The notes below the pieces were generated by a model. It had not been told where the DNA came from. It made no database searches and was given only the letters and a program-made list of their open reading frames with translations. Shown here piece after piece: positions 1 to 64,000 of a stretch of DNA of 64,000 bases. How positions within the stretch are numbered: position 1 is the first letter of the stretch; each line of letters opens with the position of its first letter. The stretch spans positions 64,001-128,000 of the forward strand of contig CAYYQL010000002.1 in assembly GCA_964473825.1 (NCBI GenBank), written 5' to 3'. Both the position numbers and the translations under genes were made by a program. Origin of the DNA: an uncultured archaeon (GTDB taxonomy: Archaea; Asgardarchaeota; Thorarchaeia; Thorarchaeales; Thorarchaeaceae).

Positions 1-209
1 ATGATTTCGTGCTTCAAGCACCACTACTCTCGGGCTTCATTCTTGGGTGGAGCTTGGCCCTGATAAACGGGGGAATACCACTGGCAATCTCGACTCAGAC
101 GCTATTCATGATCTATACCGTTGCAATAGTCCCAGTTCTTGTTGCGACCGTGGTGCCTGCATGGCGAAATGCAATCACTGACCCAGATATCGTACTGAGA
201 GGGGTATAG
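1..209 (+). CDS. ABC transporter permease (FtsX/MacB-like), C-terminal fragment truncated by the window edge
   Basis: Hydrophobic helices ending ...VPAWRNAITDPDIVLRG, typical of FtsX-type permease C-termini; immediately upstream of a LolD-like ATPase. Confidence 0.75.
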   Translation, partial: DFVLQAPLLSGFILGWSLALINGGIPLAISTQTLFMIYTVAIVPVLVATVVPAWRNAITDPDIVLRGV

Positions 210-210
210 C

Positions 211-897
211 ATGGAAACAGCAATTCGGATTGAGAGAGTTTCGAAATTCTACAAGTCTGGGAGAACGAGAGTCGCCGCCCTCGAAGATGTGACGCTGGGC
301 ATCAGGAAAAGGAGTGCAACGGTGATTGCAGGGCCAAGTGGCTCCGGAAAGACCACGTTGCTGAGCATGATTGGACTCCTTGCGAGACCATCAGAAGGGC
401 AGATATACATTCAGGGGCGCGAAGTATCAGGCATATCTGACATATTCAGAAGCAAAATCAGGCAGCAAGATATTGGGTTTGTGTTCCAGAATCAGTATCT
501 GTTGCCCCAGCTGACGGCCATTCAGAATGTGGCCCTGCCCTTTCTCGCCACCGATACTGCAATCAGTGATGCAGAGAAGAGGGCCAAGGAACAACTCTCT
601 GAGTTTGGACTAGAAGACCGACTCGACTTCCGAGTAGCAGAGCTGAGCGGAGGAGAGCAGCAGAGAGTCAGTATTGCCAGAGGGCTCATGAATGATCCTT
701 CCATTCTCATTGCAGATGAACCAAGCAGTTCGATGGAACAGGACTTGGTGGAGTACCTGCTTGACCTGCTTCGAGCCATGTGCGACAAGCACGGATTGAC
801 AGTGATCGTGGCATCGCACGACCCACGAGTGCTTGAATGGGGAGATGAGGTGTATCGCCTCTCAAGGGGGACTCTGGTTGATACTCAGAGTACCTAA
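211..897 (+). CDS. ABC transporter ATP-binding protein (LolD/MacB-like)
   Basis: Walker A GPSGSGKT, signature LSGGEQQRV, Walker B ILIADEP, switch SHD. Confidence 0.95.
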   Translation: METAIRIERVSKFYKSGRTRVAALEDVTLGIRKRSATVIAGPSGSGKTTLLSMIGLLARPSEGQIYIQGREVSGISDIFRSKIRQQDIGFVFQNQYLLPQLTAIQNVALPFLATDTAISDAEKRAKEQLSEFGLEDRLDFRVAELSGGEQQRVSIARGLMNDPSILIADEPSSSMEQDLVEYLLDLLRAMCDKHGLTVIVASHDPRVLEWGDEVYRLSRGTLVDTQST

Positions 898-1929
898 TCA
901 TCCAGTGATTGCAACAAGAAAATGAGATAGCAGAGATACCATACTGAAGAGAATACAGACTGTTGAGACCTTGAGGAGAACCGTTGAGAGGGGAGTGATT
1001 GACTGCTCATTGAGAGATTGATGCTGCCAGCTCCGCTCCATGATGGCTCTCCATCCAGCTGATGCAATTCCCACCCAGAATAGGACAGTGAAGAAAGCAG
1101 TATCTGGAAACTCCTGAAAGAGACAGTAAGGACAATGATGGTCGGGCAGTCCGAGGACCAGCGGGGCGTAGGTATCGTGCAGCACGAACAGATAGACAAG
1201 TCCTGCAGAGAGAGCCAGAATAAGGGTCGGAACAGACCGCGTTCTGGGTTTGATGGGGCTCCACTGAACCAGAATAAGGATAGATGCCAGGATGACCAGA
1301 ACCACAAGAAGAAACATTCCGAATTCAGGGCCGAAGAGAGAAGAGGGAGAAAATGGGGGATCGACATCGTAGACACTTCCGCAGCAGGGAGCGAAGACTG
1401 GCTTTACGGTCGCCACAAACAGGACATCCAGTGCCGCCTCGATGACCACCATGGGCAGAAGAATCAGAAGGAATGAACGGGCTAAGTGTGTCATAAGAGG
1501 GAGTTGCGGATGGGTCCGGTTTGCCAGTTCAAGGACAATCCAGGCACCATAGGCAAAGGGTAGCACAATCTTCAATGTCAAGTCGATGAAAGAATACGGA
1601 CTGCCCACATTCATGACACCATAGGCGCACATCGCGCCCGGACAGAAGGGAACAAGGGACTGAAGCATCCAGAAGAAGACAGGCACGATGAGAAGGCGTC
1701 CAAGCAGAACGATGATACCAATCATGGAGAGAAGGTAGTACTTCTGTTCTGATGCCTCATACTCTTCGAGATTCTCCCGCGAGTCCTCCAGCATATCCGA
1801 CGCTATGAATCCCCCATACAGGGCCAATGCCAAGGAGAGAATGCCCACTACAAGGACGATGATTGTGGTCACCGTGAAGATCATGCATCGCACCAATCCC
1901 TGAGAAACAGAAGACTGGCAATAAAACAT
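898..1929 (-). CDS. Cys-rich polytopic membrane protein (true start probably ~1887, MIFTVTT)
   Basis: About 7-8 hydrophobic segments with motifs CPGAMCAYG, PCCGSVY and HHCPYC; next to the ABC transporter. Confidence 0.7.
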   Translation of the reverse strand: MFYCQSSVSQGLVRCMIFTVTTIIVLVVGILSLALALYGGFIASDMLEDSRENLEEYEASEQKYYLLSMIGIIVLLGRLLIVPVFFWMLQSLVPFCPGAMCAYGVMNVGSPYSFIDLTLKIVLPFAYGAWIVLELANRTHPQLPLMTHLARSFLLILLPMVVIEAALDVLFVATVKPVFAPCCGSVYDVDPPFSPSSLFGPEFGMFLLVVLVILASILILVQWSPIKPRTRSVPTLILALSAGLVYLFVLHDTYAPLVLGLPDHHCPYCLFQEFPDTAFFTVLFWVGIASAGWRAIMERSWQHQSLNEQSITPLSTVLLKVSTVCILFSMVSLLSHFLVAITG

Positions 1930-2029
1930 TCCTACTGTTTCAAGCCTCTGTCATGATAAAGCAAGGCTCTGTTTTGTACGAACACTTAATCTGGGGGTCA
2001 GTAGACAAAGCTCTAGGTGATATTGTAGT

Positions 2030-2281
2030 ATGGTATTTGCAGGTGGTGCAGCTGGAGCTGCGGCGGCGGTACATTCTAGCTCCTATCGTGTGAAGTATAG
2101 GAAAGAGGAATTTCTTCGACTCGTACATCGTGCTGAGCCCGAGAGAGTATACCAGACAGGGCGAATGCATTTCTTTGCGTTCGACGGCTTTGTGATGTAT
2201 ACGTTCGAGTGTGAGGACGAAGACTTTCGACAGGAGATATTCCACGCTATCGAGTTCTCAAACATCCAGTGGTCGGAATAG
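2030..2281 (+). CDS. small hypothetical protein
   Basis: 83-aa ORF preceded by GGTGA SD-like sequence; protein-like composition. Confidence 0.65.
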   Translation: MVFAGGAAGAAAAVHSSSYRVKYRKEEFLRLVHRAEPERVYQTGRMHFFAFDGFVMYTFECEDEDFRQEIFHAIEFSNIQWSE

Positions 2282-2345
2282 AACAGCAGTCCTCTGTCCG
2301 GGTATTATATGTGGACAGGTTCCAGTTGGAACAAGCGTGAATCTC

Positions 2346-2906
2346 ATGACTGACAAAGAAGCACCGGACGACAAGGAGGAGTTCGGCGAGGCAGATCTCT
2401 TCGAGGCCATCTCTCACGAAACGAGAATCCGTGCTCTCTTTGCACTCAGAGATGAGCCCCTTGGCTTCGCGCAGCTCAAGAGAGAACTAGGCATCTCGAG
2501 CAGTGGAAATCTACAACATCATATCATGAAGCTCGGAGGTCTCGTTCAGACGGATGCAGCTGGCAACTACATACTTACTGACCAAGGACGAGAGGCACTG
2601 ATTGCGGTGCGCACAGTCAGAAATCTTGATGATCAGCTGGAGTTCAACCTGCGAGCGATGACGTTGATTATGGTGTTCGCCTATTATGTTGTCCAGATGA
2701 ATGTCCCCTTCATACTGGGAACTGTGACTGCCATGACTCCCATCACAGCACTGTTAGGCACTGCGGTCTCCGGAGTGATATGGTATGTGCTTTGGAGAGC
2801 TGCCTTTCAAGTCATGCAAAAGAACCGAGCTTTGCGTGTTCCCGTCGCCTCCTTGGGCCACTCTTGCCTGCTGGTGATGGACAAGCCTCGATGCTCTGTA
2901 TCCTGA
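2346..2906 (+). CDS. ArsR-like winged-helix protein with C-terminal transmembrane segments
   Basis: LFEAISHETRIRAL...FAQLKRELGISSSGNLQHH...YILTDQG is a wHTH pattern, followed by two hydrophobic helices; ATG at 2346 preferred over the ORF-track start. Confidence 0.8.
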   Translation: MTDKEAPDDKEEFGEADLFEAISHETRIRALFALRDEPLGFAQLKRELGISSSGNLQHHIMKLGGLVQTDAAGNYILTDQGREALIAVRTVRNLDDQLEFNLRAMTLIMVFAYYVVQMNVPFILGTVTAMTPITALLGTAVSGVIWYVLWRAAFQVMQKNRALRVPVASLGHSCLLVMDKPRCSVS

Positions 2907-3348
2907 CCTCGGTGATGAGCCGTACCGCAATTTCAGTGGTTCTGAAACCTACTACACGCGGCTTGAAGAAGTTCAGTTTGTCATCGGGCACATGAGCTTC
3001 TGGTTCGACAGCTGGTCTGGATGGACTGCGTTGTCAATCTAACCACTGGAGGTCCGTTCTACTACCAGGACTGGACATACGATTACACCGTCCATCCAAA
3101 CTACATGCCCAATGGCTTTTCTCTCCTATCAGCGGTGTTCCTTGTTGGATGGTGATGCATTCATTCCTGCACTTCGTAGAGCTCTCAACAGAGGTGATTC
3201 TCTCGTCTTGGATCGCCCTCTTTGAGTCCAAGAAGATCTATAGAATGGTGTGGCAGGAGGTAGTTCTCAAGATTTTAAAAAAGGTTAGATGGCTGTCCTA
3301 TCTCCCTGCCAAAATGCCTATATACCAAACAGCAATGAGGGCCTCATA

Positions 3349-3425
3349 GGGCCGATGGCTCAGCCCGGTAGAGCGACAGGCTCTTAACTTGTTGGTCGCG
3401 GGTTCGAATCCCGCTCGGCCCGCCA
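3349..3425 (+). tRNA. tRNA-Lys (anticodon CTT), CCA encoded
   Basis: Cloverleaf: GGGCCGA/TCGGCCC acceptor, GCTC/GAGC D stem, ACAGG-CTCTTAA-CTTGT anticodon arm, GCGGG-TTCGAAT-CCCGC T arm, G73, CCA. Confidence 0.97.
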
Positions 3426-3550
3426 CCTGTTCTTCAGGAGGTACTCCTCACTTCCAATTGTTCTCCGTAATTGATGGAACCCAATACCTGCTAAGCCACC
3501 AGTCGTTGATTGTCTTATGGACTAGCTGGTCCTCCCAGCAACGACACTGG
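3426..3550 (-). ncRNA. candidate omega/reRNA-like guide RNA overlapping the 3' end of the TnpB-like gene
   Basis: Three predicted hairpins (3499-3508/3539-3550 spanning the stop codon; 3452-3459/3469-3479; 3436-3440/3444-3448), located where TnpB omega-RNAs are encoded; boundaries inferred. Confidence 0.4.
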
Positions 3551-5678
3551 GTTTTCTCATATCAACTTCAATGATGTTCCGCGCCGCGTTGACATCAGCA
3601 TGGAAGTATGCAGCGCAGTTCTCACAGTAGAAGTATTCCCCGCCCTTGTACTCCTCTGTCGACCCTTCGCACTTCACCCTCACCCCTGTCTCCCCGCAGA
3701 TGTGACATTTTCGAGATGTCCATGCTGGACTCACCGTCCAGACGGCGCCGTAGCAATGCCCAAGAGCCTGACGCATATACCGCACGGTCTCAAGCACCTG
3801 TGACCACAGGTTGAACGACAACCGCCAGGATAGGTCCCCGTAGCCCTTGGGCGGCTGGTAATTCTTCAGATTCTCGAAGTACAGGGTCTTGACTCCGTGC
3901 CTCTCGCAGAACCAGACGGCCCTTGAGGCAATCTGCCGAGCTATCTCACGATCGAGTCGTCGAACCTTCTTCCAGATGGCATCCAGATGTCGCTCCTTCT
4001 TCCTGAGGGGGCCGGGTCGAGGATAGTCTTTATCGTGCTTGCGCTCCCAGTTGTTGCGCATGAGAGCAACCCGTGAGGAGAGCGCCTTTGTCTGATGCCT
4101 GAGGAGGTTGCGTTTCCTCACCAGCTCGTCAAGAGAGACAAGCTCATCCACGTAACCCTGACCGTTCCGCACCGAGAGCACGATGGGCACACGGATGCCA
4201 CGATCTGCACCGGCCTTCCGCGTATACTCGCGTTCCCCAATGACTTCATCGACCATCTCCTGAGTGGGTGGGAGGAAGGGTATGTCCAGGATGACCCGGT
4301 GACCACGCAAGAGCAGAGCGGGTGGACCACAGGTACGGGACTCCCTGAGTCGCTGCACCTTCTCCTTCAGTTGTGCCAGCTTCTCGGGGTCGGCGTTCTT
4401 GCGGTTCTTCCATCTGTTCAGCTGATAGACGGCATGCTGAAGCTCGATGGTGTTGGTCAGCTGCTCGTGCTGGTCCTCGTATTTTCGTGCTCGAAAGCGA
4501 AGTTTCTTTGCTCTCAGGTGCTTGCCCTGAGCCTCCGCCTCCGCTGCCCTTACTCTGTCCTCTCTTGCGGCCCGGGGTAGCCAATCAAGGAAACGAAACG
4601 CAAGAGTCCGCGTCTTGTATGGAGAGGTCTCATGTGTTTCTCCCTCCATGTGCTCAGGGAGCTTCAGGAAAAAGAGGATCTCATCTTCCCTGTTGAGGTC
4701 CCGAGAGTACCAGTATCCTTGACTGGGAGTGTTCTCCGTGCTGGCAGAGAAGTCCTCCGTATGGGAGTACATCCTGGGAGTGGCGAAGGGGTAGCCCTTC
4801 TTGTGCCAGTGACGGAGCCGCCACTTGGCAGTTGTAAGGATGCCTTTTGCTGTCTGTTCTTCCTTGAGATACCTGCGAATCCGTCCCCGCTGGTAGGGAC
4901 GAGTCCCAAGCGGTTCTCCTCTCTTCTCGAGAATCGAGTGGTCCAGTCTCCGGCGGAGCTGCTTGAGGACCGAGAGGCTGTAGTAGAAGCCTGTCCCGTT
5001 GTTCTTGGTGGACTCACACGCTGCTCGGACTGCCTTGGTCAGGTCGCTTGCGATGTACCGGTTCTTCAGCAGCCGGATCAGGTCGGTCTCGTTCTCACAG
5101 AGATACTCGATAGCTGTCTTCATCAGCTGTCGTCGCAGCCAGTTGGACTGGATGATGCGCGCAGCATGCTCCAGCGCGTTTCGATACAGGCGTTCGAAGC
5201 ACTGCTTTTGGATCTCAGGGTGACTCCTGTATCTCACAGAGTCCTCGTTCTTGAGAAGAGCGTAGCCCTGTCTGGGATACGAGGCCAGCTCCTCGCCGAG
5301 AAACGCAAACCGTCCCTTGTCAGCATACACTCGTTCAAGAACCTCGTTCACCAGTGAGACAAACGTCTCGAAATAGGAGCCAAGAAGAGAGAGGTCGATG
5401 TTGTTGACCTTCCGCCCGGTGGCTGCGGAGAGGCGCTCCTGAATCGCAGCAAGTTCACCCCTTCGGAATCGTGGATCTGGCCCCCTTCCCTTCCCCCTCT
5501 TGTTCACCTCGCGATGAACGGAGCAGAGGGAGAACTTGGAGGTCAGGTACTTCAGACCCGTACCGTGGTGCGTTGTTGATGTGACCGATATAAAGTTGTC
5601 ATCCATTGTCTGTTGCTTCTCCGAGGGATCCCTCGTAGCATGCTCCCGGGGATGACGCCGGGCTTCTTTCGTCATCAA
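3522..5678 (-). CDS. tnpB: large TnpB/Cas12-like RNA-guided RuvC endonuclease (718 aa)
   Basis: RuvC-I KAGADRG (D492), RuvC-II LYFENL (E602), SPAWTSRKCHICG...YCENC zinc ribbon, RuvC-III HADVNAARNI (D695); long helical N-terminal region. Confidence 0.9.
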   Translation of the reverse strand: MMTKEARRHPREHATRDPSEKQQTMDDNFISVTSTTHHGTGLKYLTSKFSLCSVHREVNKRGKGRGPDPRFRRGELAAIQERLSAATGRKVNNIDLSLLGSYFETFVSLVNEVLERVYADKGRFAFLGEELASYPRQGYALLKNEDSVRYRSHPEIQKQCFERLYRNALEHAARIIQSNWLRRQLMKTAIEYLCENETDLIRLLKNRYIASDLTKAVRAACESTKNNGTGFYYSLSVLKQLRRRLDHSILEKRGEPLGTRPYQRGRIRRYLKEEQTAKGILTTAKWRLRHWHKKGYPFATPRMYSHTEDFSASTENTPSQGYWYSRDLNREDEILFFLKLPEHMEGETHETSPYKTRTLAFRFLDWLPRAAREDRVRAAEAEAQGKHLRAKKLRFRARKYEDQHEQLTNTIELQHAVYQLNRWKNRKNADPEKLAQLKEKVQRLRESRTCGPPALLLRGHRVILDIPFLPPTQEMVDEVIGEREYTRKAGADRGIRVPIVLSVRNGQGYVDELVSLDELVRKRNLLRHQTKALSSRVALMRNNWERKHDKDYPRPGPLRKKERHLDAIWKKVRRLDREIARQIASRAVWFCERHGVKTLYFENLKNYQPPKGYGDLSWRLSFNLWSQVLETVRYMRQALGHCYGAVWTVSPAWTSRKCHICGETGVRVKCEGSTEEYKGGEYFYCENCAAYFHADVNAARNIIEVDMRKPSVVAGRTS

Positions 5679-5873
5679 CAGTACACCTCTCTCTTGTGTG
5701 GCTCAGAAGTTATAATCTCATAATCCGTTATAAAGTTACCAAGCAAGATTGCTTCTTGTCGGCTTAAAAGGATTATTAGGCTTTTTTACTTAAAATAAAG
5801 GCTTATGAGAGAATTTTGCTTCTTACAAATAGTCTAGAATATCTATATAAATAACCATGACCAATGGATAGAA
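5679..5873. promoter_or_regulatory. AT-rich divergent promoter region shared by the TnpB-like gene and the 1555-aa gene
   Basis: TATA-like boxes TTATAA (~5710, ~5728) and CTATATAAAT (~5844); TTGCTTCTT occurs twice. Confidence 0.55.
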
Positions 5874-8800
5874 GTGTCGCGTCTAGGGAGTTCAGGGAAA
5901 CCAAGCCAGATTCTGGCCCAATCAGTCATGACTGGGCTTGCTGCCTTAGTCAGACTGGCGCAGGCTCGAGGTAACTCCCAGACCCAGAAGTATGTCAACT
6001 CCATGACTGAGGTCTGGACTAGTGCGAAGAAGGAGCTGAAAGAAAATCAGGTCTTGAGCCCCCATGACTTCTCTTCTGTCCAGAATATCGAACATCTCTT
6101 GCGTCAGAGGTGGCTGGACATAATCTGGCACAGCACGAAACGGTACGGCAATCGTGAGTTCAAACGGATATACAGCTGGCGAGAGGGAAGTGTGGGTCCA
6201 CTGAATGGTCTACTGAACTATGCGGGAGCTCGTCTCCGAGATCTCGCTACAACTCACTACTCCTTTCCCGACCCGCAGCACTATCTCATCTTGCAGTACT
6301 CTGACGGTATCAAGACAGTCGTGCCTCAATCAGCCATATCAGAGGATGTCCCTAAAGATGTCGCGAAGAAGTATTGGCGAGTCGGCTATTCTGGTGACTC
6401 CAAGAGTCCACGTTTCTTGCTCTCACACCCTACACTTCCAGAACTCGATTTCGTAGACATGATCCGCGGACACGTACAAGAGCTCTGCCGACAACTCTTC
6501 ATCTACAACGTTCCGCGAAACGAGGCCCACCGATACATCCGCCTTCTTGTTCACAGACTCAAGCCCTTCCTGGACTGGTTCTATTCTCAAGGCGAAATAG
6601 GGCGAAAGGACTTCTATCCCGATGGAGACAGAGAACTGAGGGATATTGTACTCGAGGTACGGGCCGTGTATGGGCGTCGGGCTGGTAGACGAGAGCGTCT
6701 TTCCGACCAACTTGAGTGGAAAGACACGGCCCCTCTCACAGTAGAGTTCCTCAAGGCTCATGCAGAATCACTCTGCAATGGCTCGACATCGGAAGAGATC
6801 AGGGATGCTTGTGATAAAATCCTCGGCTACATCAATTCGGAGTATATTACCGAGCCTGACTTGCAGAAGCTCGAGGACCAGATTTCTGCCATCAGCCAAC
6901 GCGAGGGAAATGACTGGCACCGGGTGCTTCTCTCAGTCTTCCATCATCCGCGATCTCTGAAGTCGGTACTGTTCGCCGGGGACTCGATGTTGGAACGCCC
7001 TACAGACAGACAGTTCTTCGCTGAGGTGCCCATCCGTTCAAACACGGGCCATGGCAAGGCAGACTTGGTGCTCTTTGTTCGACGAAGTGTTGGACAGCGC
7101 ATGGTCTGGACTCCCGTAATGATTCTCGAACTCAAGACGAAGACCGCCTTCGACTACAACCTATACTGGATGCGACCACGGACGAAGAAGAACTACTCTG
7201 TTCCGGTGTTACATGGCTGGAAGACACGACTGACGCCCAAGGATTGGTCGACCATATCGACCTCCCTGCCCATCAAACGGACACGTGAACAGCTGGCGCT
7301 CTATGAGAAGATACTCCTTCGTGAGTACAGACAATTAGTACCTCAGGATGCATTTGCTCCCCGTGAGCTATGGAAGGGTGTCGTCATTGTTGACACGGCA
7401 GAGAGCTACGGGTCGATATTGGATGCTCTTGAGGGGATGCTTTCCAGCCTCCAGGCAGACCCAGCAGGCTTCGTTTCTACAATGGGGTGGACCTCTCACA
7501 GGTTCAAGAAGTCGGGAGGAGGTGACCGAATAGCCCTCCTCAAATCTCCCTGTTCGGGGCCCGTAGGCGTACTGCGAGAAGCTGTCATGGCAGATAAGAT
7601 CAAGTTAGACGATCCCTTTGAGCATCGGATCGCTGACGAACGCACTCTCACGCAGTATATCTCTGTTTCCTCAGCCACCTCTGGAGGAAATGCCGCTGCA
7701 TGGCATGCAAAGAACTGGCACCTCTTACATCACATTGACGAAGTCGTGGAACAGTGTCCCTCTACTGCCTCCGTCTGGTGGCTTGACTTGTTGGGAAGTC
7801 TTCCTGAACATCTGCGTAAACGGCGTTTCGGCCTGGACGACAAGTCATCGGATTTGCTCGAGAATATCACGTTCCTAAATCTGAGCAATGAGGTCGAGTC
7901 GTTTCTCAAAAGGAAATCAAACATCGTGCAGAGCCTTACCACCATCCCTGGGCCGGATAAGACAGAACACGTAATCATCATAGATGGCTGGGCGGACCTG
8001 AACCGGATGACTCCAACCTTGCAGAAGGAACGGCTCTTAGCTCTCGAATACGCTATCCTTGATACACTACCTGACAGGAATGTCAACATCATCTGGGTGG
8101 ATAGTGGCGTGAAAGGCACAAGGATGAACGAAACCTACCAACGGCCGTGTCTTGATGTTCTGCCCTATGACTCTCCTAGGCGTTTCCAGTTGGATGAGGT
8201 CATCTGGAATATACCCACTGCTCCCAGAGTATTCGGGTGGCAGACTCCCTATGCCGATGAGAAACGGATAATCGTTCAAGATACACCGACGAGTGCTCCT
8301 CCTTGGACCACTATGATTGAGGTGCCCATCCTTAGGAAGTGGGCGCGGAAGTTTAGGGGCGGCCCAAAACGCGACAAGATAGTGGCCGAGGAAGTCATCA
8401 TGGAAGAGCTAGTCACTACGCAGTCGATGTACGGACGAAACATAGTACTCGGGGACATCCAAGGTACAATCTCCTACCTCACAGAACAGACAGTCCAAGA
8501 TCTCCAGGCCGAGGCGATGACTGTCTCGCCGGCTCTTCTTCGCCCGAGGGACGAAGAAAGCATTGCCTTGGTGGCTGAACCGGAGAGCAAAAAGCACTCT
8601 TTCTCTAGTCGGTTAGTAGAGAAGGCTGAGGGGACATCGCTAAGAGAACGACTTCATCTCTGTCCGATTCATCCGCCTCCTAGTCCAAAACGAGCAACTG
8701 AAGCAAAGATGTATGCAAATCCTCTGGGTATCCCACGTCACTGGTATCACAAGACAGAGAGAGAAACTGAGGCTGAGAAACACTACACAAGGAAACCTCC

Positions 8801-10541
8801 CCTCTACGGGAAGAGTGAACTGATCTTTCTTGATAGTCCCACTGCGCGCAGGAGGGAGATCAGACGGTTACGAGATGCGGCGTGGTTTCTGAAACGCCTG
8901 TTCCCTGTGCATGACGACATGCATGGCCTGTGTGGACAGGTGTATTCACTCTGTGAAGACGCCCTAGATAATCCTGATGAGCCTGATAGATATGTTGGCG
9001 TACTTCTCCAAGTCAGAGACCTCATCATCCGTCATCCCAGCCGAGCTCGGGCTTGGCAATTGATTGAGCCGTATCGCGAGTTGGTAGGGGAGGTTCTCGG
9101 TGCGGAGAATCGTCTGCTCCTTGCCGATATCCGCCGTGAGAATCCAGATATCCTTTCCCTATATGGGAACAATCTCCTCATGGGAATCATGGCTGCATTG
9201 GCTAAGACGGTTCGTGATGAGGGGCACTCGGCTGCGATTTCCCTCTGGGAATCTGTGGTTGAATGGCTACCGTATCAGATGGGATTCGCCCCGGTTCAGG
9301 CATCTCAGGAGAGAATCCAGTCAGTGTACGACTTTCAGACGATCTTCGCAAATCTCCTCTCGCGTGCGGGATACCTTACAATGAAAGACCCCCAAGTGGA
9401 AGACCATATGGACGAGATAGCCTTGCTGCCCGCCATCTATAGGCCAGGGCTTCTAGTGGGCAAAGAAGACCATCTTTGGTTCCTCTTCGAACGCCCAGAC
9501 GGTCAAGCTGTCTGTGGTCTTATGAGAGAAAGACAGGAGAGGTTACGTTTGGGATTCCAGTGGTGTTCGAGCAATCCAGCAGAACTCAGTGATAGTGCAC
9601 AAGAGCTGCTTGACGCATCTTGCCTTTGGATCGAAGAGTCACTAGCCGTGACCAATGTAGGCGGTCAAGAGATTCTATGGGGATGGAGTCATGATGAAGA
9701 TGAATGGGGGCTCGTTGGCAGACTTGACTACGGAAGCCACCAAGATTCAGAGGGGGTCCCCTCTCTCTTGTGGGTTCGGCTCTCCCCTCTTTCTATGAAA
9801 ACGACACTTAATCTAGAAGAGTGCCCCATTGGAGCACCCATACACAGTCTTGAGAGATTTCATCCAGTGCTGGAGAGGCTTGCGGGGCAACAGCATAGAG
9901 TGATATCTGTCACATGTGAGGTGACCGTGGACTTGAGCCAAGAAACCTATGTTGTCAGGTGCAAATCATCACGGGAGCTGTATCACGAGTTCCTAACTCC
10001 GCGAACCAAGGAGGTTGTGGCTTTTCTTCGGTCAACTGCCCTCAATGGGCGCAGTGTCACTAACGAAGAGGGCGCAATCCTGACATGGGACCACCTCACT
10101 GATATTGAATATGGGTATGCTGGAAGCGGAGAGGAATGGTTCAGCCTCTCATTTCTGAAACCGCTGGTGCACCGCAGTCGTTTCTTCGAGAGCTATGCCT
10201 ATCCGGAGAATGCGGAACATCTTCTCTCTGCACAAATGGGTCCCCCCGTGACCATGCACATCTGTTATGATAAGGGAATCATGGTTATGCATCGGTTCCT
10301 ACATCCTGTACTTACTGTCAGGTTAGATGGTCTGCCCGAGAATTCACATCTGAAGAAACTTGAGGGGGAAAGAATGAACATCTATGACGTGGCCTTGCTT
10401 GCAGAATTGGAGCAGTTGATAGATATTTCAACAGGATCAATCCATCCTCTAGAGTTTGATGTGACTGCAATCACTAGCGTAGGATTGCCCGTGAAACTTG
10501 AAACCAGTCGCCTTGCCAACCTTCTTCTGTATAGAAGGTGA
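5874..10541 (+). CDS. giant multidomain protein with a RecB/Cas4-like PD-(D/E)XK nuclease domain and a degenerate P-loop-like domain
   Basis: Uninterrupted 1555-aa ORF; AEVP(E384)...GKADLV(D397)...ILELKT(E419/K421)...EQLALY(Q473-Y477); later SSATSGGNA and HVIIIDGW resemble degenerate Walker A/B. Confidence 0.7.
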   Translation: MSRLGSSGKPSQILAQSVMTGLAALVRLAQARGNSQTQKYVNSMTEVWTSAKKELKENQVLSPHDFSSVQNIEHLLRQRWLDIIWHSTKRYGNREFKRIYSWREGSVGPLNGLLNYAGARLRDLATTHYSFPDPQHYLILQYSDGIKTVVPQSAISEDVPKDVAKKYWRVGYSGDSKSPRFLLSHPTLPELDFVDMIRGHVQELCRQLFIYNVPRNEAHRYIRLLVHRLKPFLDWFYSQGEIGRKDFYPDGDRELRDIVLEVRAVYGRRAGRRERLSDQLEWKDTAPLTVEFLKAHAESLCNGSTSEEIRDACDKILGYINSEYITEPDLQKLEDQISAISQREGNDWHRVLLSVFHHPRSLKSVLFAGDSMLERPTDRQFFAEVPIRSNTGHGKADLVLFVRRSVGQRMVWTPVMILELKTKTAFDYNLYWMRPRTKKNYSVPVLHGWKTRLTPKDWSTISTSLPIKRTREQLALYEKILLREYRQLVPQDAFAPRELWKGVVIVDTAESYGSILDALEGMLSSLQADPAGFVSTMGWTSHRFKKSGGGDRIALLKSPCSGPVGVLREAVMADKIKLDDPFEHRIADERTLTQYISVSSATSGGNAAAWHAKNWHLLHHIDEVVEQCPSTASVWWLDLLGSLPEHLRKRRFGLDDKSSDLLENITFLNLSNEVESFLKRKSNIVQSLTTIPGPDKTEHVIIIDGWADLNRMTPTLQKERLLALEYAILDTLPDRNVNIIWVDSGVKGTRMNETYQRPCLDVLPYDSPRRFQLDEVIWNIPTAPRVFGWQTPYADEKRIIVQDTPTSAPPWTTMIEVPILRKWARKFRGGPKRDKIVAEEVIMEELVTTQSMYGRNIVLGDIQGTISYLTEQTVQDLQAEAMTVSPALLRPRDEESIALVAEPESKKHSFSSRLVEKAEGTSLRERLHLCPIHPPPSPKRATEAKMYANPLGIPRHWYHKTERETEAEKHYTRKPPLYGKSELIFLDSPTARRREIRRLRDAAWFLKRLFPVHDDMHGLCGQVYSLCEDALDNPDEPDRYVGVLLQVRDLIIRHPSRARAWQLIEPYRELVGEVLGAENRLLLADIRRENPDILSLYGNNLLMGIMAALAKTVRDEGHSAAISLWESVVEWLPYQMGFAPVQASQERIQSVYDFQTIFANLLSRAGYLTMKDPQVEDHMDEIALLPAIYRPGLLVGKEDHLWFLFERPDGQAVCGLMRERQERLRLGFQWCSSNPAELSDSAQELLDASCLWIEESLAVTNVGGQEILWGWSHDEDEWGLVGRLDYGSHQDSEGVPSLLWVRLSPLSMKTTLNLEECPIGAPIHSLERFHPVLERLAGQQHRVISVTCEVTVDLSQETYVVRCKSSRELYHEFLTPRTKEVVAFLRSTALNGRSVTNEEGAILTWDHLTDIEYGYAGSGEEWFSLSFLKPLVHRSRFFESYAYPENAEHLLSAQMGPPVTMHICYDKGIMVMHRFLHPVLTVRLDGLPENSHLKKLEGERMNIYDVALLAELEQLIDISTGSIHPLEFDVTAITSVGLPVKLETSRLANLLLYRR

Positions 10542-10851
10542 GATTCCTGTTGCTGGAATATTGGAGTCGGACTTACCCGTCCGTTTCGCCTATCTCATCA
10601 ATGAACGAGTAATGTGGATTGTTTGCCCAGAAGCGTACCTCTCAACTTCATGTGGCCAATGATGGTTCTCGATATATGCTTGCCAACATCGAAAGAAAGG
10701 TTATCAGGAGTGATCTCTTTGCGTGATTGAGATAGCATGTATGGCATGTGCGCTAGGTGGATTGATAGCCGTCATAAGATTGGCGATGTAGTTATTTCGA
10801 TTAGCTCGCGGAATGCCAGACAACTTGCAGACACGTGGCATCTGAAACCCA

Positions 10852-12729
10852 ATGGCTAGCCTAGGATATGATTGGTATGCGGTGGAACCCTCATCAGTTT
10901 GTCTTCTTGTGTGGTTCAAGGGAGGAATGGTTATGAAAGGAACAGAAGAAGTGTTTCGCCAGCGCCAGTACTTCGAGTTTGTTGCTCATATGAAATGGGG
11001 CTGGGAATTCCAGCATCTCTTCGAGCGGTTGATGATGAGAACTGAACCCGGCTTTATCCCAGTTAGACCACAGGGACGCTTAGGCGATTGGAAATGCGAT
11101 GGATACTCACATCGGACAAGTCGTTTCTTTCAAGTATATGCCCCAAGATTCACCAAGTCAAAGGTAGCCGTACAAAAAGCAGAAGAAGACCTTGTTTATG
11201 TACTCGAAAACTGGCCTGAAGATACAGCTCCATTACGCGAGTGGATTTTTGTATACGGCCATCATGATGTATATCCTGCTCTACGTACAGAGATTCTCAA
11301 GATTGCCCAGAATCGTGGTATCAAAATCATCGAGTGGAACCTACAAGATATTTGGAACAAGTTTCTGGAACTGAGTCGAGATAGTCGTCTAGCGGTACTA
11401 CAGATGCCCGGAGAATGGCTCACCGATGATAGTAGAAAGCTCGACCAGATACTTTCTAGATTGCCAGAAGCCCAAGGAAAAGAAAGCCAAGAAAAGAAGT
11501 CTTGGACATCTGTCCCCATACAAAGCACGCCGTCATACAGGGTGACCATAGATGAAACAAAGGGAGTTGATGGCACATTATGGTTTTTGTTCGAAATGGG
11601 GATCGAGGTGAAAGAATTCCTGGTTGAATCTTTGGACAAAATTCATCGGGAATTCAATGAATTATGCTCTTGGGGGAGAAATAAGAGCTTCCAGTGGCTT
11701 CACCGATCCAATGAAACCCTCTTGAAGGGGCATTACTGGCGTGATGATATTGGGTTTCTAACCACAACTCACATCAGAAAGCTGTCCAGTGCATCCTTTG
11801 AGCTGAGTTGTTCTCTTTCTAGAGCATTGGATGGTCACTGGCTATCGCAGTCACTTGTCGGGCTTCTTGGTAAGACCCCTGTTTTCCCTCTTGAGGAGAA
11901 TACGATAGTAGATGGCGGGAGAATTCTCATCAAAGATCCAAAGAAACCCCATCTAACGATTTTGGTGAATCTGAAAGACCTCTATGCTGGGATGATTGCC
12001 AATCCGAAGTACGAAATCAATTTTCAATCAACAGATGCATCTATAACTGAGTATTGTACATCCTCAGGTCAGAGGGTATTATCCTTCCATATTCGTTCTA
12101 ATCTAGGCAGTTTTGAAAGAATCGCTCAGATAATAGGGCCTAATGTAATTCAGCCAAGTGAAACGACTTCTTCAGATGTTAGAGCTTTCGACGTAGGTTG
12201 GAACGGAGACGGTCTTGAGATTCGGATATGGATTAACGCAGCGGAACCTGATGGATGTATTCAAGACTGCACATGTTGTCCCCTATTCTTGAAGGGCTGT
12301 AACAACGCCCATTATTGGCAATCGGTAAATCTTAAACACCTCACAGAGGAGCTCGAGTATGCATCTGTGTTTCTGCCGGCTGATTCTGAGGCGGAGCTAT
12401 TAGAGTTGGTTCGAGAAGAGATGAGTGACACCTTGCGAGTCATCTTAGGCAAGAAGGAAAGGGAAAAAGTTTCATCGCTGTTCAGACAGATAGCAGATGC
12501 TCGCGCGAAATTGAATGAACAGTTCTCGAAATTGCTAGATTACTGCCGACGAATACACCTGATGACCCCAAGAGAGCGCCGAAATGTATCTGATCTTGCA
12601 CGGGTTGTAAGGCATCGAATAGAGCGAGGCGGCAAGTTAGCAGATCCTCGCGTTATTGGTGCGAACCCAAAGTACATGGATTTGGAAACGTTTGATTGTC
12701 TAATGGAGGACTACGGCGTCGTTTTCTAG
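10852..12729 (+). CDS. protein with an N-terminal restriction-endonuclease-like domain of the ABC-3C/Lamassu effector type; frame stays open past the TAG to 13005
   Basis: EFQHLFERLM...FIPVRPQGRLGDWKCDGY...FFQVYAP motif; likely start ~10928-10934; 91 further sense codons follow the TAG. Confidence 0.65.
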   Translation: MASLGYDWYAVEPSSVCLLVWFKGGMVMKGTEEVFRQRQYFEFVAHMKWGWEFQHLFERLMMRTEPGFIPVRPQGRLGDWKCDGYSHRTSRFFQVYAPRFTKSKVAVQKAEEDLVYVLENWPEDTAPLREWIFVYGHHDVYPALRTEILKIAQNRGIKIIEWNLQDIWNKFLELSRDSRLAVLQMPGEWLTDDSRKLDQILSRLPEAQGKESQEKKSWTSVPIQSTPSYRVTIDETKGVDGTLWFLFEMGIEVKEFLVESLDKIHREFNELCSWGRNKSFQWLHRSNETLLKGHYWRDDIGFLTTTHIRKLSSASFELSCSLSRALDGHWLSQSLVGLLGKTPVFPLEENTIVDGGRILIKDPKKPHLTILVNLKDLYAGMIANPKYEINFQSTDASITEYCTSSGQRVLSFHIRSNLGSFERIAQIIGPNVIQPSETTSSDVRAFDVGWNGDGLEIRIWINAAEPDGCIQDCTCCPLFLKGCNNAHYWQSVNLKHLTEELEYASVFLPADSEAELLELVREEMSDTLRVILGKKEREKVSSLFRQIADARAKLNEQFSKLLDYCRRIHLMTPRERRNVSDLARVVRHRIERGGKLADPRVIGANPKYMDLETFDCLMEDYGVVF

Positions 12730-13024
12730 GCGATTTGCTCAGACACTGATGGAGTTCTGCAACTGTTTCGAGGAAGACCATTCAAGGAAAATCGGGAATA
12801 TCTGAACTCCCTCCTTCCCTCCATTGCGGAAATAAAGGACCAGTATCTTGGACATTCCACAGAGCTATCGTACATTACAAGTTGTACGCCAGAGATAGTA
12901 GATTACGACTCGCTGGGCGTTGATTTTCTACTGGCAAATTCGTTGGGCCTCATGAAGAGTGGAGGCAAGATAGACAATTCCTCTTGGACTTTCGACAGAG
13001 ATTAAAGTGGTTGGGTTCAGATAA

Positions 13025-14638
13025 ATGTCGGAATGCCAGAAGAAATTCTTCTTTCAGATCATGTGGGGAGTAGTAATGACGAAATCCCAGTTCATTGTAG
13101 AATATACACATCCACGGTTTGCAGCAATCATGCCAGCGGAACAAATCTTGACAGTTGGAGATTTGGATGGCGATTTATGGCACTTCTCTGATGGCGATAT
13201 AACAACGGCAACTTTCTCCGATTTAGTACCTCCAGGTTCGGAACAAGGCTACGTTGGCTCGCTGTCTATCAGCCTTGTAGGTCTTGAGGTTCCAGAGATT
13301 GTGTATGAGTCTACTCGGCGCATAGATGTAACCGATATTGGCAGCTATCTGTTGCCTCTTCCTACAGCGAAACTGAGAGCAGAAGTCACTCTTGTGGATT
13401 TGGACAAGAGAGTCCTCGAAACCCTTAGATGGTATAGAACTGTCGCATCTGAGAACGGGATTGGCGCGCCACAGGCATCTATTGATGAGATGATTGAGAA
13501 ACTAAAAGAATGCTTCATAGAAGACCCATCTCGATTGCCTGAGATGCTGTCAGAGTATCAGCAAAGCGAAAGGCGTTTCAGGTTCCTTGCGAGGAAAGCA
13601 CGGGAAGACCCAACATCACAAGCAGTCGATGCTTTGCTGATTGAAAGACCTCTAGATCCCCTCGGTATGGGTAGCCAGATTGTTAGGGAATTGCCCGGGA
13701 TTATAGAAGCTTTGGATCCTCAGTCTCAACAAGAAGCGATAGATATGCTGGATGATTTGAAGAGAAGAATCCTGTCAACATCAATTCAGAAGCCTGACAA
13801 TTCAGAAGAATACGATGTTGCATTGCGACTGAGAGAAAGCCTCCGGATTCAAAAAGCGCTGCGAAAGTTTGAAGACGAAAGTACGAGACTGCCTAACAAC
13901 GTTGACCCGGATGCAACAAAGCAGTTTGCATTTGATTTCTTTCATCTACTAATGCATTACTGGAATAACGCAATCAGATATCTCAAGTACGAGAAGTCAC
14001 AGCATTGGATGAGGGAGTATCCAGAGTATGCAGCCGGTCTTTTCTATGTCAGAAATCGTGTTTCACTGGACGGCGAACACATTCTCCCGCATGTAACAGC
14101 TCACGTTAGGCAGGAGGTCCTTCGTCATAATCTGATCCAGAGAAGAGAATGGAAGGAAATCGTCCAAGCAACAAGTGACGCAGCACGCCTTGAGAGATAC
14201 ATGCTAGACTGGACGGTTGAGGGTATCCTCTCCCAGGCCCTCTCACATCTCACAAAAGGAGAGCTTCTTCCGCCGATTGTATTGGGGGGAGTTGCTCTAG
14301 AGGAGGCGATGACCAGAGCGCTGTTTCACGTGAATCCCGACGATTATGACAAGAGGGGATTGGGTCTGAAGATAAAGGACGTCCATAGAATGATAGGACG
14401 CGAAGCTCTTGGGTATGAGAAGAGTCAGTGGAAGAAGGACTGGAATCTCCTAAACAAGGGCTCAAAGGAGGAGGGGACGGGATTGGTTCAGATCAGGACC
14501 AGACTGCAACACCCCCAGATTGGATTAGAGAAGAACATCCCTTCAAGGAAAGATGTTGCTGAAATGATTCTGGCTTGCCAACGAATGTGCAATGCTTTAC
14601 TCAAATACGATCGTCACAGGTGTAGCGAACTTGCCTAG
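13025..14638 (+). CDS. protein with a C-terminal HEPN-like RNase domain
   Basis: GGVALEEAM helix followed by an R-x4-H motif (RTRLQH, 14495-14512) and a terminal helix. Confidence 0.6.
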   Translation: MSECQKKFFFQIMWGVVMTKSQFIVEYTHPRFAAIMPAEQILTVGDLDGDLWHFSDGDITTATFSDLVPPGSEQGYVGSLSISLVGLEVPEIVYESTRRIDVTDIGSYLLPLPTAKLRAEVTLVDLDKRVLETLRWYRTVASENGIGAPQASIDEMIEKLKECFIEDPSRLPEMLSEYQQSERRFRFLARKAREDPTSQAVDALLIERPLDPLGMGSQIVRELPGIIEALDPQSQQEAIDMLDDLKRRILSTSIQKPDNSEEYDVALRLRESLRIQKALRKFEDESTRLPNNVDPDATKQFAFDFFHLLMHYWNNAIRYLKYEKSQHWMREYPEYAAGLFYVRNRVSLDGEHILPHVTAHVRQEVLRHNLIQRREWKEIVQATSDAARLERYMLDWTVEGILSQALSHLTKGELLPPIVLGGVALEEAMTRALFHVNPDDYDKRGLGLKIKDVHRMIGREALGYEKSQWKKDWNLLNKGSKEEGTGLVQIRTRLQHPQIGLEKNIPSRKDVAEMILACQRMCNALLKYDRHRCSELA

Positions 14639-14857
14639 GAGACCCCTTTGGTCCTTCGGTGTCTTCTAACATAGATGAGATGTGAATCAGGAAACGAGTT
14701 TGTTCCTGTTGAAATATTCTACATGCTGATCGCAGGCGATAGATAGAAATCAGTGTAACTATTCATATTCGTTTGAGTAGGAAGGGGATGTCAGAACAAA
14801 CGAAACAGAATCTCAAGCGACTGCTAAGAACCATAGAGAATCGAATCGTTTAGAGAT

Positions 14858-16075
14858 GTGCAAGTTTCACTTGCGGTTTTTACCCCAAGAGAAGAGGATC
14901 CGCAATTTGTCTATTCAATAGTACGATTCCTCAATCACGATGAACCTCATAGGAACGAGCTATACGACTGGGATAGATTCAAAGTAATTCACACTGTCAT
15001 CAGCACCGACGATGCAAAGAACCTGATTGAGCGATTATTCAATGAAAACGTCTTTGTCTTGAGAGATCGGGATTCCACGGAAGAACGAATGCTAATTCCC
15101 ATGGAATGCAATCTTCATGATATTCGTGATGTTGGAAGTCAAGAAAGCTATGGCTATGCGAAACACGATTGGCCGTCACTCTTTGCAATAGCTGATGCTC
15201 GAAACGAACCCTCTGGAGAGATATGGCATTCCTATCTATGTGCCATTGGACAGCCTCTGTTTCCGAGTGTGCAAGAGGGAGTCAGAACACTCTTTGGTTT
15301 CAGTGTTGACGAGAAATGGGGAATCAGAAGTAGGTTGGAAGTAGTCGTACCGGACTTCCGGGCGAGAATCAGGAACTTCGTGATTGAGGGCATAAGAGTA
15401 CGAATCGAAGTAGATGTAGAAAGACTGACGCTTGAAGATGTCCGGCTCAAATTATACAGCAAAGGCCGTAAGAAGCGATTCAATTCTGACGACATCAGAC
15501 TAACCGGCAACATTCACACTTGTACACTTGATGAGGAACCCGTGATGCTTGAGGCGTGTATACTATCTGTAGTTGACGGCAGTCTTGTTGATAGAGTGAG
15601 TTATGATAGGCGATACCCTTCAGGGATCACACCCCTCAGAATGTATGACACTCGTATGGCTCTAGGTCTAATCTCTGAAGGTGAGAATAGACATGTAGAG
15701 TTCAAAGAGAAACTGAATACCCAAAACCCCTATGAGTTTCTTGAGAGTGTTGTGGCATTTGCCAACACCAAAGGGGGGCAAATTCTTTTGGGCGTTAACG
15801 ATAGAGGTGAAGTGAGAGGCATAAGAAAGGACTACTCGGAAACCATAATCAATCTGATTCATTCCCATATGAATCCCCCCATCGAACCGAACATTCAGCA
15901 CGGAATAGTCATAGAGGGGCGGGAGATAACAATCGTTGAAATCCCGGAGGGCGGTGCAAAGCCCTATTGGCTCAAGAATCATGGATCTTATGTCAGAAGA
16001 GGGGCTACTGACAAACCCATTTCGAGAACCGAAGCAGAGCAATTATTCAAGAATCGAGCTGGAATAGACTTCTAG
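14858..16075 (+). CDS. Schlafen/AlbA_2-domain protein (C-terminal), probably 5'-frameshifted from an original start at 14788
   Basis: GENRHVEFKE...VVAFANTKGGQILLGVND...YVRRGATD AlbA_2 motifs. Confidence 0.85.
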   Translation: MQVSLAVFTPREEDPQFVYSIVRFLNHDEPHRNELYDWDRFKVIHTVISTDDAKNLIERLFNENVFVLRDRDSTEERMLIPMECNLHDIRDVGSQESYGYAKHDWPSLFAIADARNEPSGEIWHSYLCAIGQPLFPSVQEGVRTLFGFSVDEKWGIRSRLEVVVPDFRARIRNFVIEGIRVRIEVDVERLTLEDVRLKLYSKGRKKRFNSDDIRLTGNIHTCTLDEEPVMLEACILSVVDGSLVDRVSYDRRYPSGITPLRMYDTRMALGLISEGENRHVEFKEKLNTQNPYEFLESVVAFANTKGGQILLGVNDRGEVRGIRKDYSETIINLIHSHMNPPIEPNIQHGIVIEGREITIVEIPEGGAKPYWLKNHGSYVRRGATDKPISRTEAEQLFKNRAGIDF

Positions 16076-16167
16076 TTCCATCTATGACTTTGGATATGAT
16101 GCCGAATATTCCTATACGCGCTCTGCACCAAAATCTGACTATTGATTTCTTTTGCGTCCCTTTTCTT

Positions 16168-16968
16168 CTAAGGGTGCCAATATCTTGCGCTACACCTTTT
16201 TCTGTAACGGAACGCCCACTTTTGAAGGCCTGAGGGCAATGGTTCAAGTGAGAAGTAGGAATGGTAATAGCTATTGCATATGGTGAAATCGAGAAACTGA
16301 TCGCATGAGGGGCAGCTGATTTCAAGACCGTCACATCGTTGGGACATGTGAGCAGAACTTGCCCGAATGTTGAGAATGGGAATATCGGATTCAATGTAAA
16401 TCTCAGTTCCACAGAAAGGACATTTGCCCACGACTTCAATCCAGCCATAGGGTTCCCAATCTAAAATAGGTCCAGAGGTGTCAGTTTCCGCATCTATCCA
16501 AGGGTTGATTTGTTCATAGACTGCTTCTGCTGTACGAAAGATGGCTTGAAGATCATCATCGCTTTGGAGTCTACTAACGAACCGATCAAGATCACAAATC
16601 ATACCTTCATCCCGATAAATCAGGTCCATCATCGCACTCTTGGCGCATCCTGATTGTTCAGTGGTTACATAGCTCTTTACGAGTTCGAAGTGATCGTAGA
16701 CATCCAAACCCATTTGGTTCCCTCTTCCCTTCAAGTAGCCAAGTTTAGCCATCGCACTTGCCTTATTCTCGAACATGCTCAAACCAAGTATGACTCTATC
16801 GATCTGGCTCCTATCAGATTCATATCCATGAAACTCAAGGAACTGCTGGTAGGCAACAACGCCGTGCTCAAAGGGCCATTGAGCATTCCAGCCTACGTCC
16901 GGAAATGGGAGGGCGACTACTGAGAAATCATTGGAATAGGCATCTGGGAGAATTTGTGCTAGTGCCAT
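16168..16968 (-). CDS. hypothetical protein with a C-terminal zinc ribbon
   Basis: 266-aa ORF with CPFCG...CPSCD. Confidence 0.6.
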   Translation of the reverse strand: MALAQILPDAYSNDFSVVALPFPDVGWNAQWPFEHGVVAYQQFLEFHGYESDRSQIDRVILGLSMFENKASAMAKLGYLKGRGNQMGLDVYDHFELVKSYVTTEQSGCAKSAMMDLIYRDEGMICDLDRFVSRLQSDDDLQAIFRTAEAVYEQINPWIDAETDTSGPILDWEPYGWIEVVGKCPFCGTEIYIESDIPILNIRASSAHMSQRCDGLEISCPSCDQFLDFTICNSYYHSYFSLEPLPSGLQKWAFRYRKRCSARYWHP

Positions 16969-17089
16969 ATGGGGTAGAGTGAATGTGTCTTCTCCGGGAG
17001 AATCGCCCTTGGAAACTTACCTCCCCCCCTTGTGTTCAACTCGTACAACAGCGCATTGATTAGCCGAGTTTGCGTTGAACCGTGAAACG

Positions 17090-18096
17090 GAGTGGCAACT
17101 ACTTCCCCCACAAAATCTCGATGAAACATCGGTCGTAGTAATCCTCAATTGTGTCGGCCATATCAAAGGTGACCATGTTTTTCAAGCTCAATTTCTTCTC
17201 TTCCGCCTCTCGAAGGGCGACCTTGAGAAAAGTTAGGCTGTTTCCACATTGCTCTTCAATTCCTGAAGCCAGTCAAGGCACTCGTCACCGCTTGACCAAG
17301 GCATATCATGGCTTTGCCTTTGACAATACTTTGTGACTATTCCCTTTGCTGTCTCCTCAAATGCGGTTTCCTCTAGAAGAAAAAACACAATCTCATCTGT
17401 ACATCTCTCTCTGGATGGTCTTCTTCGCCAATCCTCTTCGTCTGCTCTAACACTTGCATTTGTACAACGAGCTATGAAGGGCACATGGATGCCATCTCCA
17501 AACCAATTCTTCTTCTCTGTCAGTAGATGCAGAAACAACTTCGTATCAAAATGCACGTTGTCGATAATTGCCAGTGCTTTTGCCCTTCCGAAAAAAGGCT
17601 CGGAAAGCGATTCGAATACTTGGTGGAGCCTCTGTGCAGGATTAGAATAACCTCCAGAAGCTGCAGCCCAGTAGAATACGAAGCTCCAATCATTCTTTTC
17701 GGTCAGAATACGATAACCAAGATGCTGTGCCAGCGTAGTCTTCCCCAGTCCAAGAAGAAACCTTCTCGGCCCGAGGTGGCTTTCCATTCCTCATTCGTTT
17801 CAAGCCCTATATGTTTCTCCCGAAACTGCGTAAGTAGGGCAGTTTCCTGTTTGAAAAGCATTACTGTCACATGAGAGATTGGCCATAGAGACCTCGATTA
17901 ACCCCTCACCGGCCCACTCGTTCGCCTCTTCTCGCTTTCTGGTTATAGAGATTTCGGAATACTCTCTTTCAAAATCTACAGCATAATCGCGAGAGTTTGT
18001 GTGGACGCCCATGATTAAGAGAACTCTTCGATGACTACAAGATAACACAAGTGAAGGGATTTCAAGGTATTCGGAAAAGACTTTATTGAAACGCAT
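17090..18096 (-). pseudogene. fragmented STAND-like P-loop NTPase
   Basis: GLGKTTLAQHLGY (Walker A remnant), LAIIDNVH (Walker B) and CGNSLTFLKVAL lie in different frames separated by stops/frameshifts. Confidence 0.6.
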
Positions 18097-18111
18097 CCCT
18101 TAGTAGATGCA

Positions 18112-19359
18112 GTGGCAGAGGGGATGAAACTTATGGATGTCGAGAAGCTTCTAAGAAAAGGTGAGTCTCAAGAGGTTGAATTCAGAATTAAGTACGACAA
18201 GTCGCGAGAGGGGCGAAGGAACTTGGCCGACATAGTTGCTGCCTTTGCAAATACTGATGGTGGGACCATCATCTTCGGGGTTGAGGACAGTGGTGAGGTC
18301 GTTGGTTTGCCGCTATCCGACATTGATCTTTCACAAATCAAGAACCATATCGAATCATTTCTTGATCCCGTTCCTGAAATCCGATTCAGATTTGAAACGT
18401 TTGAGAAAAAACGGCTTGGAATTATCGAAGTCGACAAATCGAAACAGACTATTACATCTCGAGGTGGCAAACCACCGATACGAAGAGGGACAGCCACGGT
18501 ATACAAGGACGTAGAATACATCTACAAATCACAGAGGGAGGCGCAAAGACGTGCTATGTTCATCATGGTTGCCATCACATCAGTACTGATGGCTCTTGCT
18601 CTAGGTTTGATAGAAACGATTCTTGTCGGAGTATCAATCCGTTTCTTAATGACTATTATGATGTTCACCGTGGGCTTTCTACTACCCCTTGGCTACTCTT
18701 TGATTAAGGCTGAAACGAAATACTCAGCTGAAGCCTCAAGAACTAGAATCCATGCCTTTCTAGGGAAATCAGCACCGCTCGTTGCCATGTTTATTGTGAT
18801 TCTTGAGTTTGCTATTGCATATGTGTGGCTGTCATTTGGCATGAGCCAGCTTGGGTTTCTAACACTATCAAATCTAGCGATGTATCTTATTCTGGGCGCG
18901 ATTGACTTGGTTCCATCGAACAGACTGGCCCAGTGGTCTGGCCTGTTTTTAATTGCCATTCTAGCAGGATTCAGCCTAGCGACAATGCAAGATGCAGAAA
19001 CTCTTCCTAGCATCGTTGTTGAGCTGAGCGGTGTCTTTGTTGGCCTTCTTGGTGCGTTCTCACTGGGCGAAACTTGGAAGGAGATTGAGAACAGAAGAAG
19101 GGGTCGAGATTTAGAGCTACTACTAATCGAGGAGTTAGACTCGATTCAAAACTCCATTCTCCAGAATACGAACCAATCGTTACAATATCCCATATGGGAT
19201 GCAATAACCTCAGGAGGTGACCTGCTATCTATTCGCGGGGTTATGGTGACGAAACTGAGTAGAGCGTATCAAGCCATATCAACATACATCTCTCAGCCGA
19301 CGAGAGAGAACAAGAACACAGTCTTGAACCTGATCTCCGATTTGACCAGATCCAATTAG
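18112..19359 (+). CDS. Schlafen/AlbA_2 domain fused to a multi-pass membrane domain
   Basis: GESQEVEFR...VAAFANTDGGTIIFGVED...IRRGTAT followed by about 6 hydrophobic helices. Confidence 0.85.
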   Translation: MAEGMKLMDVEKLLRKGESQEVEFRIKYDKSREGRRNLADIVAAFANTDGGTIIFGVEDSGEVVGLPLSDIDLSQIKNHIESFLDPVPEIRFRFETFEKKRLGIIEVDKSKQTITSRGGKPPIRRGTATVYKDVEYIYKSQREAQRRAMFIMVAITSVLMALALGLIETILVGVSIRFLMTIMMFTVGFLLPLGYSLIKAETKYSAEASRTRIHAFLGKSAPLVAMFIVILEFAIAYVWLSFGMSQLGFLTLSNLAMYLILGAIDLVPSNRLAQWSGLFLIAILAGFSLATMQDAETLPSIVVELSGVFVGLLGAFSLGETWKEIENRRRGRDLELLLIEELDSIQNSILQNTNQSLQYPIWDAITSGGDLLSIRGVMVTKLSRAYQAISTYISQPTRENKNTVLNLISDLTRSN

Positions 19360-19527
19360 TCCACTAACGAAATAGTCAGAAACCTCATTCTCTTACCCAT
19401 TCAACTAATACTTCCTAGGCCATCCTTATCTTCTCCTTTACCGTTTATGTCTTGAAGTCTACTGAGGAGTTGAATCTCATCACTGGTGTTGCTTATATGA
19501 CTCCCTTCCATATCATAAGCGGTCAGA

Positions 19528-19965
19528 ATGGTCGACGAAGATTCACAGGGCGAATCAACGAATATGCGTAACAATATCGCGGTTGCTATGGCAATTCTAT
19601 CTGGTCTAGGATCAATCGGTTCTCTTATCTTGAATCTCTTGGATGCCTCGGGCTCCGTGGGTGCCGCGGCTCTTTGGTTCCAAGCATTCGCAGTACTTAC
19701 AATCCTCCTTGCAGTTGCGTTCATGAGTATGGAATGGGACCTGAGGAGAAACAAATGGCCGGGAATAGAAGAAAGGTACATGCAGTCAGACCTGCTTACC
19801 ACCGTTCCTCATCCCGAATCCACTCCTCAAGCCCTTCACCGAATGCGTATCGAAACGCTTAGAAAAAGAAAGAGGTTGGCTTTGGCAGAAGGGAAACAAC
19901 AACTTGCTGATCAGTATCAATCTGAAATAGATGAGGCAAAGAAGCATCTCAATCACGATGAATAG
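19528..19965 (+). CDS. small 2-TM membrane protein with a basic C-terminal helix
   Basis: 145-aa ORF with two hydrophobic segments. Confidence 0.6.
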   Translation: MVDEDSQGESTNMRNNIAVAMAILSGLGSIGSLILNLLDASGSVGAAALWFQAFAVLTILLAVAFMSMEWDLRRNKWPGIEERYMQSDLLTTVPHPESTPQALHRMRIETLRKRKRLALAEGKQQLADQYQSEIDEAKKHLNHDE

Positions 19966-20007
19966 CAATAGGCCTAGCGATAGGCTATTGACTTGTAGAA
20001 GTTTGCT

Positions 20008-21624
20008 TCATTTCTGCAACTTCTGGTTTTTGATTGTACTGAACAAATCTGAACTCCATGCAAAGATGATGAGGTCCGAGGTTATGTACGAGAATCTGAA
20101 CCTTATTAGAAAATCATAGTTACCCATGAAAGCAAGAAAGCCCATGATAGAAAAGATAGTGTATATTGCTACAATCCACACAATGCAACGCTTCCTTGAG
20201 AATAGTTTATTCCATTTCGATAAATCGGTCATCTCTCTACGAAACTTCTTTCTGAAATGTGGTAAGGCTAAAGCCTGTGTGAAACCACTGTTGTAGAATG
20301 TTACTGTTGAAATGAGATAAACTGTTTCTGCACCAATGAAGTTCGCAAGTGAAAGCATAATTATGCCAACAAGTAAACCTTTGATAAACATAGGATACAG
20401 CACAAATTGCATTGCTGCGTTGGCCGCTTCACTGTTTGCTTGCTTGACTATAGGCCTTGGAATCCCTGATGGAATAGGTTCTAGACGGATGTGCAGTTCA
20501 TATAGTCCCCACCAAATCAAGACTGCATCTGCAAGAAACAGTATCAGGGAACTGATGATGTCACCAGTTCTCAGGTAAAAAATGGTTTCAAAGCAGAAAA
20601 ACCAACTGATGGCCAGCAACGAGTAGCCCAAATAGTTTCTGAACCTTCTTTCTTTCTTCTTCTTTTTCTTGGCCAGACGGCTTCTGAGCTCAGCCACCGC
20701 TTTTCTAAGATCTATTCCGTGGGATTCTTCATAATGAATCAGCAGTGCACTTGGTTTGGGGAGTGTAAGATGTGCACATCTTGGATTAGGGCACCCTAGA
20801 TACTCTCCCTTTCTCCACTGTGCATAGCGGTAAAGGATTGCTGTCGATACCAAGGATATTGTGCCTATCGCAAGACCCATGAAGACATCCGATGAAGGAA
20901 CCAGAGAAAGAATCAGCTCAACAAGATACAGAATGGCCGCAACAAGAAGGCCTGCTATTGGGACCAAGAGAGTCCATAGACCATCCCAGTTGATTAGTTT
21001 ACCCGCTAGGGATTCCACTGATGGGAGATAAAGCCAGAATGGTTTGGTCCACACAACGAAGAAGAGATCCACCAAAACTGCCATCGTGATAACTACGAAG
21101 AGGATAAGCATGTATGTAAGAAGTAGATTGAGCTGCCAAGCGTAAGCAACAAACACAAGGCCGCCTAAGTAAATGAGCGAAACCAAGCCGAAGACTGTGA
21201 AACGATAATTCCCCATTCTTTCATCTATTAGGAAGGAATCTCTTCTGACTATCCTCTCCCTGAGTTTGTCCAGTTGTGTGTCAACGGCACGCTTTCCCTT
21301 TTGGGTCACGTCCATTATCTTTGAACTGGTATTGCCCAGCACCTTTTCCCTTTCTGAGCTGCTGCAAAAATCGTCAATTGCAGATAGGATGTCATTCGAT
21401 AGTCTTTCAAGGAAACGAGCTAGCTTCGAATTCGTCCGAACCCCTCTCAGCTGAACACACTGGACGCGTATCCCGTCTAGAATGCTTGCTTCTTCCTCTG
21501 AAGATACTGAGGGATTGGAGATTAGTTCCTTCGTTTTGGATTCTACAGTTAGGAGTGACTTATAGGCTCCCCTTAGCTCAACTCGTTCATCATGTTGTGG
21601 ATCGGAAACATGGCTTTCTCCCAA
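20008..21624 (-). CDS. polytopic membrane protein with an N-terminal coiled region and a C2H2-like motif
   Basis: 538-aa ORF, about 9 TM segments, CPNPRC-x13-H-x4-H loop. Confidence 0.7.
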   Translation of the reverse strand: MGESHVSDPQHDERVELRGAYKSLLTVESKTKELISNPSVSSEEEASILDGIRVQCVQLRGVRTNSKLARFLERLSNDILSAIDDFCSSSEREKVLGNTSSKIMDVTQKGKRAVDTQLDKLRERIVRRDSFLIDERMGNYRFTVFGLVSLIYLGGLVFVAYAWQLNLLLTYMLILFVVITMAVLVDLFFVVWTKPFWLYLPSVESLAGKLINWDGLWTLLVPIAGLLVAAILYLVELILSLVPSSDVFMGLAIGTISLVSTAILYRYAQWRKGEYLGCPNPRCAHLTLPKPSALLIHYEESHGIDLRKAVAELRSRLAKKKKKKERRFRNYLGYSLLAISWFFCFETIFYLRTGDIISSLILFLADAVLIWWGLYELHIRLEPIPSGIPRPIVKQANSEAANAAMQFVLYPMFIKGLLVGIIMLSLANFIGAETVYLISTVTFYNSGFTQALALPHFRKKFRREMTDLSKWNKLFSRKRCIVWIVAIYTIFSIMGFLAFMGNYDFLIRFRFSYITSDLIIFAWSSDLFSTIKNQKLQK

Positions 21625-21935
21625 TTACATCCGTCCCATAGGCTCAAACAGGCATCATTCTGTTTTATGGAGATTGCGGTGCCTACTCTGCATTGTGTCG
21701 GTCGGATAGGGCCATTCACCATAGCAAGTCACGTGATATTTTGGAGTCGAATGTCTGCCGATAGACTTGGAGCCGCTAACGATACCTTGTCTTCTTAGAT
21801 GATGGAAAATCACCTTCAGAATTTGTCCAGACTGCATCATCCTTGACAGAAGGGGCACACCAACAATGATGATTGCCGCCCGACTCAGAACGGCTGGTAA
21901 GGCGAGAGCTGTGCAGTGAGTGAGAACGAGGATGT

Positions 21936-22919
21936 CTACTCGAATCTACTATACAGCCGCGAGACCATCTCCTCGGCCTCGCCCATAATCCTATCAATTA
22001 ACTCTTTGACGGTGGGGACATCCCTGACCAGGCCCACACCCTGACCGCAACTCACGACTCCCAGGTCGGTATCTCCCTCATCGTACATCTTCTGTGCCTT
22101 GGTGCCAGCGGCGGCCTGCACGAGGCTGAATAACGACGCGCCCTCAGCCTCTAGTTCGAGGACCTTCTGCGCAGCCTCGTTGTTCCATATCCGATGGGTG
22201 TTTCCGATGGAACGCAAGGCGAGGACTGTATCGGTCTCCTTCGCCTCCACAAAGGCCTGCTTGAGATTGTCGTGGATGGGGCACTCCTTTGTTGCCATCA
22301 TCCTTGTACCCATGATCACTCCTTCAGCACCCAGTGCCAACGCCGCCGCGACCCCTCTGCCGTCTGCTATGCCACCCCCGGCAATCACAGGGATGTCCAG
22401 AGCATCAACTACTGATGGCGTCATCACCATCGTGCCGATATCCAGCTTCCCAGTGGCTCCCCCGTTCTCGTATCCAACAACCGTGACCATGTCTGCACCT
22501 AGAGAGGCTCCCTTCAACGCGTATCTAACTCCGGCACACTTGTGGATCCAGGTGGCACCGCCATCCTTGAACTTGGGAACGAGGTCCTCTGGAGCCTTGT
22601 GGCCGCTGGTTTCGATGATCTCGACGCCCTCATCCAGAGTGGCATCTACGTAGTCCTCCAGCTTGTCTTGAGGCATTAGAGCGGGAAACAGGTTGATATT
22701 CACTGCAAATGGTTGGTCGGTGAGAGACTGGGTCTTTCTTATGGCATCACGCAGCTTGTCAGGAGAGTCATAGTTCGCACTGGCAAGCACTGCGCAGGCA
22801 CCAGCATTGCTCGCAGCGGCAACGAATTCAGGATTCGTGATCCTTGCCATGGCCCCCACGACGAGCGGATACTTGCATCCCAGCATTTCGGTCACTCGCG
22901 TCTCTATCATATGGCTCAC
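21936..22919 (-). CDS. nitronate monooxygenase / FabK-like FMN oxidoreductase
   Basis: YPLVVGAM, G.ENGG, PVIAGGGIADGRG, GAEGVIMGTR motifs. Confidence 0.9.
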   Translation of the reverse strand: MSHMIETRVTEMLGCKYPLVVGAMARITNPEFVAAASNAGACAVLASANYDSPDKLRDAIRKTQSLTDQPFAVNINLFPALMPQDKLEDYVDATLDEGVEIIETSGHKAPEDLVPKFKDGGATWIHKCAGVRYALKGASLGADMVTVVGYENGGATGKLDIGTMVMTPSVVDALDIPVIAGGGIADGRGVAAALALGAEGVIMGTRMMATKECPIHDNLKQAFVEAKETDTVLALRSIGNTHRIWNNEAAQKVLELEAEGASLFSLVQAAAGTKAQKMYDEGDTDLGVVSCGQGVGLVRDVPTVKELIDRIMGEAEEMVSRLYSRFE

Positions 22920-23108
22920 TCACTCTTTTCTTATGGACTTCTGACCAGATTATCACAGATAAACTACATCATCAGTTCGTAAATCAATGGGATTCATGCC
23001 TCCTGCTCCTCAAGAGAGGGCGCCCTCATTAACTAGTATCGAATCGGTTGTGTCGTAAGTCATATAACGAAGGCGGGGCATGCGACATGTCGTACACAGA
23101 CTCTACTG

Positions 23109-24446
23109 TTGGGAGTGTCCAATGTGAGCAAGCACAAGAAGCGGTATGATGAGATTTTCGATCTTTTGGAGAAGCATGACAACTGGATGAGTAACACTAT
23201 CAACCTCATAGCCTCAGAGAACGTGAGTTCGCCGGCAGTTCGGTCTGCCATAGTGAGCGATTTTCGTGACCGATATGCAGAGGGCTGGCCGGGTGAGCGA
23301 GTCTATGCGGGTTGTGTCTACATAGATGAGGTTGAGAAGCTCTGCATCGAGATGGCAAAGGACCTTTTCAATGCCGAATTCGCTGATGTTCGGGCAATAT
23401 CAGGTGTCGTTGCCAACCTGATGATGTATACTGCCTTCATGGATCCCCTTGATAGGATGATGGCACTCTCTATCGCTCATGGTGGGCACATCTCACATGC
23501 GCGTTCGAGTCTGGGGGGAACGGCGGGAGCAATACGCGGACACAAGGTCAGGACGTGGGACTTTGATGAGGAAGAGTTCAACATAGACGTTGACGCCAGC
23601 AAGAAACAGATCCGCGACCTGTTCGACAGCGGCAATGAAGTGAAATTCCTGCTGTTCGGCGGAAGCGTGTTCTTGTTTCCACACCCCGTCAAAGAGTTCC
23701 GAGAGATTGCTGATGAGTATTCCATGAAGATTGGGTATGACTCCGCTCACGTTGCGGGGTTGATTGCAGGCGGGAAATTCCAAGATCCGTTCGCGGACGG
23801 CGCTGATGTGGTCACCGCGTCTACTCATAAGACGCTTCCTGGGCCGCAAAAAGGATGCACACTTGCGCGTATGGAATACGCCGATGCAATCAAACGCGCA
23901 GCTTTTCCAGGCCTGATGAGCAATCATCATCTCCACAACGTCGCGGGATTGGCCGTGGCTCTTGCAGAGATGGCCGAGTTTGGCGAGGAGTATTCTACAC
24001 AGATCATCAAGAACGCGAAGGCCCTAGCCCAATCCCTGCATGACAGAGGATGGGAGGTCGTTGCAGAACACAAGGGTTTCACCGAGTCGCACATCGTTCT
24101 AGTAGAGGTGTCCGAAACCCCTATGAAGAATGGGCGAAAGGTGGAGGAAGAGCTCGAGAAGGCCAATATCATCATCAATCGTAACCTCCTGCCCTGGGAC
24201 AAGAAAGAGGGCCGCGACTACCGCAAGCCTGGCGGTATCAGGTTGGGCACCAGCGAGATGACCCGCTTGGGCATGAAGGAGTCCGAGATGGACCACATAG
24301 CAGAGCTCATGACGCGGGTGGTCATGAAGGGCGAGGATGTCGAGAAGATATCTGATGAGGTAAGCACCTTCCGTGAGGACTATCAGCATGTCCACTACGC
24401 CTTCGACACGGAGACCGAGGCCTACAAACATCTCAGATTTAAGTAG
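23109..24446 (+). CDS. glyA: serine hydroxymethyltransferase
   Basis: INLIASEN, RYAEGWPGERVYAG, GGHISH, STHKTLPGP (PLP lysine), GIRLGT. Confidence 0.97.
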   Translation: MGVSNVSKHKKRYDEIFDLLEKHDNWMSNTINLIASENVSSPAVRSAIVSDFRDRYAEGWPGERVYAGCVYIDEVEKLCIEMAKDLFNAEFADVRAISGVVANLMMYTAFMDPLDRMMALSIAHGGHISHARSSLGGTAGAIRGHKVRTWDFDEEEFNIDVDASKKQIRDLFDSGNEVKFLLFGGSVFLFPHPVKEFREIADEYSMKIGYDSAHVAGLIAGGKFQDPFADGADVVTASTHKTLPGPQKGCTLARMEYADAIKRAAFPGLMSNHHLHNVAGLAVALAEMAEFGEEYSTQIIKNAKALAQSLHDRGWEVVAEHKGFTESHIVLVEVSETPMKNGRKVEEELEKANIIINRNLLPWDKKEGRDYRKPGGIRLGTSEMTRLGMKESEMDHIAELMTRVVMKGEDVEKISDEVSTFREDYQHVHYAFDTETEAYKHLRFK

Positions 24447-24477
24447 AGAGGGCATTAGTCCCTCTTGAGGAGTCTTC

Positions 24478-24774
24478 ATGGACATAGCGGAAGCTCAGAA
24501 GATGATGCGCCGAATCTATCTTGAAAGAGATAGACAGCGCGGTGTCGAACGGACAGTTCTACGAACGTACGAAGAGCTTGCTGAGCTAAGTGAAGCAATC
24601 CGGGGAGCCGGGGTCCGAGATGAAATAGAAAGTGAATTTGGAGATGTATTTGCCTGGCTCTGTTCCCTTGCAAATCTCTTGGATGTTGACCTTGAGAAGG
24701 CACTGGTCAACAAGTACAATCATGTCTGTTCTAGGTGTGGGAAGGCCCCGTGTGAGTGTATCGATACTCCGTAG
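24478..24774 (+). CDS. MazG-like nucleotide pyrophosphohydrolase
   Basis: EELAEL...EFGDVFAWLCSLAN and C-terminal CSRC...C.C. Confidence 0.9.
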   Translation: MDIAEAQKMMRRIYLERDRQRGVERTVLRTYEELAELSEAIRGAGVRDEIESEFGDVFAWLCSLANLLDVDLEKALVNKYNHVCSRCGKAPCECIDTP

Positions 24775-24892
24775 AACGGAGAGAAAACCACACTAGCGTC
24801 AGTCCTCCACGACAGCTTCTCTCCGAGATGGTAACAAAGGGTTTTTATCCATATCAGAGTCCGGAGAGGCAACGCTAGGAGACAGACAGGCA

Positions 24893-25087
24893 ATGCCAAA
24901 GACTGCCAAGAAACGTCGGAAGAAGAAAGGAAAGGGCGAAACCCCGGTCACTGGTGGTGCCGGCCTGATCAGATTCTTCGAAGATGAAACACCCGGGATC
25001 AAGGTTGGACCCACGCTAGTGGTAGTCTTCGCGGCAGTTCTGCTCATTGTCGTCATAATTGCACATCTGAACATCCTGTCGTTTTAG
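24893..25087 (+). CDS. secG: preprotein translocase subunit Sec61beta/SecG
   Basis: GAGLIRFFEDETPGIKVGP plus a single TM helix. Confidence 0.92.
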   Translation: MPKTAKKRRKKKGKGETPVTGGAGLIRFFEDETPGIKVGPTLVVVFAAVLLIVVIIAHLNILSF

Positions 25088-25160
25088 GCAGCTGGTGCTA
25101 CTTCCTAACGGTTATAAAGCGCGGGAATGCCAAACGCAGACCAGAATCTGGTGATTGGAA

Positions 25161-25442
25161 ATGAATATCAAGAGTGAGCTTCGAAAGCATTGTCCACGGT
25201 GCAATACGCATACTATGCATAAGGTCAGCATATACAAGAAAGGACAGACCAGACCTCGAGCTGCGGGTAGCCGACGAATGAAAAGGAAGACTAAGGGCTA
25301 CGGGTCATTTCCAAAACCAATCCAGAAGCGATTCGCCAAGACCACGAAGAAAACCATGCTTCAGTATGAATGCAAGGAGTGTGGCCACATGTTCCAAAGC
25401 GATGGAATACGCCTGAAGAAGGTCGAAATTCAACGCGTCTAG
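25161..25442 (+). CDS. rpl44e: 50S ribosomal protein L44e (eL42)
   Basis: CPRCNTHTMHKV...GYGSFPKP...KTTKK...ECKECG. Confidence 0.96.
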   Translation: MNIKSELRKHCPRCNTHTMHKVSIYKKGQTRPRAAGSRRMKRKTKGYGSFPKPIQKRFAKTTKKTMLQYECKECGHMFQSDGIRLKKVEIQRV

Positions 25443-25785
25443 AATGAAGGTGTCTCATAGTTTCACCTCTGGTAGTTCGCTCATCATGAATTGCACGGAG
25501 TGCGATTTTGATTACAAGAGATTGGTATTGCCATCAGAACGGTAACACGTTAGTCCTGTGGGGCGTAGTTTCTGAAATGCATACTCTATTTCGAGTCGTT
25601 GCGCTGAGGAAGAAGAGATTTCGTCAGTCCGCTGGTAAGTTATGGTGACTGGTGTTCAAGTTTTACATTGCTGGCTGCAACCTATGTCGATACAGTTATA
25701 ATGCGAGTCATCGCCGACGATACGAAGTCCCTCCGGGATGCTCTTCTGCTATCCAAGCAGGTTTACAACGCAGTCTAATGCGGTG

Positions 25786-25992
25786 ATGATGTTGAGTAAG
25801 AAAGAAGTAGTCCAGCAACCAAGCTCGCGATTTATCCGAATCAAGTGTCTTGAATGCGAACACGAGCAGATTATATTTGGAAGTGCCTCGACTGAGGTCA
25901 AGTGTGTTGAATGTGAAAGAGTGCTTGCCAAGCCATCAGGCGGAAAAGCGAAGCTAGAACCGATTGCAAGAGAACTCGAGATTCTTCCGTAG
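25786..25992 (+). CDS. rps27e: 30S ribosomal protein S27e
   Basis: PSSRFIRIKCLEC..EQIIF...VKCVEC...LAKPSGGKA. Confidence 0.96.
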   Translation: MMLSKKEVVQQPSSRFIRIKCLECEHEQIIFGSASTEVKCVECERVLAKPSGGKAKLEPIARELEILP

Positions 25993-26030
25993 AATTGGGG
26001 TTCTGATTCATTGAAGGAGGATAGATTCTC

Positions 26031-26825
26031 ATGGTCTTGAAGCGTACCGAGTGGCCCGAACCGGATGAGTATGTTGTGGCGGTGGCGTCCAAAGTTGCGC
26101 CTTATGGTGCGTATGTGACTCTCCCAGAATATGGGGACAAAGAGGGGTTCATACACATCTCAGAAGTCAGTAGTACGTGGGTTAGGAACATACGGAACCA
26201 TATCCATGAGAACCAAAGGATAGTTGTGAAGGTACTTCAGGTTGACAGGTCAAAGGGCCATATTGATTGTTCATTGAGAAGAGTTTCCAGTGAGGCAAAA
26301 CGAGCCAAGAATACCGAGTGGAAACGTACGCAGAAGGCGGAGAAGTTCTTAGAACTGATTGCACATGAAAATGACACAGACCTCGAAGATATTTATGAGA
26401 AGGTTGGTTGGGCTCTAGAGGAGCACTTCGGGGAGATCTACAAGGGTCTTGAGGCCGCAGCAGATTTGGGCTATGAGGCGCTCAAAGATGTTGATGCTCC
26501 AAAAGATTTGCTGAAGCAGATTGCTGAAAATGCTGAGGCGCGTATTGAGATTCCTTCTGTAGAAGTTGACGGTGAGTTGAAGATACAGGTACCGGGGTCA
26601 GAAGGTGTCGAAGTGATTAAGTCAGCCCTGACGAAGGGACTTGATATCGGGAAGGCTGACGAGAAGTCTGAAGTAGAGATATACACTCTAGGTGCACCAA
26701 GATACAAACTCTCGATTATTAGTCCCGACTACAGAGAGGCGGAAGAGTTGCTCTCCGAGATTGTTCAAAGTGTCAGAGCTACTATTGAGAAAGCTGAGGG
26801 TGTCTTTGAGTTCAAAAGAAAATAG
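26031..26825 (+). CDS. eif2a: translation initiation factor 2 alpha subunit
   Basis: S1 domain YGAYVTL.EY...GFIHISEVS...KGHIDCSLRRV; GAPRY. Confidence 0.97.
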   Translation: MVLKRTEWPEPDEYVVAVASKVAPYGAYVTLPEYGDKEGFIHISEVSSTWVRNIRNHIHENQRIVVKVLQVDRSKGHIDCSLRRVSSEAKRAKNTEWKRTQKAEKFLELIAHENDTDLEDIYEKVGWALEEHFGEIYKGLEAAADLGYEALKDVDAPKDLLKQIAENAEARIEIPSVEVDGELKIQVPGSEGVEVIKSALTKGLDIGKADEKSEVEIYTLGAPRYKLSIISPDYREAEELLSEIVQSVRATIEKAEGVFEFKRK

Positions 26826-26834
26826 GTTGTGAGT

Positions 26835-27005
26835 ATGCCATATATTTTCAAGTGTTCAGAGTGCGGCGAGTACACTCTCGAACGAAACAGATGCCCAAGA
26901 TGTGATGGGCTTGTCAAGACCCCACATCCACCACGATTCAGCCCAGTGGACAAATACGGCGAATACCGTAGAAAGGCAAAGCGAAAACAACGCGACGAAG
27001 AATAG
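26835..27005 (+). CDS. nop10: H/ACA RNP protein Nop10 (56 aa, below the ORF-track cutoff)
   Basis: Hand translation MPYIFKCSECGEYTLERNRCPRCDGLVKTPHPPRFSPVDKYGEYRRKAK; conserved position after aIF2alpha. Confidence 0.95.
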   Translation: MPYIFKCSECGEYTLERNRCPRCDGLVKTPHPPRFSPVDKYGEYRRKAKRKQRDEE

Positions 27006-27044
27006 AAAGGGGGCGATTGGTTCTACCAATCACCCGGAGTGTTC

Positions 27045-29810
27045 TCAATACAAGTCAACAGGCACCCAGAAGGTTGTCCATGGAGCTGCAAATGTCGGTT
27101 CGCCAGACTGTATGTTGTCCCAGAACAGAAAGCGAATTTGATAGTTCATCCCTGGAATCATCCTCAAGTCCTGGGGGTCTGAGGAGTTCAGTGGTAACAG
27201 GAATTCCACAGTCCGATTACCGATGGCGTATTCTGACGGGGTGGAGTCAGACGAGTCTGGTACCCAATCGCCTTCGAAGCTCACATATCCGTCAAAATAG
27301 TCATGACCATCATAATTCACGACGCGAATGTCTGGACTCGAGATAGTTCCCAGATCGGATAGCTGAATCCCAAAGGCGTCATTCTCCACGTCAAGCTGAT
27401 CCATTTCGATTCCGAAGTACACATGTGTGCCGTTGGCACGTGTGTACACCGTCGCCTCATAGCCGCCTCCGAAGACTACCTCAAAGGAGGCAAAGTCCTG
27501 CTCGGACGCTGAAACATTACCATTCATGTCTACATTGAGAGTGCCCTTTTCAATGGGCCAGTCTGAATCGAGCTTGTTCTGATATTGTTCCAGCATCGTG
27601 TAGTCTATCTCATAAATTTTCACGAGACCATATTCACCGCTGGTGAAGACCAAATCAAACGCACCATGGAGATTCTGAGGAGCATTGTTCTTCCAGCGTG
27701 TATCGGGGTTGTTCTGATCACTCAGATACTGCATGTCAGCCTGCTGCCGCGATTCAGGCAGATTCATCTGAGCCAGCTCTTCCTCACTGCGTGGTTCCCC
27801 ATATAGCATCAGTTTGTAAAGCGTTGTTTCGAAGAACGCATTTAGAGTGTAGTCGGTCTCAGTCTGAGACGTATCAGGGTTGTCGCCGAGATAGGTCTTG
27901 TCGTCAATCACGGCACTTCCGAGACGGTCCTCAGCAATGCGCACCATCCAAGGCCATTTCCCCTCGTCGCCACCAAAGCCCGACACACGGTGGCCCCAAT
28001 ACACTAGGACATGCGACGTATTCCACTTCTTGAAGGTCTCCAAGGATGCTGTCAGGTTTCGGGCCATCATTGCATAGCCCATGAGAGCTATCTGTGTGGC
28101 ATTATGTGTGGAGTTGTCCACTATCGTCTGGGCACCCCCGGCACTGTTGATCCAGTAACCGTAATCCCACCAGCTTGCAATGGTAGCAGTTGAAGGGAGA
28201 ACATTCCGAATGAAGTTCATTGCCGTCTGCCAGTCCGTATTCCTTGCACCAGTAGAGATCTGGCCAGATGCAAATTCAGGCCTTCCTGCTTGATTTGTCG
28301 AGTAGTTCACGCCGCCGAATATTGTCATTGAGAGCAACAGCCCGACAAAGACATAGGCAGCAAGAGCGTGTTCGGAGGTCAGTGATGAGCTCATGCGCAG
28401 TCGCCGTCGTTCAAATACAGACTGCTGAGTGAAGATTCTGGAGAAGGGGGTTAGTACTTGATTCACAGCAATAGCTGACAGCACTGCGACACCAGGGGCA
28501 AGGATAAGACCAAGACGAATCATACTCCCTGCGAAATAGACAGCAGTGACTCCGTACAGAATGATTAGCCAATCCTCATCTTTTCCTCTTTTGAAAGCGA
28601 AGTACATGCCCAATGGGAAGAAGAAGACAAGAACGAGGAGGGTGTTATAGAAACTACTCCATGGAGTCGGCATGTGTTCCGCCACTGATGCGAATATCCT
28701 CTGGTCAAGCCTGTAGAATGGGTTGATAACTGTCAGAAACTTGCCGCCAATGGTTAGAATAGGGTTGGCATTGGCCGTGGAAATGTCTAGCTCGGAACCA
28801 CTGGCGTAGATGAAGTACGATGTTGCTGCAATCACAGGAGCACCTATCGCGAGAAGTATGGGTTTCATGTGGGGAGAGAGTGCTTCTGCTGTGGATTCTC
28901 TATAGCTCTCCACCCTCAACCATATCTCGTATATTGCCAGCAGAGCAGCAACGCCGATAGGCACCAATGTTGAAAATTGCGTCAGATTGTTGAAGCCATT
29001 CCTAGGGACCAGCCCCCCAATGAACATACCAATCGAAACTGTGGTCAGATATGATGAGAGCAATCTCTTGCTGTAGCGACCTGCGACCAACAATAGAAAT
29101 GCATAGAGGGCAAACAGGTCAAGAAGAAAGTCAGCTGCACCCCATGAAGATAGAAGATATGCCAGAGACAGACCTGCTCCAACAGCAGAGGGAAGGGAAT
29201 TCCTCTTGATACTTCTGGTAAAGAAGAACACTGTCAGAACGATAGCAAACACACCGATACATTCGTTGTCATAAAATCCTACTATTGTTCTCTGTAGAAA
29301 TGCAGGCATGAATCCCATGAAGAGAGCACTTAGAAGACCAACTGAATTATTCGAGATCTCTCGTCCAAGGAAGAAAGCTGCAATAGTTGTGAGTGCGCCC
29401 AATAAGGCGGGCATCAGGATTGAAACATAAGTCACACTGACGGGTATACCAAGTCCGTTTGCAGCAAAGTATAGGAAAGCACTTGTGAAGGGTACTCCAA
29501 CATAGGTAGTCCTACCTATCTCTCTGCCAAAGGGCACCCACGTATAGGCATCATGCCAGCCAAAATACGCGCCGTATCCGTTCTCGACTACATACTCGGT
29601 CGCCTTCAGCTGAAACCACGGGTCAAATGCACGGACAATAGGTTGTGCATCAATAAGAGGAATAAGTCGTAGTGCCAGAGAAGCGAAGAAGATGATAGTG
29701 AGCGTAACGGCAATGATGATGGATCCTCGTGAAATCTTTGCTTTTGGTCTATGGAATGCTCTTCTCAGAAACCTTCCAGTTGACCGCTTGTATCTATTGA
29801 ACTTAGACAT
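27045..29810 (-). CDS. aglB: oligosaccharyltransferase catalytic subunit STT3/AglB with a C-terminal beta-rich extension
   Basis: FDPWF, GFYDNE, ASVAEH, WWDYG, DEGKWPWMVRIA motifs. Confidence 0.95.
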   Translation of the reverse strand: MSKFNRYKRSTGRFLRRAFHRPKAKISRGSIIIAVTLTIIFFASLALRLIPLIDAQPIVRAFDPWFQLKATEYVVENGYGAYFGWHDAYTWVPFGREIGRTTYVGVPFTSAFLYFAANGLGIPVSVTYVSILMPALLGALTTIAAFFLGREISNNSVGLLSALFMGFMPAFLQRTIVGFYDNECIGVFAIVLTVFFFTRSIKRNSLPSAVGAGLSLAYLLSSWGAADFLLDLFALYAFLLLVAGRYSKRLLSSYLTTVSIGMFIGGLVPRNGFNNLTQFSTLVPIGVAALLAIYEIWLRVESYRESTAEALSPHMKPILLAIGAPVIAATSYFIYASGSELDISTANANPILTIGGKFLTVINPFYRLDQRIFASVAEHMPTPWSSFYNTLLVLVFFFPLGMYFAFKRGKDEDWLIILYGVTAVYFAGSMIRLGLILAPGVAVLSAIAVNQVLTPFSRIFTQQSVFERRRLRMSSSLTSEHALAAYVFVGLLLSMTIFGGVNYSTNQAGRPEFASGQISTGARNTDWQTAMNFIRNVLPSTATIASWWDYGYWINSAGGAQTIVDNSTHNATQIALMGYAMMARNLTASLETFKKWNTSHVLVYWGHRVSGFGGDEGKWPWMVRIAEDRLGSAVIDDKTYLGDNPDTSQTETDYTLNAFFETTLYKLMLYGEPRSEEELAQMNLPESRQQADMQYLSDQNNPDTRWKNNAPQNLHGAFDLVFTSGEYGLVKIYEIDYTMLEQYQNKLDSDWPIEKGTLNVDMNGNVSASEQDFASFEVVFGGGYEATVYTRANGTHVYFGIEMDQLDVENDAFGIQLSDLGTISSPDIRVVNYDGHDYFDGYVSFEGDWVPDSSDSTPSEYAIGNRTVEFLLPLNSSDPQDLRMIPGMNYQIRFLFWDNIQSGEPTFAAPWTTFWVPVDLY

Positions 29811-29993
29811 GCAGAGTGCTCTCTCCGTTCTGACTCGAATCCAACGGAGCAGATTTGGGATGTGCTAAAAAGGTTGTGTTTGGAGGTAGAGGTGTACTAC
29901 CTAGTATGACCTATTGGTGGCAAAAAGATTGGATTCTTGAAAAGAAAAGTGGTGATGACCTGCCACAGAAGGCCATCGGTCACCATCTGGATA

Positions 29994-30380
29994 TCATTCC
30001 TCGATGAACTCGGCGTATGCTTTTGCATCCATGAGTTTCTTCAGTTCCGCATCTAGGTTGGAGGGTTTAATCTTGAACATCCAGCCCTTACCATAAGGGT
30101 CTTCGTTGACAATCTCCGGAGCATCCTCCAAATCACGATTGACTTCAACAATCTCACCGGAGAGTGGAGAGAATATGTCAGAAGAGGCTTTCATGGACTC
30201 TACCAGGCCAATCTCATCACCCGCATCAACAGCAGTACCTTCTTCGGTTATCTCTACAAAGGTTATCTCGTGCAAAGAGTTCTGTGCGTGATCTGTGATT
30301 CCAACCACAGCTGTGTTGTCCTCAACTCTCACCCATTCGTGTTCTTCGCTGTATACTAAATCATCTGGAACTTTCGTCAT
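29994..30380 (-). CDS. gcvH: glycine cleavage system H protein
   Basis: YSEEHEWV, VGITDHAQ, VESMKA (lipoyl Lys), NEDPYGKGW. Confidence 0.97.
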   Translation of the reverse strand: MTKVPDDLVYSEEHEWVRVEDNTAVVGITDHAQNSLHEITFVEITEEGTAVDAGDEIGLVESMKASSDIFSPLSGEIVEVNRDLEDAPEIVNEDPYGKGWMFKIKPSNLDAELKKLMDAKAYAEFIEE

Positions 30381-30435
30381 ATGGCTCCACCAACTAAGCA
30401 GGTCTGAACTCCTGCTCATTTAAATGACTTCTCAT

Positions 30436-31581
30436 TCAGTCCTTTCGGCTCTCGCCGTATTCATCCGGGTCGTAGAAAGGCCATTGAGTAACTCTGGCTT
30501 TGCGAATGCGTCCTTTGATACCAACCTCGATGGAATCGCCATCTTCAACCAGATTTGGCTTTACATATGCCATACCAATTCCATTGCTAAGCACTGGGGA
30601 CATGGTGCCACTGGTCACTTCTCCAATCTCCTCTCCATTCAGAAGGACAGGATAGTGCTGTCGAGGTATTCCTCGGTCAACCATGACTAGTCCAATGCGG
30701 GTCTTCTCAACACCTTCCTTCTTCTGTTTCCGCACGATATCATAGCCAATATAGTGGGGGTCAACCTTGAACTTCACTGCGTAAGGAATTCGAGCCTCGA
30801 TGGGCGAGGTTTCTTCGTCGAGTTCATGTCCGTACAGAACGAAACCAGCCTCTAGACGAGCAGCATCGCGCGCGCCCAGACCACAGGGCTTGATACCGAA
30901 CTCAGCTCCCAAGTCGAGAATCCCCTCCCAGAATGCAGTGGCCTTCTTCTTCCCGGCGTTGTCAAATGGTGTGTCTAGAAGGAGAATCTCGCCTCCTGTT
31001 TCGCCAGTATAACCTGTCCGACAGAGATAGCATTCTTCATTGAGCAGCTGAACCTTATGTGCACTAAACCGAGGCTGGTCTGAAACGTCATGTTCGCCCA
31101 TTCTTGAGAGGAGTTCCAGGGCCTTTGGCCCCTGGACAGCAATCATCACTATCTCATGTGACTTATCCTGAACCTCTACGTCGAATCTGCTCCGATATTG
31201 AAGCATGTGTGCCCATATTTTGGGCCCATTAGCCGCATTAGTCACCCAGATGTATTGGTTCTCAGCAACCCTGTATAACATGAGGTCGTCTTGAGTTCCA
31301 CCATGCTCGTTGAGACAGGTCGAATAGTGACCATCATTTACATTAAGTTTCTTGACGTTGTTTGTGGTCAGATATTGAAGGAAGTCCGCTGACTCCGGAC
31401 CTTCAATCATAAAACGAAACATGTTGCTAGTGTCAAAGACGCCAACCCCTTCACGGACTGCCATAGTTTCCTCCCGGATGCTGGTGAATCTTACCGGCAT
31501 CTTCCACCCAACGAAATCGACGATGTCACTATGTTTCTTGTGCCAGTCATAGAGATGTGTTCGCTTTGGTTCATTGGTCAT
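30436..31581 (-). CDS. gcvT: glycine cleavage system aminomethyltransferase T
   Basis: FVGWKMP, AVQGP, RTGYTGE, GLGARD..RLEAG. Confidence 0.96.
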   Translation of the reverse strand: MTNEPKRTHLYDWHKKHSDIVDFVGWKMPVRFTSIREETMAVREGVGVFDTSNMFRFMIEGPESADFLQYLTTNNVKKLNVNDGHYSTCLNEHGGTQDDLMLYRVAENQYIWVTNAANGPKIWAHMLQYRSRFDVEVQDKSHEIVMIAVQGPKALELLSRMGEHDVSDQPRFSAHKVQLLNEECYLCRTGYTGETGGEILLLDTPFDNAGKKKATAFWEGILDLGAEFGIKPCGLGARDAARLEAGFVLYGHELDEETSPIEARIPYAVKFKVDPHYIGYDIVRKQKKEGVEKTRIGLVMVDRGIPRQHYPVLLNGEEIGEVTSGTMSPVLSNGIGMAYVKPNLVEDGDSIEVGIKGRIRKARVTQWPFYDPDEYGESRKD

Positions 31582-31669
31582 CTTGTTTCACCACGAGTCG
31601 CACATGGTGGGTCAAATCCGCTATGTTTTATCTTCTTCCATGTGTCATCTATGATAGAGGTCTTCAACA

Positions 31670-32890
31670 TTGCATGATAGTACTGTCGATATCAATGGGC
31701 TCTTGATAGGTAACAGATATCCACCAAGAGTGATGGGGGTCATCAACCTTTCCCCTGAATCGTTCTACAAGGGTTCTGTACATCAGAACGTTGAGGAAGT
31801 TGTTTCCGCAGCGGGCCAAATGGAGGAAGATGGGGCAGAGCTGATCGACATCGGAGGTGCATCTACCGCACCAAAGGAAATGTATGGAACACTGGGAACC
31901 AACATTGAAACAGAGCTAGAACGTGTCAAGGGAGCCCTGCAAGCCCTAGATGGAAATGTGAGCGTCCCCATCTCAATAGACACTACATCTGCAAAGGTTG
32001 CAGAGACGGCATTGGAGCGCGGCGCAGATATGGTGAATGACGTAACTGGGTTTCAGGGAGATGCAGAGATGATTCACGTGATTCGTGAGTATTCGGTTCC
32101 TGCGATAGCCATGGCTCATTGCGAACCAAACAGCCAAACATTGGCTGCCAGCGTAAACGCTCTCAGGAAGAGCCTAGAGATTGCTGAACGGAGTCATGTC
32201 GAAACCAGTCAGTTAATACTGGACCCTGGTGTTGGATTTGGAAACCCCACAGAGGTGGATCTTCGAATTATAAGATTCCTTAATCGATTCATAATGCTTG
32301 GGAGACCCTTGCTTGTTGGTGTTTCACGAAAGGCCTTTGTTGGAGAGATATTGAATCAGGAACGTCCGGAGGACAGGCTTATTGGTAGCCTTGCGGTCAC
32401 AGCAATTGCTGTTTCAAAGGGGGCATCTGTCGTCAGAACTCATGATGTCAGAGAAACAGTGATGCTTCTCAGAATGAGTAACGCAGTAAGAGGGAGAGAG
32501 GAGTTGCAGACGGAGAAGGCAGTGTTGCTTGATGTGGAAGATGAATCAGGGATCGAAGTGCTATTGGAACGAGTGGGAACACGAAGCGATGTAAGAAACG
32601 CTCTTGCAAAGAAAGGAGTCATGCTGACTCTCCTGTTGAAAGACATGACTGTACCCGGTGCGCTGATCTTGAAGCAGGAGATGCTTGCACTGGGGGGTGA
32701 TGCGGCCTACCATCATGATACCATCGACTTTGAGAGGAAGAAGACAGATGTCTTGCTCATGGGTACCGTACTCCAGATTGGTAGACTCTCCTCGAAGATA
32801 AGGGGTATGGGCTACTTTGGACTGCCCAAGATTGGGCAAGATTTACAGAGGCTTCTCAAAGAGAGGAAAAAAGAGATGTGTGGAGTATGA
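31670..32890 (+). CDS. folP: dihydropteroate synthase with a C-terminal accessory domain
   Basis: MGVINLSPESF, IDIGGAST, SIDT, LDPGVGF, GVSRK, RTHDV. Confidence 0.93.
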   Translation: MHDSTVDINGLLIGNRYPPRVMGVINLSPESFYKGSVHQNVEEVVSAAGQMEEDGAELIDIGGASTAPKEMYGTLGTNIETELERVKGALQALDGNVSVPISIDTTSAKVAETALERGADMVNDVTGFQGDAEMIHVIREYSVPAIAMAHCEPNSQTLAASVNALRKSLEIAERSHVETSQLILDPGVGFGNPTEVDLRIIRFLNRFIMLGRPLLVGVSRKAFVGEILNQERPEDRLIGSLAVTAIAVSKGASVVRTHDVRETVMLLRMSNAVRGREELQTEKAVLLDVEDESGIEVLLERVGTRSDVRNALAKKGVMLTLLLKDMTVPGALILKQEMLALGGDAAYHHDTIDFERKKTDVLLMGTVLQIGRLSSKIRGMGYFGLPKIGQDLQRLLKERKKEMCGV

Positions 32891-33600
32891 TGGACTGGCG
32901 CCAATGGAAACCCATCTATGGAACTATTGTTGAGAGGCTTAGGCTTGATCCAGAAGAGGACAGGAAAGCGACTCGATTGCTGACACACCTGCTCAGGGAA
33001 ACAAGTCCAGACCTGCTGATGCACCGACTCCGAGGGCTGATCAAGGGGCAGAGCGTGATAGTATGTGGTGCAGGGCCGTCATTGGAAAATCATCTTCTTC
33101 GAATCAGTAGTGACTTGGACTTGAAGAAAGCAGTGCTTGTTGCTGCCGATGGTGCTGCAGAGGGGATGGCTTGTTTTGATATGAAACCAGATGTGGTTGT
33201 AACAGATCTTGACGGGGATCGTGGCACACTTCGGCAGTTAGCAGAGAGTGGAGCAGTTGTCATTGTGCATGCACACGGAGACAATATGGCCCTAGTCAGA
33301 CGTATCACTCCCATTCTTCCTCCAGTGCTCGGAAGTACTCAAGTAGAGCCGACAGACAGAGCATTCCTCTGGGGAGGATTCACTGATGGAGATAGGGCAT
33401 GCTATGTGGTGGCAGAGTATGAACCTTCAATGATTATTCTAGCTGGAATGGACTTTGGCGATTACGTCGGAAAATGGTCAAAGCCTGACAGTTTGCAATC
33501 ACAGCTGGCAACTGAAAATAAGAGGGAGAAGCTCAGAATCGGACAGGAACTCCTAGAGCAACTCATTGCATCATCAGGAATCAAATTCACCAAGTTGTGA
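32878..33600 (+). CDS. mptE: 6-hydroxymethyl-7,8-dihydropterin pyrophosphokinase (archaeal MptE)
   Basis: GAGPSL, AADGA, VVTDLDG, HAHGDN, GGFTDGDR, GMDF. Confidence 0.9.
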   Translation: MWSMMDWRQWKPIYGTIVERLRLDPEEDRKATRLLTHLLRETSPDLLMHRLRGLIKGQSVIVCGAGPSLENHLLRISSDLDLKKAVLVAADGAAEGMACFDMKPDVVVTDLDGDRGTLRQLAESGAVVIVHAHGDNMALVRRITPILPPVLGSTQVEPTDRAFLWGGFTDGDRACYVVAEYEPSMIILAGMDFGDYVGKWSKPDSLQSQLATENKREKLRIGQELLEQLIASSGIKFTKL

Positions 33601-33624
33601 GAGTACCCATGTGGGCCCTCTTCC

Positions 33625-34038
33625 TCAATACTTCATTCCAAAGAGGTACGTGATGATAAGGAAAGCAGAACCTGCGAGTATCGCTCCCAGTATCATCAGT
33701 CGGGAAGCATAGCCAGGCTGGAGTACATACTTGGATGAATAGTAGACTAGTCCAAGACCTAGGGTGCCCATGAAGAAAACCACTGCGGTAACGATGCCCT
33801 CCATACCAAGCTGAGCTTCAGGAGTTGGAGCAATCAGAATGGGTGTGCCACCAGAACCAGTAGCAATAGGCGGCGGGTTCCTGACAAGTGTGTATATATT
33901 CCCTCCAAGCACGAAGAGGACTACTATGAACATAATGCCGAATATGACAATGTCAGGCGGACGGGTCGGTGAAGTGAAACGCGGCCTCGTTAGTCTGACT
34001 CTTGGCTTGACAATGAACCGTAGCCACCGTTGGGTCAC
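33625..34038 (-). CDS. OST3/OST6-family, OSTC/DC2-like oligosaccharyltransferase subunit
   Basis: 3 TM helices with GGNIY.LV..PP and QLGMEG motifs, matching eukaryotic DC2 GGIIYDVIVEPP and QYIMEG as recalled. Confidence 0.75.
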   Translation of the reverse strand: MTQRWLRFIVKPRVRLTRPRFTSPTRPPDIVIFGIMFIVVLFVLGGNIYTLVRNPPPIATGSGGTPILIAPTPEAQLGMEGIVTAVVFFMGTLGLGLVYYSSKYVLQPGYASRLMILGAILAGSAFLIITYLFGMKY

Positions 34039-34193
34039 TTTCTTGTTACCTCAGCGCATTTCTTTGGAGGTCCTCTTTTAAGACTATCGCGGTATGCACG
34101 GATGTACTAGAGCCGTCGGCTACCAACAGATAAATTTAGCGAATATCAAGTGAAGAAAGCTTACACTGAGAGTGAACTATACTGTCCAAGATA

Positions 34194-36284
34194 ATGGTGA
34201 TTTCAGAAAAACCAATGGCTGCCAGGAAGATAGCAGACGCCCTTGATGAATCCGGAGCACCGCAAGAAATCAAGAAAGGAAAGAGCTCCTATTTTCAATG
34301 TAAGAGGGGCAATGATGAGTTACTTGTCGTCTATGCATTGGGTCATCTGTATGAACTCAAGCAAACTGAGAAGGGATGGAAATATCCGAGACTGGAGACC
34401 AAGTGGGTTCCTAAGTACGAAGTTGATAAGAAGGCTAAGAATGTCAAACCCATCATCTCCCTCATCAAGAAGCTGTCATCGGAAGTGGAGAAGTACGTTG
34501 TGGCAACCGACTATGATGTCGAGGGGAGTCTCATCGGTTATCTCACGCTCAGATACGCATGCAAGAGCGATGTTGAGAAGGCAAAACGAATGCGATTCTC
34601 AACTCTTACTAAGAGAGACCTGCAGGTGTCCTACGATGAGCAGCTTAGCAGCCTCAATCTCCCAATGATAGAGTCAGGACATGTGAGGCATGAGATCGAC
34701 TGGTTATATGGCATAAACCTGACCCGTGCTCTTACACTGGCAATCAAAAATGCTGCGGGCTGGTTCAAGATAGTATCCACAGGCAGAGTACAAGGCCCGA
34801 CACTTGCTTTTGTAGCTGAGCGGGACCAAGAAGTGAATGTCTTTGTGCCACTGCCCTACTGGATGATAAGGGCCACCGGATTGTATGAAAAAGTGGAGCT
34901 GGAACTTGAATACTCAAAGAAGAGGATTGACCAGAAGACTGAGGCTGAGAAGATTGTTGCAGCAGTCAAAGGAAGAACAGCAGTAGTCCAAGACATCAAG
35001 AAGAGAGAGATATCTCAGTCACCTCCGCCCCCCTTCAACCTGAGTTCGCTTCAATCTGAGGCTTATCGACACTTCGGCTTCAAGCCAAGCCGCACACTCG
35101 CGATTGCCCAGAAGCTGTATCTTGATGCACTCATCTCCTATCCACGAACAAGCAGTCAAAGAATACCAGAGAGTGTGGATGTCAGGAACATTCTCGAATT
35201 GCTCGGAAAAACGAGAAACTACAAAAGTATTGTGAACGCCATAGTGACTGCTGGGAACTTGGTGCCACAGCAGGGGGAGAAGTCGGATCCAGCACATCCA
35301 GCCATTCATCCAACAGGGGAGAAGGCAACAAGAAAGCTCACCTCTGCCGAGAAGCAATTATACGATTTAGTGGTCAGAAGATTCTTGGCTGCATTTGGAG
35401 AGAACTCGGTAAGACAGTCCATTAGGGCCGATATTCATTGTGAGGAACATCTCTTCTACCTGAGGGGGATAAAGACGCTGATTGAAGGTTGGACAGAATT
35501 CTACGGTCAGTATGCCTCCCGAGAGGAGAGGAAATTACCACCATTGGCCGTAGGTAGCAAGATACAGATTTCTCTAGTTCAGGACGAGGAGAAGAGGACT
35601 CCACCACCATCGCGATATAATCCTTCGAGCCTGCTCAAGACTCTCGAAAAAGAGGACTTAGGCACGAAGGCGACTAGATCAGGAATAGTTGACTCGTTAA
35701 AATCACGCGGGTACGTTCTCAATGACAAGTTTGAGGTGTCGACCCTAGGATATGCTGCTTATGAAACCCTCCAGCGCTATGTTCCGGAACTACTGTCAAC
35801 GGACTTCACCCGAAGACTTGAACAGCAGATGGAAGAGATTCGAGAGGGAGGATGTAGCCGAGAACAGGTCTTAGCCAATGCCAAGGAGGATCTCGCGGGG
35901 TTGTTGAAAACGTTCAGCGATCAGGAGGAGAGAATTGGGCAAGATCTTGTTGCAGGGTTGAAACGCTACTGGAGAGAGAAGGAGGAGATTGGGCCATGTC
36001 CAAAGTGTGATGACGGAACGCTCATCATCATCCGCTCACCAAAGAGTGGAAAACGCTTTGTCGGTTGTTCGAATTACCGTAAGACAGGTTGTGATCAGAC
36101 CTATCCGTTGCCTCAGAAAGGATCGATACAACCTCTTGAGAAGAAATGTGAGTACTGTGGTCAGGCTATGCTCAGGGTGAGTTCAAGAAGACGCTCATGG
36201 GAGACCTGTGTGAACTGGGCTGACTGCCCGGGCAGACAAGAGGCCCTTGAGGAACTAGAGAAGAGGAGGAAAGGCAGTGAATAG
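34194..36284 (+). CDS. topA: DNA topoisomerase I (type IA)
   Basis: SEKP, ATDYDVEG, STGRVQGP, LISYPRT (catalytic Tyr), AHPAIHPT, GTKATR, C-terminal zinc ribbons. Confidence 0.97.
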   Translation: MVISEKPMAARKIADALDESGAPQEIKKGKSSYFQCKRGNDELLVVYALGHLYELKQTEKGWKYPRLETKWVPKYEVDKKAKNVKPIISLIKKLSSEVEKYVVATDYDVEGSLIGYLTLRYACKSDVEKAKRMRFSTLTKRDLQVSYDEQLSSLNLPMIESGHVRHEIDWLYGINLTRALTLAIKNAAGWFKIVSTGRVQGPTLAFVAERDQEVNVFVPLPYWMIRATGLYEKVELELEYSKKRIDQKTEAEKIVAAVKGRTAVVQDIKKREISQSPPPPFNLSSLQSEAYRHFGFKPSRTLAIAQKLYLDALISYPRTSSQRIPESVDVRNILELLGKTRNYKSIVNAIVTAGNLVPQQGEKSDPAHPAIHPTGEKATRKLTSAEKQLYDLVVRRFLAAFGENSVRQSIRADIHCEEHLFYLRGIKTLIEGWTEFYGQYASREERKLPPLAVGSKIQISLVQDEEKRTPPPSRYNPSSLLKTLEKEDLGTKATRSGIVDSLKSRGYVLNDKFEVSTLGYAAYETLQRYVPELLSTDFTRRLEQQMEEIREGGCSREQVLANAKEDLAGLLKTFSDQEERIGQDLVAGLKRYWREKEEIGPCPKCDDGTLIIIRSPKSGKRFVGCSNYRKTGCDQTYPLPQKGSIQPLEKKCEYCGQAMLRVSSRRRSWETCVNWADCPGRQEALEELEKRRKGSE

Positions 36285-36543
36285 TCAAGAGAAACCGCCA
36301 CAAGAGCACTGTTCCGTCTGCGGAAGACCAACGAAATCGTTCTTCTTCTGTGAGTACCATGAAACTGCACTTCATAACCTGAGAAACGCCTTCGTGACCT
36401 GGCAAGGCGCCCTGTCTATTGATTGGGCAACATTCTTGGAAATAGTACAAGAGGCTGATGAAACAGGCGACTGGGTACTTGAGGTTATTGAATTCATCAG
36501 GTCAGAAGACGTTCCTTTAGAGTTGAAACAACCTCCAACATAG
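36277..36543 (+). CDS. hypothetical zinc-binding protein
   Basis: CSVC...CEYH; overlaps the topA stop, suggesting translational coupling. Confidence 0.65.
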   Translation: MNSQEKPPQEHCSVCGRPTKSFFFCEYHETALHNLRNAFVTWQGALSIDWATFLEIVQEADETGDWVLEVIEFIRSEDVPLELKQPPT

Positions 36544-36919
36544 ACGCACGATCGAATTCACTGACAGCAACGATTGCCATGCATGGCTGACCAGTCCACG
36601 CACTGAGACGTTCCGCAATGGTCCGAACTAGAGTGGTATCGATACCCATGGTGAACAGTCCGGTAGAAGTTGGCCCAGAATGACCTGTGCTCGACGGGAT
36701 AGCAACTGCAGAGGGGCCAATCTTGTATTTATTCGAATCGGATATCATGACCATAAGGCCGTTCTCCAGCTCCATCACGCGAAAAAGGAGTCTTCCCTTA
36801 CTAGTTTCTGCTGTGAAATCACTGATGTTACTCGGCAACTCAATCAACTCGTTCTGGATTCGCCCACAGAGGAATATCAGAGAGACTGCAAATAAACTAG
36901 CAGGATTTACGGCAGCCAT
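36497..36919 (-). CDS. proteasome assembly chaperone 4 (PAC4/PSMG4)-like protein
   Basis: FRVMELENGLMVMIS...SAVAIP...TSTGLF...IAERLSAWTGQPC pattern parallels PAC4. Confidence 0.65.
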   Translation of the reverse strand: MAAVNPASLFAVSLIFLCGRIQNELIELPSNISDFTAETSKGRLLFRVMELENGLMVMISDSNKYKIGPSAVAIPSSTGHSGPTSTGLFTMGIDTTLVRTIAERLSAWTGQPCMAIVAVSEFDRASMLEVVSTLKERLLT

Positions 36920-37024
36920 GCCTGAGCTAGACAGATTTGAGTGCCTATCAGAGGGCTCAGATGCCTGTCTAACTCACTGAATGGTATGGACTGATAGAAC
37001 AACAGTATTATCAAGCTCGGTTAT

Positions 37025-38989
37025 TTGAGTGGCGTTGGAAAGAAGATGAGTCAGCAGGAACTATCCTATGAAGATTTCTTCCCTTATGCCTCCAAGAGGG
37101 CTGGACAGGCAGACATGATGAACAGGATAGAGGACTGTGTACGTGCAGGAACAAACATACTCTGCGAGGCGCCAAATGGATTCGGAAAGACATGTGCCAC
37201 TTTGTGTGCTATTCTACCGTGGGCCCAGAAACATAGGGGGAAGGTCCTCTATTGCGCGCGAACACATAGACAGCTGGACCGCGTTGTTGAAGAACTTGGC
37301 CAGATTGAAAAAACGAAAAATGTTTCGGGACTGTCATTCCGTGGACGAAGCCATATGTGCATCAACAAGTTCGTGCTTGATAATGCGGATATGATAGTTT
37401 CAGTCAGCGAGATGTGCCAACAACTGAAAGCAGATGGCAAATGTGCCTTCTATGAGAAGACCCGGAAACTTGGTGACCCAGAGGTCCTTCTTACAGACAT
37501 GCCGAAGAAGATTCTGACTGCACCTGAGATAGCCATGATTGCAAGAAAACGAGGCTTATGCCCATACGAGCTGGCGAAAAGACTTGCAAGAGCTGTCGAT
37601 GTGATAGCTCTTTCATACCTCTATGTATTTGACCCCTCCATTAGAGAAACCTTCATACCGGAGCTAGATTTTCCCATGTCTCGGGCAGTGCTTGTTCAAG
37701 ATGAGGCGCACAACGTCCCATCCACTGCACTCGACTCAGCAAGTGAAAAGTTGACTCTGGGAACAATCCGTCAAGCAATGCGCGAAGGGCGCACCTACAA
37801 CGATCAAGTAACCTATGACTTCTGCAGAGCCCTTGCACAGTCTATCATCGATATATCAGCGGGTATCTCAAATAACGATGAAATGATTGTGAATTCAGTT
37901 GGTATCTACGAGAAGGCAGTGGAGGAATCGGGAATTGGGGATGCAACTCATCCGTTGACACATATGAACGAATTGGGTGCCAATATTAGGAAGAATCAAC
38001 TTCGCCATGGTAAACCGCCAAGATCAGCAATATACCGTGTCGCCGATTTCATGATTAACTGGCTGGACCATTCTGACAGAAATGACTATGCATTTGTGCT
38101 TTCATCTGAGCTTAGAAGATTTCAGAGTAGAAGAATTGCCCTAGAAAGAGTAGCACTTGACCCCACCGCGGTCACTATTCCCCTGCTTCGATTCCTTCGT
38201 TGTTCTGTTGCCGTGTCGGGTACGGCATCGCCGCTCTCTGCATATGCTGAAATGCTTGGATTTTGCGAAGACTCTGCGCAGGTGTCCTTTCGTAGCCCGT
38301 TTAGTGATCAGACGAGGATTGGAGTTGTTGTGGAAGGGGTGGACACATCCTATAACGCGCGTTCTGATGAGATGTTCACAAGGATGGTTGAGCATTGTGC
38401 TGTAGTAGTGGAAGGAACTCCCGGAAATACGGGAATCTTTACGACCAGTTACGGAATAGCTGCAGCCCTTCGAAAGGCAGGCTTGGAACGAAGAGTTTCA
38501 AAGAAGTTGTTCTTGGAAAAGCAGGGAGCTGCAGGAAAAGAGAATGACAAGATGATTGAAGAATTCAAGCTCCAAGGACAGAGTGGTGGTGCGGTGCTCT
38601 TAGGAGTACAAGGGGGTAGGAACTCAGAGGGGGGAGATTTCCCGGGCCCCACAATGGAGAGTGTTGTAGTTGTGGGGGTTCCTTATGCTAGACCTACTCC
38701 ACGGACTGAGGCTCTGATTTCCTACTATGACACACGTTTCAATGGCCGAGGGAGGGACTATGCATATGTTCTCCCTGCGATGACAAGATCCATTCAGACT
38801 GCAGGGAGACCCGTTAGAAGACTTGATGATCGTGGAGTGATAGTCTTACTGGATCAGAGGTTCAACACGCCCTATCTCAAGAGGTTCATGCCACCTTGGC
38901 TTGGGGAGATAGTTCATAGTATTCCAGATAGTCCAGCAATGCTCTCTTCTATAGTGACAGAATTTTTCAGAGGGGCACATGAGGAGTGA
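37025..38989 (+). CDS. xpd: XPD/Rad3-family Fe-S DNA helicase
   Basis: APNGFGKT, RTHRQ, Fe-S cysteines (C..C..C..CPY), QDEAHN, SEGGDFPG, QTAGRPVR. Confidence 0.93.
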   Translation: MSGVGKKMSQQELSYEDFFPYASKRAGQADMMNRIEDCVRAGTNILCEAPNGFGKTCATLCAILPWAQKHRGKVLYCARTHRQLDRVVEELGQIEKTKNVSGLSFRGRSHMCINKFVLDNADMIVSVSEMCQQLKADGKCAFYEKTRKLGDPEVLLTDMPKKILTAPEIAMIARKRGLCPYELAKRLARAVDVIALSYLYVFDPSIRETFIPELDFPMSRAVLVQDEAHNVPSTALDSASEKLTLGTIRQAMREGRTYNDQVTYDFCRALAQSIIDISAGISNNDEMIVNSVGIYEKAVEESGIGDATHPLTHMNELGANIRKNQLRHGKPPRSAIYRVADFMINWLDHSDRNDYAFVLSSELRRFQSRRIALERVALDPTAVTIPLLRFLRCSVAVSGTASPLSAYAEMLGFCEDSAQVSFRSPFSDQTRIGVVVEGVDTSYNARSDEMFTRMVEHCAVVVEGTPGNTGIFTTSYGIAAALRKAGLERRVSKKLFLEKQGAAGKENDKMIEEFKLQGQSGGAVLLGVQGGRNSEGGDFPGPTMESVVVVGVPYARPTPRTEALISYYDTRFNGRGRDYAYVLPAMTRSIQTAGRPVRRLDDRGVIVLLDQRFNTPYLKRFMPPWLGEIVHSIPDSPAMLSSIVTEFFRGAHEE

Positions 38990-39743
38990 TAATCTCCTCT
39001 AGTGAGAGTGTGCCTGATAGTAGTTCTTCTGCTTCGCCTGTTGATATCTCAATACGTCCATTGGTTAGTCTGCTGACGAGCCGCTTGAGCGAACGGATAT
39101 AACCAGTCCTTGGTTCCAGCTGCAGACTTGCAGATGTAATCGACTCGCCAGGTCTGAGGGCGATGAGCATAGCCGACGATATATCCGCATCAGGGCCTTT
39201 GGTAATGGTGGTATGATGCTCGTCTACCAGTTCGATATCAGTCGATGATTTGGCATCCAGTATCGGTCGAACAACAAGCACTCTATAGAGGGGGGATCCT
39301 GACCCTACTCGGACTAAAAAACGGCACTCGGGATAGGTTTCCGAGATGTAATTGTTCCAGCCAGATACGATATCAGCAGCCCTCAGAGGGGATCGAGTAA
39401 CATGTGTCGATACCGCCCTCTCATCCATATTCAGTGCAAGACCGTATCTGAAACCGGGGTCAATGCCTGCAACGACCAACGATGGCGCGGAGATATCATT
39501 CAGTCGCATAAGAATCTCGATTCGTACTTGTTCCTCATCTGGTATCTCTCCGAGTAGAACAAGACGCGGATCGGACAAATCTGGCGCTTCGTCTTGAGTA
39601 GACAAGAGAACCTTGGTCAGAGTGCAGGCCTCATCATCGGGGGTACAGACTATGGAAGAGAGCTCAAGTTTCTTGAGAATCTCCAGAGTCAAATAGAGAG
39701 TCTTGGGTTTTTCCGTAGCAACAGCAATCTCTGGATGTGACAT
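38967..39743 (-). CDS. hypothetical protein with an RNase H-like domain
   Basis: AGIDPG...GLA, RVGSG, LVDE..TT, D..SA.LIA pattern. Confidence 0.6.
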   Translation of the reverse strand: MSHPEIAVATEKPKTLYLTLEILKKLELSSIVCTPDDEACTLTKVLLSTQDEAPDLSDPRLVLLGEIPDEEQVRIEILMRLNDISAPSLVVAGIDPGFRYGLALNMDERAVSTHVTRSPLRAADIVSGWNNYISETYPECRFLVRVGSGSPLYRVLVVRPILDAKSSTDIELVDEHHTTITKGPDADISSAMLIALRPGESITSASLQLEPRTGYIRSLKRLVSRLTNGRIEISTGEAEELLSGTLSLEEIITPHVPL

Positions 39744-39789
39744 GCTCTATTTTTCCTCTCTTGAGCTAACCTTATCACTCTGATGATAT

Positions 39790-40503
39790 ATGCCGCTTGT
39801 GGTGATATTATCTTTGACTCTTCCGTCGAGAATCTCAAGACTTGATTTGATGCTCGGGGGTGGCATTCGCACAGGTGATATCACACATGTCTACGGAATG
39901 GCAGGTTCGGGAAAGACAACTCTAGCACTTGAATTCGTCTTGTCAGCTGTTCGAATGAACTATCACACAATATACGTGAACTCGGAGGGGTCTTCGCCAA
40001 TTGAGAGAATAGAACAGATGTCTGGAAGTCCCTACCACGAGCTTGTGGACTCTATCAACATCATTGTGCCCAAGGACTTTGGAGAACAAGGAGGAATCAT
40101 CGAGGATCTTAATCTATATGCCCCAAAGACTACACGACTCATCGTGGTTGATACGCTGACACGGTTGTACAGGGCCTCATTGGATGATAAGAAGACGAAT
40201 TACGCTGCACATAGAGAACTGAACAGACAGGCAGGCTTCCTGAAGGGGATTGCCAAGCAAAGGGATATTGCGATTTTGGTTTTGAATCAAGTCAGAGCCA
40301 AACTAGATGGTTCTGACGATTTCGAGCCTGTGGCAAGAAATATCATGGAATACTGGTCAGACGTGACATTGAAAGTGTTGATTGGAGAAACAGAGGCTGA
40401 GAGACTGATAAAGAGAACCGACTTCCCGTCAGATAAACCCTGTGTAAGAGTTACAATCCAGAATCAAGGATTGGTCGCCGAAGATAACACACAACAAGAG
40501 TGA
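39790..40503 (+). CDS. radB: DNA repair protein RadB
   Basis: LDLMLGGGI, GMAGSGKT, LIVVD, VLNQV; short RecA fold. Confidence 0.85.
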   Translation: MPLVVILSLTLPSRISRLDLMLGGGIRTGDITHVYGMAGSGKTTLALEFVLSAVRMNYHTIYVNSEGSSPIERIEQMSGSPYHELVDSINIIVPKDFGEQGGIIEDLNLYAPKTTRLIVVDTLTRLYRASLDDKKTNYAAHRELNRQAGFLKGIAKQRDIAILVLNQVRAKLDGSDDFEPVARNIMEYWSDVTLKVLIGETEAERLIKRTDFPSDKPCVRVTIQNQGLVAEDNTQQE

Positions 40504-40542
40504 AAAACATAGAATCAGGAAACGGAAAGGGAGCGCCACCAG

Positions 40543-41103
40543 ATGTACGAGGAAATAGTAATCATCGAGCTAGCTCTGTGGCTGGGCTTACCCGCTTGGA
40601 TAGCCAATTCTACTCCGGTGATCTTTGGGGGTGGCACTCCTATTGATAGAGAAAAAACACTCAGTGATGGACGAAGAATACTGGGGGATGGAAAGACCCT
40701 TCGCGGGTTCGTCGCAGGGGTTCTATGTGGAACTCTTACGGGGGTAGTACAGATCTCCATCGCGCCACTTCTTTTCCCGGTACTTTCCAACTATGTGATT
40801 GTCACATCAATCATGGAAGAGATTCTCTTCATGTCAGTACCCATTGTTGTGTTGCTCTCAGTGGGAGCCCTTCTTGGGGATATGATAGGGTCGTTTCTCA
40901 AGAGGAGAGTTGGACTTCAGAGGGGAGGGCCTGCACCTGTACTAGATCAGCTCGGGTTCATCATTGCAGCACTTGCATTAGCCTCTCCATTCATACAACC
41001 TAGTGCCATTTACGTCATTGTGCTCGTTTCCGTGACCCTGCTAGCACACTGGATAACGAATGTACTGGGATACCTTCTGGGCCTGAAAGAGAATCCTTGG
41101 TGA
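40543..41103 (+). CDS. carS: CDP-archaeol synthase
   Basis: PAWIANSTPVIFGGGTPID, GDGKT.RG, GDMIGSFLKRR, LDQ. Confidence 0.95.
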   Translation: MYEEIVIIELALWLGLPAWIANSTPVIFGGGTPIDREKTLSDGRRILGDGKTLRGFVAGVLCGTLTGVVQISIAPLLFPVLSNYVIVTSIMEEILFMSVPIVVLLSVGALLGDMIGSFLKRRVGLQRGGPAPVLDQLGFIIAALALASPFIQPSAIYVIVLVSVTLLAHWITNVLGYLLGLKENPW

Positions 41104-41269
41104 AAAGGAATACCTGAAAGAAGCGTACAGATGTGCAGCTAAGCCCAAGGATAGATTAAAAAGGTCGGCGAGTGCCCTTAACTCATTCTGTTGCGTCGGC
41201 TAAGACCAGAGTGTCCCAGCAGAGTTTAATCGACCCACTAAATTTCTCAGTACCGGAGTCGCTTCAACA

Positions 41270-42121
41270 ATGAAGGTATCAGATTGCATGCAGTCAGACA
41301 TAGTCTATGTGTCCGTTCCTGGCACGAGAGAAGACGTTCTGCAGATTATGGCGGAACAAGAAATCATGGGCTTGCCAGTAGTGAAGAAGGGAACCAAGAA
41401 ACTCGTGGGAATTGTGACTAGGACTGACCTATTAAAGAAGGCAGATGAGAATCAACTGGCCATGTTGATGGTGCGAGACCCAAAGACCGTCACCCCACGA
41501 ACGGAGATTAAGACAGCCGCAAAGATGATGTTAGAGAACGACTTCCGCAGACTCCCAGTTGTTGATAATGACGAATTGGTTGGGCTCATCACTATAGCCG
41601 ATATTTTGGGTGCTGTATTGGTAGGCAATGATGAATTTGAGCAGATGGATGTACGCGATTTCGTGAAGAAACAAGTTAATGCGGTCTGGGAAGAAACCCC
41701 CTTGCCGCTTTCGTATCTCATCATGGAAATGGCAGATGTTACGAGTTTAGTGGTACTGAATGCTGCCGGGGGAATCACAGGGATGATTTCTGTTAGCGAT
41801 TTCGTGCGCCTATCTGAAGTGACCATAGAAGACAATATCTCGAAGACATATAGCGGCTCTGATAGCGCGGCGGACTGGGGCTGGACGTCAAAGGACTTCC
41901 TAGTTGTAACTAAGAAACTGCTGAAACTGCCAAATGTGCCCATAGGAGCCATTATGACCAAGAACATAATCACAGTGAGTGAGGTCACAACTGTTTCGGA
42001 ATGTGTTCAGATACTTAGAAAGAATAACATTGACCAAGCACCAGCTATTTCAGCCACGGGTAACCTCATTGGTATGATTGAAGACAGAAGTCTGCTGCAG
42101 CTAGCGCTCGAGCATTCTTGA
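41270..42121 (+). CDS. CBS-domain protein (two CBS pairs)
   Basis: Repeated LPVV/G.V/IT..D CBS motifs. Confidence 0.9.
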   Translation: MKVSDCMQSDIVYVSVPGTREDVLQIMAEQEIMGLPVVKKGTKKLVGIVTRTDLLKKADENQLAMLMVRDPKTVTPRTEIKTAAKMMLENDFRRLPVVDNDELVGLITIADILGAVLVGNDEFEQMDVRDFVKKQVNAVWEETPLPLSYLIMEMADVTSLVVLNAAGGITGMISVSDFVRLSEVTIEDNISKTYSGSDSAADWGWTSKDFLVVTKKLLKLPNVPIGAIMTKNIITVSEVTTVSECVQILRKNNIDQAPAISATGNLIGMIEDRSLLQLALEHS

Positions 42122-45100
42122 TCAATTGAGGAAATCTTCAATACATGTCTGTTCTGAAATGAAGAGAGAGTCCAAAGCTGACTCTATCAGGCGCAACCTC
42201 TGCCCAAGATAACCGCCGAGTCCATTATCAGCAATAATCTTCTTCGATATTTCAAGGTACTTAGAGATGTTTTTCTGACTAACCGTCAGAGAGAGTGGAG
42301 AGCCACATTCACAAACACCAGATAACGGAATTCTTCTGTATACGCGATTACATCTTCGGCATTGAGTCTTCTGAGTAGAATATGCGCGAAGATTACCACG
42401 GATATCACGAATGAAATGATGGGAGATAACCCGTTCCGCTACATCTCCTTCATCTACTGCAGCAATCATCTTTGCAAGCTTCAGCTGTGCCTCAAGCTTC
42501 TCAATCATGGTGCCCAGAGTCTTATAGCGCGAGTTTTTGGGCCCAAGGTCAAAGGAACCTGTTCCGTGGGTGAACTGGAACCCCTCATATTGTGCCTGTG
42601 AGTCCAAGCGGTTGGCAATGATATCTACCAAGGATTCCACCTCTCGGGGATGTTTCGCCTTTGAAACATGCCGATAGAATTCTGCAGGATATCGGCTACA
42701 AACTTCCATGTTATGACTCTCATCATCTACTTCTTCCGGGTTCAGGATCACAGATAACACTAGAGGGGCATCCATGAATCCTCCACGTCCAGCGGGGAGA
42801 TATGCCTTTGAGAAGTTGATGAGAGCGTCCATCACGAGTATCAAGGCGTCTTCATCACCATCACAGTTGCGTCGCTTTGCAGCATGCCAGTATGGGTGTG
42901 CGTAGCAGACACTGGCATTGGTGAATCCAATAATCCGGCCAATGATTCCTGCAGAAGTGTGTGGTGCAAGCCCAATAACCAGTGTACCAAGGATATCTTC
43001 TTGATTCTTGAACTCGTAGTACCGATCCAGTCCATAGATTTTCTCCAGACAGTCATCTACGAAGAGCGCAACCCGCACCATGTAGTCTGCACACTTCTCT
43101 GGCACTATGAGATCTTGTACCTTCAGTTCGACTACTTGCTCCTCAGAGGTTAACTTTTCACCATTGACATCTATACTGTATCCCAGGTCTCTTAGTTTGG
43201 AGACCGAAACACCAATCTCCTTGGGTATGAAGTGAGTGAGGGGGGCATCTGTTGCATCGAATCGAGCAGTACCGTCCCGGTAGCAGTATACATCATGCTT
43301 CGCCCTTAGAATCCCCTTTCCCAGGTACTCTGGGATTTTATAGTCATTGGTGAGTCCAAGCACACCCTTGACGCCGTATGTCTGGTGTTCGCCAATGTCT
43401 TCTTTAATGCGTTCAATGAGTGAGCTAAGATATAGAGGCAATGGAGTCCACTTTGTTGCTCTTATTAGATTGATGTCATGATTGCGGGGACAGCGACCTG
43501 TGTTTTCAGCGATAGGTTCACCGCAGCCTTCATGGGAGCACCATCTTCGGATTAGAGTATGGATTCCGCATCGATAGCATCTGGACTCGAAGGTTTCTTC
43601 CCCACAACTTGGGCAGACTCTAGAAACCAGTTCAACATCAAAACCAGATTTATGGTGTACCGGTGGATTCGCTTCATAGAGAGTTGTCTGATTTCGGGAG
43701 GGGTCGTTCTCCCGTGCAACCTTCTCGATTTCCCGCTCAGTCCCCAATGCACGACCAACAGGGAAAAGTGCTTGAACTGCCGGATGCATCTTTCGGGCTT
43801 CGGCTTTCTCAGGACGGCCCATCCGGGCACCAATAGAAAATCCGAGTTTGTCACGGATCTCAACAGTGGAGTGGGAATTGATGAATTCGATTACCGGTCT
43901 GTTCGAGGGAGGAGAGTTCCTATCGCCTATCTGAGCTTGGACTGTAACAGGATGGTCAAGCAGTTCTATAATCCGTCCCCTATCCCGAAACATGTGAGAA
44001 ACACCAAGGCGCTCTAAGTACTCTTTATGCTGAACACTGGCGGGCAATACAATCCGTTCCAAACCCTCAACCTTGACAATGTTTACCTCATCCAGAATCC
44101 AGTTACGGAGTTCTGCGGCCTCTTCCGTGGTCAGTACTCTCCATCTGTAAACATAGCGTGGATGAAGAGGCACTTCAAGCAAATCAGAAGTAACAACGGC
44201 CTCCTCAGGGGAGGGTATGTCACTGAGTGGAGATTGAATCCAAGACTCGAGTCGGTCATAGTCAATCCCTATCTCTTCCAGCCCCTTTTCGAGAGCTTTC
44301 TTTGTTTTCTTGCTGCAGGCCTCCTCCAAGTCATGAGACCACCACTCCTCGCAATATCCTGCGGGCACCAAAGGATGGTTGTTCTCCAGAAACTCTCCAA
44401 GAGCAACCAAGATGTCTCCCAGAAAGATGATCCGTTCGAGGGTCTCGCCGATTTTTCTTGCCTCTTCAACATCGCTAACTTGTTTGACTGTACCATCTCT
44501 TAGAAGCACAATGGGGCCTTCAATAGTATCTACGGGTGCGACTATCGATCCTTTTCCAGGGCGTTCTGTCCTAATGTGAGTCCCGGGAGCCAGAAATTCA
44601 TCTACCATATACATGGTCGCAGGGTGAATGCCTACTCCTGCTAATCCCGTATTCCTCGATCGCCCATATCGTAAACGAAAACCGCCGTTTCGAGAGGGGT
44701 GAGAGAAGACAGGACGACCACCAATTACGTCCGCTAAGTAATCCTCCTTGGGAGAAAGCGGGCTCTTCTGTGACTTCTTCTTAGATGAGTCAGACTTTGA
44801 CATCTTTCTTGCTATCTCTTGGAGCCAATCCCAGCCCGGCATTTCTAGTCTATTGACAATTTTCGCCAGCTTGGCAGCCCTACCGACAACTCCATCATTC
44901 AGCACAAGAACCGACCCACCTCTGACGCGATTCGTTTCTATTCGTTCCAAATCGCGACTCCCTGATACCTCAAACTGTTCAGTGGGCTCGCCTGTCAGCA
45001 TTATGGGCAAGTTAGAGGCAGCAAACCGTATCAACTCAGGGTGGACAGGATACTGAAGGTGTACATTTCGTGCATAGAGTTCTACCTCCTCGAGAGCACG

Positions 45101-45670
45101 TTCAACCTCGTCGTCGGTCGGTGCAAGAGGTGGTAGACCCAATACTTGTCGAACGTAATCAGCAACAAGGACTGTCACTGCGGCCTCCGTGCCCCCCGCG
45201 GCTCTGATTGGTCCTGCGAGGTAGAGTGCAAGATACTTGGAATCGCCCGATCCGCGAATCCGTACTTTGGAGATTCCCTCCAAAGGGGCAGCCGTTATGC
45301 TCTCAGTGAGTATTGCTAGAGCAACGCGGACAGCTTTGTCTGCGGCTTTCTCTGAATCTTCAAATTCGCCCAGTGACTTCTCAGCTATCTCTCGGGCTAT
45401 TGTGAATGCAACTTCTTCTCTTGACATGGTTTTCTGGAGTTCGCGAATACGTCTTGCCACCCCGACTGGCCCTTCAAGAGTTGCTTCTACCCTAGCAGCA
45501 ACATCGTGTGCTGGGGGAATCTCCACCCTCAGTTCCGGATCGTAGCCCTTAGATCGCGCAGCCTCTGCAACAGCATATATCGCCTCAACTTCCTTATTCA
45601 GAGTGTTGAAGTATTGGCCATAACCTATGCTGTGCTTCGGTAGGGGGAGATTCTTTTCTGACACCGTCAA
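42122..45670 (-). CDS. polC: DNA polymerase D large subunit DP2
   Basis: GPIRAAGGT, GGFRLRYGR, GARMGRPEKA, AKRRNCDGDED, C-terminal zinc finger; start probably TTG 45670 or GTG 45664 rather than 45826; no intein seen. Confidence 0.97.
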   Translation of the reverse strand: MTVSEKNLPLPKHSIGYGQYFNTLNKEVEAIYAVAEAARSKGYDPELRVEIPPAHDVAARVEATLEGPVGVARRIRELQKTMSREEVAFTIAREIAEKSLGEFEDSEKAADKAVRVALAILTESITAAPLEGISKVRIRGSGDSKYLALYLAGPIRAAGGTEAAVTVLVADYVRQVLGLPPLAPTDDEVERALEEVELYARNVHLQYPVHPELIRFAASNLPIMLTGEPTEQFEVSGSRDLERIETNRVRGGSVLVLNDGVVGRAAKLAKIVNRLEMPGWDWLQEIARKMSKSDSSKKKSQKSPLSPKEDYLADVIGGRPVFSHPSRNGGFRLRYGRSRNTGLAGVGIHPATMYMVDEFLAPGTHIRTERPGKGSIVAPVDTIEGPIVLLRDGTVKQVSDVEEARKIGETLERIIFLGDILVALGEFLENNHPLVPAGYCEEWWSHDLEEACSKKTKKALEKGLEEIGIDYDRLESWIQSPLSDIPSPEEAVVTSDLLEVPLHPRYVYRWRVLTTEEAAELRNWILDEVNIVKVEGLERIVLPASVQHKEYLERLGVSHMFRDRGRIIELLDHPVTVQAQIGDRNSPPSNRPVIEFINSHSTVEIRDKLGFSIGARMGRPEKAEARKMHPAVQALFPVGRALGTEREIEKVARENDPSRNQTTLYEANPPVHHKSGFDVELVSRVCPSCGEETFESRCYRCGIHTLIRRWCSHEGCGEPIAENTGRCPRNHDINLIRATKWTPLPLYLSSLIERIKEDIGEHQTYGVKGVLGLTNDYKIPEYLGKGILRAKHDVYCYRDGTARFDATDAPLTHFIPKEIGVSVSKLRDLGYSIDVNGEKLTSEEQVVELKVQDLIVPEKCADYMVRVALFVDDCLEKIYGLDRYYEFKNQEDILGTLVIGLAPHTSAGIIGRIIGFTNASVCYAHPYWHAAKRRNCDGDEDALILVMDALINFSKAYLPAGRGGFMDAPLVLSVILNPEEVDDESHNMEVCSRYPAEFYRHVSKAKHPREVESLVDIIANRLDSQAQYEGFQFTHGTGSFDLGPKNSRYKTLGTMIEKLEAQLKLAKMIAAVDEGDVAERVISHHFIRDIRGNLRAYSTQKTQCRRCNRVYRRIPLSGVCECGSPLSLTVSQKNISKYLEISKKIIADNGLGGYLGQRLRLIESALDSLFISEQTCIEDFLN

Positions 45671-45816
45671 CCACTCAAATATCAGGAGGTCCTTTCTTTT
45701 GGATTTTGCCGAGACATAACATTCGTCCCGGGAGCTCGGACATGGCGAGCAGTGAGCTTTAAAGCCTAACTGAGAACACAACAGACTGAAACCACCATCA
45801 CGGGGAAGATAGATAG

Positions 45817-47589
45817 ATGCTAACATTAGAAGAAACGATTCAGCTCATTTTAGAGAATTCTCCTGAATATGAGAGAAAGGACATCATGAAGATGATCGAA
45901 GAGAAGAGACAAGAGCTGGGTCCCGAGGTTGTTAACGAGGAGTCTGCCGCTATGATAGTAGCTCGCGAGCTTGGAGTGGACCTCCAACAGGTCTCTGCTA
46001 GGGCGCGGATGAAGATTGAGGACATAACCGAATCGACAAGAAACGTAGCTTTGACTGCAAAAGTAGTTGGCGTAAGTGGTGTTCGGACTTTCTCAAGGTC
46101 TGATGGTGGGGAGGGCAAGGTGGCAAGCATTACGATTGCAGATAGTACCGGAAGGATGAGAGTAGCCCTGTGGGATGATATGACCGGAGCTGTTTCTGAT
46201 GAGGTTGTTTCGGTTGGGAGTATTGTTCAGATTCGTAATGCATACGTCAAGAAGGGGCTAAGAGATTCGCTTGAGCTTAACCTTGGAAGAATGGGCAATT
46301 TACGAGTGTTGGAGGACTACGAGCTAGACGATCTGGACATAGAGATTCCTGAGGGAGAGATGACAAGCATCTCGGATCTTGAAGAGAATATGTATGATAT
46401 TAGTATCAGATTTCAGGTTCAACGAGCATTTCCACTCAGTACATTCACACGGAAATCTGACGGTAGCGAAGGAAAAGTTCTGAGTGTGATTGGAGCTGAC
46501 GAAAGCGGGAGTACAAGAGTCACGTTTTGGGATGGGCATGCAGAACAGATGAAAGATGTAAGAGAAGGAGAGGTCATTCATCTTTCCGGCGCCTATACAA
46601 GGGCTGGAAGGTATGGAGATGTTGAAGTTCATTCCGGTAGGTCAGCGATAATCGAAAGAAACATCGATGAAGAGATTGATGCAGTTGAAGTTCAGGGTTT
46701 CGGAGCAACAACTAGTGAGCCCTTGGGCCGAAAGAACATCGATAATCTGACGGTTGAGATGCGTGATGTGGATATTGAAGGGAAGATTATCAGAATCTTC
46801 CCGCCAAATGAATTTGAAAGGGATGGCAGCAAAGGACGCGTTCAGAATCTAATGGTTGCAGATAGCACTGGTACAATTAGAATGACCTTCTGGAATGAAG
46901 ACGTTGATAAGATAGCAGACCTGAAGGAGGGAGAGGTAGTTCGTGTTCGCCACGGGTATGTCCGAGAGGGCTTTCGTGGAGGAGTTGAATTCCATGCCGG
47001 ACGAAGGAGCGAGATAGAGGTGAATCCCAAGGATTCCACACTGCAAGATCTCGATCTATCGGACGTTTCGGTTAGACCGACGACGAGGGCTAATCGAACC
47101 ATGATTGGTGATATCGATGAAGCCATGGTCCAGAAGATTGTCGAAATCTATGGCAATATCGTGAAGGTCTTTGAAAGTCGACCCGTTTATCCTGCCTGTC
47201 CTGATTGCCGTAAGAAGGTCGAAGTGGTGGAGGGAGGTCATAGATGTGATGTTCATGGTGACATTAAGGATGTGGAATACAGGACGTTGTTTAAGGTGGT
47301 TCTAGACGATGAAACCGGTTCAATTACTGTCACCCTCTTTGGAGAGGCGGGGGAGAAACTGCTTGACATGTCTGCAAATGAGGCCCAGAAACTCATCGAG
47401 AAGACGGGTAATGTCACCGAACCGATTGACTTAGCCTGGCCGAAGATTCAAGGACAAGACGTCGTAATCCAGGGGAGGGTGTCGATGTTCAGAAAATCGC
47501 TAGATATCACGGCGATTTCTTTGGAGTTCCCCGATCGTCTACAGGAAATAGCTCGACAGAAGGATGAGATTGAGAAGCTCATCAGCTAG
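45817..47589 (+). CDS. rpa: replication protein A (multi-OB-fold ssDNA-binding protein with zinc finger)
   Basis: Three repeated OB folds (D.TG...W) plus YPACPDC...CDVHG. Confidence 0.92.
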   Translation: MLTLEETIQLILENSPEYERKDIMKMIEEKRQELGPEVVNEESAAMIVARELGVDLQQVSARARMKIEDITESTRNVALTAKVVGVSGVRTFSRSDGGEGKVASITIADSTGRMRVALWDDMTGAVSDEVVSVGSIVQIRNAYVKKGLRDSLELNLGRMGNLRVLEDYELDDLDIEIPEGEMTSISDLEENMYDISIRFQVQRAFPLSTFTRKSDGSEGKVLSVIGADESGSTRVTFWDGHAEQMKDVREGEVIHLSGAYTRAGRYGDVEVHSGRSAIIERNIDEEIDAVEVQGFGATTSEPLGRKNIDNLTVEMRDVDIEGKIIRIFPPNEFERDGSKGRVQNLMVADSTGTIRMTFWNEDVDKIADLKEGEVVRVRHGYVREGFRGGVEFHAGRRSEIEVNPKDSTLQDLDLSDVSVRPTTRANRTMIGDIDEAMVQKIVEIYGNIVKVFESRPVYPACPDCRKKVEVVEGGHRCDVHGDIKDVEYRTLFKVVLDDETGSITVTLFGEAGEKLLDMSANEAQKLIEKTGNVTEPIDLAWPKIQGQDVVIQGRVSMFRKSLDITAISLEFPDRLQEIARQKDEIEKLIS

Positions 47590-47690
47590 ATAGGCACATA
47601 TCAGGGTACACCAACAGAAACCAAAGTTGGACATATAGTAGATAATAGTGAGGACAATGGGAGAACATCAGAGTGGGGTCTAAATGCTCT

Positions 47691-47875
47691 GTTCCTGATA
47701 ATAATCTGTTTCTTACAGTTTGGTGAGTGAGCCTCCCCTGTAAGAGACTTCTGCGTTCCACCTCTCCTCTGCCAGCGTCCAGAGCGGGATGTCAGCAAGG
47801 GGGAATCTTACATATATCTGATACTCTTGTCTGACAGATTAACTAGGAAAAGGGGGTATTTTCATTATCCCTGAA
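47691..47875 (-). repeat. ~185-bp structured repeat, copy B (inverted relative to copy A)
   Basis: Reverse complement aligns with 49988-50162 with a few substitutions and an ~11-nt insertion. Confidence 0.95.
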
Positions 47876-47946
47876 CTCTCATCTGGAAACCGCACTGGGG
47901 GAACAACTCTCTGGTGTCAAAGATTGTGCAACATACAATGAACGGT

Positions 47947-49188
47947 TCAAGAGCTCATATGTATCAGTTTGCTAAGACCGGTGAGAAAACGGTCTACATC
48001 TTCTGTGTTATTGTAGATATAGAAGCTGGCTCGGACTGAACCGTTCTCGGGATTGAGTCCCAGCTGATAATGAAATGGACCTGCACAGTGCCACCCGCTT
48101 CTCACCATCACACCGAATTCTGTGTCAAGGAAGGTAGCGACATCATGAGCAGACTGTACGGTATCCACTGTAAAGGTAACAAGACCAGTTCTGATGGTAA
48201 TATCGCTGGTTCCGATTATGTGCACATTCTCCATACTCAGGAGCTTCTCAAGAGCATGAGATAGCAGGGTCTTTTCACGTTTCTCAATTTCCTTCATTCC
48301 GATTGCTTGAAGATACTCAGCGGCGGCTCCCGCACCGATGGCACCAGCATAATTCTGAAGACCTGCCTCGAACTTCTCTGGAGGGGGCAAATATTCTGGA
48401 ATAATCTGCCCGTTTTCGAACCGTACATCTGCAACGGTATCGCCTCCAGTTAGAAACATGTCCATCTCGCTGAGAAGACTTGACTTCCCGTATAGAAGGC
48501 CCATGCCCGAAGGCCCACACATTTTGTGTACTGATATGGCGGAGAAGTCAACATCCGAGGCTTGGACATCCATGGGATGATGAGGAGCGTACTGGGCATC
48601 GTCAGAGAGAACAAGAGCCCCCTGATCATGGGCTAATTCGGTGATCGCCTCCAAAGGAGCAACAGTTCCTGTGACATTGGAAGAGTGAACAACCGACACC
48701 ATACGCGTATCGTGGTCGATTGCCTCTTTCCATGCTTCAATGTCGAACGTGCCATCTGATTCCGCCTTGACGATCTCAACCCTCAGATTATCTCGTCTGG
48801 CACGTTCCACAAAGGGCAGCGAACCGCTATGGTGCTCCAATGTTGTTGTGACAATCTTTGATCCTGCAGGAATTTTCACAGATCGAGCTACTATGTTTAT
48901 CGATTCGGTTGCATTCCGGGTCCAAATACATTCATGGGGGCTGTCTGCATTGATAAATTCCGCAAACTTCTCCCTTGCTCTGGCATACGCTTCAGAAACC
49001 TCCTTTCCAAAGGTATGAATGCTCCGACCCCCACAGGCGGGATACCTCTCGTAGTATTCGTTCATGGCATCAATAACCCGCCGTGGCTTCAGTGCCATAC
49101 AGGCACTGTCAAGATAGACAGGATTGTGTCCATTTATGGTTCTCTTCAGTGCTGGGAAATCATTGCGGATTCTGTTCCAGTCGACCAC
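47947..49188 (-). CDS. sufS: cysteine desulfurase, SufS-like
   Basis: YLDSAC, EHHS, DDAQ, SVHKMCGPSG, EAG, RSGWHCA, RASFYIYN. Confidence 0.92.
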   Translation of the reverse strand: MVDWNRIRNDFPALKRTINGHNPVYLDSACMALKPRRVIDAMNEYYERYPACGGRSIHTFGKEVSEAYARAREKFAEFINADSPHECIWTRNATESINIVARSVKIPAGSKIVTTTLEHHSGSLPFVERARRDNLRVEIVKAESDGTFDIEAWKEAIDHDTRMVSVVHSSNVTGTVAPLEAITELAHDQGALVLSDDAQYAPHHPMDVQASDVDFSAISVHKMCGPSGMGLLYGKSSLLSEMDMFLTGGDTVADVRFENGQIIPEYLPPPEKFEAGLQNYAGAIGAGAAAEYLQAIGMKEIEKREKTLLSHALEKLLSMENVHIIGTSDITIRTGLVTFTVDTVQSAHDVATFLDTEFGVMVRSGWHCAGPFHYQLGLNPENGSVRASFYIYNNTEDVDRFLTGLSKLIHMSS

Positions 49189-49190
49189 GG

Positions 49191-49424
49191 CTATTTCCTC
49201 GTCAATTGCCAGCGATAGCCACCCTTGCCAAATTCTCTGGTTACAAGTCCTCTGTCGACCAGTTGGTTGGCAGCTGCCACAAAAGCATCACCACCAGCAC
49301 AGTCCGAACAGAGCTCCGCATACTGAGCGCTTTGTGCATACTTGAGTATCTCCGAAGTTGTTAGAGAGCCGGCATCTTCCAGTATCGTGAGAACACATCT
49401 CGCATTTGCTGTGAGGGTTGACAT
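49191..49424 (-). CDS. small winged-helix-like protein with CxxC, cotranscribed with sufS
   Basis: 77 aa, LTTSEIL...CSDC...LVDRGLVTREFGKGGYRW; ends 2 nt before the sufS start. Confidence 0.65.
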   Translation of the reverse strand: MSTLTANARCVLTILEDAGSLTTSEILKYAQSAQYAELCSDCAGGDAFVAAANQLVDRGLVTREFGKGGYRWQLTRK

Positions 49425-49720
49425 CAATTTCGGCTCGGCGAGAAGGACAATATGAAGGCTTCTATCGAGTATCTGTGGATTATTCTTAACGGCTCTGTGT
49501 GAAAAGTCGACGAAAGGACAAGAATTAGAAACATTCACACTATACCGTGCACGAATCTCAAAGGCGTCATCGCTTTTTGTGACCGTAATAATTCATGGTT
49601 GATGAGTTTTCACACAGCGCCATTCTTAACAAAATGCTTAAAACGGCTCCACCATGGAGCAGCTTGCTCTCTTTCTATCAGGGCTAGGCTCTGTTGTGAG
49701 AAAAGACAAGGTGGTTCGTT

Positions 49721-49972
49721 ATGGGACGAAGACGCAGACAGAAGGTTAGCAGAAGGCCAAGGAAGAGGATTCCCGATGTCTATCCATGTCCAGACTGTGG
49801 AAACACAGCGATTAAGATAGAGCTCTACCGGAAGAATGCGATGGCCATGGTTAAATGCGGATCTTGCGGCCTTGAGATGACCATAGAAGATGTCAATGAG
49901 CTGACAGAACCCGTTGATATCTATGGCAGCTTCATAGATGAGTTCTATGAACAAAGGAAGGCAGAAGCATAG
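49721..49972 (+). CDS. elf1: transcription elongation factor Elf1
   Basis: MGRRRR...YPCPDCG...VKCGSCG...EPVDIY..FID. Confidence 0.93.
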   Translation: MGRRRRQKVSRRPRKRIPDVYPCPDCGNTAIKIELYRKNAMAMVKCGSCGLEMTIEDVNELTEPVDIYGSFIDEFYEQRKAEA

Positions 49973-49987
49973 ATACGTTCCTTGTAA

Positions 49988-50162
49988 TTCAGGAGTAATG
50001 AAAATACCCCCTTTTCCTAGTTAATCTGTCAGACAAAAGTGTAAGATTCCCCCCTTGCTGACATCTTGCTCTAGACGCTGGCAGAGGAGGGGTGGAACGC
50101 AGAAGTCTCTTACAGGGGAGGCTCACTCACCAAACTGTAAGAAACAGATTATTATCAGGAAC
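49988..50162 (+). repeat. ~175-bp structured repeat, copy A
   Basis: TTCAGG..TAATGAAAATACCCCC...ACAGATTATTATCAGGAAC, near-identical to the reverse complement of 47691-47875. Confidence 0.95.
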
Positions 50163-50200
50163 GATTATAAGCCAGATTCTTTGGAGGAAACACGATTCAC

Positions 50201-50317
50201 ATGCAAGCCAATTTGTACACTCAGATAATTGGACTCGTTCTAACAGGGTTCGGAATTCTTGCCCTACTACTGAGCCTGATTTATACTGTTTATGGTGATG
50301 ATGAACCCGAAGAATAG
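50201..50317 (+). CDS. putative 38-aa single-TM microprotein
   Basis: MQANLYTQIIGLVLTGFGILALLLSLIYTVYGDDEPEE; TTATAA at ~50165 and GGAGG at ~50183 upstream. Confidence 0.5.
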   Translation: MQANLYTQIIGLVLTGFGILALLLSLIYTVYGDDEPEE

Positions 50318-50572
50318 CGCGATAAGGGTCTCGCATAGATGACAGACTCGCACACTCAATCACTAGAGTAACAGACAGTTCCTTCCCAAAGACTTCTTTT
50401 CCTCACTGCTGGAGCTAGCAGAAAATCAAAGCGAAGCTTGCCTGGGTTTGTAAGACCCGGAAGACAGCAGTATGGATAACAAGAGATGATAAGCACGGAG
50501 ATGCCGCTGTGAGAAGGGATATCCGCATCTTGATTAAGAAGACCCGGCACGTGTTGATGGGGACAACTTGAT

Positions 50573-53410
50573 ATGGATGCCTTCGATTTGCTTGACAGAA
50601 AGATAACAGACTTCCTGTCCGAAAATGGCATTACATCTCCCACTCCCATTCAGAAAGAAGCAATTCCGCAGATTCTAAAGGGAGAGGAGAACTCTCTACT
50701 TCTGGCCCCAACGGGAAGTGGAAAGACGGAGGCTGCAGTGCTTCCTCTTCTGAACAGACTGAATGAGATGCGCCACAGAAAGGAGCTCTTCGGCTTCTAT
50801 GTACTCTATGTGACTCCTCTAAGAGCATTGAATAGAGACGTCTTCAAGCGAATCGAAGGTCTATGTGAACACTTGGATCTATCAGTTCAGGTAAGGCATG
50901 GTGATACAACCTCGTATCGAAGGAGAAAGCAAGCTATATCCCCTCCGAATCTCCTCATTACCACTCCTGAAACACTCCAAGCCATTCTCCCAGGTAAGCG
51001 ACTCCGATATCATCTCAAGACTGTCTTTGCTGTAGTGGTGGATGAGATACACGAACTTGCTGATAGTAAGAGAGGGACACAGCTTAGCATAGGGCTTGAC
51101 AGGTTAGAAAGGCTGGTTGGGAAAAGGATTCAAAGGATAGGGCTCTCAGCTACAGTGGGCAACCCTGACGACGTGGCTGCGCTCTTGTCAGGTCCTAAAA
51201 GGCACGTCAGAAAGATATGGGCCGGTTATGATGCTCGCCAGATGCAACTGGATGTCGTATTACCACAACCAACTGATGGCGATAGTGGGGTTGCACGGCG
51301 CTTGCATTATCCTCCATATTCGACCGCTCGGCTTAGATACATAGTTGAACAGATTGCCAATCATAAATCTACAATAGTGTTTACTAACACGAGGGCTTTT
51401 GCAGAGATTCTCGGGTCAAAGATGAGAGGGCTGAGTCCGCCGTTTGAGTTTGATGTTCACCATGGATCGCTCTCAAAAGATGTGCGCCTCGCTGCAGAAG
51501 ATAGACTCAAGGATGGCATTTCGAAGGCCATTGTGGCAACATCGAGTCTTGAGCTTGGTATCGATATCGGGCAGGCCGATCTTGTCATCCAATATAGTTC
51601 TCCAAGAGAAGTCAGGCGTGCATTACAGAGAACTGGGCGCGCAGGACATGGAATAGGACGAGTGGCAAAAGGGCTGTTCATTGCAACAGCTAACCTAGAT
51701 GATATTACTGAGTCTGCAGTCATAGTGCGTAGAGCACTCTCAAACAAAGTAGAACCAGCAGCAATCCCGGAGAAATCTTGGGATGTTCTATGTCATCAGA
51801 TTGCCGGTGTGTTATTGGATGAAGACAGCTTGAGTCTTGACGAGTTGCACAGTCGCATTCAGGTGTCTTATCCCTTCAGAGATACTACTCGTGAGGAACT
51901 AAAGCGGTTATTAGATTTCATGATAGACAGGAAGCTGGTCAAGAGAGTGGGGACAGCAATTGAACGTTGGGGAAAAACTCGGATCTTCTATTATGAGAGG
52001 TTGAGTACGATTCCGGATGTCCATCAGGTAACTGCGGTCGACATAAGCTCTAGAACGGGAATTGGAGTGCTTGATGAGGATTATGTGTCTGAGAACATAG
52101 GGCCTGGATCTCTATTTGTTATCCGCGGCAGACCGTATAGAGTCGTAAGCATAGAAGAAGATGAGGTTCTATGTGCCCCTGCTGGAGAAGAGGACAGTGA
52201 TGCTCCACGTTGGATTGGTGAGATGATACCCGTTCCGTTTGAAGTTGCTACTGAGGTGGCAGATGTCTGGGGCAGAGTAGGACGAATGGGAAGAAAACAC
52301 ATCGCTTCTTGGTTGACACAACAATACAGGATGTCGGATGCCGCTCAGAAGCATCTCATTGACATGGTGGACAAGAGCATAGAGGCGCTTGGAACACTCT
52401 CCTCCGCGGACAGGATTGTTATCGAGGACTTTGGAGAGGGAATAGTCATCCATGCACCATATGGAACAAAGACGAATGAAACACTTGGAATTGTAGTTGC
52501 ATCTCTCTTGACCACAAGGAGTGGGGTAGATGTGGCGGTTGAACAAGACCCATATCGAATCTTACTCTCATCTTCAGAGAGGATAGATCCACAACATGTG
52601 GTGGATATATTCTCCGACTATGCTCCGTTGCAAGCTTCCACAGTTCTCAGACTGGCAATGAAGAACACACAGACTTTCTCGTCCCGATTTGTTCATGTAG
52701 CAAGACGAATGGATGTGATTCGCAGAGATGCCAAGCTTCGAGAGGTGCCCGTACGACTTCTTATTGCTATCTATGAAGAGACTCCCGTATTCGAGGAGGC
52801 AATGAGAGAGGTGATTGCGGATAAGATGGACGAGCGGCGTGCAATGGATGTATTCGATAAAGTACGGAGTGACAAGATCGAATTGCAAATAGTAAGAACA
52901 GCCGAACCTTCGCCTCTAGCCCGTCTGATAATCGAAGAGAGAACCCGGTTTGAAGTAATGGGGGAGATAACGGAGGAACACGAGGTGCTTCGAATGATGG
53001 AGGAGAGACTTATGTCAAGCAAATTCAGATTGCTATGTATTAATCGGCACTGGAACTCGGTCCGAACCATTTCAACCCTTGAAGACAAGGTCAGCTGCCC
53101 CGTCTGTGGGTCGAGAATGGTCTTGGCAATTCATCCATCACAGAAAGACCTAGAGAGAGTATTGACAAAGGTTTCAAAGGGAGAGAAGCTCTCTCCAGAT
53201 GAAGAGAAGGAATACAAAAGGGCGATGCTGTCAGCTTCCCTGGTTTCAGAGTACGGAAAGACTGCGCTCATGGTACTTGCGGGAAGAGGAATTGGGCCCA
53301 GTACTGCTTCACGTATACTGCGGCCGAGCCGTGTAACAAGAAGGGACTTGCTACAGGAGATAGCAAAGGCGGAGAAGATGTATGCAAGAACGCGACAATT
53401 CTGGGACTAA
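50573..53410 (+). CDS. lhr: Lhr-like DEAD/H-box helicase
   Basis: APTGSGKT, TPLRALNRD, VDEIHE, LSAT, HHGSLS, SLELGID, QRTGRAGH. Confidence 0.94.
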   Translation: MDAFDLLDRKITDFLSENGITSPTPIQKEAIPQILKGEENSLLLAPTGSGKTEAAVLPLLNRLNEMRHRKELFGFYVLYVTPLRALNRDVFKRIEGLCEHLDLSVQVRHGDTTSYRRRKQAISPPNLLITTPETLQAILPGKRLRYHLKTVFAVVVDEIHELADSKRGTQLSIGLDRLERLVGKRIQRIGLSATVGNPDDVAALLSGPKRHVRKIWAGYDARQMQLDVVLPQPTDGDSGVARRLHYPPYSTARLRYIVEQIANHKSTIVFTNTRAFAEILGSKMRGLSPPFEFDVHHGSLSKDVRLAAEDRLKDGISKAIVATSSLELGIDIGQADLVIQYSSPREVRRALQRTGRAGHGIGRVAKGLFIATANLDDITESAVIVRRALSNKVEPAAIPEKSWDVLCHQIAGVLLDEDSLSLDELHSRIQVSYPFRDTTREELKRLLDFMIDRKLVKRVGTAIERWGKTRIFYYERLSTIPDVHQVTAVDISSRTGIGVLDEDYVSENIGPGSLFVIRGRPYRVVSIEEDEVLCAPAGEEDSDAPRWIGEMIPVPFEVATEVADVWGRVGRMGRKHIASWLTQQYRMSDAAQKHLIDMVDKSIEALGTLSSADRIVIEDFGEGIVIHAPYGTKTNETLGIVVASLLTTRSGVDVAVEQDPYRILLSSSERIDPQHVVDIFSDYAPLQASTVLRLAMKNTQTFSSRFVHVARRMDVIRRDAKLREVPVRLLIAIYEETPVFEEAMREVIADKMDERRAMDVFDKVRSDKIELQIVRTAEPSPLARLIIEERTRFEVMGEITEEHEVLRMMEERLMSSKFRLLCINRHWNSVRTISTLEDKVSCPVCGSRMVLAIHPSQKDLERVLTKVSKGEKLSPDEEKEYKRAMLSASLVSEYGKTALMVLAGRGIGPSTASRILRPSRVTRRDLLQEIAKAEKMYARTRQFWD

Positions 53411-53996
53411 GAAGCCTCTTGTGGTGTTTGCAGGTAGAAGTAACGTCGGAAAGAGCAGCACGATAAGAGCTCTTACGGGGGTAAAACTCCGCGTAGGCAA
53501 GAAACCCGGCAGTACACGAAGAGAAAGAAAGGTGGATCTTGGATCCGTAATGCTTGTTGATATACCCGGATTTGGCTACATGAGTGGGACTAGCAAGACT
53601 GACATAGAGAAGATGAAGGTGAATCTGGTCCAACAGCTGGAAGAGTGGAGTGATGACATAATACTCGGTGTGTTGGTACTGGACATCTCGATATTCAGAG
53701 AGATTGCCGAGAGATGGGAAAGTCGAGGTGAGATTCCCATCGATGTGGAATTCTATACGTTTCTAAACGAAATAGCGAACAATGTTCTGGTCATTGCAAA
53801 CAAAATAGACAAGGTGAAGAAGAAGAATCGCCATGATGAACTCGAGTTTCTTAGATACAAACTCATAGCATCTATGCCTACAGTTGAACCATTGATTATG
53901 CCTATATCGGCCTCAAGAGAACAGGGAATCGGACAATTGAGAGGCATCATTACAGAGATGATACAGGCAGCAGGGCTTGGCAGCCCACGATGGTAG
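53382..53996 (+). CDS. engB: GTP-binding protein EngB/YihA
   Basis: GRSNVGKSS, PGSTR, DIPGFG, NKID, SAS. Confidence 0.92.
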   Translation: MQERDNSGTKKPLVVFAGRSNVGKSSTIRALTGVKLRVGKKPGSTRRERKVDLGSVMLVDIPGFGYMSGTSKTDIEKMKVNLVQQLEEWSDDIILGVLVLDISIFREIAERWESRGEIPIDVEFYTFLNEIANNVLVIANKIDKVKKKNRHDELEFLRYKLIASMPTVEPLIMPISASREQGIGQLRGIITEMIQAAGLGSPRW

Positions 53997-54003
53997 CTCC
54001 CTG

Positions 54004-55110
54004 TTATCGTTTCTTCTTCAACATGTAGTAGGCTACACCGACGAGGAAGACTGCAGTCGAGATTGCAATCAATGGTTCTACCGCACTGGGTGGTTCCACA
54101 AAGCCCTCCGATAGCCAATCGAGCATATTCATGAATAGACGGGAATTGTCAGCTGAATAGAACCACTGCTGCTCAGTTCTGGAATCGGAATCAGGAAGAT
54201 CCAAGGTACGACCGGAAAACATTATGGTAGACCCTGAAACAACCACTCTGCTGTTTCCATATTCAAAGGCGCTCAACCATGGAGGATATGTTCCATTGAT
54301 AGCGGAATAAGACCGAGGGCGTTCCTCAAATTCGGCCAAAGACATGTTGGGGAAGGAGAAGTTGGCAAATGTATTAGGCCCACGTCTATACTGAGCGAAA
54401 GATGATTCGGAACCAGTAGCAACAACACCAACTGCATCAAGTGGTTTTAGAGTGGCCGTCATAAGAACGAGTTCGTTTATGTCACGAAAGATAGGATGCT
54501 CTAGGTTCCAGTTGTTTGTGTCCATTCGCAGAACCCAATGATGGCTCTCATTCAGGGCCAAATCATAGTCGAACATTGCATCTTGCCAGTATCTATCAGC
54601 GCCAGTTTCGTTGATACTGAAACGTACTCCCGTGATATTCAGTGCATCCAGAACCCGGTTTACTGCAATGTTATCACCTAAATCCTGAAATGGCTGCTCA
54701 GTCCAATAGGTGGAATTCTGACTGATTGCAGGATCGCCTAGAACTAGGAGCGAACTCCCGTTATTCAGCATCTCTTTGATGGCAGATACTTCTTCTATCT
54801 CAAACTCAGAGCTTCTGTCAGGCGATGCAACTATCAAGATATCGACATCTTCGAGAATTGTAACGTTGATGGGGGAACCCTGATGCACTTTCAAAAGGTA
54901 CCTGGTTGATGCATTTACCATGTCAAGCATGAGTTTTAGACCCTTCTCCTCGTTATCTGCAGAGAATTGAGGCGCATGGCTTGCATCATAGAGGACCACA
55001 ACAGGATCAAGTTCTCCTTGTGCCCGGGCCTCCATCTGAAAATTTGTGAATATAATCATGAAAGCGATGACGGCTACACAGACCTTAGTGAGTTTCCCGA
55101 GCTTTATCAT
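54004..55110 (-). CDS. secreted, C-terminally anchored protein with a GATase-like (GIFT/DUF4350-type) domain
   Basis: Signal peptide, VLYDASH...DILIVASP...GSSLLVLGD...N..LF.N.L.WL, C-terminal TM helix plus KKKR; many NxS/T sequons. Confidence 0.7.
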   Translation of the reverse strand: MIKLGKLTKVCVAVIAFMIIFTNFQMEARAQGELDPVVVLYDASHAPQFSADNEEKGLKLMLDMVNASTRYLLKVHQGSPINVTILEDVDILIVASPDRSSEFEIEEVSAIKEMLNNGSSLLVLGDPAISQNSTYWTEQPFQDLGDNIAVNRVLDALNITGVRFSINETGADRYWQDAMFDYDLALNESHHWVLRMDTNNWNLEHPIFRDINELVLMTATLKPLDAVGVVATGSESSFAQYRRGPNTFANFSFPNMSLAEFEERPRSYSAINGTYPPWLSAFEYGNSRVVVSGSTIMFSGRTLDLPDSDSRTEQQWFYSADNSRLFMNMLDWLSEGFVEPPSAVEPLIAISTAVFLVGVAYYMLKKKR

Positions 55111-55200
55111 ATGCTCCTTCCGACCTTTCTTGCTCTGTCAGCGTGGTCGAATCGGGGCGATGTTAAAAACTTATCTTCAGATCCGTTGCAGGGACTCTCT

Positions 55201-55608
55201 TCAGTCGGTCCTGCGCCACCTAGTGTAGAGTCTTCTTCTTTCAGAATCACTGGTTTCAGCATTCTCCTGTAACTCCCGAACCTCCGCTATTCGTTGGGCA
55301 AGCATATGATAACACATCTCAAACTCGTGTGCAATAACCACAGATTGGTAGAAACTTCTGCAGCTGCAGTAGACATCCGGAATCACCAAGTACTCGCGCT
55401 TTCCGCCTCGCACAGTCCATGTAGTTGTATCACTTGGTAAGAAATGATAACAAATAACACGCTTCTCTTCTACCGCTCGCAATGCTCTGATAAATCGATT
55501 GTTGTACTTGTTACGAAAATACTGAATAGTATCCTGAGTCAGCTCGTCCTCTGAAAGCAAACGAATCTCATAGGGATTGAGCGGCATTGTTCTCATAGTT
55601 CTGTTCAC
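55201..55608 (-). CDS. SWIM zinc-finger protein
   Basis: YCSCRSF...CYH motif. Confidence 0.85.
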   Translation of the reverse strand: MNRTMRTMPLNPYEIRLLSEDELTQDTIQYFRNKYNNRFIRALRAVEEKRVICYHFLPSDTTTWTVRGGKREYLVIPDVYCSCRSFYQSVVIAHEFEMCYHMLAQRIAEVRELQENAETSDSERRRLYTRWRRTD

Positions 55609-55648
55609 AAGACCATGTTAAAATGATATAGATTTCTCAAAGCACCAT

Positions 55649-56476
55649 ATGGAAACCATCTTCGACGACAGGGCACTAGTTCTTCGGGCGGATGATGAAA
55701 ATATTCTACATATAGCAGACCTACATCTTGGCCTTCACGAAGCTTTGCACCAAGAAAAGGGAGTTGCTTTTCCGCCACAAGACCAGCCTATGCTGCAACG
55801 CATCAAATCGCTCATTTACAAGCACGATGTGGAGAGGCTCTACATTCTAGGTGATGTCAAGCACGAGATTCTTGTGGATCATGCACATCATTGGGACAGA
55901 ATCCCACATTTTATGGAGTGTCTTACAAGAATGGCCGAGGTGAGCGTCATACCAGGTAACCATGATGGTGATCTATCTGTGCTTCTTCCAAGGGATGTAG
56001 AGATACTGGATGTGAGAGGGCATACGATTGCCAACGGAAGAATAGGACTCATCCACGGTCATGCTTGGCCAAATCGTAGTATTCTTGACGCGTCGCTTAT
56101 TGTGTGTGGTCACAGCCATCCTGGTGTGAAACGGTATCGAAGAGCTGATGTGCCCGATATTCATCATCCAAAACGAGTCAGATATGCAGGCACACTCCCG
56201 GTCTTTCTTCGCTCCAGCTTGGACAAAAACTGTGTCAGAGAGAAGCTCGGAGTGCCACCCTCTGTAGACACAAATCGTGCAACCCTTCTCACAATGCCGA
56301 GCTTCAACAAACTTGTTTCGGGTGGAGGGATTGACAACAAAGGTTCAGGATTGCAGGGGCCACTGTTTAGAAGCGGCTGTGTTAGTGTGGCTGACTCAGA
56401 AGTATACAGCATCGATGGGCTGTTCTTGGGTACGATAGCATCCATCATAAAGCAGCTCAACGAAACGATTAAATGA
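55649..56476 (+). CDS. metallophosphoesterase
   Basis: ADLHLG, LGDVKH, PGNHD, HGH, GHSHP. Confidence 0.92.
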   Translation: METIFDDRALVLRADDENILHIADLHLGLHEALHQEKGVAFPPQDQPMLQRIKSLIYKHDVERLYILGDVKHEILVDHAHHWDRIPHFMECLTRMAEVSVIPGNHDGDLSVLLPRDVEILDVRGHTIANGRIGLIHGHAWPNRSILDASLIVCGHSHPGVKRYRRADVPDIHHPKRVRYAGTLPVFLRSSLDKNCVREKLGVPPSVDTNRATLLTMPSFNKLVSGGGIDNKGSGLQGPLFRSGCVSVADSEVYSIDGLFLGTIASIIKQLNETIK

Positions 56477-56503
56477 CTGCCGAGAGGGGGAGTTTCTTGT
56501 CAT

Positions 56504-56580
56504 GGGTCGGTGGTCTAGCTTGGTATGATTCTTGGTTCGGATCCAAGAGGCCGCGAGTTCAAATCTCGTCCGGCCCACCA
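56504..56580 (+). tRNA. tRNA-Pro (anticodon CGG), CCA encoded
   Basis: GGGTCGG/CCGGCCC acceptor, CTTGG-TTCGGAT-CCAAG anticodon arm, GCGAG-TTCAAAT-CTCGT T arm, A73, CCA. Confidence 0.93.
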
Positions 56581-56664
56581 TCTCTTTTCTCTTCCGTGTT
56601 TCTGCTCTTGTATAGAAATGACAACCTCCACCATGCTTTTCATGTGGCACATGCTAGATAGTAG

Positions 56665-57957
56665 TTGATTGATATGTCGCGTGTCGGGATTGTTGATATT
56701 GGTGATAGTATTGATTTGGCCGTGAAGACCATATTTGATGAAACGGTTCCTGGAGAAGAGCTTCTAGGAGAATCCGGCACAGTCTATCTGAAGCCAAATG
56801 GAATTGATTTCAAGCCCTATTCTTATACAGACAAACACGTACTCAAGGCTGTGATAGAATACTTCCGTGATTGTGGAGCCTCTGAAGTATTCGTTATGGA
56901 GAACTCGACGCAGGCAAACATGACACGGATTGTATTCAAGTTCACAGGTTATGACGATATCTGCAAGCAGACTGGTGCAAAGCCCCTCTATCTTGATGAG
57001 GAAAGCTTGGTTGAAGTAAAGCTTCCCCATTTCGAGAGGAAAGTGTCCTTCCCAAAGGTGATCGTGGAGGCTCTCATCAGGCATGGCAGCGAGAACACTT
57101 ATGTTTCACTGCCGAAACTCAAGACGCATTCCATGAGTACTGTGACCTTGGGTATCAAGAACCAGATGGCATTCCCGTCACACAGCGACAGGGGTTATCA
57201 ACATAACTACAATCTACACAGGTACTTGGCCGACATCTACAGTGTCGTGAAGCCAGACTACACTCTTATTGATGGGACCTACGCTGTATTCAATGGCCAC
57301 TATCCTCTCGAATCATTCCTTAACGAATCACTTGACAGGTTGGATATTCTCATTGGAGGGAGGAATGCATTGTCAGTTGATGTGGTTGCTGCCCGTGTGC
57401 TTGGTTACAGCCTCGAAGATGTGAAGCATCTGACGATTGTGAGCGAGGACGCACATGAAGAAGGAGATATTGAGAAGATAGAGGTTCTTGGGAATCTGAA
57501 TCGTTTTGACAGACGGTATCCATGTGAAATCCTCGACAGGATGCCTGATGATGTCCGGATTATCAGAGGTACGGAGATGCTTTGCCCAGAGGGGTGTGAT
57601 CTCAATGTGAGAATGGTCCTGCAGTTGTTGTATTTCGATTATGGGGGAAAGGGAGATTTCACCATTTTAATGGGCAAAGGATTCGACAGAAACGTTCTCG
57701 AGTCCGTCGAGGGACGGGTCTTTATTGCCGGGGATTGTGCCATAGTCGAAGCAAAAGAGATTCTTGAGAACAGACTAGGGAAGAGAAACATCTATGTTTC
57801 GCGGACCTGCAACAGGCTTGCAGACACGACGTCTGCGCTCTGTAAACTAATGGGAGTTAGCCCACTGAAATTACTGCCATCGCGATTAGCAGGTGCAAAA
57901 GCCCTGATAATGGGTAGATTGAAGGGCTCCAAAGCGCTGACTCCAAGAATCAGGTAG
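56665..57957 (+). CDS. DUF362-domain protein
   Basis: VYLKPN, LPKLKTH, TLGIKN, TLIDG, VDVVAA; C-terminal Cys cluster. Confidence 0.85.
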   Translation: MIDMSRVGIVDIGDSIDLAVKTIFDETVPGEELLGESGTVYLKPNGIDFKPYSYTDKHVLKAVIEYFRDCGASEVFVMENSTQANMTRIVFKFTGYDDICKQTGAKPLYLDEESLVEVKLPHFERKVSFPKVIVEALIRHGSENTYVSLPKLKTHSMSTVTLGIKNQMAFPSHSDRGYQHNYNLHRYLADIYSVVKPDYTLIDGTYAVFNGHYPLESFLNESLDRLDILIGGRNALSVDVVAARVLGYSLEDVKHLTIVSEDAHEEGDIEKIEVLGNLNRFDRRYPCEILDRMPDDVRIIRGTEMLCPEGCDLNVRMVLQLLYFDYGGKGDFTILMGKGFDRNVLESVEGRVFIAGDCAIVEAKEILENRLGKRNIYVSRTCNRLADTTSALCKLMGVSPLKLLPSRLAGAKALIMGRLKGSKALTPRIR

Positions 57958-58153
57958 GATGTCCGAAGATGGCTGTCAGACCTCTCTTGAGTGGATTTTT
58001 TTCTCAGACAGAAGATAGTTTCTGGTATGCATCGTGGGGTAGCAGACAGCCGCTGAGGACAATGGCTGTGGAATCAGCTAGTTGTCGAAGGAAGAGTTCA
58101 AAAGCAGCGATTATCTACCGCGCTTTAGAGCTTCAATCTACGAGAGTGAGAGA

Positions 58154-59095
58154 ATGGGCAAAGGTTCCGGAAAGGGAAAGACCATACTCTTCGGCGAGCA
58201 CTTTGTTGTTTATGGGCTTCCTGCCATAGCCGCAGGAATCTCGTCTGAAACTACTGCCGAAGTTACAAGAACGAACAAACCAGGGTGGACGCTGGTTGAT
58301 AACAGACCTGCGATGCCGGGCTACAAGGACGAAAAAGCAGACGAACAAGAAGTATCCATCAGAAATGTCATCGATTTCACCGGAGTAGATATCTCTGAGA
58401 GAGGGATCCATATCAGGTTTAGTGGAGACCTTGTCTGTGCCTCTGGAATTGGAGCAAGTGCAGCAAGTTGTGTTGCTCTTGCGAGAGCACTCAATGAGGA
58501 GTTTGACCTTGGCTATGATGACGAGAAGATTAATGAGGCTGCATACGAGGGAGAGAAGGGGTATCATGGTACACCGTCGGGAATAGATAACACATCATCT
58601 ACCTTTGGAGGGCTTGTGTGGTACATTCGCAATCTCAAGGGAGGGGCGCCCTATTTTGACAGGATGAAGCTGGAAGAACCGGTTCATCTAGTGATTGCAT
58701 CAACGGGGTTAACAGCAAGCACCAAAGAAGTAGTGGGAGATGTGAGGGTCAAGAAGGATCAAAATCCCGAATGGTTTGAGAAGATAGAGAACGAGTACAA
58801 TGATGTTGTGCATGAGGGACGAGAAGCGCTGCTCAGCATGAACCTGAAAAAGGTTGGAGCGCTCATGGATAGAAACCATGATCTTCTGCGCCAACTGACA
58901 GTTTCTTGCCAAGAGCTTGACAGCTTGGTCGATGCGGCACGAAAGAGTGGTGCACTCGGCGCTAAGATGACGGGGACAGGACGAGGGGGCAACATGATTG
59001 CTATCGCACATAACGAAGAGGCAGCGAAGATAGTTACATCGGCTCTTGAAGATGCGGGAGCTGCAGGTGTCTGGACAACCTCATTTGGTGTCTGA
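58154..59095 (+). CDS. mvk: mevalonate kinase
   Basis: GKTILFGEHFVVYG, SGIGASAA, HGTPSGID, GAKMTGTGRGG. Confidence 0.93.
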   Translation: MGKGSGKGKTILFGEHFVVYGLPAIAAGISSETTAEVTRTNKPGWTLVDNRPAMPGYKDEKADEQEVSIRNVIDFTGVDISERGIHIRFSGDLVCASGIGASAASCVALARALNEEFDLGYDDEKINEAAYEGEKGYHGTPSGIDNTSSTFGGLVWYIRNLKGGAPYFDRMKLEEPVHLVIASTGLTASTKEVVGDVRVKKDQNPEWFEKIENEYNDVVHEGREALLSMNLKKVGALMDRNHDLLRQLTVSCQELDSLVDAARKSGALGAKMTGTGRGGNMIAIAHNEEAAKIVTSALEDAGAAGVWTTSFGV

Positions 59096-59108
59096 GAGGT
59101 GGAAAGAA

Positions 59109-60413
59109 GTGATTCTGGAGAATTATCTAAACCAATTAAGAGAAATGGGAGAAATCCGTATTGTGGACCAACCTATCTCGAAGCACTTGGAGATTGCTGC
59201 TGTACTCAACCAAGTGCAGCCTGAAACGGTACTCTTTGAGAATGTTAAGGAGTCTGAATTTCGGGTAGTGGGAAATCTGTTTTGCACAAAACAGCAGATT
59301 GCATCATATTTTGGCATAGGTGTTCAGGACATCATCCCGACCTTGACTGAGGCGATTGTAAAGCGATCACAACCAGAAGAGGTCGCTAACGCGGCATGTC
59401 AGGAAGTTGTTGAGGATAAGGTTGACCTATCCAAGTTGCCGATTCTTCTACATAATGAGGTGGATGGAGGGCCGTACATATCCTCAGGAGTTGTGGTGGC
59501 ATCTCATCCAGATTACGGGCAGAACTTAGATTTTCACCGAGCCATGCAGATTGATAATGATAGAATGGTCACTCGTGTTGTAAAGGGGCGAGATTTCCAT
59601 GGATTTCTCGAGAAGGAGGGCGAACTCGACGTGGCTTTTTGTATCGGAAACACGCCTGAAATCCTGATTGCGGCCGCTACATCAGTGGAAACCGGCATCA
59701 ATGAATTAGAGATTGCAAATGCTTTGCGAAGAACAAGGGTCACCAAGGCCAAGACTGTAGACTTGTCAATTCCAGCAGATTGTGAGTTCGTCTTGGAGGG
59801 AACTGTGTACTTGGAAGAGAAACATGACGAGGGGCCCTTCATCGATCTGACTGAAACAGTAGATGTCGTGCGTCAAGAACCTGTCTTTGAAGTCAAGAAG
59901 ATTACACATAGGAAGGCAGGAATTTGGCAAGCACTCCTGCCGGGCAAACTGGAACACAAGCTATTGATGGGCATGCCCAGAGAGCCTACGGTGTTTCGCA
60001 AAGTCAAGGAACGAGGAGTTGACGTTCTTGACGTCTATATCACACCCGGTGGGGCAAGCTGGCTACACATTGCGGTCAAGATAGACAAGAAACATGAGGA
60101 TGATGGACTGAGGGCAATCGAGGCAGCATTCCAGGGACATACTAGCGGCAAACATGTATGGGTATACGACAAGGATATCGACATCTATGACGAGCGAGAG
60201 AGAGAATGGGCCATGGCAACAAGGTTTCAAGCTGATGAGGATCTTCTCGTGAAAGATAGAGAGCCGGGGAGTTCGCTGGATCCAAGCGCAGAGCCGGGTA
60301 CAAAGATGACCACAAAGGTAGGATTTGACTGCACTAGGAGCATGGAAACAAAAGGGAAGAGCTTTGCCAAGGCAGAATTCCCAGCTGTAGATTTGGCGAA
60401 ATTCATGGGGTGA
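59109..60413 (+). CDS. UbiD-family decarboxylase, probable anhydromevalonate phosphate decarboxylase
   Basis: DGGPYISSG, HR, EFVLEG, EGPF motifs; operon context with mvk and AcnX. Confidence 0.85.
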   Translation: MILENYLNQLREMGEIRIVDQPISKHLEIAAVLNQVQPETVLFENVKESEFRVVGNLFCTKQQIASYFGIGVQDIIPTLTEAIVKRSQPEEVANAACQEVVEDKVDLSKLPILLHNEVDGGPYISSGVVVASHPDYGQNLDFHRAMQIDNDRMVTRVVKGRDFHGFLEKEGELDVAFCIGNTPEILIAAATSVETGINELEIANALRRTRVTKAKTVDLSIPADCEFVLEGTVYLEEKHDEGPFIDLTETVDVVRQEPVFEVKKITHRKAGIWQALLPGKLEHKLLMGMPREPTVFRKVKERGVDVLDVYITPGGASWLHIAVKIDKKHEDDGLRAIEAAFQGHTSGKHVWVYDKDIDIYDEREREWAMATRFQADEDLLVKDREPGSSLDPSAEPGTKMTTKVGFDCTRSMETKGKSFAKAEFPAVDLAKFMG

Positions 60414-61606
60414 ATATTGTGGGACTAAGACTCGCTGCTGAAGAAAAGGAGATGCTTAGTGGAAAACACGGCAATGCAACAGCAAAAGCTATGGAGATCA
60501 TCACTACGCTGGGCGAGATATATGGGGCTGAACGTCTGATTCCGGTGTCTAGTGTCCAGATAGCGGGAGTTTCATACCATAACTTGGGTGAGGCAGGGCT
60601 TGAATATCTGGCTAAGATGGCAGAAGATGGCCAGACAAGGGTCCTCACTACGCTGAACCCAGCTGGTATGGATTTAGAAGAATGGAAGAAACATGGGATA
60701 TCTCCAGACTTTGCAGCCAACCAGCAGCGAGTGGTTGAGGCCTTCGCTAAGATGGGAGTAATAACTACCTGTACGTGTACCCCCTATCTTGTCGGGAATC
60801 TACCACACTATGGGGAGCATATTGCGTGGGCTGAATCTTCCGCGGTCTGTTTCGCAAATTCGGTCATTGGCGCACGAACAAATCGAGAAGGAGGACCTAG
60901 TGCACTTGCTGCTGCCCTTACGGGTCGAACGGCTGAGTACGGGCTCCATCTTGATGAGAACCGAGTTGCTGAAGTCAAGTATGAAATAGAAGCCGAGCTG
61001 CGGAATACGGATGATTTCGGTCTCCTAGGGCAAGTGATAGGACAACGGACCAAGAATGCCATTCCATACATCGCAGGTATTCCTCATGCAACCACGGAAC
61101 AACTCAAGTCGTTTTGTGCATCTGTTGCAACATACGGAGGGGTAGCATTGTTCCATATGGAGGGAATGACTCCCAATCGAACTCCCATTCCCAATAGGAC
61201 TGAGGCGGTCACCAATAACGACATAGATGATGCACGCGGGGAACTAGATGACAGAGGGGCAACGATTGATTTCATCAGTATCGGGTGCCCACACGCAAGC
61301 ATTGGCGAGATTGCAAGGATTGCTAAGATGTTAGATGGAAAGAAGGTATCCAAGAAGAAGACGCTCTGGATAACAACCGCAAAGCCAACAAAGGATCTTG
61401 CAATTAAGATGGGATACTACGACATAATCGAAAAGGCCGGAGCATATCTTGTAAGTGATGCCTGTTGTGCAGTCGCGCCCTTGAAGGGGAGATTCACAGG
61501 CCTCATGACCGATTCTGCAAAGGCATGCTTCTATGCCCGCGGTAAGAACAATTTCAAGACTGAGATAAGGACTGTCGAAGAATGTATAGAGGAGGCGATA
61601 TCATGA
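60410..61606 (+). CDS. aconitase X catalytic subunit, probable phosphomevalonate dehydratase large subunit
   Basis: TTLNP, TCTCTPY, AWAESSA, GARTNRE, IGCPH, TDSAK. Confidence 0.9.
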   Translation: MNIVGLRLAAEEKEMLSGKHGNATAKAMEIITTLGEIYGAERLIPVSSVQIAGVSYHNLGEAGLEYLAKMAEDGQTRVLTTLNPAGMDLEEWKKHGISPDFAANQQRVVEAFAKMGVITTCTCTPYLVGNLPHYGEHIAWAESSAVCFANSVIGARTNREGGPSALAAALTGRTAEYGLHLDENRVAEVKYEIEAELRNTDDFGLLGQVIGQRTKNAIPYIAGIPHATTEQLKSFCASVATYGGVALFHMEGMTPNRTPIPNRTEAVTNNDIDDARGELDDRGATIDFISIGCPHASIGEIARIAKMLDGKKVSKKKTLWITTAKPTKDLAIKMGYYDIIEKAGAYLVSDACCAVAPLKGRFTGLMTDSAKACFYARGKNNFKTEIRTVEECIEEAIS

Positions 61607-61995
61607 AGCTGGAGGGGCGAAAGATCTTCAGAGGCAGGACGACTGGTGAGGTCCTGTTCAGTTCGGAAGAGATCTCGTTTTACGGAGGGTGTGATCCAGA
61701 AACCGGTGAGATTGTGGAAAAGAACCACCCTCTTGAGGGAAAATCGGTTTCAGGGAAAATACTTGTCTTTCCCACTGGAAAAGGAAGCACAGTTGGGTCC
61801 TATGTTCTCTATGCGCTCAGCAAAGCCGGGATGGGGCCTTTGGCAATCATCAACGAAACAACTGATCCAGTGGTTGCCGTAGGCTGTATAATCGGAGAGA
61901 TACCTGCTATAGATAAAGTAGATATCAACAAGTTAGAGAACGGACAGAAAGTGGAGGTTGACGCCGACGCTGGCGTCGTTTCAATACTGAAGTAG
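61603..61995 (+). CDS. aconitase X swivel subunit (DUF126), probable phosphomevalonate dehydratase small subunit
   Basis: ISFYGGCDP.TG, GKGSTVGS. Confidence 0.9.
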   Translation: MKLEGRKIFRGRTTGEVLFSSEEISFYGGCDPETGEIVEKNHPLEGKSVSGKILVFPTGKGSTVGSYVLYALSKAGMGPLAIINETTDPVVAVGCIIGEIPAIDKVDINKLENGQKVEVDADAGVVSILK

Positions 61996-61998
61996 TAA

Positions 61999-62634
61999 TC
62001 AAAGCCGCTGTAATTGCGGCTCAAAGTCTTCAGGTGTAAAAGCAACCTCCTCATCCATTGGAATATCCCCTCTCTCACGAAGTACCTGCCGTGTCAGTAG
62101 GAAGTAGATGAGCGCCAATGCCTTTCGACCTCTGTTATTTGTGGGAATTACAAAGTCAACATTGGTAGTCACATTGTCTGTATCACAGAGTGCAGCCACT
62201 GGAACACCAATTCTAGCTGCCTCGGTGAGTGCTTGTTGATCAGTCCTTGGGTCGGTTAGAATCACCAGTTCGGGCTCTATGTATGTCCTCGGACCCGCTA
62301 TGTTGGCGTTTGTCAAAGTACCAGGAACGAAGCGTTCTGTGAATGCATTTGCCCCGATGTAGTAGGCAAAGGTTTCGACGGGCCGTTTTCCATAGACACG
62401 TCCCGATATGACTGCAATCTTGTCCGAGTTGAACCTAGCAATGAACTTGCCGGCTGTCCGGATTCGTTCATCAGTCTTGCGCACATCGAGTACGTAGAGA
62501 CCTATGGGGCGTTGGCGATAGACAAAGGGCTCCATATCTTGCGTCTTGACCTGAGTACCAATATGACAACCAGCTGCAAGGTATTTGTCCATCGCTATCA
62601 GCAGGTCAGCATCTGAGATTTCCATTTCGCTCAT
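61999..62634 (-). CDS. rps2: 30S ribosomal protein S2
   Basis: YLAAGCHIGT, RFVPGTLTN, DPRTD.QA, IPTNNRG. Confidence 0.97.
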   Translation of the reverse strand: MSEMEISDADLLIAMDKYLAAGCHIGTQVKTQDMEPFVYRQRPIGLYVLDVRKTDERIRTAGKFIARFNSDKIAVISGRVYGKRPVETFAYYIGANAFTERFVPGTLTNANIAGPRTYIEPELVILTDPRTDQQALTEAARIGVPVAALCDTDNVTTNVDFVIPTNNRGRKALALIYFLLTRQVLRERGDIPMDEEVAFTPEDFEPQLQRL

Positions 62635-62635
62635 T

Positions 62636-62851
62636 CTAGTTCTCCTCCACTATTTCAGATGTGGCGAATGCCATGAAGCTGTCAATGATGTCGATGTGAG
62701 ACAGCAACATACGCCGACAGCAATATCGATGTAGACCGAGGCGATCAAGAACGACAGCCGGGTCTTCACCTTGCCTTACTTCACGCCTGAATTCCTCAAA
62801 CTTATCCGCGACTACTTTTCCGCATGTGAAACAACGTACTGGAATTATCAT
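62636..62851 (-). CDS. rpoN: RNA polymerase subunit N (Rpo10)
   Basis: [12 protein letters not shown]...RYCCRRMLL. Confidence 0.97.
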
Positions 62852-62864
62852 ATCTCTGGCCACC

Positions 62865-63263
62865 TCATCTGTACGACTTCTGATAGCGTGAACGTGCTGA
62901 GGGTCCACCGAACTTCTTGGGTTCTGTTCTTCGGGGATCCCCAACAAGCATGGTTCGGTCATGATCCAACATCTTGGACCGCGCCTCGAAATTCTGACTC
63001 ATTCTTATTAGACCTGTGGCTACTGCCATTCGGATTGCATCGGCTTGGCCCATGAATCCTCCACCATGCACTCTGACTCCTATGTCGTATCGTTTCCAAT
63101 CATCTCCAAAGAGCATAAGTGGTTCCATAATCCTAAAACGAGCAATCTCTGGCTGATATATCTCAAGTGGTTGCCCATTGATTCTGATTCTGCCGGAACC
63201 GTCTTTGATGGTAGCCTTAGCCAATGAAGTCTTTCTCTTTCCTGTGGTAACTACTACTCGCAT
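62865..63263 (-). CDS. rps9: 30S ribosomal protein S9
   Basis: [32 protein letters not shown]. Confidence 0.98.
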
Positions 63264-63264
63264 T

Positions 63265-63726
63265 CTATGCTACCCCCTTTCTCTTCCAACCAAGCTCACG
63301 ACTGAGTTCCTCGACCGTGATGTGTTTTCCTGTTAGACTGCTATACCGGGAACCCTCTAGAACTATCATTTCTTTCTCCAAATACTGTTCTGGTATGCCT
63401 ATGAAGACATGGATGCGTTTGTAGGCTTCTTTTCCACGAGGTCTGGGCCAAGGGAGCATTCCACGAATCATCTTTCGCACCATCTTGTCGGGGCGCCTCT
63501 CATGAAATGGGCCTTTACGCGGGTTGTACGAGGTTCGGATGTCGCGTTTTTCCTTGTGTGCCTTGATGACCGTTCTTCTGTCACCTGTTAGTATCGCCTT
63601 CTCGGCATTCACGATAACGACCTTGTTTCCTAGAATAGCGGCCTTTGCAGCCTTAGACGCAAGTCTGCCTACGACCATGTTTTCGGCATCGAATATCTTA
63701 ACTGATTGTTCGCTCATCAAAACCAC
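63265..63726 (-). CDS. rpl13: 50S ribosomal protein L13
   Basis: DA...VGRLAS, VNAEKA, GPFH.R.P...RGMLP. Confidence 0.97.
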   Translation of the reverse strand: MVLMSEQSVKIFDAENMVVGRLASKAAKAAILGNKVVIVNAEKAILTGDRRTVIKAHKEKRDIRTSYNPRKGPFHERRPDKMVRKMIRGMLPWPRPRGKEAYKRIHVFIGIPEQYLEKEMIVLEGSRYSSLTGKHITVEELSRELGWKRKGVA

Positions 63727-64000
63727 CTATGCAATTATCGTGACACCAGTTCCACTGGGAACCTGCGAGATTAGCTCATCAATCGTGATTAAAGAGCCTC
63801 CCGCTGTTATTATCATTGATCGAGCTGTTGTGGATGCGTTCAGTGCTGCGACCGTCACCTTATGAGTGAGTGTTCCGGAACCGAGTACCTTTCCTGGCAC
63901 CACAACAATATCACCATCCTTTGTGTGCCGCTCTATCTTTCCAATATTGACTGTGGCACGCTTCCTTGATGGTCTTGCAACAAGCTCGGCAACGCGTTTC
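63727..64000 (-). CDS. rpl18e: 50S ribosomal protein L18e, partial (5' end outside the window)
   Basis: Reverse translation ...VNIGKI...VVPGKVLGSG...VTVAALNAS...AGGSLITIDELI...TIIA*; canonical position before rpl13. Confidence 0.92.
   Translation of the reverse strand, partial: KRVAELVARPSRKRATVNIGKIERHTKDGDIVVVPGKVLGSGTLTHKVTVAALNASTTARSMIITAGGSLITIDELISQVPSGTGVTIIA

What the first reader, a model, noticed from the sequence alone, without database searches (positions are those of the whole stretch)
3426..10541. Candidate new RNA-guided system: oversized orphan TnpB/Cas12-like nuclease paired head-to-head with a giant RecB/Cas4-type nuclease at a tRNA
Seen: two long, intact ORFs (718 aa on minus, 1555 aa on plus) share a ~195-bp AT-rich divergent promoter region. 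They sit immediately after tRNA-Lys. There is no TnpA (Y1 or serine recombinase), cas1/cas2, integrase or CRISPR array nearby, and several neighbouring island genes are decayed. Known: TnpB has repeatedly been domesticated with partner genes (Cas12, CAST Cas12k, TldR, Fanzor). Inference: the pair may be a two-component module in which the RNA-guided protein finds a target and the giant PD-(D/E)XK protein degrades or processes DNA, for defence or for element homing. I do not recognise this architecture from described systems.
Basis: partly seen in the sequence, partly recalled or inferred. Interest (0 to 1): 0.9.

Follow-up and report, generated by a model that had tools for sequence, protein, structure and literature searches.

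The report
TnpB transposon carrying giant Cas1-like gene
The two genes are a real, conserved pair found only in Thorarchaeia: an RNA-guided TnpB nuclease with its guide RNA, and a giant protein combining Cas1-like, RecB/Cas4-like and RecA-like parts. Together they form the core of an IS607-type transposon, so this is not an orphan new defence system, and the pairing was already sketched in the literature as "Asgard Cas1–TnpB".

Summary
A 718-aa TnpB-like ORF (3522-5678, minus strand) and a 1555-aa ORF (5874-10541, plus strand) lie head-to-head, 195 bp apart, next to tRNA-Lys(CTT).

- **Conserved pair.** The pairing recurs in at least 30 loci from many Thorarchaeia genomes, including two more in this genome, with a near-constant gap. 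The two genes co-diverge (Mantel r = 0.65).
- **Not an orphan.** The TnpB-like gene keeps its D-E-D/Zn-finger catalytic set. It ends in a covarying RNA scaffold, after which homology stops abruptly, as at an ωRNA/right end.
- **Transposon context.** Relatives carry an IS607-type serine TnpA and subterminal inverted repeats, with the giant gene inside the element. T-only 2.3-kb copies also exist.
- **The giant protein.** It has no Pfam hit. It folds confidently into a Cas1/casposase-like helical domain (Z 13), a PD-(D/E)XK nuclease (D…ExK, QxxxY) and a RecA/Rad51-like core without a P-loop lysine. A weaker second Cas1-like domain may follow.
- **The window copy.** It lacks TnpA and the end repeats, sits at an old tRNA-Lys-linked site, and is still under purifying selection (dN/dS 0.11 and 0.20).
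- **Prior work.** Altae-Tran 2023 and Makarova 2020 reported Asgard "aCas1–TnpB" loci. This is most likely one of them or a close variant.

The giant's function remains untested.

The parts
3349..3425 (+). tRNA-Lys(CTT), convergent with the TnpB-like gene. It is the only clear tRNA-Lys(CTT) gene of the genome.
   Evidence: ARAGORN. The same tRNA sits next to TnpB-like genes or their remnants in at least 10 genomes of 4 genera (one search compared).
3484..3503 (-). Guide position: the first ~20 nt after the scaffold end (ACTGGTGGCTTAGCAGGTAT). It is a degenerate copy of the 5'/D-arm part of tRNA-Lys in sense orientation.
   Evidence: Homology between related elements stops exactly here. The consensus RCYRGTGGCTYAGC is shared by 7 tRNA-Lys-linked loci. 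There is no second match in the genome.
3504..3551 (-). Conserved, structured 3' part of the putative ωRNA scaffold. It comprises hairpin H1 (CCCAGTGTCGTTGCTGGG, inside the ORF end), stem H2 (GGAC/GTCC) and the terminal ACAATCAACG. The 5' limit of the RNA is unknown.
   Evidence: Alignment A3 of 41 loci. H1 is 100 % paired with compensatory changes and H2 is 95 % paired. Overall 90 % of cells are paired against 25-48 % in slid controls, and 0/500 shuffles reach the observed covariation.
3522..5678 (-). TnpB/Cas12f-like RNA-guided nuclease ('T'), 718 aa. The RuvC and Zn-finger (TNB) region is in residues ~484-705. The N-terminal ~480 aa is specific to this family.
   Evidence: Pfam PF07282 at 1.8e-10. 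NCBIfam and PADLOC give TnpB, Cas12f and Cas12u hits below cutoff. The family profile hits TnpB 9nzp_A at 3e-11 and Cas12f structures. D492, E602, D695 and C658/C661/C685/C688 are conserved. dN/dS is 0.11 against the G074 orthologue.
5679..5873 (.). Divergent intergenic region with promoter-like elements. AATCTTGnTAAnnTTATAA lies about 50-75 nt upstream of T, and a TTATATA box lies on the giant's side.
   Evidence: The gap is 196-258 bp in at least 30 pairs. Shared 7-mers AATCTTG and TTATATA occur in 15 of 29 loci.
5874..10541 (+). Giant protein ('G'), 1555 aa, with no Pfam, NCBIfam or PADLOC family.
   Evidence: The family of ~1,400-2,350-aa proteins carries Thorarchaeota names where any are given (one Lokiarchaeota, one Promethearchaeia). 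Only 131 clusters were found among 1.84 billion representatives. dN/dS is 0.20.
5883..6623 (+). G residues 4-250: Cas1/casposase-like α-helical (catalytic-type) domain.
   Evidence: Model pLDDT is 85.6. VIA-align hits include 8flj_A Z 13.2, 4n06_B 12.1, 4w8k_A 11.8, 7mi4_A 10.9 and casposase 6opm_A 10.8. Every row covering this region is a Cas1-family protein. E73/E95, H185, D192 and D195 are conserved. hhalign against canonical Cas1 is weak (E 0.011).
6996..7403 (+). G residues ~375-510: RecB-type PD-(D/E)XK nuclease.
   Evidence: D397, E419-x-K421 and Q473xxxY477 are invariant or nearly invariant. The model shows a β-sheet core. The MGME1 match is Z 8.2 over residues 271-562.
7635..8333 (+). 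G residues 588-820: RecA/Rad51/KaiC-like core with a degenerate P-loop (no conserved Lys). D704-G-W is conserved.
   Evidence: Foldseek finds RAD51/RadA at E 5e-6. VIA gives Z 11-12. The Atlas search finds Rad51-domain clusters at TM 0.61.
8802..9353 (+). G residues ~977-1160: possible second, degenerate Cas1-like helical domain.
   Evidence: C-terminal model pLDDT is 85. The top 8 VIA hits are Cas1 or casposase but weak, at Z 5.4-6.5.
17907..17997 (-). Displaced tRNA-Lys promoter remnant ('R') with the first bases of the tRNA. It marks the rearrangement that inverted the [tRNA-T-G] block.
   Evidence: In G074 two inverted copies of R flank the orthologous block. The same promoter motif GGTTATAGAGGTTTCGGAA adjoins tRNA-Lys in other genera.

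Best explanation
The pair is the core of a Thorarchaeia-specific lineage of IS607-family transposons. T is a large TnpB-type RNA-guided DNA nuclease. Its ωRNA overlaps the 3' end of the gene and ends at the transposon's right end, so the ~20 nt of flanking DNA serve as guide, as in the canonical TnpB homing logic. G is encoded inside the element, head-to-head with T. It is a multidomain DNA-processing enzyme made of a Cas1/casposase-like domain, a RecB-type PD-(D/E)XK nuclease and a RecA-like core, possibly followed by a second Cas1-like domain.

Complete elements read LE(TTGGACAnnnTTGGACA) – serine tnpA → ← G – T → ωRNA – RE. Many copies have lost tnpA, or both tnpA and G.

The window's copy is an old derivative linked to tRNA-Lys. 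It has no tnpA, no left end and a shortened scaffold without the TnpA-site repeats, so it is probably immobile. Both genes are nevertheless still kept by purifying selection.

Shown: the conserved module, the RNA structure, the element ends, the catalytic residues, the folds and the selection.

Inferred: G acts on DNA ends or branched DNA during the element's movement or during repair of the T-made break. It would integrate or resect and pair DNA, not degrade invader DNA.
For: - **Conserved module.** There are at least 30 divergent T–G pairs with 196-258-bp gaps in 87 genomes, and 3 pairs in this genome alone (C2, C26, C6). T and G distances correlate, r = 0.65, Mantel 0/2000.
- **T and G move as one unit.** L027 and L048 (same genome) are 93 % identical over 7.2 kb with different flanks. 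L016 and L027 diverge exactly after AACGGTT.
- **ωRNA.** The structure covaries.
- **TnpB identity and active site.**
- **IS607 link.** Full-length MerR-resolvase TnpA lies beyond the G 3' end, on T's strand, in L030, L031, L034, L043 and L047. Remnants occur in L029, L040, L049, L050 and L056, and at G000:C1.
- **Subterminal inverted repeats.** They occur with G internal (L034, L037) and in T-only units (L049-L051).
- **Distribution.** Patchy and multi-copy.
- **G folds.**, with motifs.
- **Selection.** dN/dS is 0.11 for T and 0.20 for G.
- **Literature.** aCas1–TnpB transposon-like loci in Asgard archaea are reported in PMC10691335.
Against: - The Cas1 assignment rests on a predicted fold of a helical domain. 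Z 13 is at the level where helical folds can match by arrangement alone.
- Sequence evidence for Cas1 is weak or absent. hhalign gives probability 3.7 %. Pfam Cas1 never hits G. The exhaustive profile search finds no canonical Cas1.
- There is no residue-level superposition of the E/H/D site.
- The GTTCACTCA motif reported for published aCas1–TnpB loci is absent here, so identity with that class is unproven.
- No intact TnpA exists in this genome, and the window copy lacks the end repeats, so current mobility is not shown.
- No RNA data exist.
- Some T–G copies (L027, L048) share a left boundary at the G 3' end without the LE motif, which the TnpA model does not explain.
- The role of G is wholly inferred.
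Confidence: 0.6

Rival explanations
1. G (the Asgard Cas1 homologue) is itself the transposase or integrase of the element, as in casposons. It has replaced or supplements the serine TnpA, and T only provides homing. This is the proposal of Altae-Tran et al. 2023 for aCas1–TnpB loci.
For: G has a Cas1/casposase-like fold with conserved acidic and His residues. T–G units lacking TnpA and the LE motif are nevertheless duplicated within one genome, as in L027/L048 at 93 % identity. Most T–G copies have no TnpA. The literature makes the same proposal.
Against: Complete elements carry a serine TnpA and IS607-style subterminal repeats, with G in the interior. T-only units with the same ends move without G. 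No casposon-type TIRs or target duplications were seen at T–G ends. The Cas1 link is structural only.
Confidence: 0.2
2. This is the first reader's model: a two-component RNA-guided defence module. T finds foreign DNA and G degrades or processes it.
For: The immobile window copy remains under purifying selection. It sits beside a variable island with Schlafen/AlbA_2 genes. G has an intact-looking nuclease motif.
Against: The module behaves as a transposon, with ends, TnpA, multi-copy and patchy distribution, and decay remnants. The guide is just the local flank and has no other match in the genome. There is no array or means of reprogramming. G has no PADLOC hit.
Confidence: 0.08
3. G is mere passenger cargo with a function unrelated to T, for example a host-beneficial or selfish DNA-repair protein. 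The adjacency would then reflect only co-transposition.
For: IS605/IS607 TnpB elements occasionally carry cargo genes (PMC10691335). T-only elements are common.
Against: The divergent orientation and gap are fixed across pairs down to 24-29 % G identity, including the C6 pair, whose T is no longer detectable with P0001. The two genes co-diverge. The promoter region is shared and conserved. In every fetched locus where its 5' flank could be read, G lies beside a T-family gene.
Confidence: 0.1

Closest known systems
Asgard 'aCas1–TnpB' loci (groups Cas1H-Asgard-1/-2 of Altae-Tran et al. 2023, PMC10691335; aCas1 from Makarova et al. 2020, CRISPR J, not readable here)
   Same: The host is an Asgard archaeon. 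A TnpB sits next to an extremely diverged Cas1 homologue, the locus is transposon-like with flanking repeats, and a hypervariable guide-like region follows the tnpB 3' end.
   Different: The published GTTCACTCA motif after the hypervariable region is not present. A serine TnpA co-occurs here instead of being replaced. I could not check whether the published aCas1 is this ~1,500-1,900-aa fusion protein.
IS607-family transposons (serine TnpA + TnpB + ωRNA)
   Same: A MerR-HTH serine recombinase lies upstream on the same strand as TnpB. The ωRNA scaffold overlaps the tnpB 3' end and stops at the right end, with the guide taken from the flank. TnpB-only derivatives also occur.
   Different: T is about 720 aa, against about 400 for typical TnpB. 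A 4.5-5.7-kb gene is inserted in the opposite orientation between tnpA and tnpB, giving elements of 7-8.7 kb. The window copy has no TnpA or end repeats.
Casposons / CRISPR adaptation module (Cas1, Cas4-Cas1 fusions)
   Same: G has a Cas1-type α-helical domain fold and a RecB/Cas4-type PD-(D/E)XK nuclease with QxxxY in one polypeptide, as in Cas4–Cas1 fusions.
   Different: G lacks the Cas1 N-terminal β-domain, Cas2, a Pfam Cas1 signal, conserved Cas4 Fe-S cysteines, a PolB, a CRISPR array, and casposon TIR/TSD.
Type V-K CAST homing / tRNA-targeting integrative elements
   Same: Several copies sit immediately beside a tRNA gene, and the guide-position sequence resembles that tRNA.
   Different: T keeps an active-looking RuvC site, unlike Cas12k. 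There are no Tn7 genes. Only a minority of copies (about 15-20 %) are tRNA-linked.

Membership tests
TnpB (IS200/IS605/IS607 OrfB, RNA-guided nuclease) | RuvC-I/II/III catalytic D-E-D | tested here: met
   D492 (GADRG), E602 (FE[ND]L) and D695 (HADVNAARNI) are invariant or nearly invariant in 24 family members, including the distant C6 paralogue. They align with TnpB 9nzp_A.
TnpB (IS200/IS605/IS607 OrfB, RNA-guided nuclease) | Zn-ribbon/TNB domain (CxxC…CxxC) | tested here: met
   Pfam PF07282 scores 41.3 bits against a cutoff of 26.3. C658, C661, C685 and C688 are invariant.
TnpB (IS200/IS605/IS607 OrfB, RNA-guided nuclease) | Curated whole-protein score (NCBIfam guided_TnpB) | tested here: not met
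   The score is 56.6 bits against a cutoff of 100. Only residues 487-702 match, and the N-terminal 480 aa is family-specific.
TnpB (IS200/IS605/IS607 OrfB, RNA-guided nuclease) | ωRNA overlapping the gene's 3' end, ending at the transposon right end, with the guide from the flank | tested here: met
   The structure is conserved and covarying. Related elements lose homology abruptly right after the scaffold. Expression and guided cleavage were not testable.
IS607 family | Serine recombinase TnpA with an N-terminal MerR-type HTH in the element | tested here: inconclusive
   Present and full-length in relatives L030, L031, L034, L043 and L047, with remnants elsewhere. Absent from the window's copy and, in intact form, from the whole genome.
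IS607 family | Defined element ends | tested here: met
   LE TTGGACAnnnTTGGACA and its inverse in the RE scaffold occur in L034, L037 and L049-L051. They are not present in the window's copy.
Type V CRISPR-Cas (Cas12) | Adjacent CRISPR array | tested here: not met
   No tandem repeats in window 1-30000.
Cas1 / casposase | α-helical catalytic domain fold | tested here: met
   G residues 4-250 match 8flj_A with Z 13.2, rmsd 3.7 and 175 aligned residues. All 12 or so rows covering this region are Cas1-family proteins. This is a predicted model, and the fold is helical.
Cas1 / casposase | Sequence-family membership (Pfam PF01867) | tested here: not met
   No hit at E ≤ 1. PF01867 finds only canonical Cas1 in the 87 genomes. 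hhalign gives E 0.011 and probability 3.7 %. No canonical Cas1 appears among 131 profile hits.
Cas1 / casposase | Catalytic E-H-D triad | tested here: inconclusive
   Conserved candidates are E73/E95, H185 and D192/D195, in motifs resembling Cas1's PVNALIS…LHEP…LDxxE. No residue-level structural superposition was available.
Cas1 / casposase | N-terminal β-strand domain | tested here: not met
   The Cas1-like helices start at residue ~4-10 of G, and no β-domain precedes them.
Cas4 / RecB-type PD-(D/E)XK nuclease | D…(D/E)xK and QxxxY motifs | tested here: met
   D397, E419, K421, Q473 and Y477 are conserved in 51 sequences. The fold match to MGME1 is Z 8.2, which is weak.
Cas4 / RecB-type PD-(D/E)XK nuclease | Cas4 Fe-S cluster cysteines | tested here: not met
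   No invariant or nearly invariant Cys lies in residues 375-560 of alignment A1.
RecA/Rad51/KaiC ATPases | Core fold | tested here: met
   Foldseek gives E 5e-6, VIA gives Z 11-12 over residues 588-820, and the Atlas search gives TM 0.61 to a Rad51 cluster.
RecA/Rad51/KaiC ATPases | Walker A GxxxxGK[ST] | tested here: not met
   The P-loop position reads S-x-x-S-G-G-x-A-A with no conserved Lys. A Walker-B-like D704 is conserved.
Published aCas1–TnpB groups (PMC10691335) | Hypervariable region followed by a conserved GTTCACTCA motif downstream of tnpB | tested here: not met
   Only sporadic 1-2-mismatch matches at varying offsets in 43 loci.
Published aCas1–TnpB groups (PMC10691335) | Asgard host, with a Cas1 homologue adjacent to TnpB in a repeat-flanked locus | tested here: met
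   Source names for both families are Thorarchaeota. Adjacency is shown, and the repeats. Sequence identity with the published proteins could not be checked.

The most novel reading that the evidence does not exclude
G is an adaptation-type enzyme (Cas1-like integrase plus Cas4-like trimming nuclease) that works for T. It would write or exchange the ~20-nt guide segment next to the ωRNA scaffold, making a single-spacer 'proto-CRISPR' that couples an adaptation module to a TnpB effector inside a transposon. A related possibility is that the ancient tRNA-Lys-linked copy is a domesticated RNA-guided system, with its conserved tRNA-like guide (RCYRGTGGCTYAGC) aimed at a conserved tRNA-like target. 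Nothing here excludes either reading. The guide-position sequence is the most divergent part of the otherwise 86.5 %-identical orthologous block, yet it is conserved in pattern across genera.
Probability: 0.07. Interest if true: 0.95.

Novelty: new variant of a known kind. Interest (0 to 1): 0.55.

Why it matters
TnpB is the ancestor of Cas12, and Cas1 and Cas4 are the CRISPR adaptation enzymes. Here a TnpB with its ωRNA and a giant fusion protein with Cas1-like, Cas4/RecB-like and RecA-like parts are locked together, head-to-head, inside one transposon lineage in Asgard archaea. They have co-diverged over a long time and stay under selection even in an immobilised copy.

That gives a concrete natural system for two questions. 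One is how an effector and an integrase/nuclease module came to cooperate before CRISPR arrays existed. The other is whether transposons encode their own break-processing or recombination machinery for RNA-guided homing.

The association itself has already been noted in the literature. The added value here is the following anatomy:
- element ends
- TnpA co-occurrence
- ωRNA structure
- domain map of the giant
- the tRNA-Lys-linked ancient copy
- the selection data

The kind of system itself is not new.

Tried and rejected
- **Family scans of the giant.** Pfam, NCBIfam and PADLOC gave nothing. Sequence and profile searches of PDB gave nothing useful. The feature search of the ESM Atlas gave no usable hit.
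- **Bridging the giant's N-terminus to Cas1 by sequence.** hhalign was weak. The exhaustive profile search returned only family members. Pfam on the most divergent members showed only C-terminal TPRs.
- **The published GTTCACTCA motif.** Not found.
- **A regulatory (TldR-like) reading.** Guides of all seven scaffold copies in the genome have no second near-match.
- **Strict orthology of the tRNA-Lys-linked copies.** Flanking synteny beyond the tRNA is not conserved between genera. Vertical descent and repeated site-specific insertion therefore remain unresolved.
- **Expression.** No RNA holder is listed among public runs.
- **Population variants.** Contigs from four DNA runs confirm the assembly but show no empty-site or excision joint.
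- **Literature.** Makarova 2020 (PMC7307682) is not held, and the supplements of PMC10691335 are not held. Searches for 'Thorarchaeota' with 'TnpB' gave 0 papers.
- **Y1 TnpA.** Absent from the genome.
- **Complex prediction.** Not used, because the report does not claim that T and G bind.
Full report
**Observation.** The window holds an intact 718-aa ORF on the minus strand (3522-5678; P0001, 'T') and an intact 1555-aa ORF on the plus strand (5874-10541; P0002, 'G'), 195 bp apart. tRNA-Lys(CTT) at 3349-3425 is convergent with T, 96 nt past its stop. No TnpA, integrase, cas gene or repeat array lies nearby. The description is therefore correct.

**T is a TnpB-type nuclease with a large private N-terminus.** Only residues ~484-705 match known families. 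These are Pfam Cas12f1-like TNB (1.8e-10, above cutoff), NCBIfam guided_TnpB (56.6 bits, below its cutoff of 100), and PADLOC Cas12u/Cas12f models. A profile of the family hits solved TnpB (9nzp_A, 3e-11) and Cas12f, Cas12g and CasΦ structures over the RuvC/TNB region. D492, E602, D695 and the four zinc-ribbon cysteines are conserved in the family, including a 19 %-identical paralogue. More than 120 full-length (~710 aa) homologues exist, and every named one is from Thorarchaeota.

**The pair is a conserved module.**
- The window's genome holds two further pairs. On C26, T is 68 % and G 38 % identical, with a gap of about 218 bp. On C6, G is 29 % identical and sits head-to-head with a 561-aa TnpB-like gene that P0001 no longer detects.
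- Across 87 Thorarchaeia genomes G occurs in 56 and T in 50, with up to 11-12 matches per genome and a patchy spread within genera.
- Matching coordinates gives at least 30 head-to-head pairs with 196-258-bp gaps.
- In 48 fetched T loci about two thirds carry the divergent giant ORF.
- Pairwise distances of T and G across 25 loci correlate, r = 0.65, Mantel 0/2000.
- The intergenic region keeps promoter-like motifs.

**It is a transposon module.**
- *Right end.* The last ~50-70 nt around the T stop form a conserved element: hairpin CCCAGTGCCGTTGCTGGG, a GGAC/GTCC stem, often an inner hairpin, then ACAATSAACGG(TT). Similarity between related copies ends abruptly after it. For example, L016 and L027 are 88 % identical over 7.2 kb and unrelated after AACGGTT.
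- *RNA structure.* In 41 loci the hairpin is paired in every sequence, with compensatory changes inside the coding region (U-A 22, C-G 18, G-C 1; G-C 36, C-G 5). The whole structure is 90 % paired against 25-48 % for slid controls, and covariation exceeds all 500 shuffles. This matches a TnpB ωRNA scaffold ending at the transposon's right end, with the flank as guide.
- *T and G move together.* Two copies in one genome (L027, L048) are 93 % identical over 7.2 kb, up to about 45 nt before the G stop.
- *T-only units.* Units of 2.3 kb at 92-93 % identity sit in different contexts.
- *TnpA.* An IS607-type serine recombinase (MerR HTH plus resolvase) lies just beyond the G 3' end, on T's strand, in L030, L031, L034, L043 and L047. 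Remnants occur in L029, L040, L049, L050, L056 and L060. G000:C1 holds a TnpA(1-104)::T(592-717) deletion relic.
- *Left end.* About 50 nt upstream of tnpA, or at the left edge of TnpA-less units, lies TTGGACAnnnTTGGACA. This is the inverse of TGTCCAAGTTTGTCCAA in the right-end scaffold, so the elements have subterminal inverted repeats and G is internal.
- *Other transposases.* No Y1 TnpA and no intact serine TnpA exist in this genome.

**What G is.** No sequence library recognises it. With a 51-sequence alignment, residues 1-860 fold at pLDDT 85.6 and pTM 0.84, and residues 975-1555 at pLDDT 85.
- *Residues 4-250.* These match the α-helical catalytic domain of Cas1 and casposase (8flj_A Z 13.2; 4n06_B 12.1; 4w8k_A 11.8; 7mi4_A 10.9; 6opm_A 10.8). 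Every row covering that region is a Cas1-family protein.
- *Residues 588-820.* These are a RecA/Rad51/KaiC core (Foldseek E 5e-6; Z 11-12; Atlas Rad51 cluster TM 0.61) without a Walker-A lysine.
- *Residues ~375-510.* These carry invariant D397, E419-x-K421 and Q473xxxY477, the RecB/Cas4-type PD-(D/E)XK signature, with a weak MGME1 match of Z 8.2.
- *Residues ~977-1160.* These again return only Cas1/casposase as top hits, but at Z 5.4-6.5.
- *Limits of the Cas1 link.* It is structural only. Pfam Cas1 never hits G. hhalign against canonical Thorarchaeia Cas1 gives E 0.011 and probability 3.7 %, aligning PLNALLNYAG with PVNALISYG. An exhaustive profile search of 1.84 billion representatives finds only 131 relatives, all of them giants or fragments.

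**The window's copy.** The same-genus genome G074 has the orthologous block [tRNA-Lys–T–G] at 86.5 % nucleotide identity, but inverted between conserved flanks. There it is bracketed by inverted copies of the tRNA-Lys promoter. The window keeps one such remnant at 17907-17997 and has 7.4 kb inserted after G.

The window's scaffold is the short form, lacking the TGTCCAA repeats, and there is no left end or TnpA. T, intact or as a remnant, lies next to tRNA-Lys(CTT) in at least 10 genomes of 4 genera, while other genomes have the tRNA without any T. In seven of these loci the guide-position sequence is a degenerate sense copy of the tRNA-Lys 5'/D-arm (RCYRGTGGCTYAGC). tRNA-His and tRNA-Leu loci likewise carry partial copies of their own tRNA. 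Tested across 43 T loci, 7 guides match a tRNA at 13 of 18 positions or better, against 1 of 42 control flanks.

No guide has a second target in the genome. Flanks beyond the tRNA are not syntenic between genera. Ancient descent and recurrent insertion at this site therefore cannot be separated.

Against the G074 orthologue, dN/dS is 0.11 for T and 0.20 for G, below 0.3 in every G domain, at dS 0.45. Both proteins are therefore maintained. Public contigs confirm the assembly, and no RNA data exist.

**Comparison with known systems.** Altae-Tran et al. 2023 (PMC10691335) report that in two Asgard-linked TnpB groups the usual TnpA is 'replaced' by Asgard Cas1 homologues (aCas1, from Makarova 2020). 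They propose aCas1 as the transposase and note a hypervariable region downstream of tnpB followed by GTTCACTCA. The present module fits that description in host, Cas1-like neighbour and transposon character. It lacks the GTTCACTCA motif and does co-occur with a serine TnpA. I could not read Makarova 2020 or the supplements, so identity with the published groups is likely but unproven.

**Verdict.**
- The finding is real but over-interpreted.
- It is a conserved TnpB transposon module whose partner is a giant Cas1-like, RecB-like and RecA-like protein.
- It is not an orphan new RNA-guided defence system.
- The mechanism I commit to at about 0.6 is as follows. T with its ωRNA cuts the empty site, and G processes or integrates DNA ends during movement or homing repair.
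- The most attractive alternatives are that G is the transposase, or that it writes guides. Both are testable with the assays listed.

Noticed in passing
window 10472-21934: This ~11.5-kb variable island is absent from the same-genus genome G074, where flank B follows the tRNA promoter directly. It contains two Schlafen/AlbA_2-domain proteins (14858-16075 and 18112-19359) and several ORFs with no family.
   Followed up: partly
window 3250-3348 and 17907-17997: The tRNA-Lys(CTT) gene has been separated from its native, genus-spanning promoter (GGTTATAGAGGTTTCGGAA, now at 17.9 kb on the minus strand). It now has a different upstream sequence with a CCTATATACC box. The breakpoint is exactly at the tRNA 5' end.
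   Followed up: partly
L017 (G000:C6) 5778-8015, minus strand: A 745-aa eukaryotic-type topoisomerase IB (Topoisom_I_N, Topoisom_I and Topo_C_assoc domains) lies immediately downstream of the C6 giant paralogue.
   Followed up: no
L017 (G000:C6) 13145-17162: Two tandem TnpB-like genes (561 and ~703 aa ORFs) face the C6 giant. The second ORF runs over a convergent tRNA-Gly(TCC) at 16876-16950.
   Followed up: no
G000:C1:113687-114304: This is a deletion relic that fuses the first 104 residues of an IS607-type serine TnpA to the last ~125 residues of a T-family gene, with the scaffold intact.
   Followed up: yes
G000:C42:15370, C48:11912, C2:269243: Additional copies of the ωRNA-like scaffold occur here. 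At C42 and C48 no T gene is detectable with P0001. The C2:269243 copy has a tRNA-like guide-position sequence (GCCCGTTGCATAGCTGG).
   Followed up: partly
L033, L036, L063 (flank after the T stop): The tRNA-Lys(CTT) genes next to T in these genomes carry one or more introns, so ARAGORN missed them or called them only in intron mode.
   Followed up: partly
P0293 (520 aa, metagenomic): This protein joins a segment of the giant's N-terminal (Cas1-like) domain to a TnpB RuvC/TNB C-terminus. It could be a rearranged or chimeric derivative, or an assembly artefact.
   Followed up: no
P0281, P0285 (2239 and 2353 aa): The longest and most divergent giant-family members carry C-terminal TPR repeats.
   Followed up: no
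L002 5370-12127: Two T-family genes (631 and 708 aa) lie divergently about 2.6 kb apart with no giant gene between them.
   Followed up: no

Follow-up and report, generated by a model that had tools for sequence, protein, structure and literature searches.

A tnpB-like gene on the minus strand (3522–5678) converges on a tRNA-Lys(CTT) gene on the plus strand near the start of the window, the 64,000-nt stretch of DNA from a metagenome-assembled Thorarchaeota genome (95.7% complete, 4.4% contamination) that was analysed here. This arrangement raises the question of whether the sequence between the two genes encodes a guide RNA for the TnpB protein and, if so, where its scaffold ends and at what its guide is aimed. 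The initial annotation had proposed an omega-RNA built from three hairpins, with a guide abutting the 3' end of the tRNA. The explanation that we favour, to which we assign a probability of about 0.75 as a whole, is that this stretch is where an IS607-type TnpB element, itself non-autonomous, has its right end, and that a conserved scaffold there belongs to an OMEGA system with a tRNA-derived guide (minus strand, 3502 to ~3483), which probably homes on tRNA-Lys.

The product of the tnpB-like gene (P0001, 718 aa) is predicted to be an enlarged TnpB/Cas12f-like RNA-guided nuclease, and is encoded without an adjacent tnpA. Its C-terminal 230 residues correspond to a Cas12f1-like TNB domain that passes the Pfam cut-off (PF07282, 41.3 bits versus 26.3), and the protein also matches TnpB, Cas12f and Cas12u models, all below their curated cut-offs (NCBIfam guided_TnpB at E 2.7e-15 and 56.6 bits, for a cut-off of 100; NCBIfam IS607_TnpB at 10.3 bits, for a cut-off of 350). 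A PDB sequence search with P0001 returned no match. The top PDB matches that Foldseek found for its AF2 model (pLDDT 74.6) were all Cas12f, Cas12g, Fanzor2 or TnpB (E 7e-10 for 8j3r, 6e-6 for 8h1j and 1e-5 for 8iaz), and Cas12k structures were also among the matches of the AlphaFold model. The translation contains GADRG, FENL and HADVNAARN motifs, and both the RuvC triad (D492/E602/D695) and the zinc-ribbon cysteines (C658, C661, C685 and C688, arranged as CxxC...CxxC) are unchanged across 37 homologues. On these grounds P0001 appears to be a TnpB/Cas12f-type nuclease with an intact catalytic triad, and its family a distant, enlarged subfamily of TnpB. Homologues of ~710 aa are nearly all labelled Thorarchaeota, and the family was matched in 41 of 87 genomes of the order (E 1e-30 or better), often several times per genome and in many cases as fragments or at contig ends; the window's own genome (G000) carries two further full copies and three fragments. 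This abundance of several, frequently fragmentary copies per genome is the pattern of a mobile family.

To compare the 3' ends of these genes, 33 copies were anchored on the TnpB C-terminus. A nucleotide block of ~50 nt in a short form, and up to ~75 nt in a long form, is kept in these copies before a terminal AACGG, and the sequences after that motif are unrelated from one copy to the next. The block is kept whatever the reading frame, since the stop codon precedes hairpin P2 in some copies and elsewhere a TGA lies inside the terminal motif. In the window, which has the short form and lacks hairpin P3, the scaffold core occupies 3503–3551 on the minus strand, as supported by covariation in the 33 copies and by a covariance model (R1) that recovers 3502–3591 with an E value of 5.6e-14. 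The core comprises hairpin P1 (3551–3547 with 3538–3534), hairpin P2 (3532–3529 with 3522–3519), which encloses the TAG stop of tnpB (3524–3522), and a pseudoknot of 7 bp in which the P1 loop pairs with the final bases of the element (3545–3539 with 3508–3502). P1 is 100% paired across the 33 copies, with a closing pair that is UA in 18 and CG in 15, while 95.7% of the pseudoknot cells are paired and one of its positions is occupied by CG (14), GC (12), AU (2) or UA (1). For the whole structure 92.9% of cells are paired, versus 27–41% when the partners are slid; double-sided changes occur in 13 pairs, and the observed values were reached by 0 of 500 shuffles. Both RNAalifold and explicit pair counts back P1, P2 and the pseudoknot, and folding 3502–3556 yields P1 and P2 with a z of -2.0. 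The numerous G-U pairs that accompany the covariation fit a structure formed by the sense strand.

Two qualifications apply to this picture. P2 and P3 share sequence with direct repeats, which are probable binding sites of TnpA, and some of the covariation in these two hairpins may therefore arise at the DNA level. Upstream, in the part that encodes RuvC-III, a tentative extra helix (3583–3599, minus strand; 3599–3596 with 3586–3583) emerged from RNAalifold and the pair counts, but it is weak, with one covarying pair and disruption in 8 of the 33 copies. Rfam scans returned tRNA matches only (in the window with E values as high as 1 admitted, and at gathering scores in 20 related loci), and no Rfam family, such as RAGATH-18, matched the scaffold. 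This comparison shows a conserved RNA scaffold to be encoded in the last ~50 nt of the element (3551–3503), across the tnpB stop, much as the initial annotation had supposed in placing an omega-RNA over the 3' end of the gene. The first stem that it had drawn across the TAG (GTCGTTG at 3545–3539 with CAACGAC at 3508–3502) does exist and is the conserved pseudoknot; its outer CCAG...CTGG extension, the 3' CTGG of which lies in variable flank, is a coincidence of the window copy.

The same alignment of homologous loci, which had been put forward as a check for covariation and for the boundary between scaffold and guide, places that boundary after 3503. Homology among the 33 copies and 14 gene-less mini-copies stops there, after AACG(G/A). 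The terminus reads AACGG in 26 of the 33 copies and AACGA in the window (3503–3507, minus strand), where the terminal GG expected of IS607 is mutated to GA.

The assignment to IS607 rests on complete relatives of the window copy. Three of them (L083, L084 and L085) encode a TnpA with MerR-HTH and Resolvase domains (Resolvase E 1e-20 to 3e-22), and the layout of the family is tnpA, a reversed giant ORF and tnpB, the tnpA of complete copies following the giant ORF in the orientation of tnpB. Left junctions read GGG after variable flanks in the three complete elements and 13 mini-elements; the left end contains inverted copies of the short right-end repeats (GTCCAA/GTCTAG type), and there are also direct repeats. 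IS607 elements are known to end in GG, to insert at (G)GG without inverted repeats or target duplication, and to carry direct repeats in their ends (PMC6188088, PMC13565253), and their TnpBs work with reRNAs that contain a pseudoknot and with TAMs rich in G (PMC11061315). In the window copy tnpA is missing (its genome holds only a tnpA fragment), and, as in the other copies beside tRNA-Lys, the canonical left end is absent. Together with the mutated terminal GG, these losses indicate that it is immobile by transposition.

The divergent partner of tnpB in the window is the giant ORF (5874–10541, plus strand, 1555 aa). A homologue adjoins tnpB in 18 of the 33 loci first compared, and homologues in the extended loci (L074–L096) reach 1550–1960 aa; the two genes stand head-to-head in most copies of the family, and the giant ORF lies between tnpA and tnpB when the element is complete. 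The 1555-aa ORF had no match in Pfam, PADLOC or the ESM Atlas, and the only PDB sequence match found (E 0.16) was set aside as chance. Its identification as a Cas1 was likewise rejected, PF01867 hitting only the canonical cas1 on contig C19 of the genome. Earlier work has noted unknown cargo proteins in TnpB elements of the IS607 type (PMC10691335). Between G000 and its sister genome G074, whose orthologous TnpB is 90% identical, dN/dS is 0.11 for tnpB (dN 0.049, dS 0.450) and 0.19 for the giant ORF (dN 0.088, dS 0.456); with these low ratios, both genes are under purifying selection and are maintained despite the immobility of the copy.

In the window's own genome the R1 covariance model recovered six tnpB-linked copies and 14 gene-less elements. 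In each of the latter, which are ~200 bp long, a left end of the IS607 type is joined to a TATA-like box, placed ~100 nt before the end, and to the scaffold with its AACGG terminus; they include C48:11870-11975, C42:15335-15433, C8:350-450, C40:21353-21457, C6:94746-94822, C45:10694-10770 and C3:119518-119622, with seven more, and each has a different flank. Their existence indicates that the scaffold is kept where nothing is encoded. The mini-elements look like stand-alone guide-RNA genes and could be served in trans by TnpB.

Three readings of the right end differ from ours. On the minus strand, a spacer that is not conserved (3426–3482) contains the second and third hairpins of the initial annotation (3479–3452, and AGGAG-TAC-CTCCT at 3448–3436), and the antisense of the tRNA-Lys CCA end begins at 3425, 10 nt past hairpin 3. 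This proximity, and the fact that the hairpins do exist in this one sequence, are what speaks for a scaffold of three hairpins with a guide that adjoins, or extends into, the 3' end or trailer of the intact tRNA-Lys. We consider this very improbable, because the homology of the 33 copies and the 14 mini-elements stops at 3503, because hairpins 2 and 3 are missing from the orthologous locus of G074, and because the distance from right end to tRNA varies between 40 and 115 nt among loci. Neither the entire 135-nt stretch (z -0.99) nor the 76 nt at 3426–3501 that contain both hairpins (z +0.33) folds better than shuffles; a single-sequence fold that is not unusually stable leaves the question to be settled by comparison, and the comparison identifies hairpins 2 and 3 as chance features of a fast-evolving spacer. 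The idea that the 77-nt spacer is a decayed tRNA body, with hairpin 3 as a relic of the T-arm, was rejected as well, since beyond nt 17 it aligns with tRNA-Lys bodies no better than shuffled sequence does (z -1.1 to +1.0). That the hairpins sit between convergent genes would also suit transcription terminators for tnpB and tRNA-Lys. Archaeal termination relies on T-tracts rather than hairpins, and no T-run follows either hairpin on either strand; as they are neither conserved nor in excess of the expected stability, this role is hardly credible.

A DNA-only role for the motif, as an IS607 right end with TnpA-binding repeats and a GG crossover but no guide RNA, has more in its favour: the right-end repeats recur inverted in the left end, as noted above, and short direct repeats and a final GG are usual at IS607 ends (PMC6188088). 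It nonetheless seems to us quite unlikely. The covarying pairs of P1 and of the pseudoknot fall outside the repeats, and the G-U pairs in use would be C-A mismatches on the other strand. The position of the TATA-like box in the mini-elements is that expected for a transcribed scaffold, and an intact nuclease under selection needs a guide. Moreover, the known reRNAs of IS607 TnpBs have exactly such a position and are pseudoknotted (PMC11061315). A scaffold RNA that ends at the right end of the element thus remains our preferred reading of these ~50 nt.

If the scaffold ends at 3503, as the end of copy homology indicates, the guide would be the first ~16–20 nt past the element end (3502 to ~3483, minus strand). 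This candidate guide corresponds to nt 4–19 (to ~21) of a tRNA-Lys(CTT) gene, in the orientation of tnpB. The initial annotation was therefore right to link the element to tRNA-Lys, but the part of the tRNA that it named was not the relevant one: the sequence at the guide position is neither the tRNA 3' end nor its trailer but the 5' end of a second, interrupted and oppositely oriented tRNA-Lys, and between it and the 3' end of the intact gene lie 57 bases that are not conserved. The intact tRNA-Lys(CTT) (3349–3425, plus strand; ARAGORN and Rfam), the sole one in the genome, is inverted and lies 77 nt past the element end, and its nt 5–16 differ from the candidate guide at 3 of 12 positions. 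A search of the window's own genome with the 20-mer guide gave no other match with three or fewer mismatches.

Ten tRNA-Lys-side loci were available for comparison (the window, G074, G082, G081, G031, G053, G055, G069, G071 and G085, the last of which is a scaffold-only remnant). In all ten, an inverted tRNA-Lys(CTT) has its 3' end 40–115 nt from the right end, and the 13–16 nt past the boundary are closely similar. In the TnpB tree, the copies at tRNA-Lys belong to three distinct clades, each well supported. Beside the guide, nothing recognisable remains of the tRNA body past ~nt 20, the other 57 nt being unrecognisable or deleted in the ten loci. Among 20 other loci examined, a tRNA was nearby in only two. 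We then compared flanks and natural tRNA-Lys alleles in a fixed register of 12 positions, for seven tRNA-Lys-side loci and 26 other copies as controls: the seven showed 0–2 mismatches to some natural allele, versus 7–11 for the controls. For the window guide the best natural intact allele has 2 of 12 mismatches, and none known is a perfect match; the G074 guide is identical to the intact G053 allele over 14 of 14 nt. Wherever the resident tRNA is known, 3–5 of the 12 positions separate its allele from the guide. The guides of the window and G031 agree at 15 of 16 positions, although their proteins are only ~54% identical and the remaining spacer is unalignable. Between G000 and G074, 5 of 16 guide positions differ, which is about the neutral expectation (dS 0.45), and four of these five differences fall at positions that vary among natural alleles. 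The comparison establishes the tRNA origin of the candidate guide, and the differences between guides are compatible with guides that track tRNA-Lys alleles.

The other part of the interrupted tRNA-Lys marks the left border of the insertion. At 17908–17959 (minus strand) lies an orphan tRNA-Lys promoter, with a TATA-type box and a 25-nt spacer, followed by nt 1–9 of the tRNA and then by unrelated DNA; G074, G082 and G053 have an orphan promoter with tRNA nt 1–10 to 1–13 near the end of the giant ORF. In element-free genomes the single tRNA-Lys stands head-to-head with a homologue of the gene at 23109–24446, and this ancestral position is that of the orphan promoter in G000 and G082. The split-gene layout that the comparison reveals is one in which 14.4 kb (tnpB, giant ORF and cargo) separate the two pieces of one tRNA-Lys copy near its 5' GGG. 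The two pieces overlap by 6–10 nt across the block, which is not expected of a simple IS607 insertion. The duplicated part at the locus is the tRNA-Lys promoter and 5' end; a duplicated tRNA 3' end, the classical att site, was looked for in the window and none was found. When the locus was compared with empty tRNA-Lys sites (G007, G072 and G058), the downstream DNA was unrelated and no nucleotide-exact empty site was obtained. Independent public contigs span the junction between tRNA and right end without differences, and contigs of four microbial-mat DNA runs, compared over 2500–19500, covered the locus and contained no empty-site or inversion joint; small 'joints' inside tnpB in these contigs come from paralogues. 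A search for RNA runs over 3300–5900 returned none. The neighbourhood of the locus is common to several genera.

The cargo (10852–17787, ~7 kb) lies inside the interrupted tRNA-Lys in the window genome only, and the corresponding place in G074 holds ~100 nt. Its ORFs encode 625, 537, 405 (Schlafen/AlbA_2), 266 and 184 aa, and a Pfam search of the neighbour genes gave no family except Schlafen/AlbA_2. Relative to the conserved flanking host genes, the block at 3349–10471 (7.1 kb, with tRNA-Lys, tnpB and giant ORF) is inverted in G074, which represents another species of the same genus (contig C6; L074 12333–5211). The inverted block is bracketed by inverted copies of the tRNA-Lys promoter and first tRNA nucleotides, and recombination between these promoter/tRNA-5' repeats probably caused the inversion.

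How such a system might work can be sketched by analogy with ISDra2 and IS607 TnpB, from which we infer RNA expression, a TAM, cleavage, homing and the escape of the resident allele. The tnpB transcript would be processed into an omega-RNA with the 3' guide 3502 to ~3483, and the resulting RNP would recognise a G-rich TAM, here the GGG of the tRNA, followed by the tRNA-Lys 5' sequence. It would cut tRNA-Lys genes that lack the element, and recombinational repair could then restore or spread the insertion. The resident intact tRNA-Lys would escape because at least 3 of the 12 TAM-proximal positions differ from the guide. The right end just before the guide reads ACGA/ACGG, close to the proposed GGG TAM, and protection from self-cleavage is unaccounted for. 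The homing or maintenance at tRNA-Lys envisaged by the initial annotation is thus a reasonable proposal, provided that the target is moved from the 3' site to the 5' end of the tRNA-Lys gene; nothing supports its other suggestion, an RNA acting antisense to the tRNA trailer.

A real scaffold need not imply present targeting, and the tRNA-like guide could instead be the fossil of an old insertion into a duplicated tRNA-Lys, with the locus retained because TnpB or the giant ORF serves another purpose. The immobility of the copy, which has no tnpA and a GA terminus, the absence of a perfect target from the genome, the roughly neutral divergence of the G000 and G074 guides, and a neighbourhood common to several genera, compatible with vertical descent, are all in keeping with such a relic. 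Yet the first 13–16 nt have stayed tRNA-like in three clades while the other 57 nt became unrecognisable or were deleted in the ten loci, and the differences between the guides of different genomes coincide with differences between natural alleles; on balance we regard a fossil as somewhat unlikely. A bolder extension of the homing model is possible, if doubtful, namely a lineage with a quasi-fixed guide aimed at the first ~16 nt of tRNA-Lys(CTT), in which the GGG of the tRNA serves as both transposase target and TAM, and which behaves as a gene drive. The common tRNA-Lys allele would be cut and the interrupted copy would take over its place, a change made tolerable by an intact tRNA-Lys in the same block, inverted and mismatched to the guide. 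Were this so, tRNA-Lys 5' alleles and guides would co-evolve, the same logic might recur for other tRNAs in Asgard archaea, and the lineage could be a natural intermediate on the way to the fixed guides with which Cas12k transposons target tRNAs.

Among characterised systems, IS607 TnpB with its reRNA (e.g., ISFba1, PDB 8iaz; PMC11061315) resembles the window family in several respects: relatives likewise encode a serine-recombinase TnpA, right ends terminate in GG in most copies and left junctions read GGG, in keeping with insertion at GGG without duplication, a pseudoknotted scaffold lies over the tnpB 3' end and stops at the right end with its guide taken from the flank, and the predicted fold combines RuvC and a zinc finger. 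It differs in that IS607 TnpB has ~390 aa, whereas the window protein has ~715 aa, with a ~300-aa helical region before WED/RuvC, and falls under the NCBIfam cut-offs; its scaffold has no Rfam family, a giant ORF of 1550–1960 aa is reversed between tnpA and tnpB, and the guide of the tRNA-Lys sub-lineage, common to ten loci, is a tRNA gene 5' end. ISDra2 TnpB of IS200/IS605 (PDB 8h1j; PMC8612924) is also an RNA-guided nuclease with an omega-RNA guide formed by the ~16 nt past the right end, and it performs restorative homing (PMC8612924). ISDra2 relies on a Y1 transposase, its ends are hairpins of single-strand DNA and its TAM is AT-rich, whereas the window family has a serine recombinase and G-rich junctions. 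The Asgard aCas1-associated TnpB groups (PMC10691335) share Asgard-specific lineages and a hypervariable, guide-like region downstream of tnpB, but the window locus has no Cas1 and the transposase of its relatives is a serine recombinase.

The nearest parallel to the guide itself is provided by the tRNA-directed fixed crRNAs of type V-K transposons (PMC11406308), whose effector, derived from TnpB, has an inbuilt guide matching a tRNA gene, so that the element resides at a conserved tRNA site. These CASTs, however, combine a nuclease-dead Cas12k with TnsB/TnsC/TniQ of the Tn7 type and leave the tRNA uncut, inserting downstream of it, whereas the window locus has an intact nuclease triad, no Tn7 genes were seen, and one tRNA copy is interrupted. 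The omega-RNA proposed here belongs to a known kind; what is new is a tRNA-derived guide, spanning clades, beside a mismatched replacement tRNA, a combination for which we found no description in the TnpB/IS607 literature searched. The analysis defines scaffold, right end and guide position for an uncharacterised, double-sized Asgard TnpB family, all of which are needed to test the enzyme. It also offers a natural case in which a TnpB that is catalytically intact, judging by its triad, has as its candidate guide the 5' end of a tRNA gene, a cellular sequence that is conserved; three TnpB clades have retained this guide-length piece, whereas the remainder of the interrupted tRNA has disappeared. 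If functional, the arrangement would be one in which an OMEGA system with an active nuclease homes, directed by its RNA, on a tRNA gene and has next to it a replacement tRNA that resists cleavage.

Other copies of the family vary in state and setting. Two full-length tnpB copies in one genome (G043:C189:16131-18278 and G043:C107:169-2316) have one in-frame TAG each. In the window's own genome, an internally deleted element with an intact scaffold (C1:113666-114342) runs from the first 108 codons of an IS607-type tnpA into the last ~125 codons of tnpB, and a tnpB paralogue at C78:2113-4537 (L003) converges on a tRNA-His ~200 nt downstream, its flank being unlike the tRNA-His 5' end. Across the order, the 5' alleles of tRNA-Lys(CTT) (loci L045–L081) form two classes, CCGRTK...CTCAGC and CCAGTGGCTWAG, each with its own promoter type; a TnpB element or remnant adjoins the tRNA-Lys in 8 of 9 genomes with the first class, and the second is mostly element-free.

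Follow-up and report, generated by a model that had tools for sequence, protein, structure and literature searches.

The aCas1 and TnpB-like genes at the locus

The window analysed here is a stretch of 64,000 nucleotides from an uncultured archaeon of the Thorarchaeaceae, in which two divergent genes lie between a tRNA-Lys gene and a variable island. The features, in window coordinates, are as follows.

3349..3422, + strand: tRNA-Lys(CTT) gene (69.5 bits), 100 nt beyond the stop of the TnpB-like gene
3481..3500, − strand: variable segment directly after the scaffold, in a guide-like position
3501..3560, − strand: conserved block that covers the final codons of the tnpB-like gene and runs on for ~22 nt past its stop, a candidate guide-RNA scaffold 3′ end
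3522..5678, − strand: TnpB/Cas12f-like gene of the long type, 718 aa, with RuvC residues D492, E602 and D695 and a CxxC...CxxC zinc finger
5679..5873: A+T-rich spacer of 195 bp between the divergent tnpB-like and aCas1 genes, read from the sequence
5874..10541, + strand: gene for the giant aCas1 protein, 1555 aa, GTG start
10852..21641: variable island downstream of aCas1, GC 0.45–0.46

The aCas1 open reading frame is intact, with no internal stops, and its GTG start fits the homologues, whose alignment begins at residue 1. There are 164 homologues at E ≤ 1e-3 and, where labelled, nearly all are from Thorarchaeota. A divergent TnpB-like ORF is present at all 47 related loci whose upstream flank measures 2.5 kb or more, with a TNB domain in 11 of the 12 upstream ORFs given to Pfam; the TnpB types found beside aCas1 are long (~715–725 aa) and short (~545–625 aa). 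The 195 bp spacer presumably provides the promoters of both genes.

The window's TnpB-like protein scores 41.3 bits against Pfam Cas12f1-like_TNB (cut-off 26.3) and is classed by PADLOC as Cas12u3/Cas12f, and its NCBIfam guided_TnpB score of 56.6 lies below the cut-off of 100. The RuvC catalytic residues and the four cysteines are invariant in 16 long-type homologues, and the protein carries an N-terminal extension of ~480 aa that has no Pfam family and distinguishes it from the TnpB of IS200/IS605 elements.

Alignment of 16 loci shows that conservation stops abruptly after a common ACAAT-N-A-N-CG motif in the scaffold block, which contains one hairpin with a compensatory pair (UA in 9, CG in 7) and matches no Rfam family. 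A scaffold overlapping the 3′ end of tnpB, followed by a variable segment where conservation stops, is reminiscent of IS200/IS605, but here the partner of TnpB is a 1555-aa Cas1-like protein rather than a Y1 transposase of ~130 aa, and the two genes are divergent. The tRNA-Lys gene, whose CTT anticodon is taken from the orthologues at loci L006 and L074, is the only copy found in this genome (1 match).

Domains of the aCas1 protein

The order of domains in aCas1 is a Cas1-like catalytic domain, a RecB-type PD-(D/E)xK nuclease, a RecA-fold domain with a decayed P-loop, a disordered linker and ~570 aa with no recognised fold. Conservation was scored in two sets, one of 45 full-length homologues and one of 38 locus-derived sequences, among them the clade at ~24% identity and a single Heimdall record.

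5874..6632, + strand: aa 1–253, Cas1-like alpha-helical catalytic domain, lacking the N-terminal beta domain of canonical Cas1
6996..7403, + strand: aa 375–510, RecB-type PD-(D/E)xK nuclease domain (E384, D397, E419-x-K421, Q473-x3-Y477)
7632..8336, + strand: aa 587–821, RecA/Rad51/KaiC-fold domain, degenerate P-loop (S-G-G-N), Walker-B-like D704 kept
8337..8801, + strand: aa 822–976, Pro/basic linker, predicted disordered (pLDDT <50 over most of residues 1–137 of the second model)
8802..9398, + strand: aa 977–1175, helical domain with a weak, fold-only resemblance to Cas1
9438..10538, + strand: aa 1189–1555, beta-rich C-terminal region, no recognised fold

Conservation within the protein is highest in the N-terminal domain (46% mean column identity, 18 invariant columns), which combines the alpha-helical catalytic fold of Cas1 (PF01867) with Cas1-like invariant residues. 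The match to Cas1 structures starts at chain residue ~114 and at residue 3 of the aCas1 model, so that the N-terminal beta domain is missing. E73, H185, D192 and D195 are invariant among homologues, and hhalign pairs E73, N111, D192 and D195, all invariant, with E152, N187, D230 and E233 of canonical Cas1, albeit at a Prob of 1.3% and with the histidine unaligned; in 22 canonical Asgard Cas1 proteins the first three of these are invariant and E233 is near-invariant. Pfam Cas_Cas1 matches 2 of the 38 locus-derived members (best E 4e-4), no Pfam family is found in the window's aCas1 at E ≤ 0.1 for the full protein or E ≤ 5 for the Cas1-like domain, and canonical Cas1 is absent among the 138 hits of the aCas1 profile in 1.84 billion proteins. 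At the sequence level the evidence for homology to Cas1 is weak.

An earlier note on this DNA described the motif series E384, D397, E419-x-K421 and Q473-x3-Y477, which is indeed present. D397, K421, Q473 and Y477 are invariant in both the 45 and the 38 homologues; E384 and E419 are each kept in at least 90% of the 45, and among the 38 E384 is again kept in at least 90% while position 419 is either E or D. An AlphaFold model of residues 1–830 (pLDDT 86.7, pTM 0.85) places a helix at 362–372, strands at 379–388, 393–406, 409–423, 425–433 and 443–451, helices at 455–463 and 468–488, and a strand at 500–507, with D397 in the second strand, E419 and K421 in the third, and Q473 and Y477 in the long helix. 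The PD-(D/E)xK core has the order alpha-beta-beta-beta-alpha-beta, which the predicted succession of strands and helices fits. No solved nuclease is among the structural matches listed for the model, because two other domains filled the lists; HSDR_N_2 matches 3 of the 38 members weakly (best E 0.02), and the nearest named Atlas clusters, a lead only, are all PDDEXK/Cas4 families (scores 0.86–0.89). This part of the earlier note's reading, a RecB-type nuclease, is supported, and the domain looks catalytically complete. The label 'Cas4-type' is too specific, as the four Fe-S cysteines, invariant in 24 canonical Asgard Cas4 proteins (C10, C149, C152, C158), are missing: the 38-sequence nuclease alignment has no conserved cysteine, and hhalign detects no similarity to the Cas4 profile (PF01930; Prob 0.5%).

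The earlier note's RecA-like domain without a Walker A lysine is likewise recovered, the RecA core fold being present at residues 587–821 with S-G-G-N where Walker A GK[ST] is expected; the lysine is missing in the window's protein and in 31 of 38 relatives, and present in the other 7. The linker proposed there coincides with residues 1–39, 59–95 and 107–137 of the second model (protein ~831–967), which have pLDDT <50, and in the Trp-rich C-terminal half W1061, W1131, W1278, W1300 and W1405 are invariant in the 45 full-length homologues.

Distribution and history of the loci

Of 151 genomes sampled across the phylum, 19 carry aCas1, at 1–18 copies per genome: the genome analysed here, 17 of 26 in its own family and 1 of 4 in one other family, with none in 25 other families. 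The aCas1-TnpB pair is thus confined almost entirely to one Thorarchaeota family. The window's own genome has at least four aCas1 loci, with copies 29–38% identical. In trees built with FastTree only, TnpB type (long or short) forms one clean split on the TnpB tree and switches at least five times on the aCas1 tree.

Of 49 loci scanned, 9 have a tRNA gene no more than 150 nt from the TnpB stop. The tRNA-Lys site holds modules whose aCas1 proteins are 24% and 83% identical, between flanking genes that are 78–96% identical, and at the 83%-identity orthologue the tRNA-TnpB-aCas1 block has the reverse orientation with respect to the two flanks. The window's copy, which adjoins the genome's single tRNA-Lys(CTT) gene, looks functional; neither transposition nor an end sequence, an inverted terminal repeat or a target duplication is established for it. 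A flanking inverted repeat was seen only at L006, and it resembles a shared promoter motif.

Neither the orthologous locus L006 nor a second allele in the source population has the island at 10852..21641, which encodes two Schlafen/AlbA_2 proteins. The second allele keeps the TnpB-like gene and lacks both aCas1 and the island, showing that one of the two genes can be gained or lost without the other.

These data bear on whether the pair is a domesticated, immobile host module, an old paralogous family for recombination, repair or RNA-guided regulation whose transposon origin is historical. Among 38 aCas1 proteins none of 703 pairs reaches 90% identity and the median is 26%, suggesting that the full-length copies are old, although MAG assembly may collapse identical copies; this age, the intact ORFs with catalytic residues invariant over the whole depth of the family, and a tRNA-Lys-adjacent position kept in several genomes would suit such a module. 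Its presence, however, is patchy (9 of 26 same-family genomes, nearly complete ones included, have no match), copy number is wide, the closely related allele without aCas1 indicates that the window's copy is dispensable, and three gene-less copies of ~520–560 bp, consisting of the short-type tnpB 3′ end and scaffold at 89.5–93.5% identity, are scattered over three contigs of the same genome. We regard domestication as unlikely.

Relation to known systems and proposed function

aCas1 reportedly goes back to Makarova et al., 2020, in the CRISPR J. It is known from the Cas1H-Asgard-1/-2 systems (Altae-Tran et al. 2023, PMC10691335), in which a divergent Cas1 homologue likewise stands beside TnpB, likewise in Asgard (Thorarchaeota) hosts, with two TnpB groups and a conserved region downstream of tnpB. 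The accessible part of that paper already presents the pair as a probable Cas1-based transposon, calls aCas1 "likely to be the transposase", and makes no mention there of the nuclease, RecA-like or C-terminal domains (PMC10691335). The printed downstream region carries a conserved GTTCACTCA motif (PMC10691335), which does not occur close to the window's TnpB even when 1 mismatch is allowed. We find the motif to be a short-type feature (16 of the 33 short-type loci have it, ~100 nt beyond the stop); the long-type group, to which the window's copy belongs, has its own conserved scaffold end, different from that of the short type and without GTTCACTCA. Because the paper describes two groups, the missing motif does not exclude membership; the window's gene adds one more member to this catalogued kind, and nothing sets the copy outside the family.

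Casposons encode a family B DNA polymerase and have terminal inverted repeats, while their casposases (e.g. 6opm) retain the N-terminal beta domain; aCas1 lacks that domain and has a fused nuclease, a RecA-like domain and a TnpB partner, with no PolB among the neighbour ORFs scanned and no terminal inverted repeat found. Relative to Cas4-Cas1 fusions and Cas4/Cas1/Cas2 complexes (7mi4, 8d3p) the domain order is reversed, with Cas1 first, the nuclease lacks the Cas4 hallmarks, and neither a Cas2 gene among the neighbours scanned nor a CRISPR array in the window was found. Tn7 has a restriction-like nuclease (TnsA), an integrase (TnsB) and an ATPase (TnsC), and CAST elements are RNA-guided. The combination of a nuclease, a strand-transfer enzyme, an ATPase-fold adaptor and an RNA-guided protein recalls these by analogy only, with no homology claimed: the joining enzyme has a Cas1 fold rather than DDE, the ATPase-like part is a decayed RecA-type fold, and the TnpB paired with aCas1, unlike Cas12k, keeps its catalytic residues.

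We favor, at a probability of about 0.6, the reading that the product of 5874..10541 is aCas1, a giant Cas1 homologue of Thorarchaeota paired head-to-head with a TnpB-type RNA-guided nuclease in a Cas1-based mobile element. Features that resemble the behaviour of selfish or mobile DNA speak for it: the patchy presence and varying copy number, the several loci in one genome, the switches of TnpB type, the differing modules and the inversion at the tRNA-Lys site, the gene-less copies and the tRNA genes close to the TnpB stop. Counting against it are the lack of established ends or transposition for the window's copy, the age of the full-length copies, the weak sequence evidence for Cas1 homology, the missing Cas1 N-terminal domain and Cas2, the allele that has TnpB but no aCas1, and the missing GTTCACTCA motif. 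aCas1 is most likely the element's DNA-cutting and DNA-joining enzyme. The Cas1-like domain would act in the manner of casposases and Cas1, linking the ends of the element to target DNA through transesterification; the nuclease fused to it may cut or trim the other strand or the ends, compare TnsA in Tn7 and Cas4 acting on prespacers; and the dead RecA-like domain and C-terminal half could have a role in binding DNA or in assembly. Together with its RNA, TnpB would cut the emptied or unoccupied site, keeping or spreading the element as in IS200/IS605.

An improbable alternative is that aCas1 acquires pieces of DNA and inserts them beside the TnpB scaffold, where they become the variable segment, giving one-spacer, array-less adaptive immunity or programmable defence rather than a transposon. 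Cas1, a Cas4-like nuclease and a Cas12-like effector are the genes on which type V adaptation and interference rely, a conserved scaffold is followed by a variable segment, the pair adjoins the island with its Schlafen/AlbA_2 proteins, and the printed hypervariable region is bounded by conserved sequence resembling the start of a CRISPR repeat (PMC10691335). Yet the window has no tandem repeats or repeat array, Cas2 was not found among the neighbours scanned, and no PADLOC family matches aCas1. Allowing 2 mismatches, the segment at 3481..3500 recurs nowhere else in the genome apart from one hit at chance level, and the GTGGCTYAGC after the scaffold is common to five tRNA-Lys loci, between whose clades aCas1 is only ~24% identical, which fits a position-fixed, flank-derived guide and not turnover. 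The view of the earlier note, an uncharacterised stand-alone RecB/Cas4-type nuclease with an inactivated NTPase as scaffold or sensor, for example a defence effector, accounts for the nuclease motifs and decayed P-loop and is very improbable, as it leaves out the Cas1-like N-terminal 253 aa and an obligatory TnpB partner (47 of 47 loci), Cas4 hallmarks are missing, and the pair is in print (PMC10691335).

A more ambitious and decidedly doubtful proposal is that aCas1 is a single-chain cut-and-paste machine working with TnpB and its RNA. It would unite a Cas1 integrase, an end-cutting nuclease and a dead RecA adaptor, with perhaps a second, inactive Cas1-like domain replacing the second protomer of the Cas1 dimer, and would either be directed to particular sites, for instance the flanks of tRNA genes, or itself write the TnpB guide. 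If true, the first option would make it a Cas1-based counterpart of RNA-guided transposons, and the second would amount to adaptive immunity without an array, a living intermediate on the path from TnpB transposons to type V CRISPR.

Domain anatomy of the aCas1 protein

The reading frame that carries this analysis is the following.

5874-10541, forward strand: aCas1, a giant Cas1-like protein, 1555 open codons with GTG first

The start position agrees with those of relatives in an alignment of homologues. An earlier note had read the product as an active RecB/Cas4-type nuclease with a decayed ATPase-like fold, a linker and a Trp-rich C-terminal half, and the nuclease motif residues it named are all present and conserved. 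D397, K421, Q473 and Y477 are invariant both among 45 full-length homologues, at least 90% of which retain E384 and E419, and among 38 sequences taken from genomic loci (including a clade that is ~24% identical and one Heimdall-labelled record), where conservation of E384 again reaches 90% or more and either E or D occupies position 419. An AlphaFold model covering residues 1-830, built on a 45-row alignment (pLDDT 86.7, pTM 0.85), places D397 on strand 2 and E419/K421 on strand 3 of a predicted sheet, followed by a long helix carrying Q473 and Y477 and then one strand; in the model this order is that of a PD-(D/E)xK core. The linker is predicted to be disordered and the Trp-rich C-terminal half has invariant tryptophans among its residues; the earlier description of these parts holds as well.

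There is no solved nuclease among the structural matches listed for the model, because those listed are taken up by the two flanking domains. Side evidence points weakly to the same nuclease assignment: HSDR_N_2 gives a weak match in 3 of the 38 members (best E 0.02), and the nearest named Atlas clusters are all PDDEXK/Cas4 families (scores 0.86-0.89, to be taken as a lead only). A specific Cas4 identity was considered and rejected, as hhalign against canonical Cas4 gives nothing. Searches of the whole protein against Pfam, PADLOC and NCBIfam yield no usable family, and profiles built from the whole protein, from the Cas1-like domain and from the nuclease domain retrieve only chance-level rows from the PDB sequences.

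The best-conserved part of the protein is residues 1-253 (46% mean column identity), whose predicted fold matches the alpha-helical catalytic domain of Cas1 in solved structures. Eleven of the 50 structural matches listed are to Cas1, all on model residues 1-256, and the other 39 are RecA-type. The tool warns that helical domains may reach such Z scores by chance, but this is less likely here because a single family accounts for all 11 matches. Invariant positions in the domain are E73, G92, N93, R98, N111, G118, R122, H185, D192, D195 and R198. Alignment of its profile with one made from 22 canonical Cas1 proteins of the same phylum falls short of significance (Prob 1.3%, E 0.04, 94 columns); it pairs, with the aCas1 residue named first, E73 with the invariant E152, N111 with N187, D192 with D230, and D195 with the near-invariant E233. 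The Pfam Cas_Cas1 model matches 2 of 38 members (best E 4e-4) and gives no match on the window's own aCas1, and among 1.84 billion representatives the domain profile finds 138 matches, all of them family members or fragments, with no canonical Cas1. The proposed link to Cas1 is therefore one of modelled fold and motifs and not of sequence statistics. The N-terminal beta domain of canonical Cas1 is absent.

The C-terminal half is less readily placed, with no usable Atlas match for the last 370 residues and a best Foldseek E of 0.012. An internal duplication relating this half to the Cas1-like domain was also considered; hhalign of the two gives nothing, and such a duplication is therefore without sequence support.

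The TnpB-like partner and its 3′ end

Two further features lie on the upstream side of aCas1.

3522-5678, strand opposite to aCas1: TnpB/Cas12f-like gene, 718 aa, 195 bp upstream of aCas1
3349-3422: tRNA-Lys(CTT) gene, 100 nt from the pair; no second copy was found in the genome

The TnpB-like protein contains a Pfam TNB domain (41.3 bits, cut-off 26.3) and is called Cas12u3/Cas12f by PADLOC, while its NCBIfam guided_TnpB score falls below the cut-off of that model. D492, E602, D695 and four zinc-finger cysteines are present, and are invariant in 16 long-type relatives. A divergent TnpB-like frame accompanies aCas1 at all 47 loci where the N-terminus of aCas1 is present and the upstream sequence extends for 2.5 kb or more, and at 20 of 27 with a shorter upstream flank. 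These proteins fall into two size classes, a long type of ~715-725 aa and a short type of ~545-625 aa. Two tandem short-type genes (C6:85153-86823 and 87059-88663) adjoin the aCas1 copy on contig 6 of the same genome.

At long-type genes nucleotide conservation runs ~22 nt beyond the tnpB stop codon and ends abruptly there, and a hairpin at this 3′ end includes one compensatory pair. The conserved end and the variable segment after it fit a candidate guide-RNA scaffold with a guide position, as far as alignments can tell. The first ~10 nt past the scaffold, GTGGCTYAGC (within window 3481-3500, reverse strand), are common to five tRNA-Lys loci, namely the window and the related loci L006, L071, L074 and L080, suggesting that the guide is fixed by position and derived from the flank. 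Read on the opposite strand, the neighbouring tRNA has a sequence similar to these ~10 nt in its 5′ part (D-arm region). No further target of this segment was found in the genome. According to Altae-Tran et al. 2023 (PMC10691335), a GTTCACTCA motif is conserved in the region downstream of tnpB; among 33 short-type loci we recover it in 16, ~100 nt after the stop codon, and do not find it near the window's long-type gene.

The locus, its alleles and its relatives

An Rfam scan of the window finds two tRNAs and nothing else. The closest relative of the locus, L006 (aCas1 83% and TnpB 90% identical), has the same block of tRNA-Lys, TnpB-like gene and aCas1, window 3349-10471 being collinear with L006 7476-14598, and both flanks are reversed (window 2-2801 corresponds to L006 20651-17699, and window 21935-29292 to L006 7366-1), which puts the block in inverted orientation with respect to the DNA around it. 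Just beyond the tRNA lies a DUF7347/ArsR-type HTH protein (2211-2906, forward strand) with a weak PADLOC Csa3 match (E 4.5e-6) and an orthologue in L006. Loci L071, L074 and L080 share the tRNA-Lys neighbourhood, with flanking genes 78-85% identical and aCas1 only ~24% identical. Because similar flanks and shared post-scaffold nucleotides go with divergent aCas1 proteins, the comparison suggests that one site has been used repeatedly or that the module has been replaced in place. These three loci also differ in which side carries the housekeeping flank.

More widely, of the 49 loci scanned, nine (the window, L006, L074, L080, L038, L042, L052, L047 and L076, some of them orthologous) have a tRNA gene for Lys, His, Gly, Asp or Leu no more than 150 nt past the end of the TnpB gene. 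By a rough estimate this is far above the expectation from about one tRNA per 70 kb.

Downstream of aCas1, window 10.5-21.9 kb has no counterpart in L006 and is occupied largely by an island.

10852-21641: low-GC island (GC 0.45-0.46), absent from L006
14858-16075 and 18112-19359: two Schlafen/AlbA_2 proteins within the island

At least six further island frames of 133-625 aa match no Pfam or PADLOC family; the island may represent cargo, or else a variable or defence region. We also read alleles of the locus from contigs of the probable source community in three runs (X1-X3). The full form is present as one 16,590-nt contig at depths of 51 and 65 in two runs. A second form, with window 5437-21934 (16.5 kb) replaced by 201 bases, occurs at depths of 30 and 28 and is the only form in the third run; the absent stretch comprises the first ~80 TnpB-like codons, the spacer, aCas1 and the island. 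As the flank depth (~78-84) is the sum of the depths of the two forms, a close strain evidently keeps most of the TnpB-like gene without aCas1 at this position.

Element ends are harder to discern. Tandem Repeats Finder reports nothing in the window, a repeat search around the pair gives no convincing terminal repeats, and no end motif common to 37 loci emerges when the 360 nt surrounding their aCas1 stop codons are aligned. A 16-nt direct repeat (3506-3521 and 12692-12707) was set aside as being at chance level by estimate. In L006 a 36-nt inverted repeat (7421-7456 and 14785-14820, 86% complementary) brackets the pair, one arm being the region upstream of the tRNA; it was rejected as an element end since similar sequence also lies upstream of an unrelated AlbA_2 gene, at window 17912-17997. 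The repeat probably represents a common promoter motif, and the block inversion may have used it as a substrate.

The genome also holds three gene-less mini copies (~520-560 bp, 89.5-93.5% identical), each consisting of a short-type tnpB 3′ end and scaffold.

C12:26427-26684, C19:5128-5358 and C102:1732-1961: mini-copy loci L086-L088

A possible target duplication, TCTAG, flanks one ~560-bp copy and is unmatched in a second. A second repeat family of ~115-180 bp occurs at five places, two on contig C2 and one each on C6, C82 and C18. The canonical cas1 of this genome (C19:2908-3747; Pfam E 3.9e-75) lies ~1.2 kb from the mini copy at C19:4936-5358.

The Cas1-like domain was found in 19 of 151 sampled genomes of the phylum: the window's own, 17 of 26 in its family, 1 of 4 in one other family, and none in the remaining 25 families. 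Genomes carry 1-18 aCas1 copies, and those of the window's genome (contigs 2, 26, 6 and 39) are 29-38% identical to the window copy. Among 38 full-length proteins none of the 703 pairs reaches 90% identity (median 26%), so that either the full-length copies are old or assembly has collapsed identical ones. In FastTree phylogenies of 39 pairs, the long and short types form one clean split in the TnpB tree (support 100), and the same label requires six changes on the aCas1 tree, at least five of them forced by supported branches. On these trees the partners appear to have been exchanged repeatedly.

A probable transposon and what it would mean

The aCas1 proteins reportedly go back to Makarova et al. 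2020. We found no description of their domain anatomy in a literature search, although Makarova et al. 2020 may contain one, and a search on the name 'aCas1' found no other relevant paper. The pair in the window is a further copy of an already catalogued aCas1-TnpB family, and its classification is unchanged.

That such pairs are transposons is a reading already put forward in the published account (PMC10691335), and we consider it the most likely one, with a probability of roughly 0.6. The Cas1-type domain would carry out strand transfer and the fused nuclease would cut the second strand or trim the ends, catalysis by both being putative; the decayed RecA fold and large C-terminal half may serve in DNA binding or assembly, and TnpB with its RNA would act in retention or homing of the element. 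The pair could instead be a guide-writing or defence module, but the post-scaffold segment common to the tRNA-Lys loci argues against rapid guide turnover. It could also be a domesticated host module, a further alternative to the transposon. The stand-alone nuclease of the earlier note is another alternative; that reading, though partly right, missed the identity of the protein, with its Cas1-like domain and TnpB partner.

The window contributes a long-type copy that is clean and intact, and with it a domain map, a set of candidate catalytic residues, a defined scaffold end and a natural aCas1-less allele; the interest of this particular copy is moderate, and lies in the map, that allele and the placement beside a tRNA. 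To our knowledge Cas1 acts as a transposase only in casposons and is otherwise the spacer integrase of CRISPR; with the aCas1-TnpB pair it would gain a third use. The pair unites Cas1 with a Cas12 ancestor in one unit, in the archaeal lineage closest to eukaryotes, and so bears on two questions: how a TnpB and an adaptation module came together as type V CRISPR, and whether Cas1 is able to work when both Cas2 and its own dimerisation domain are absent.
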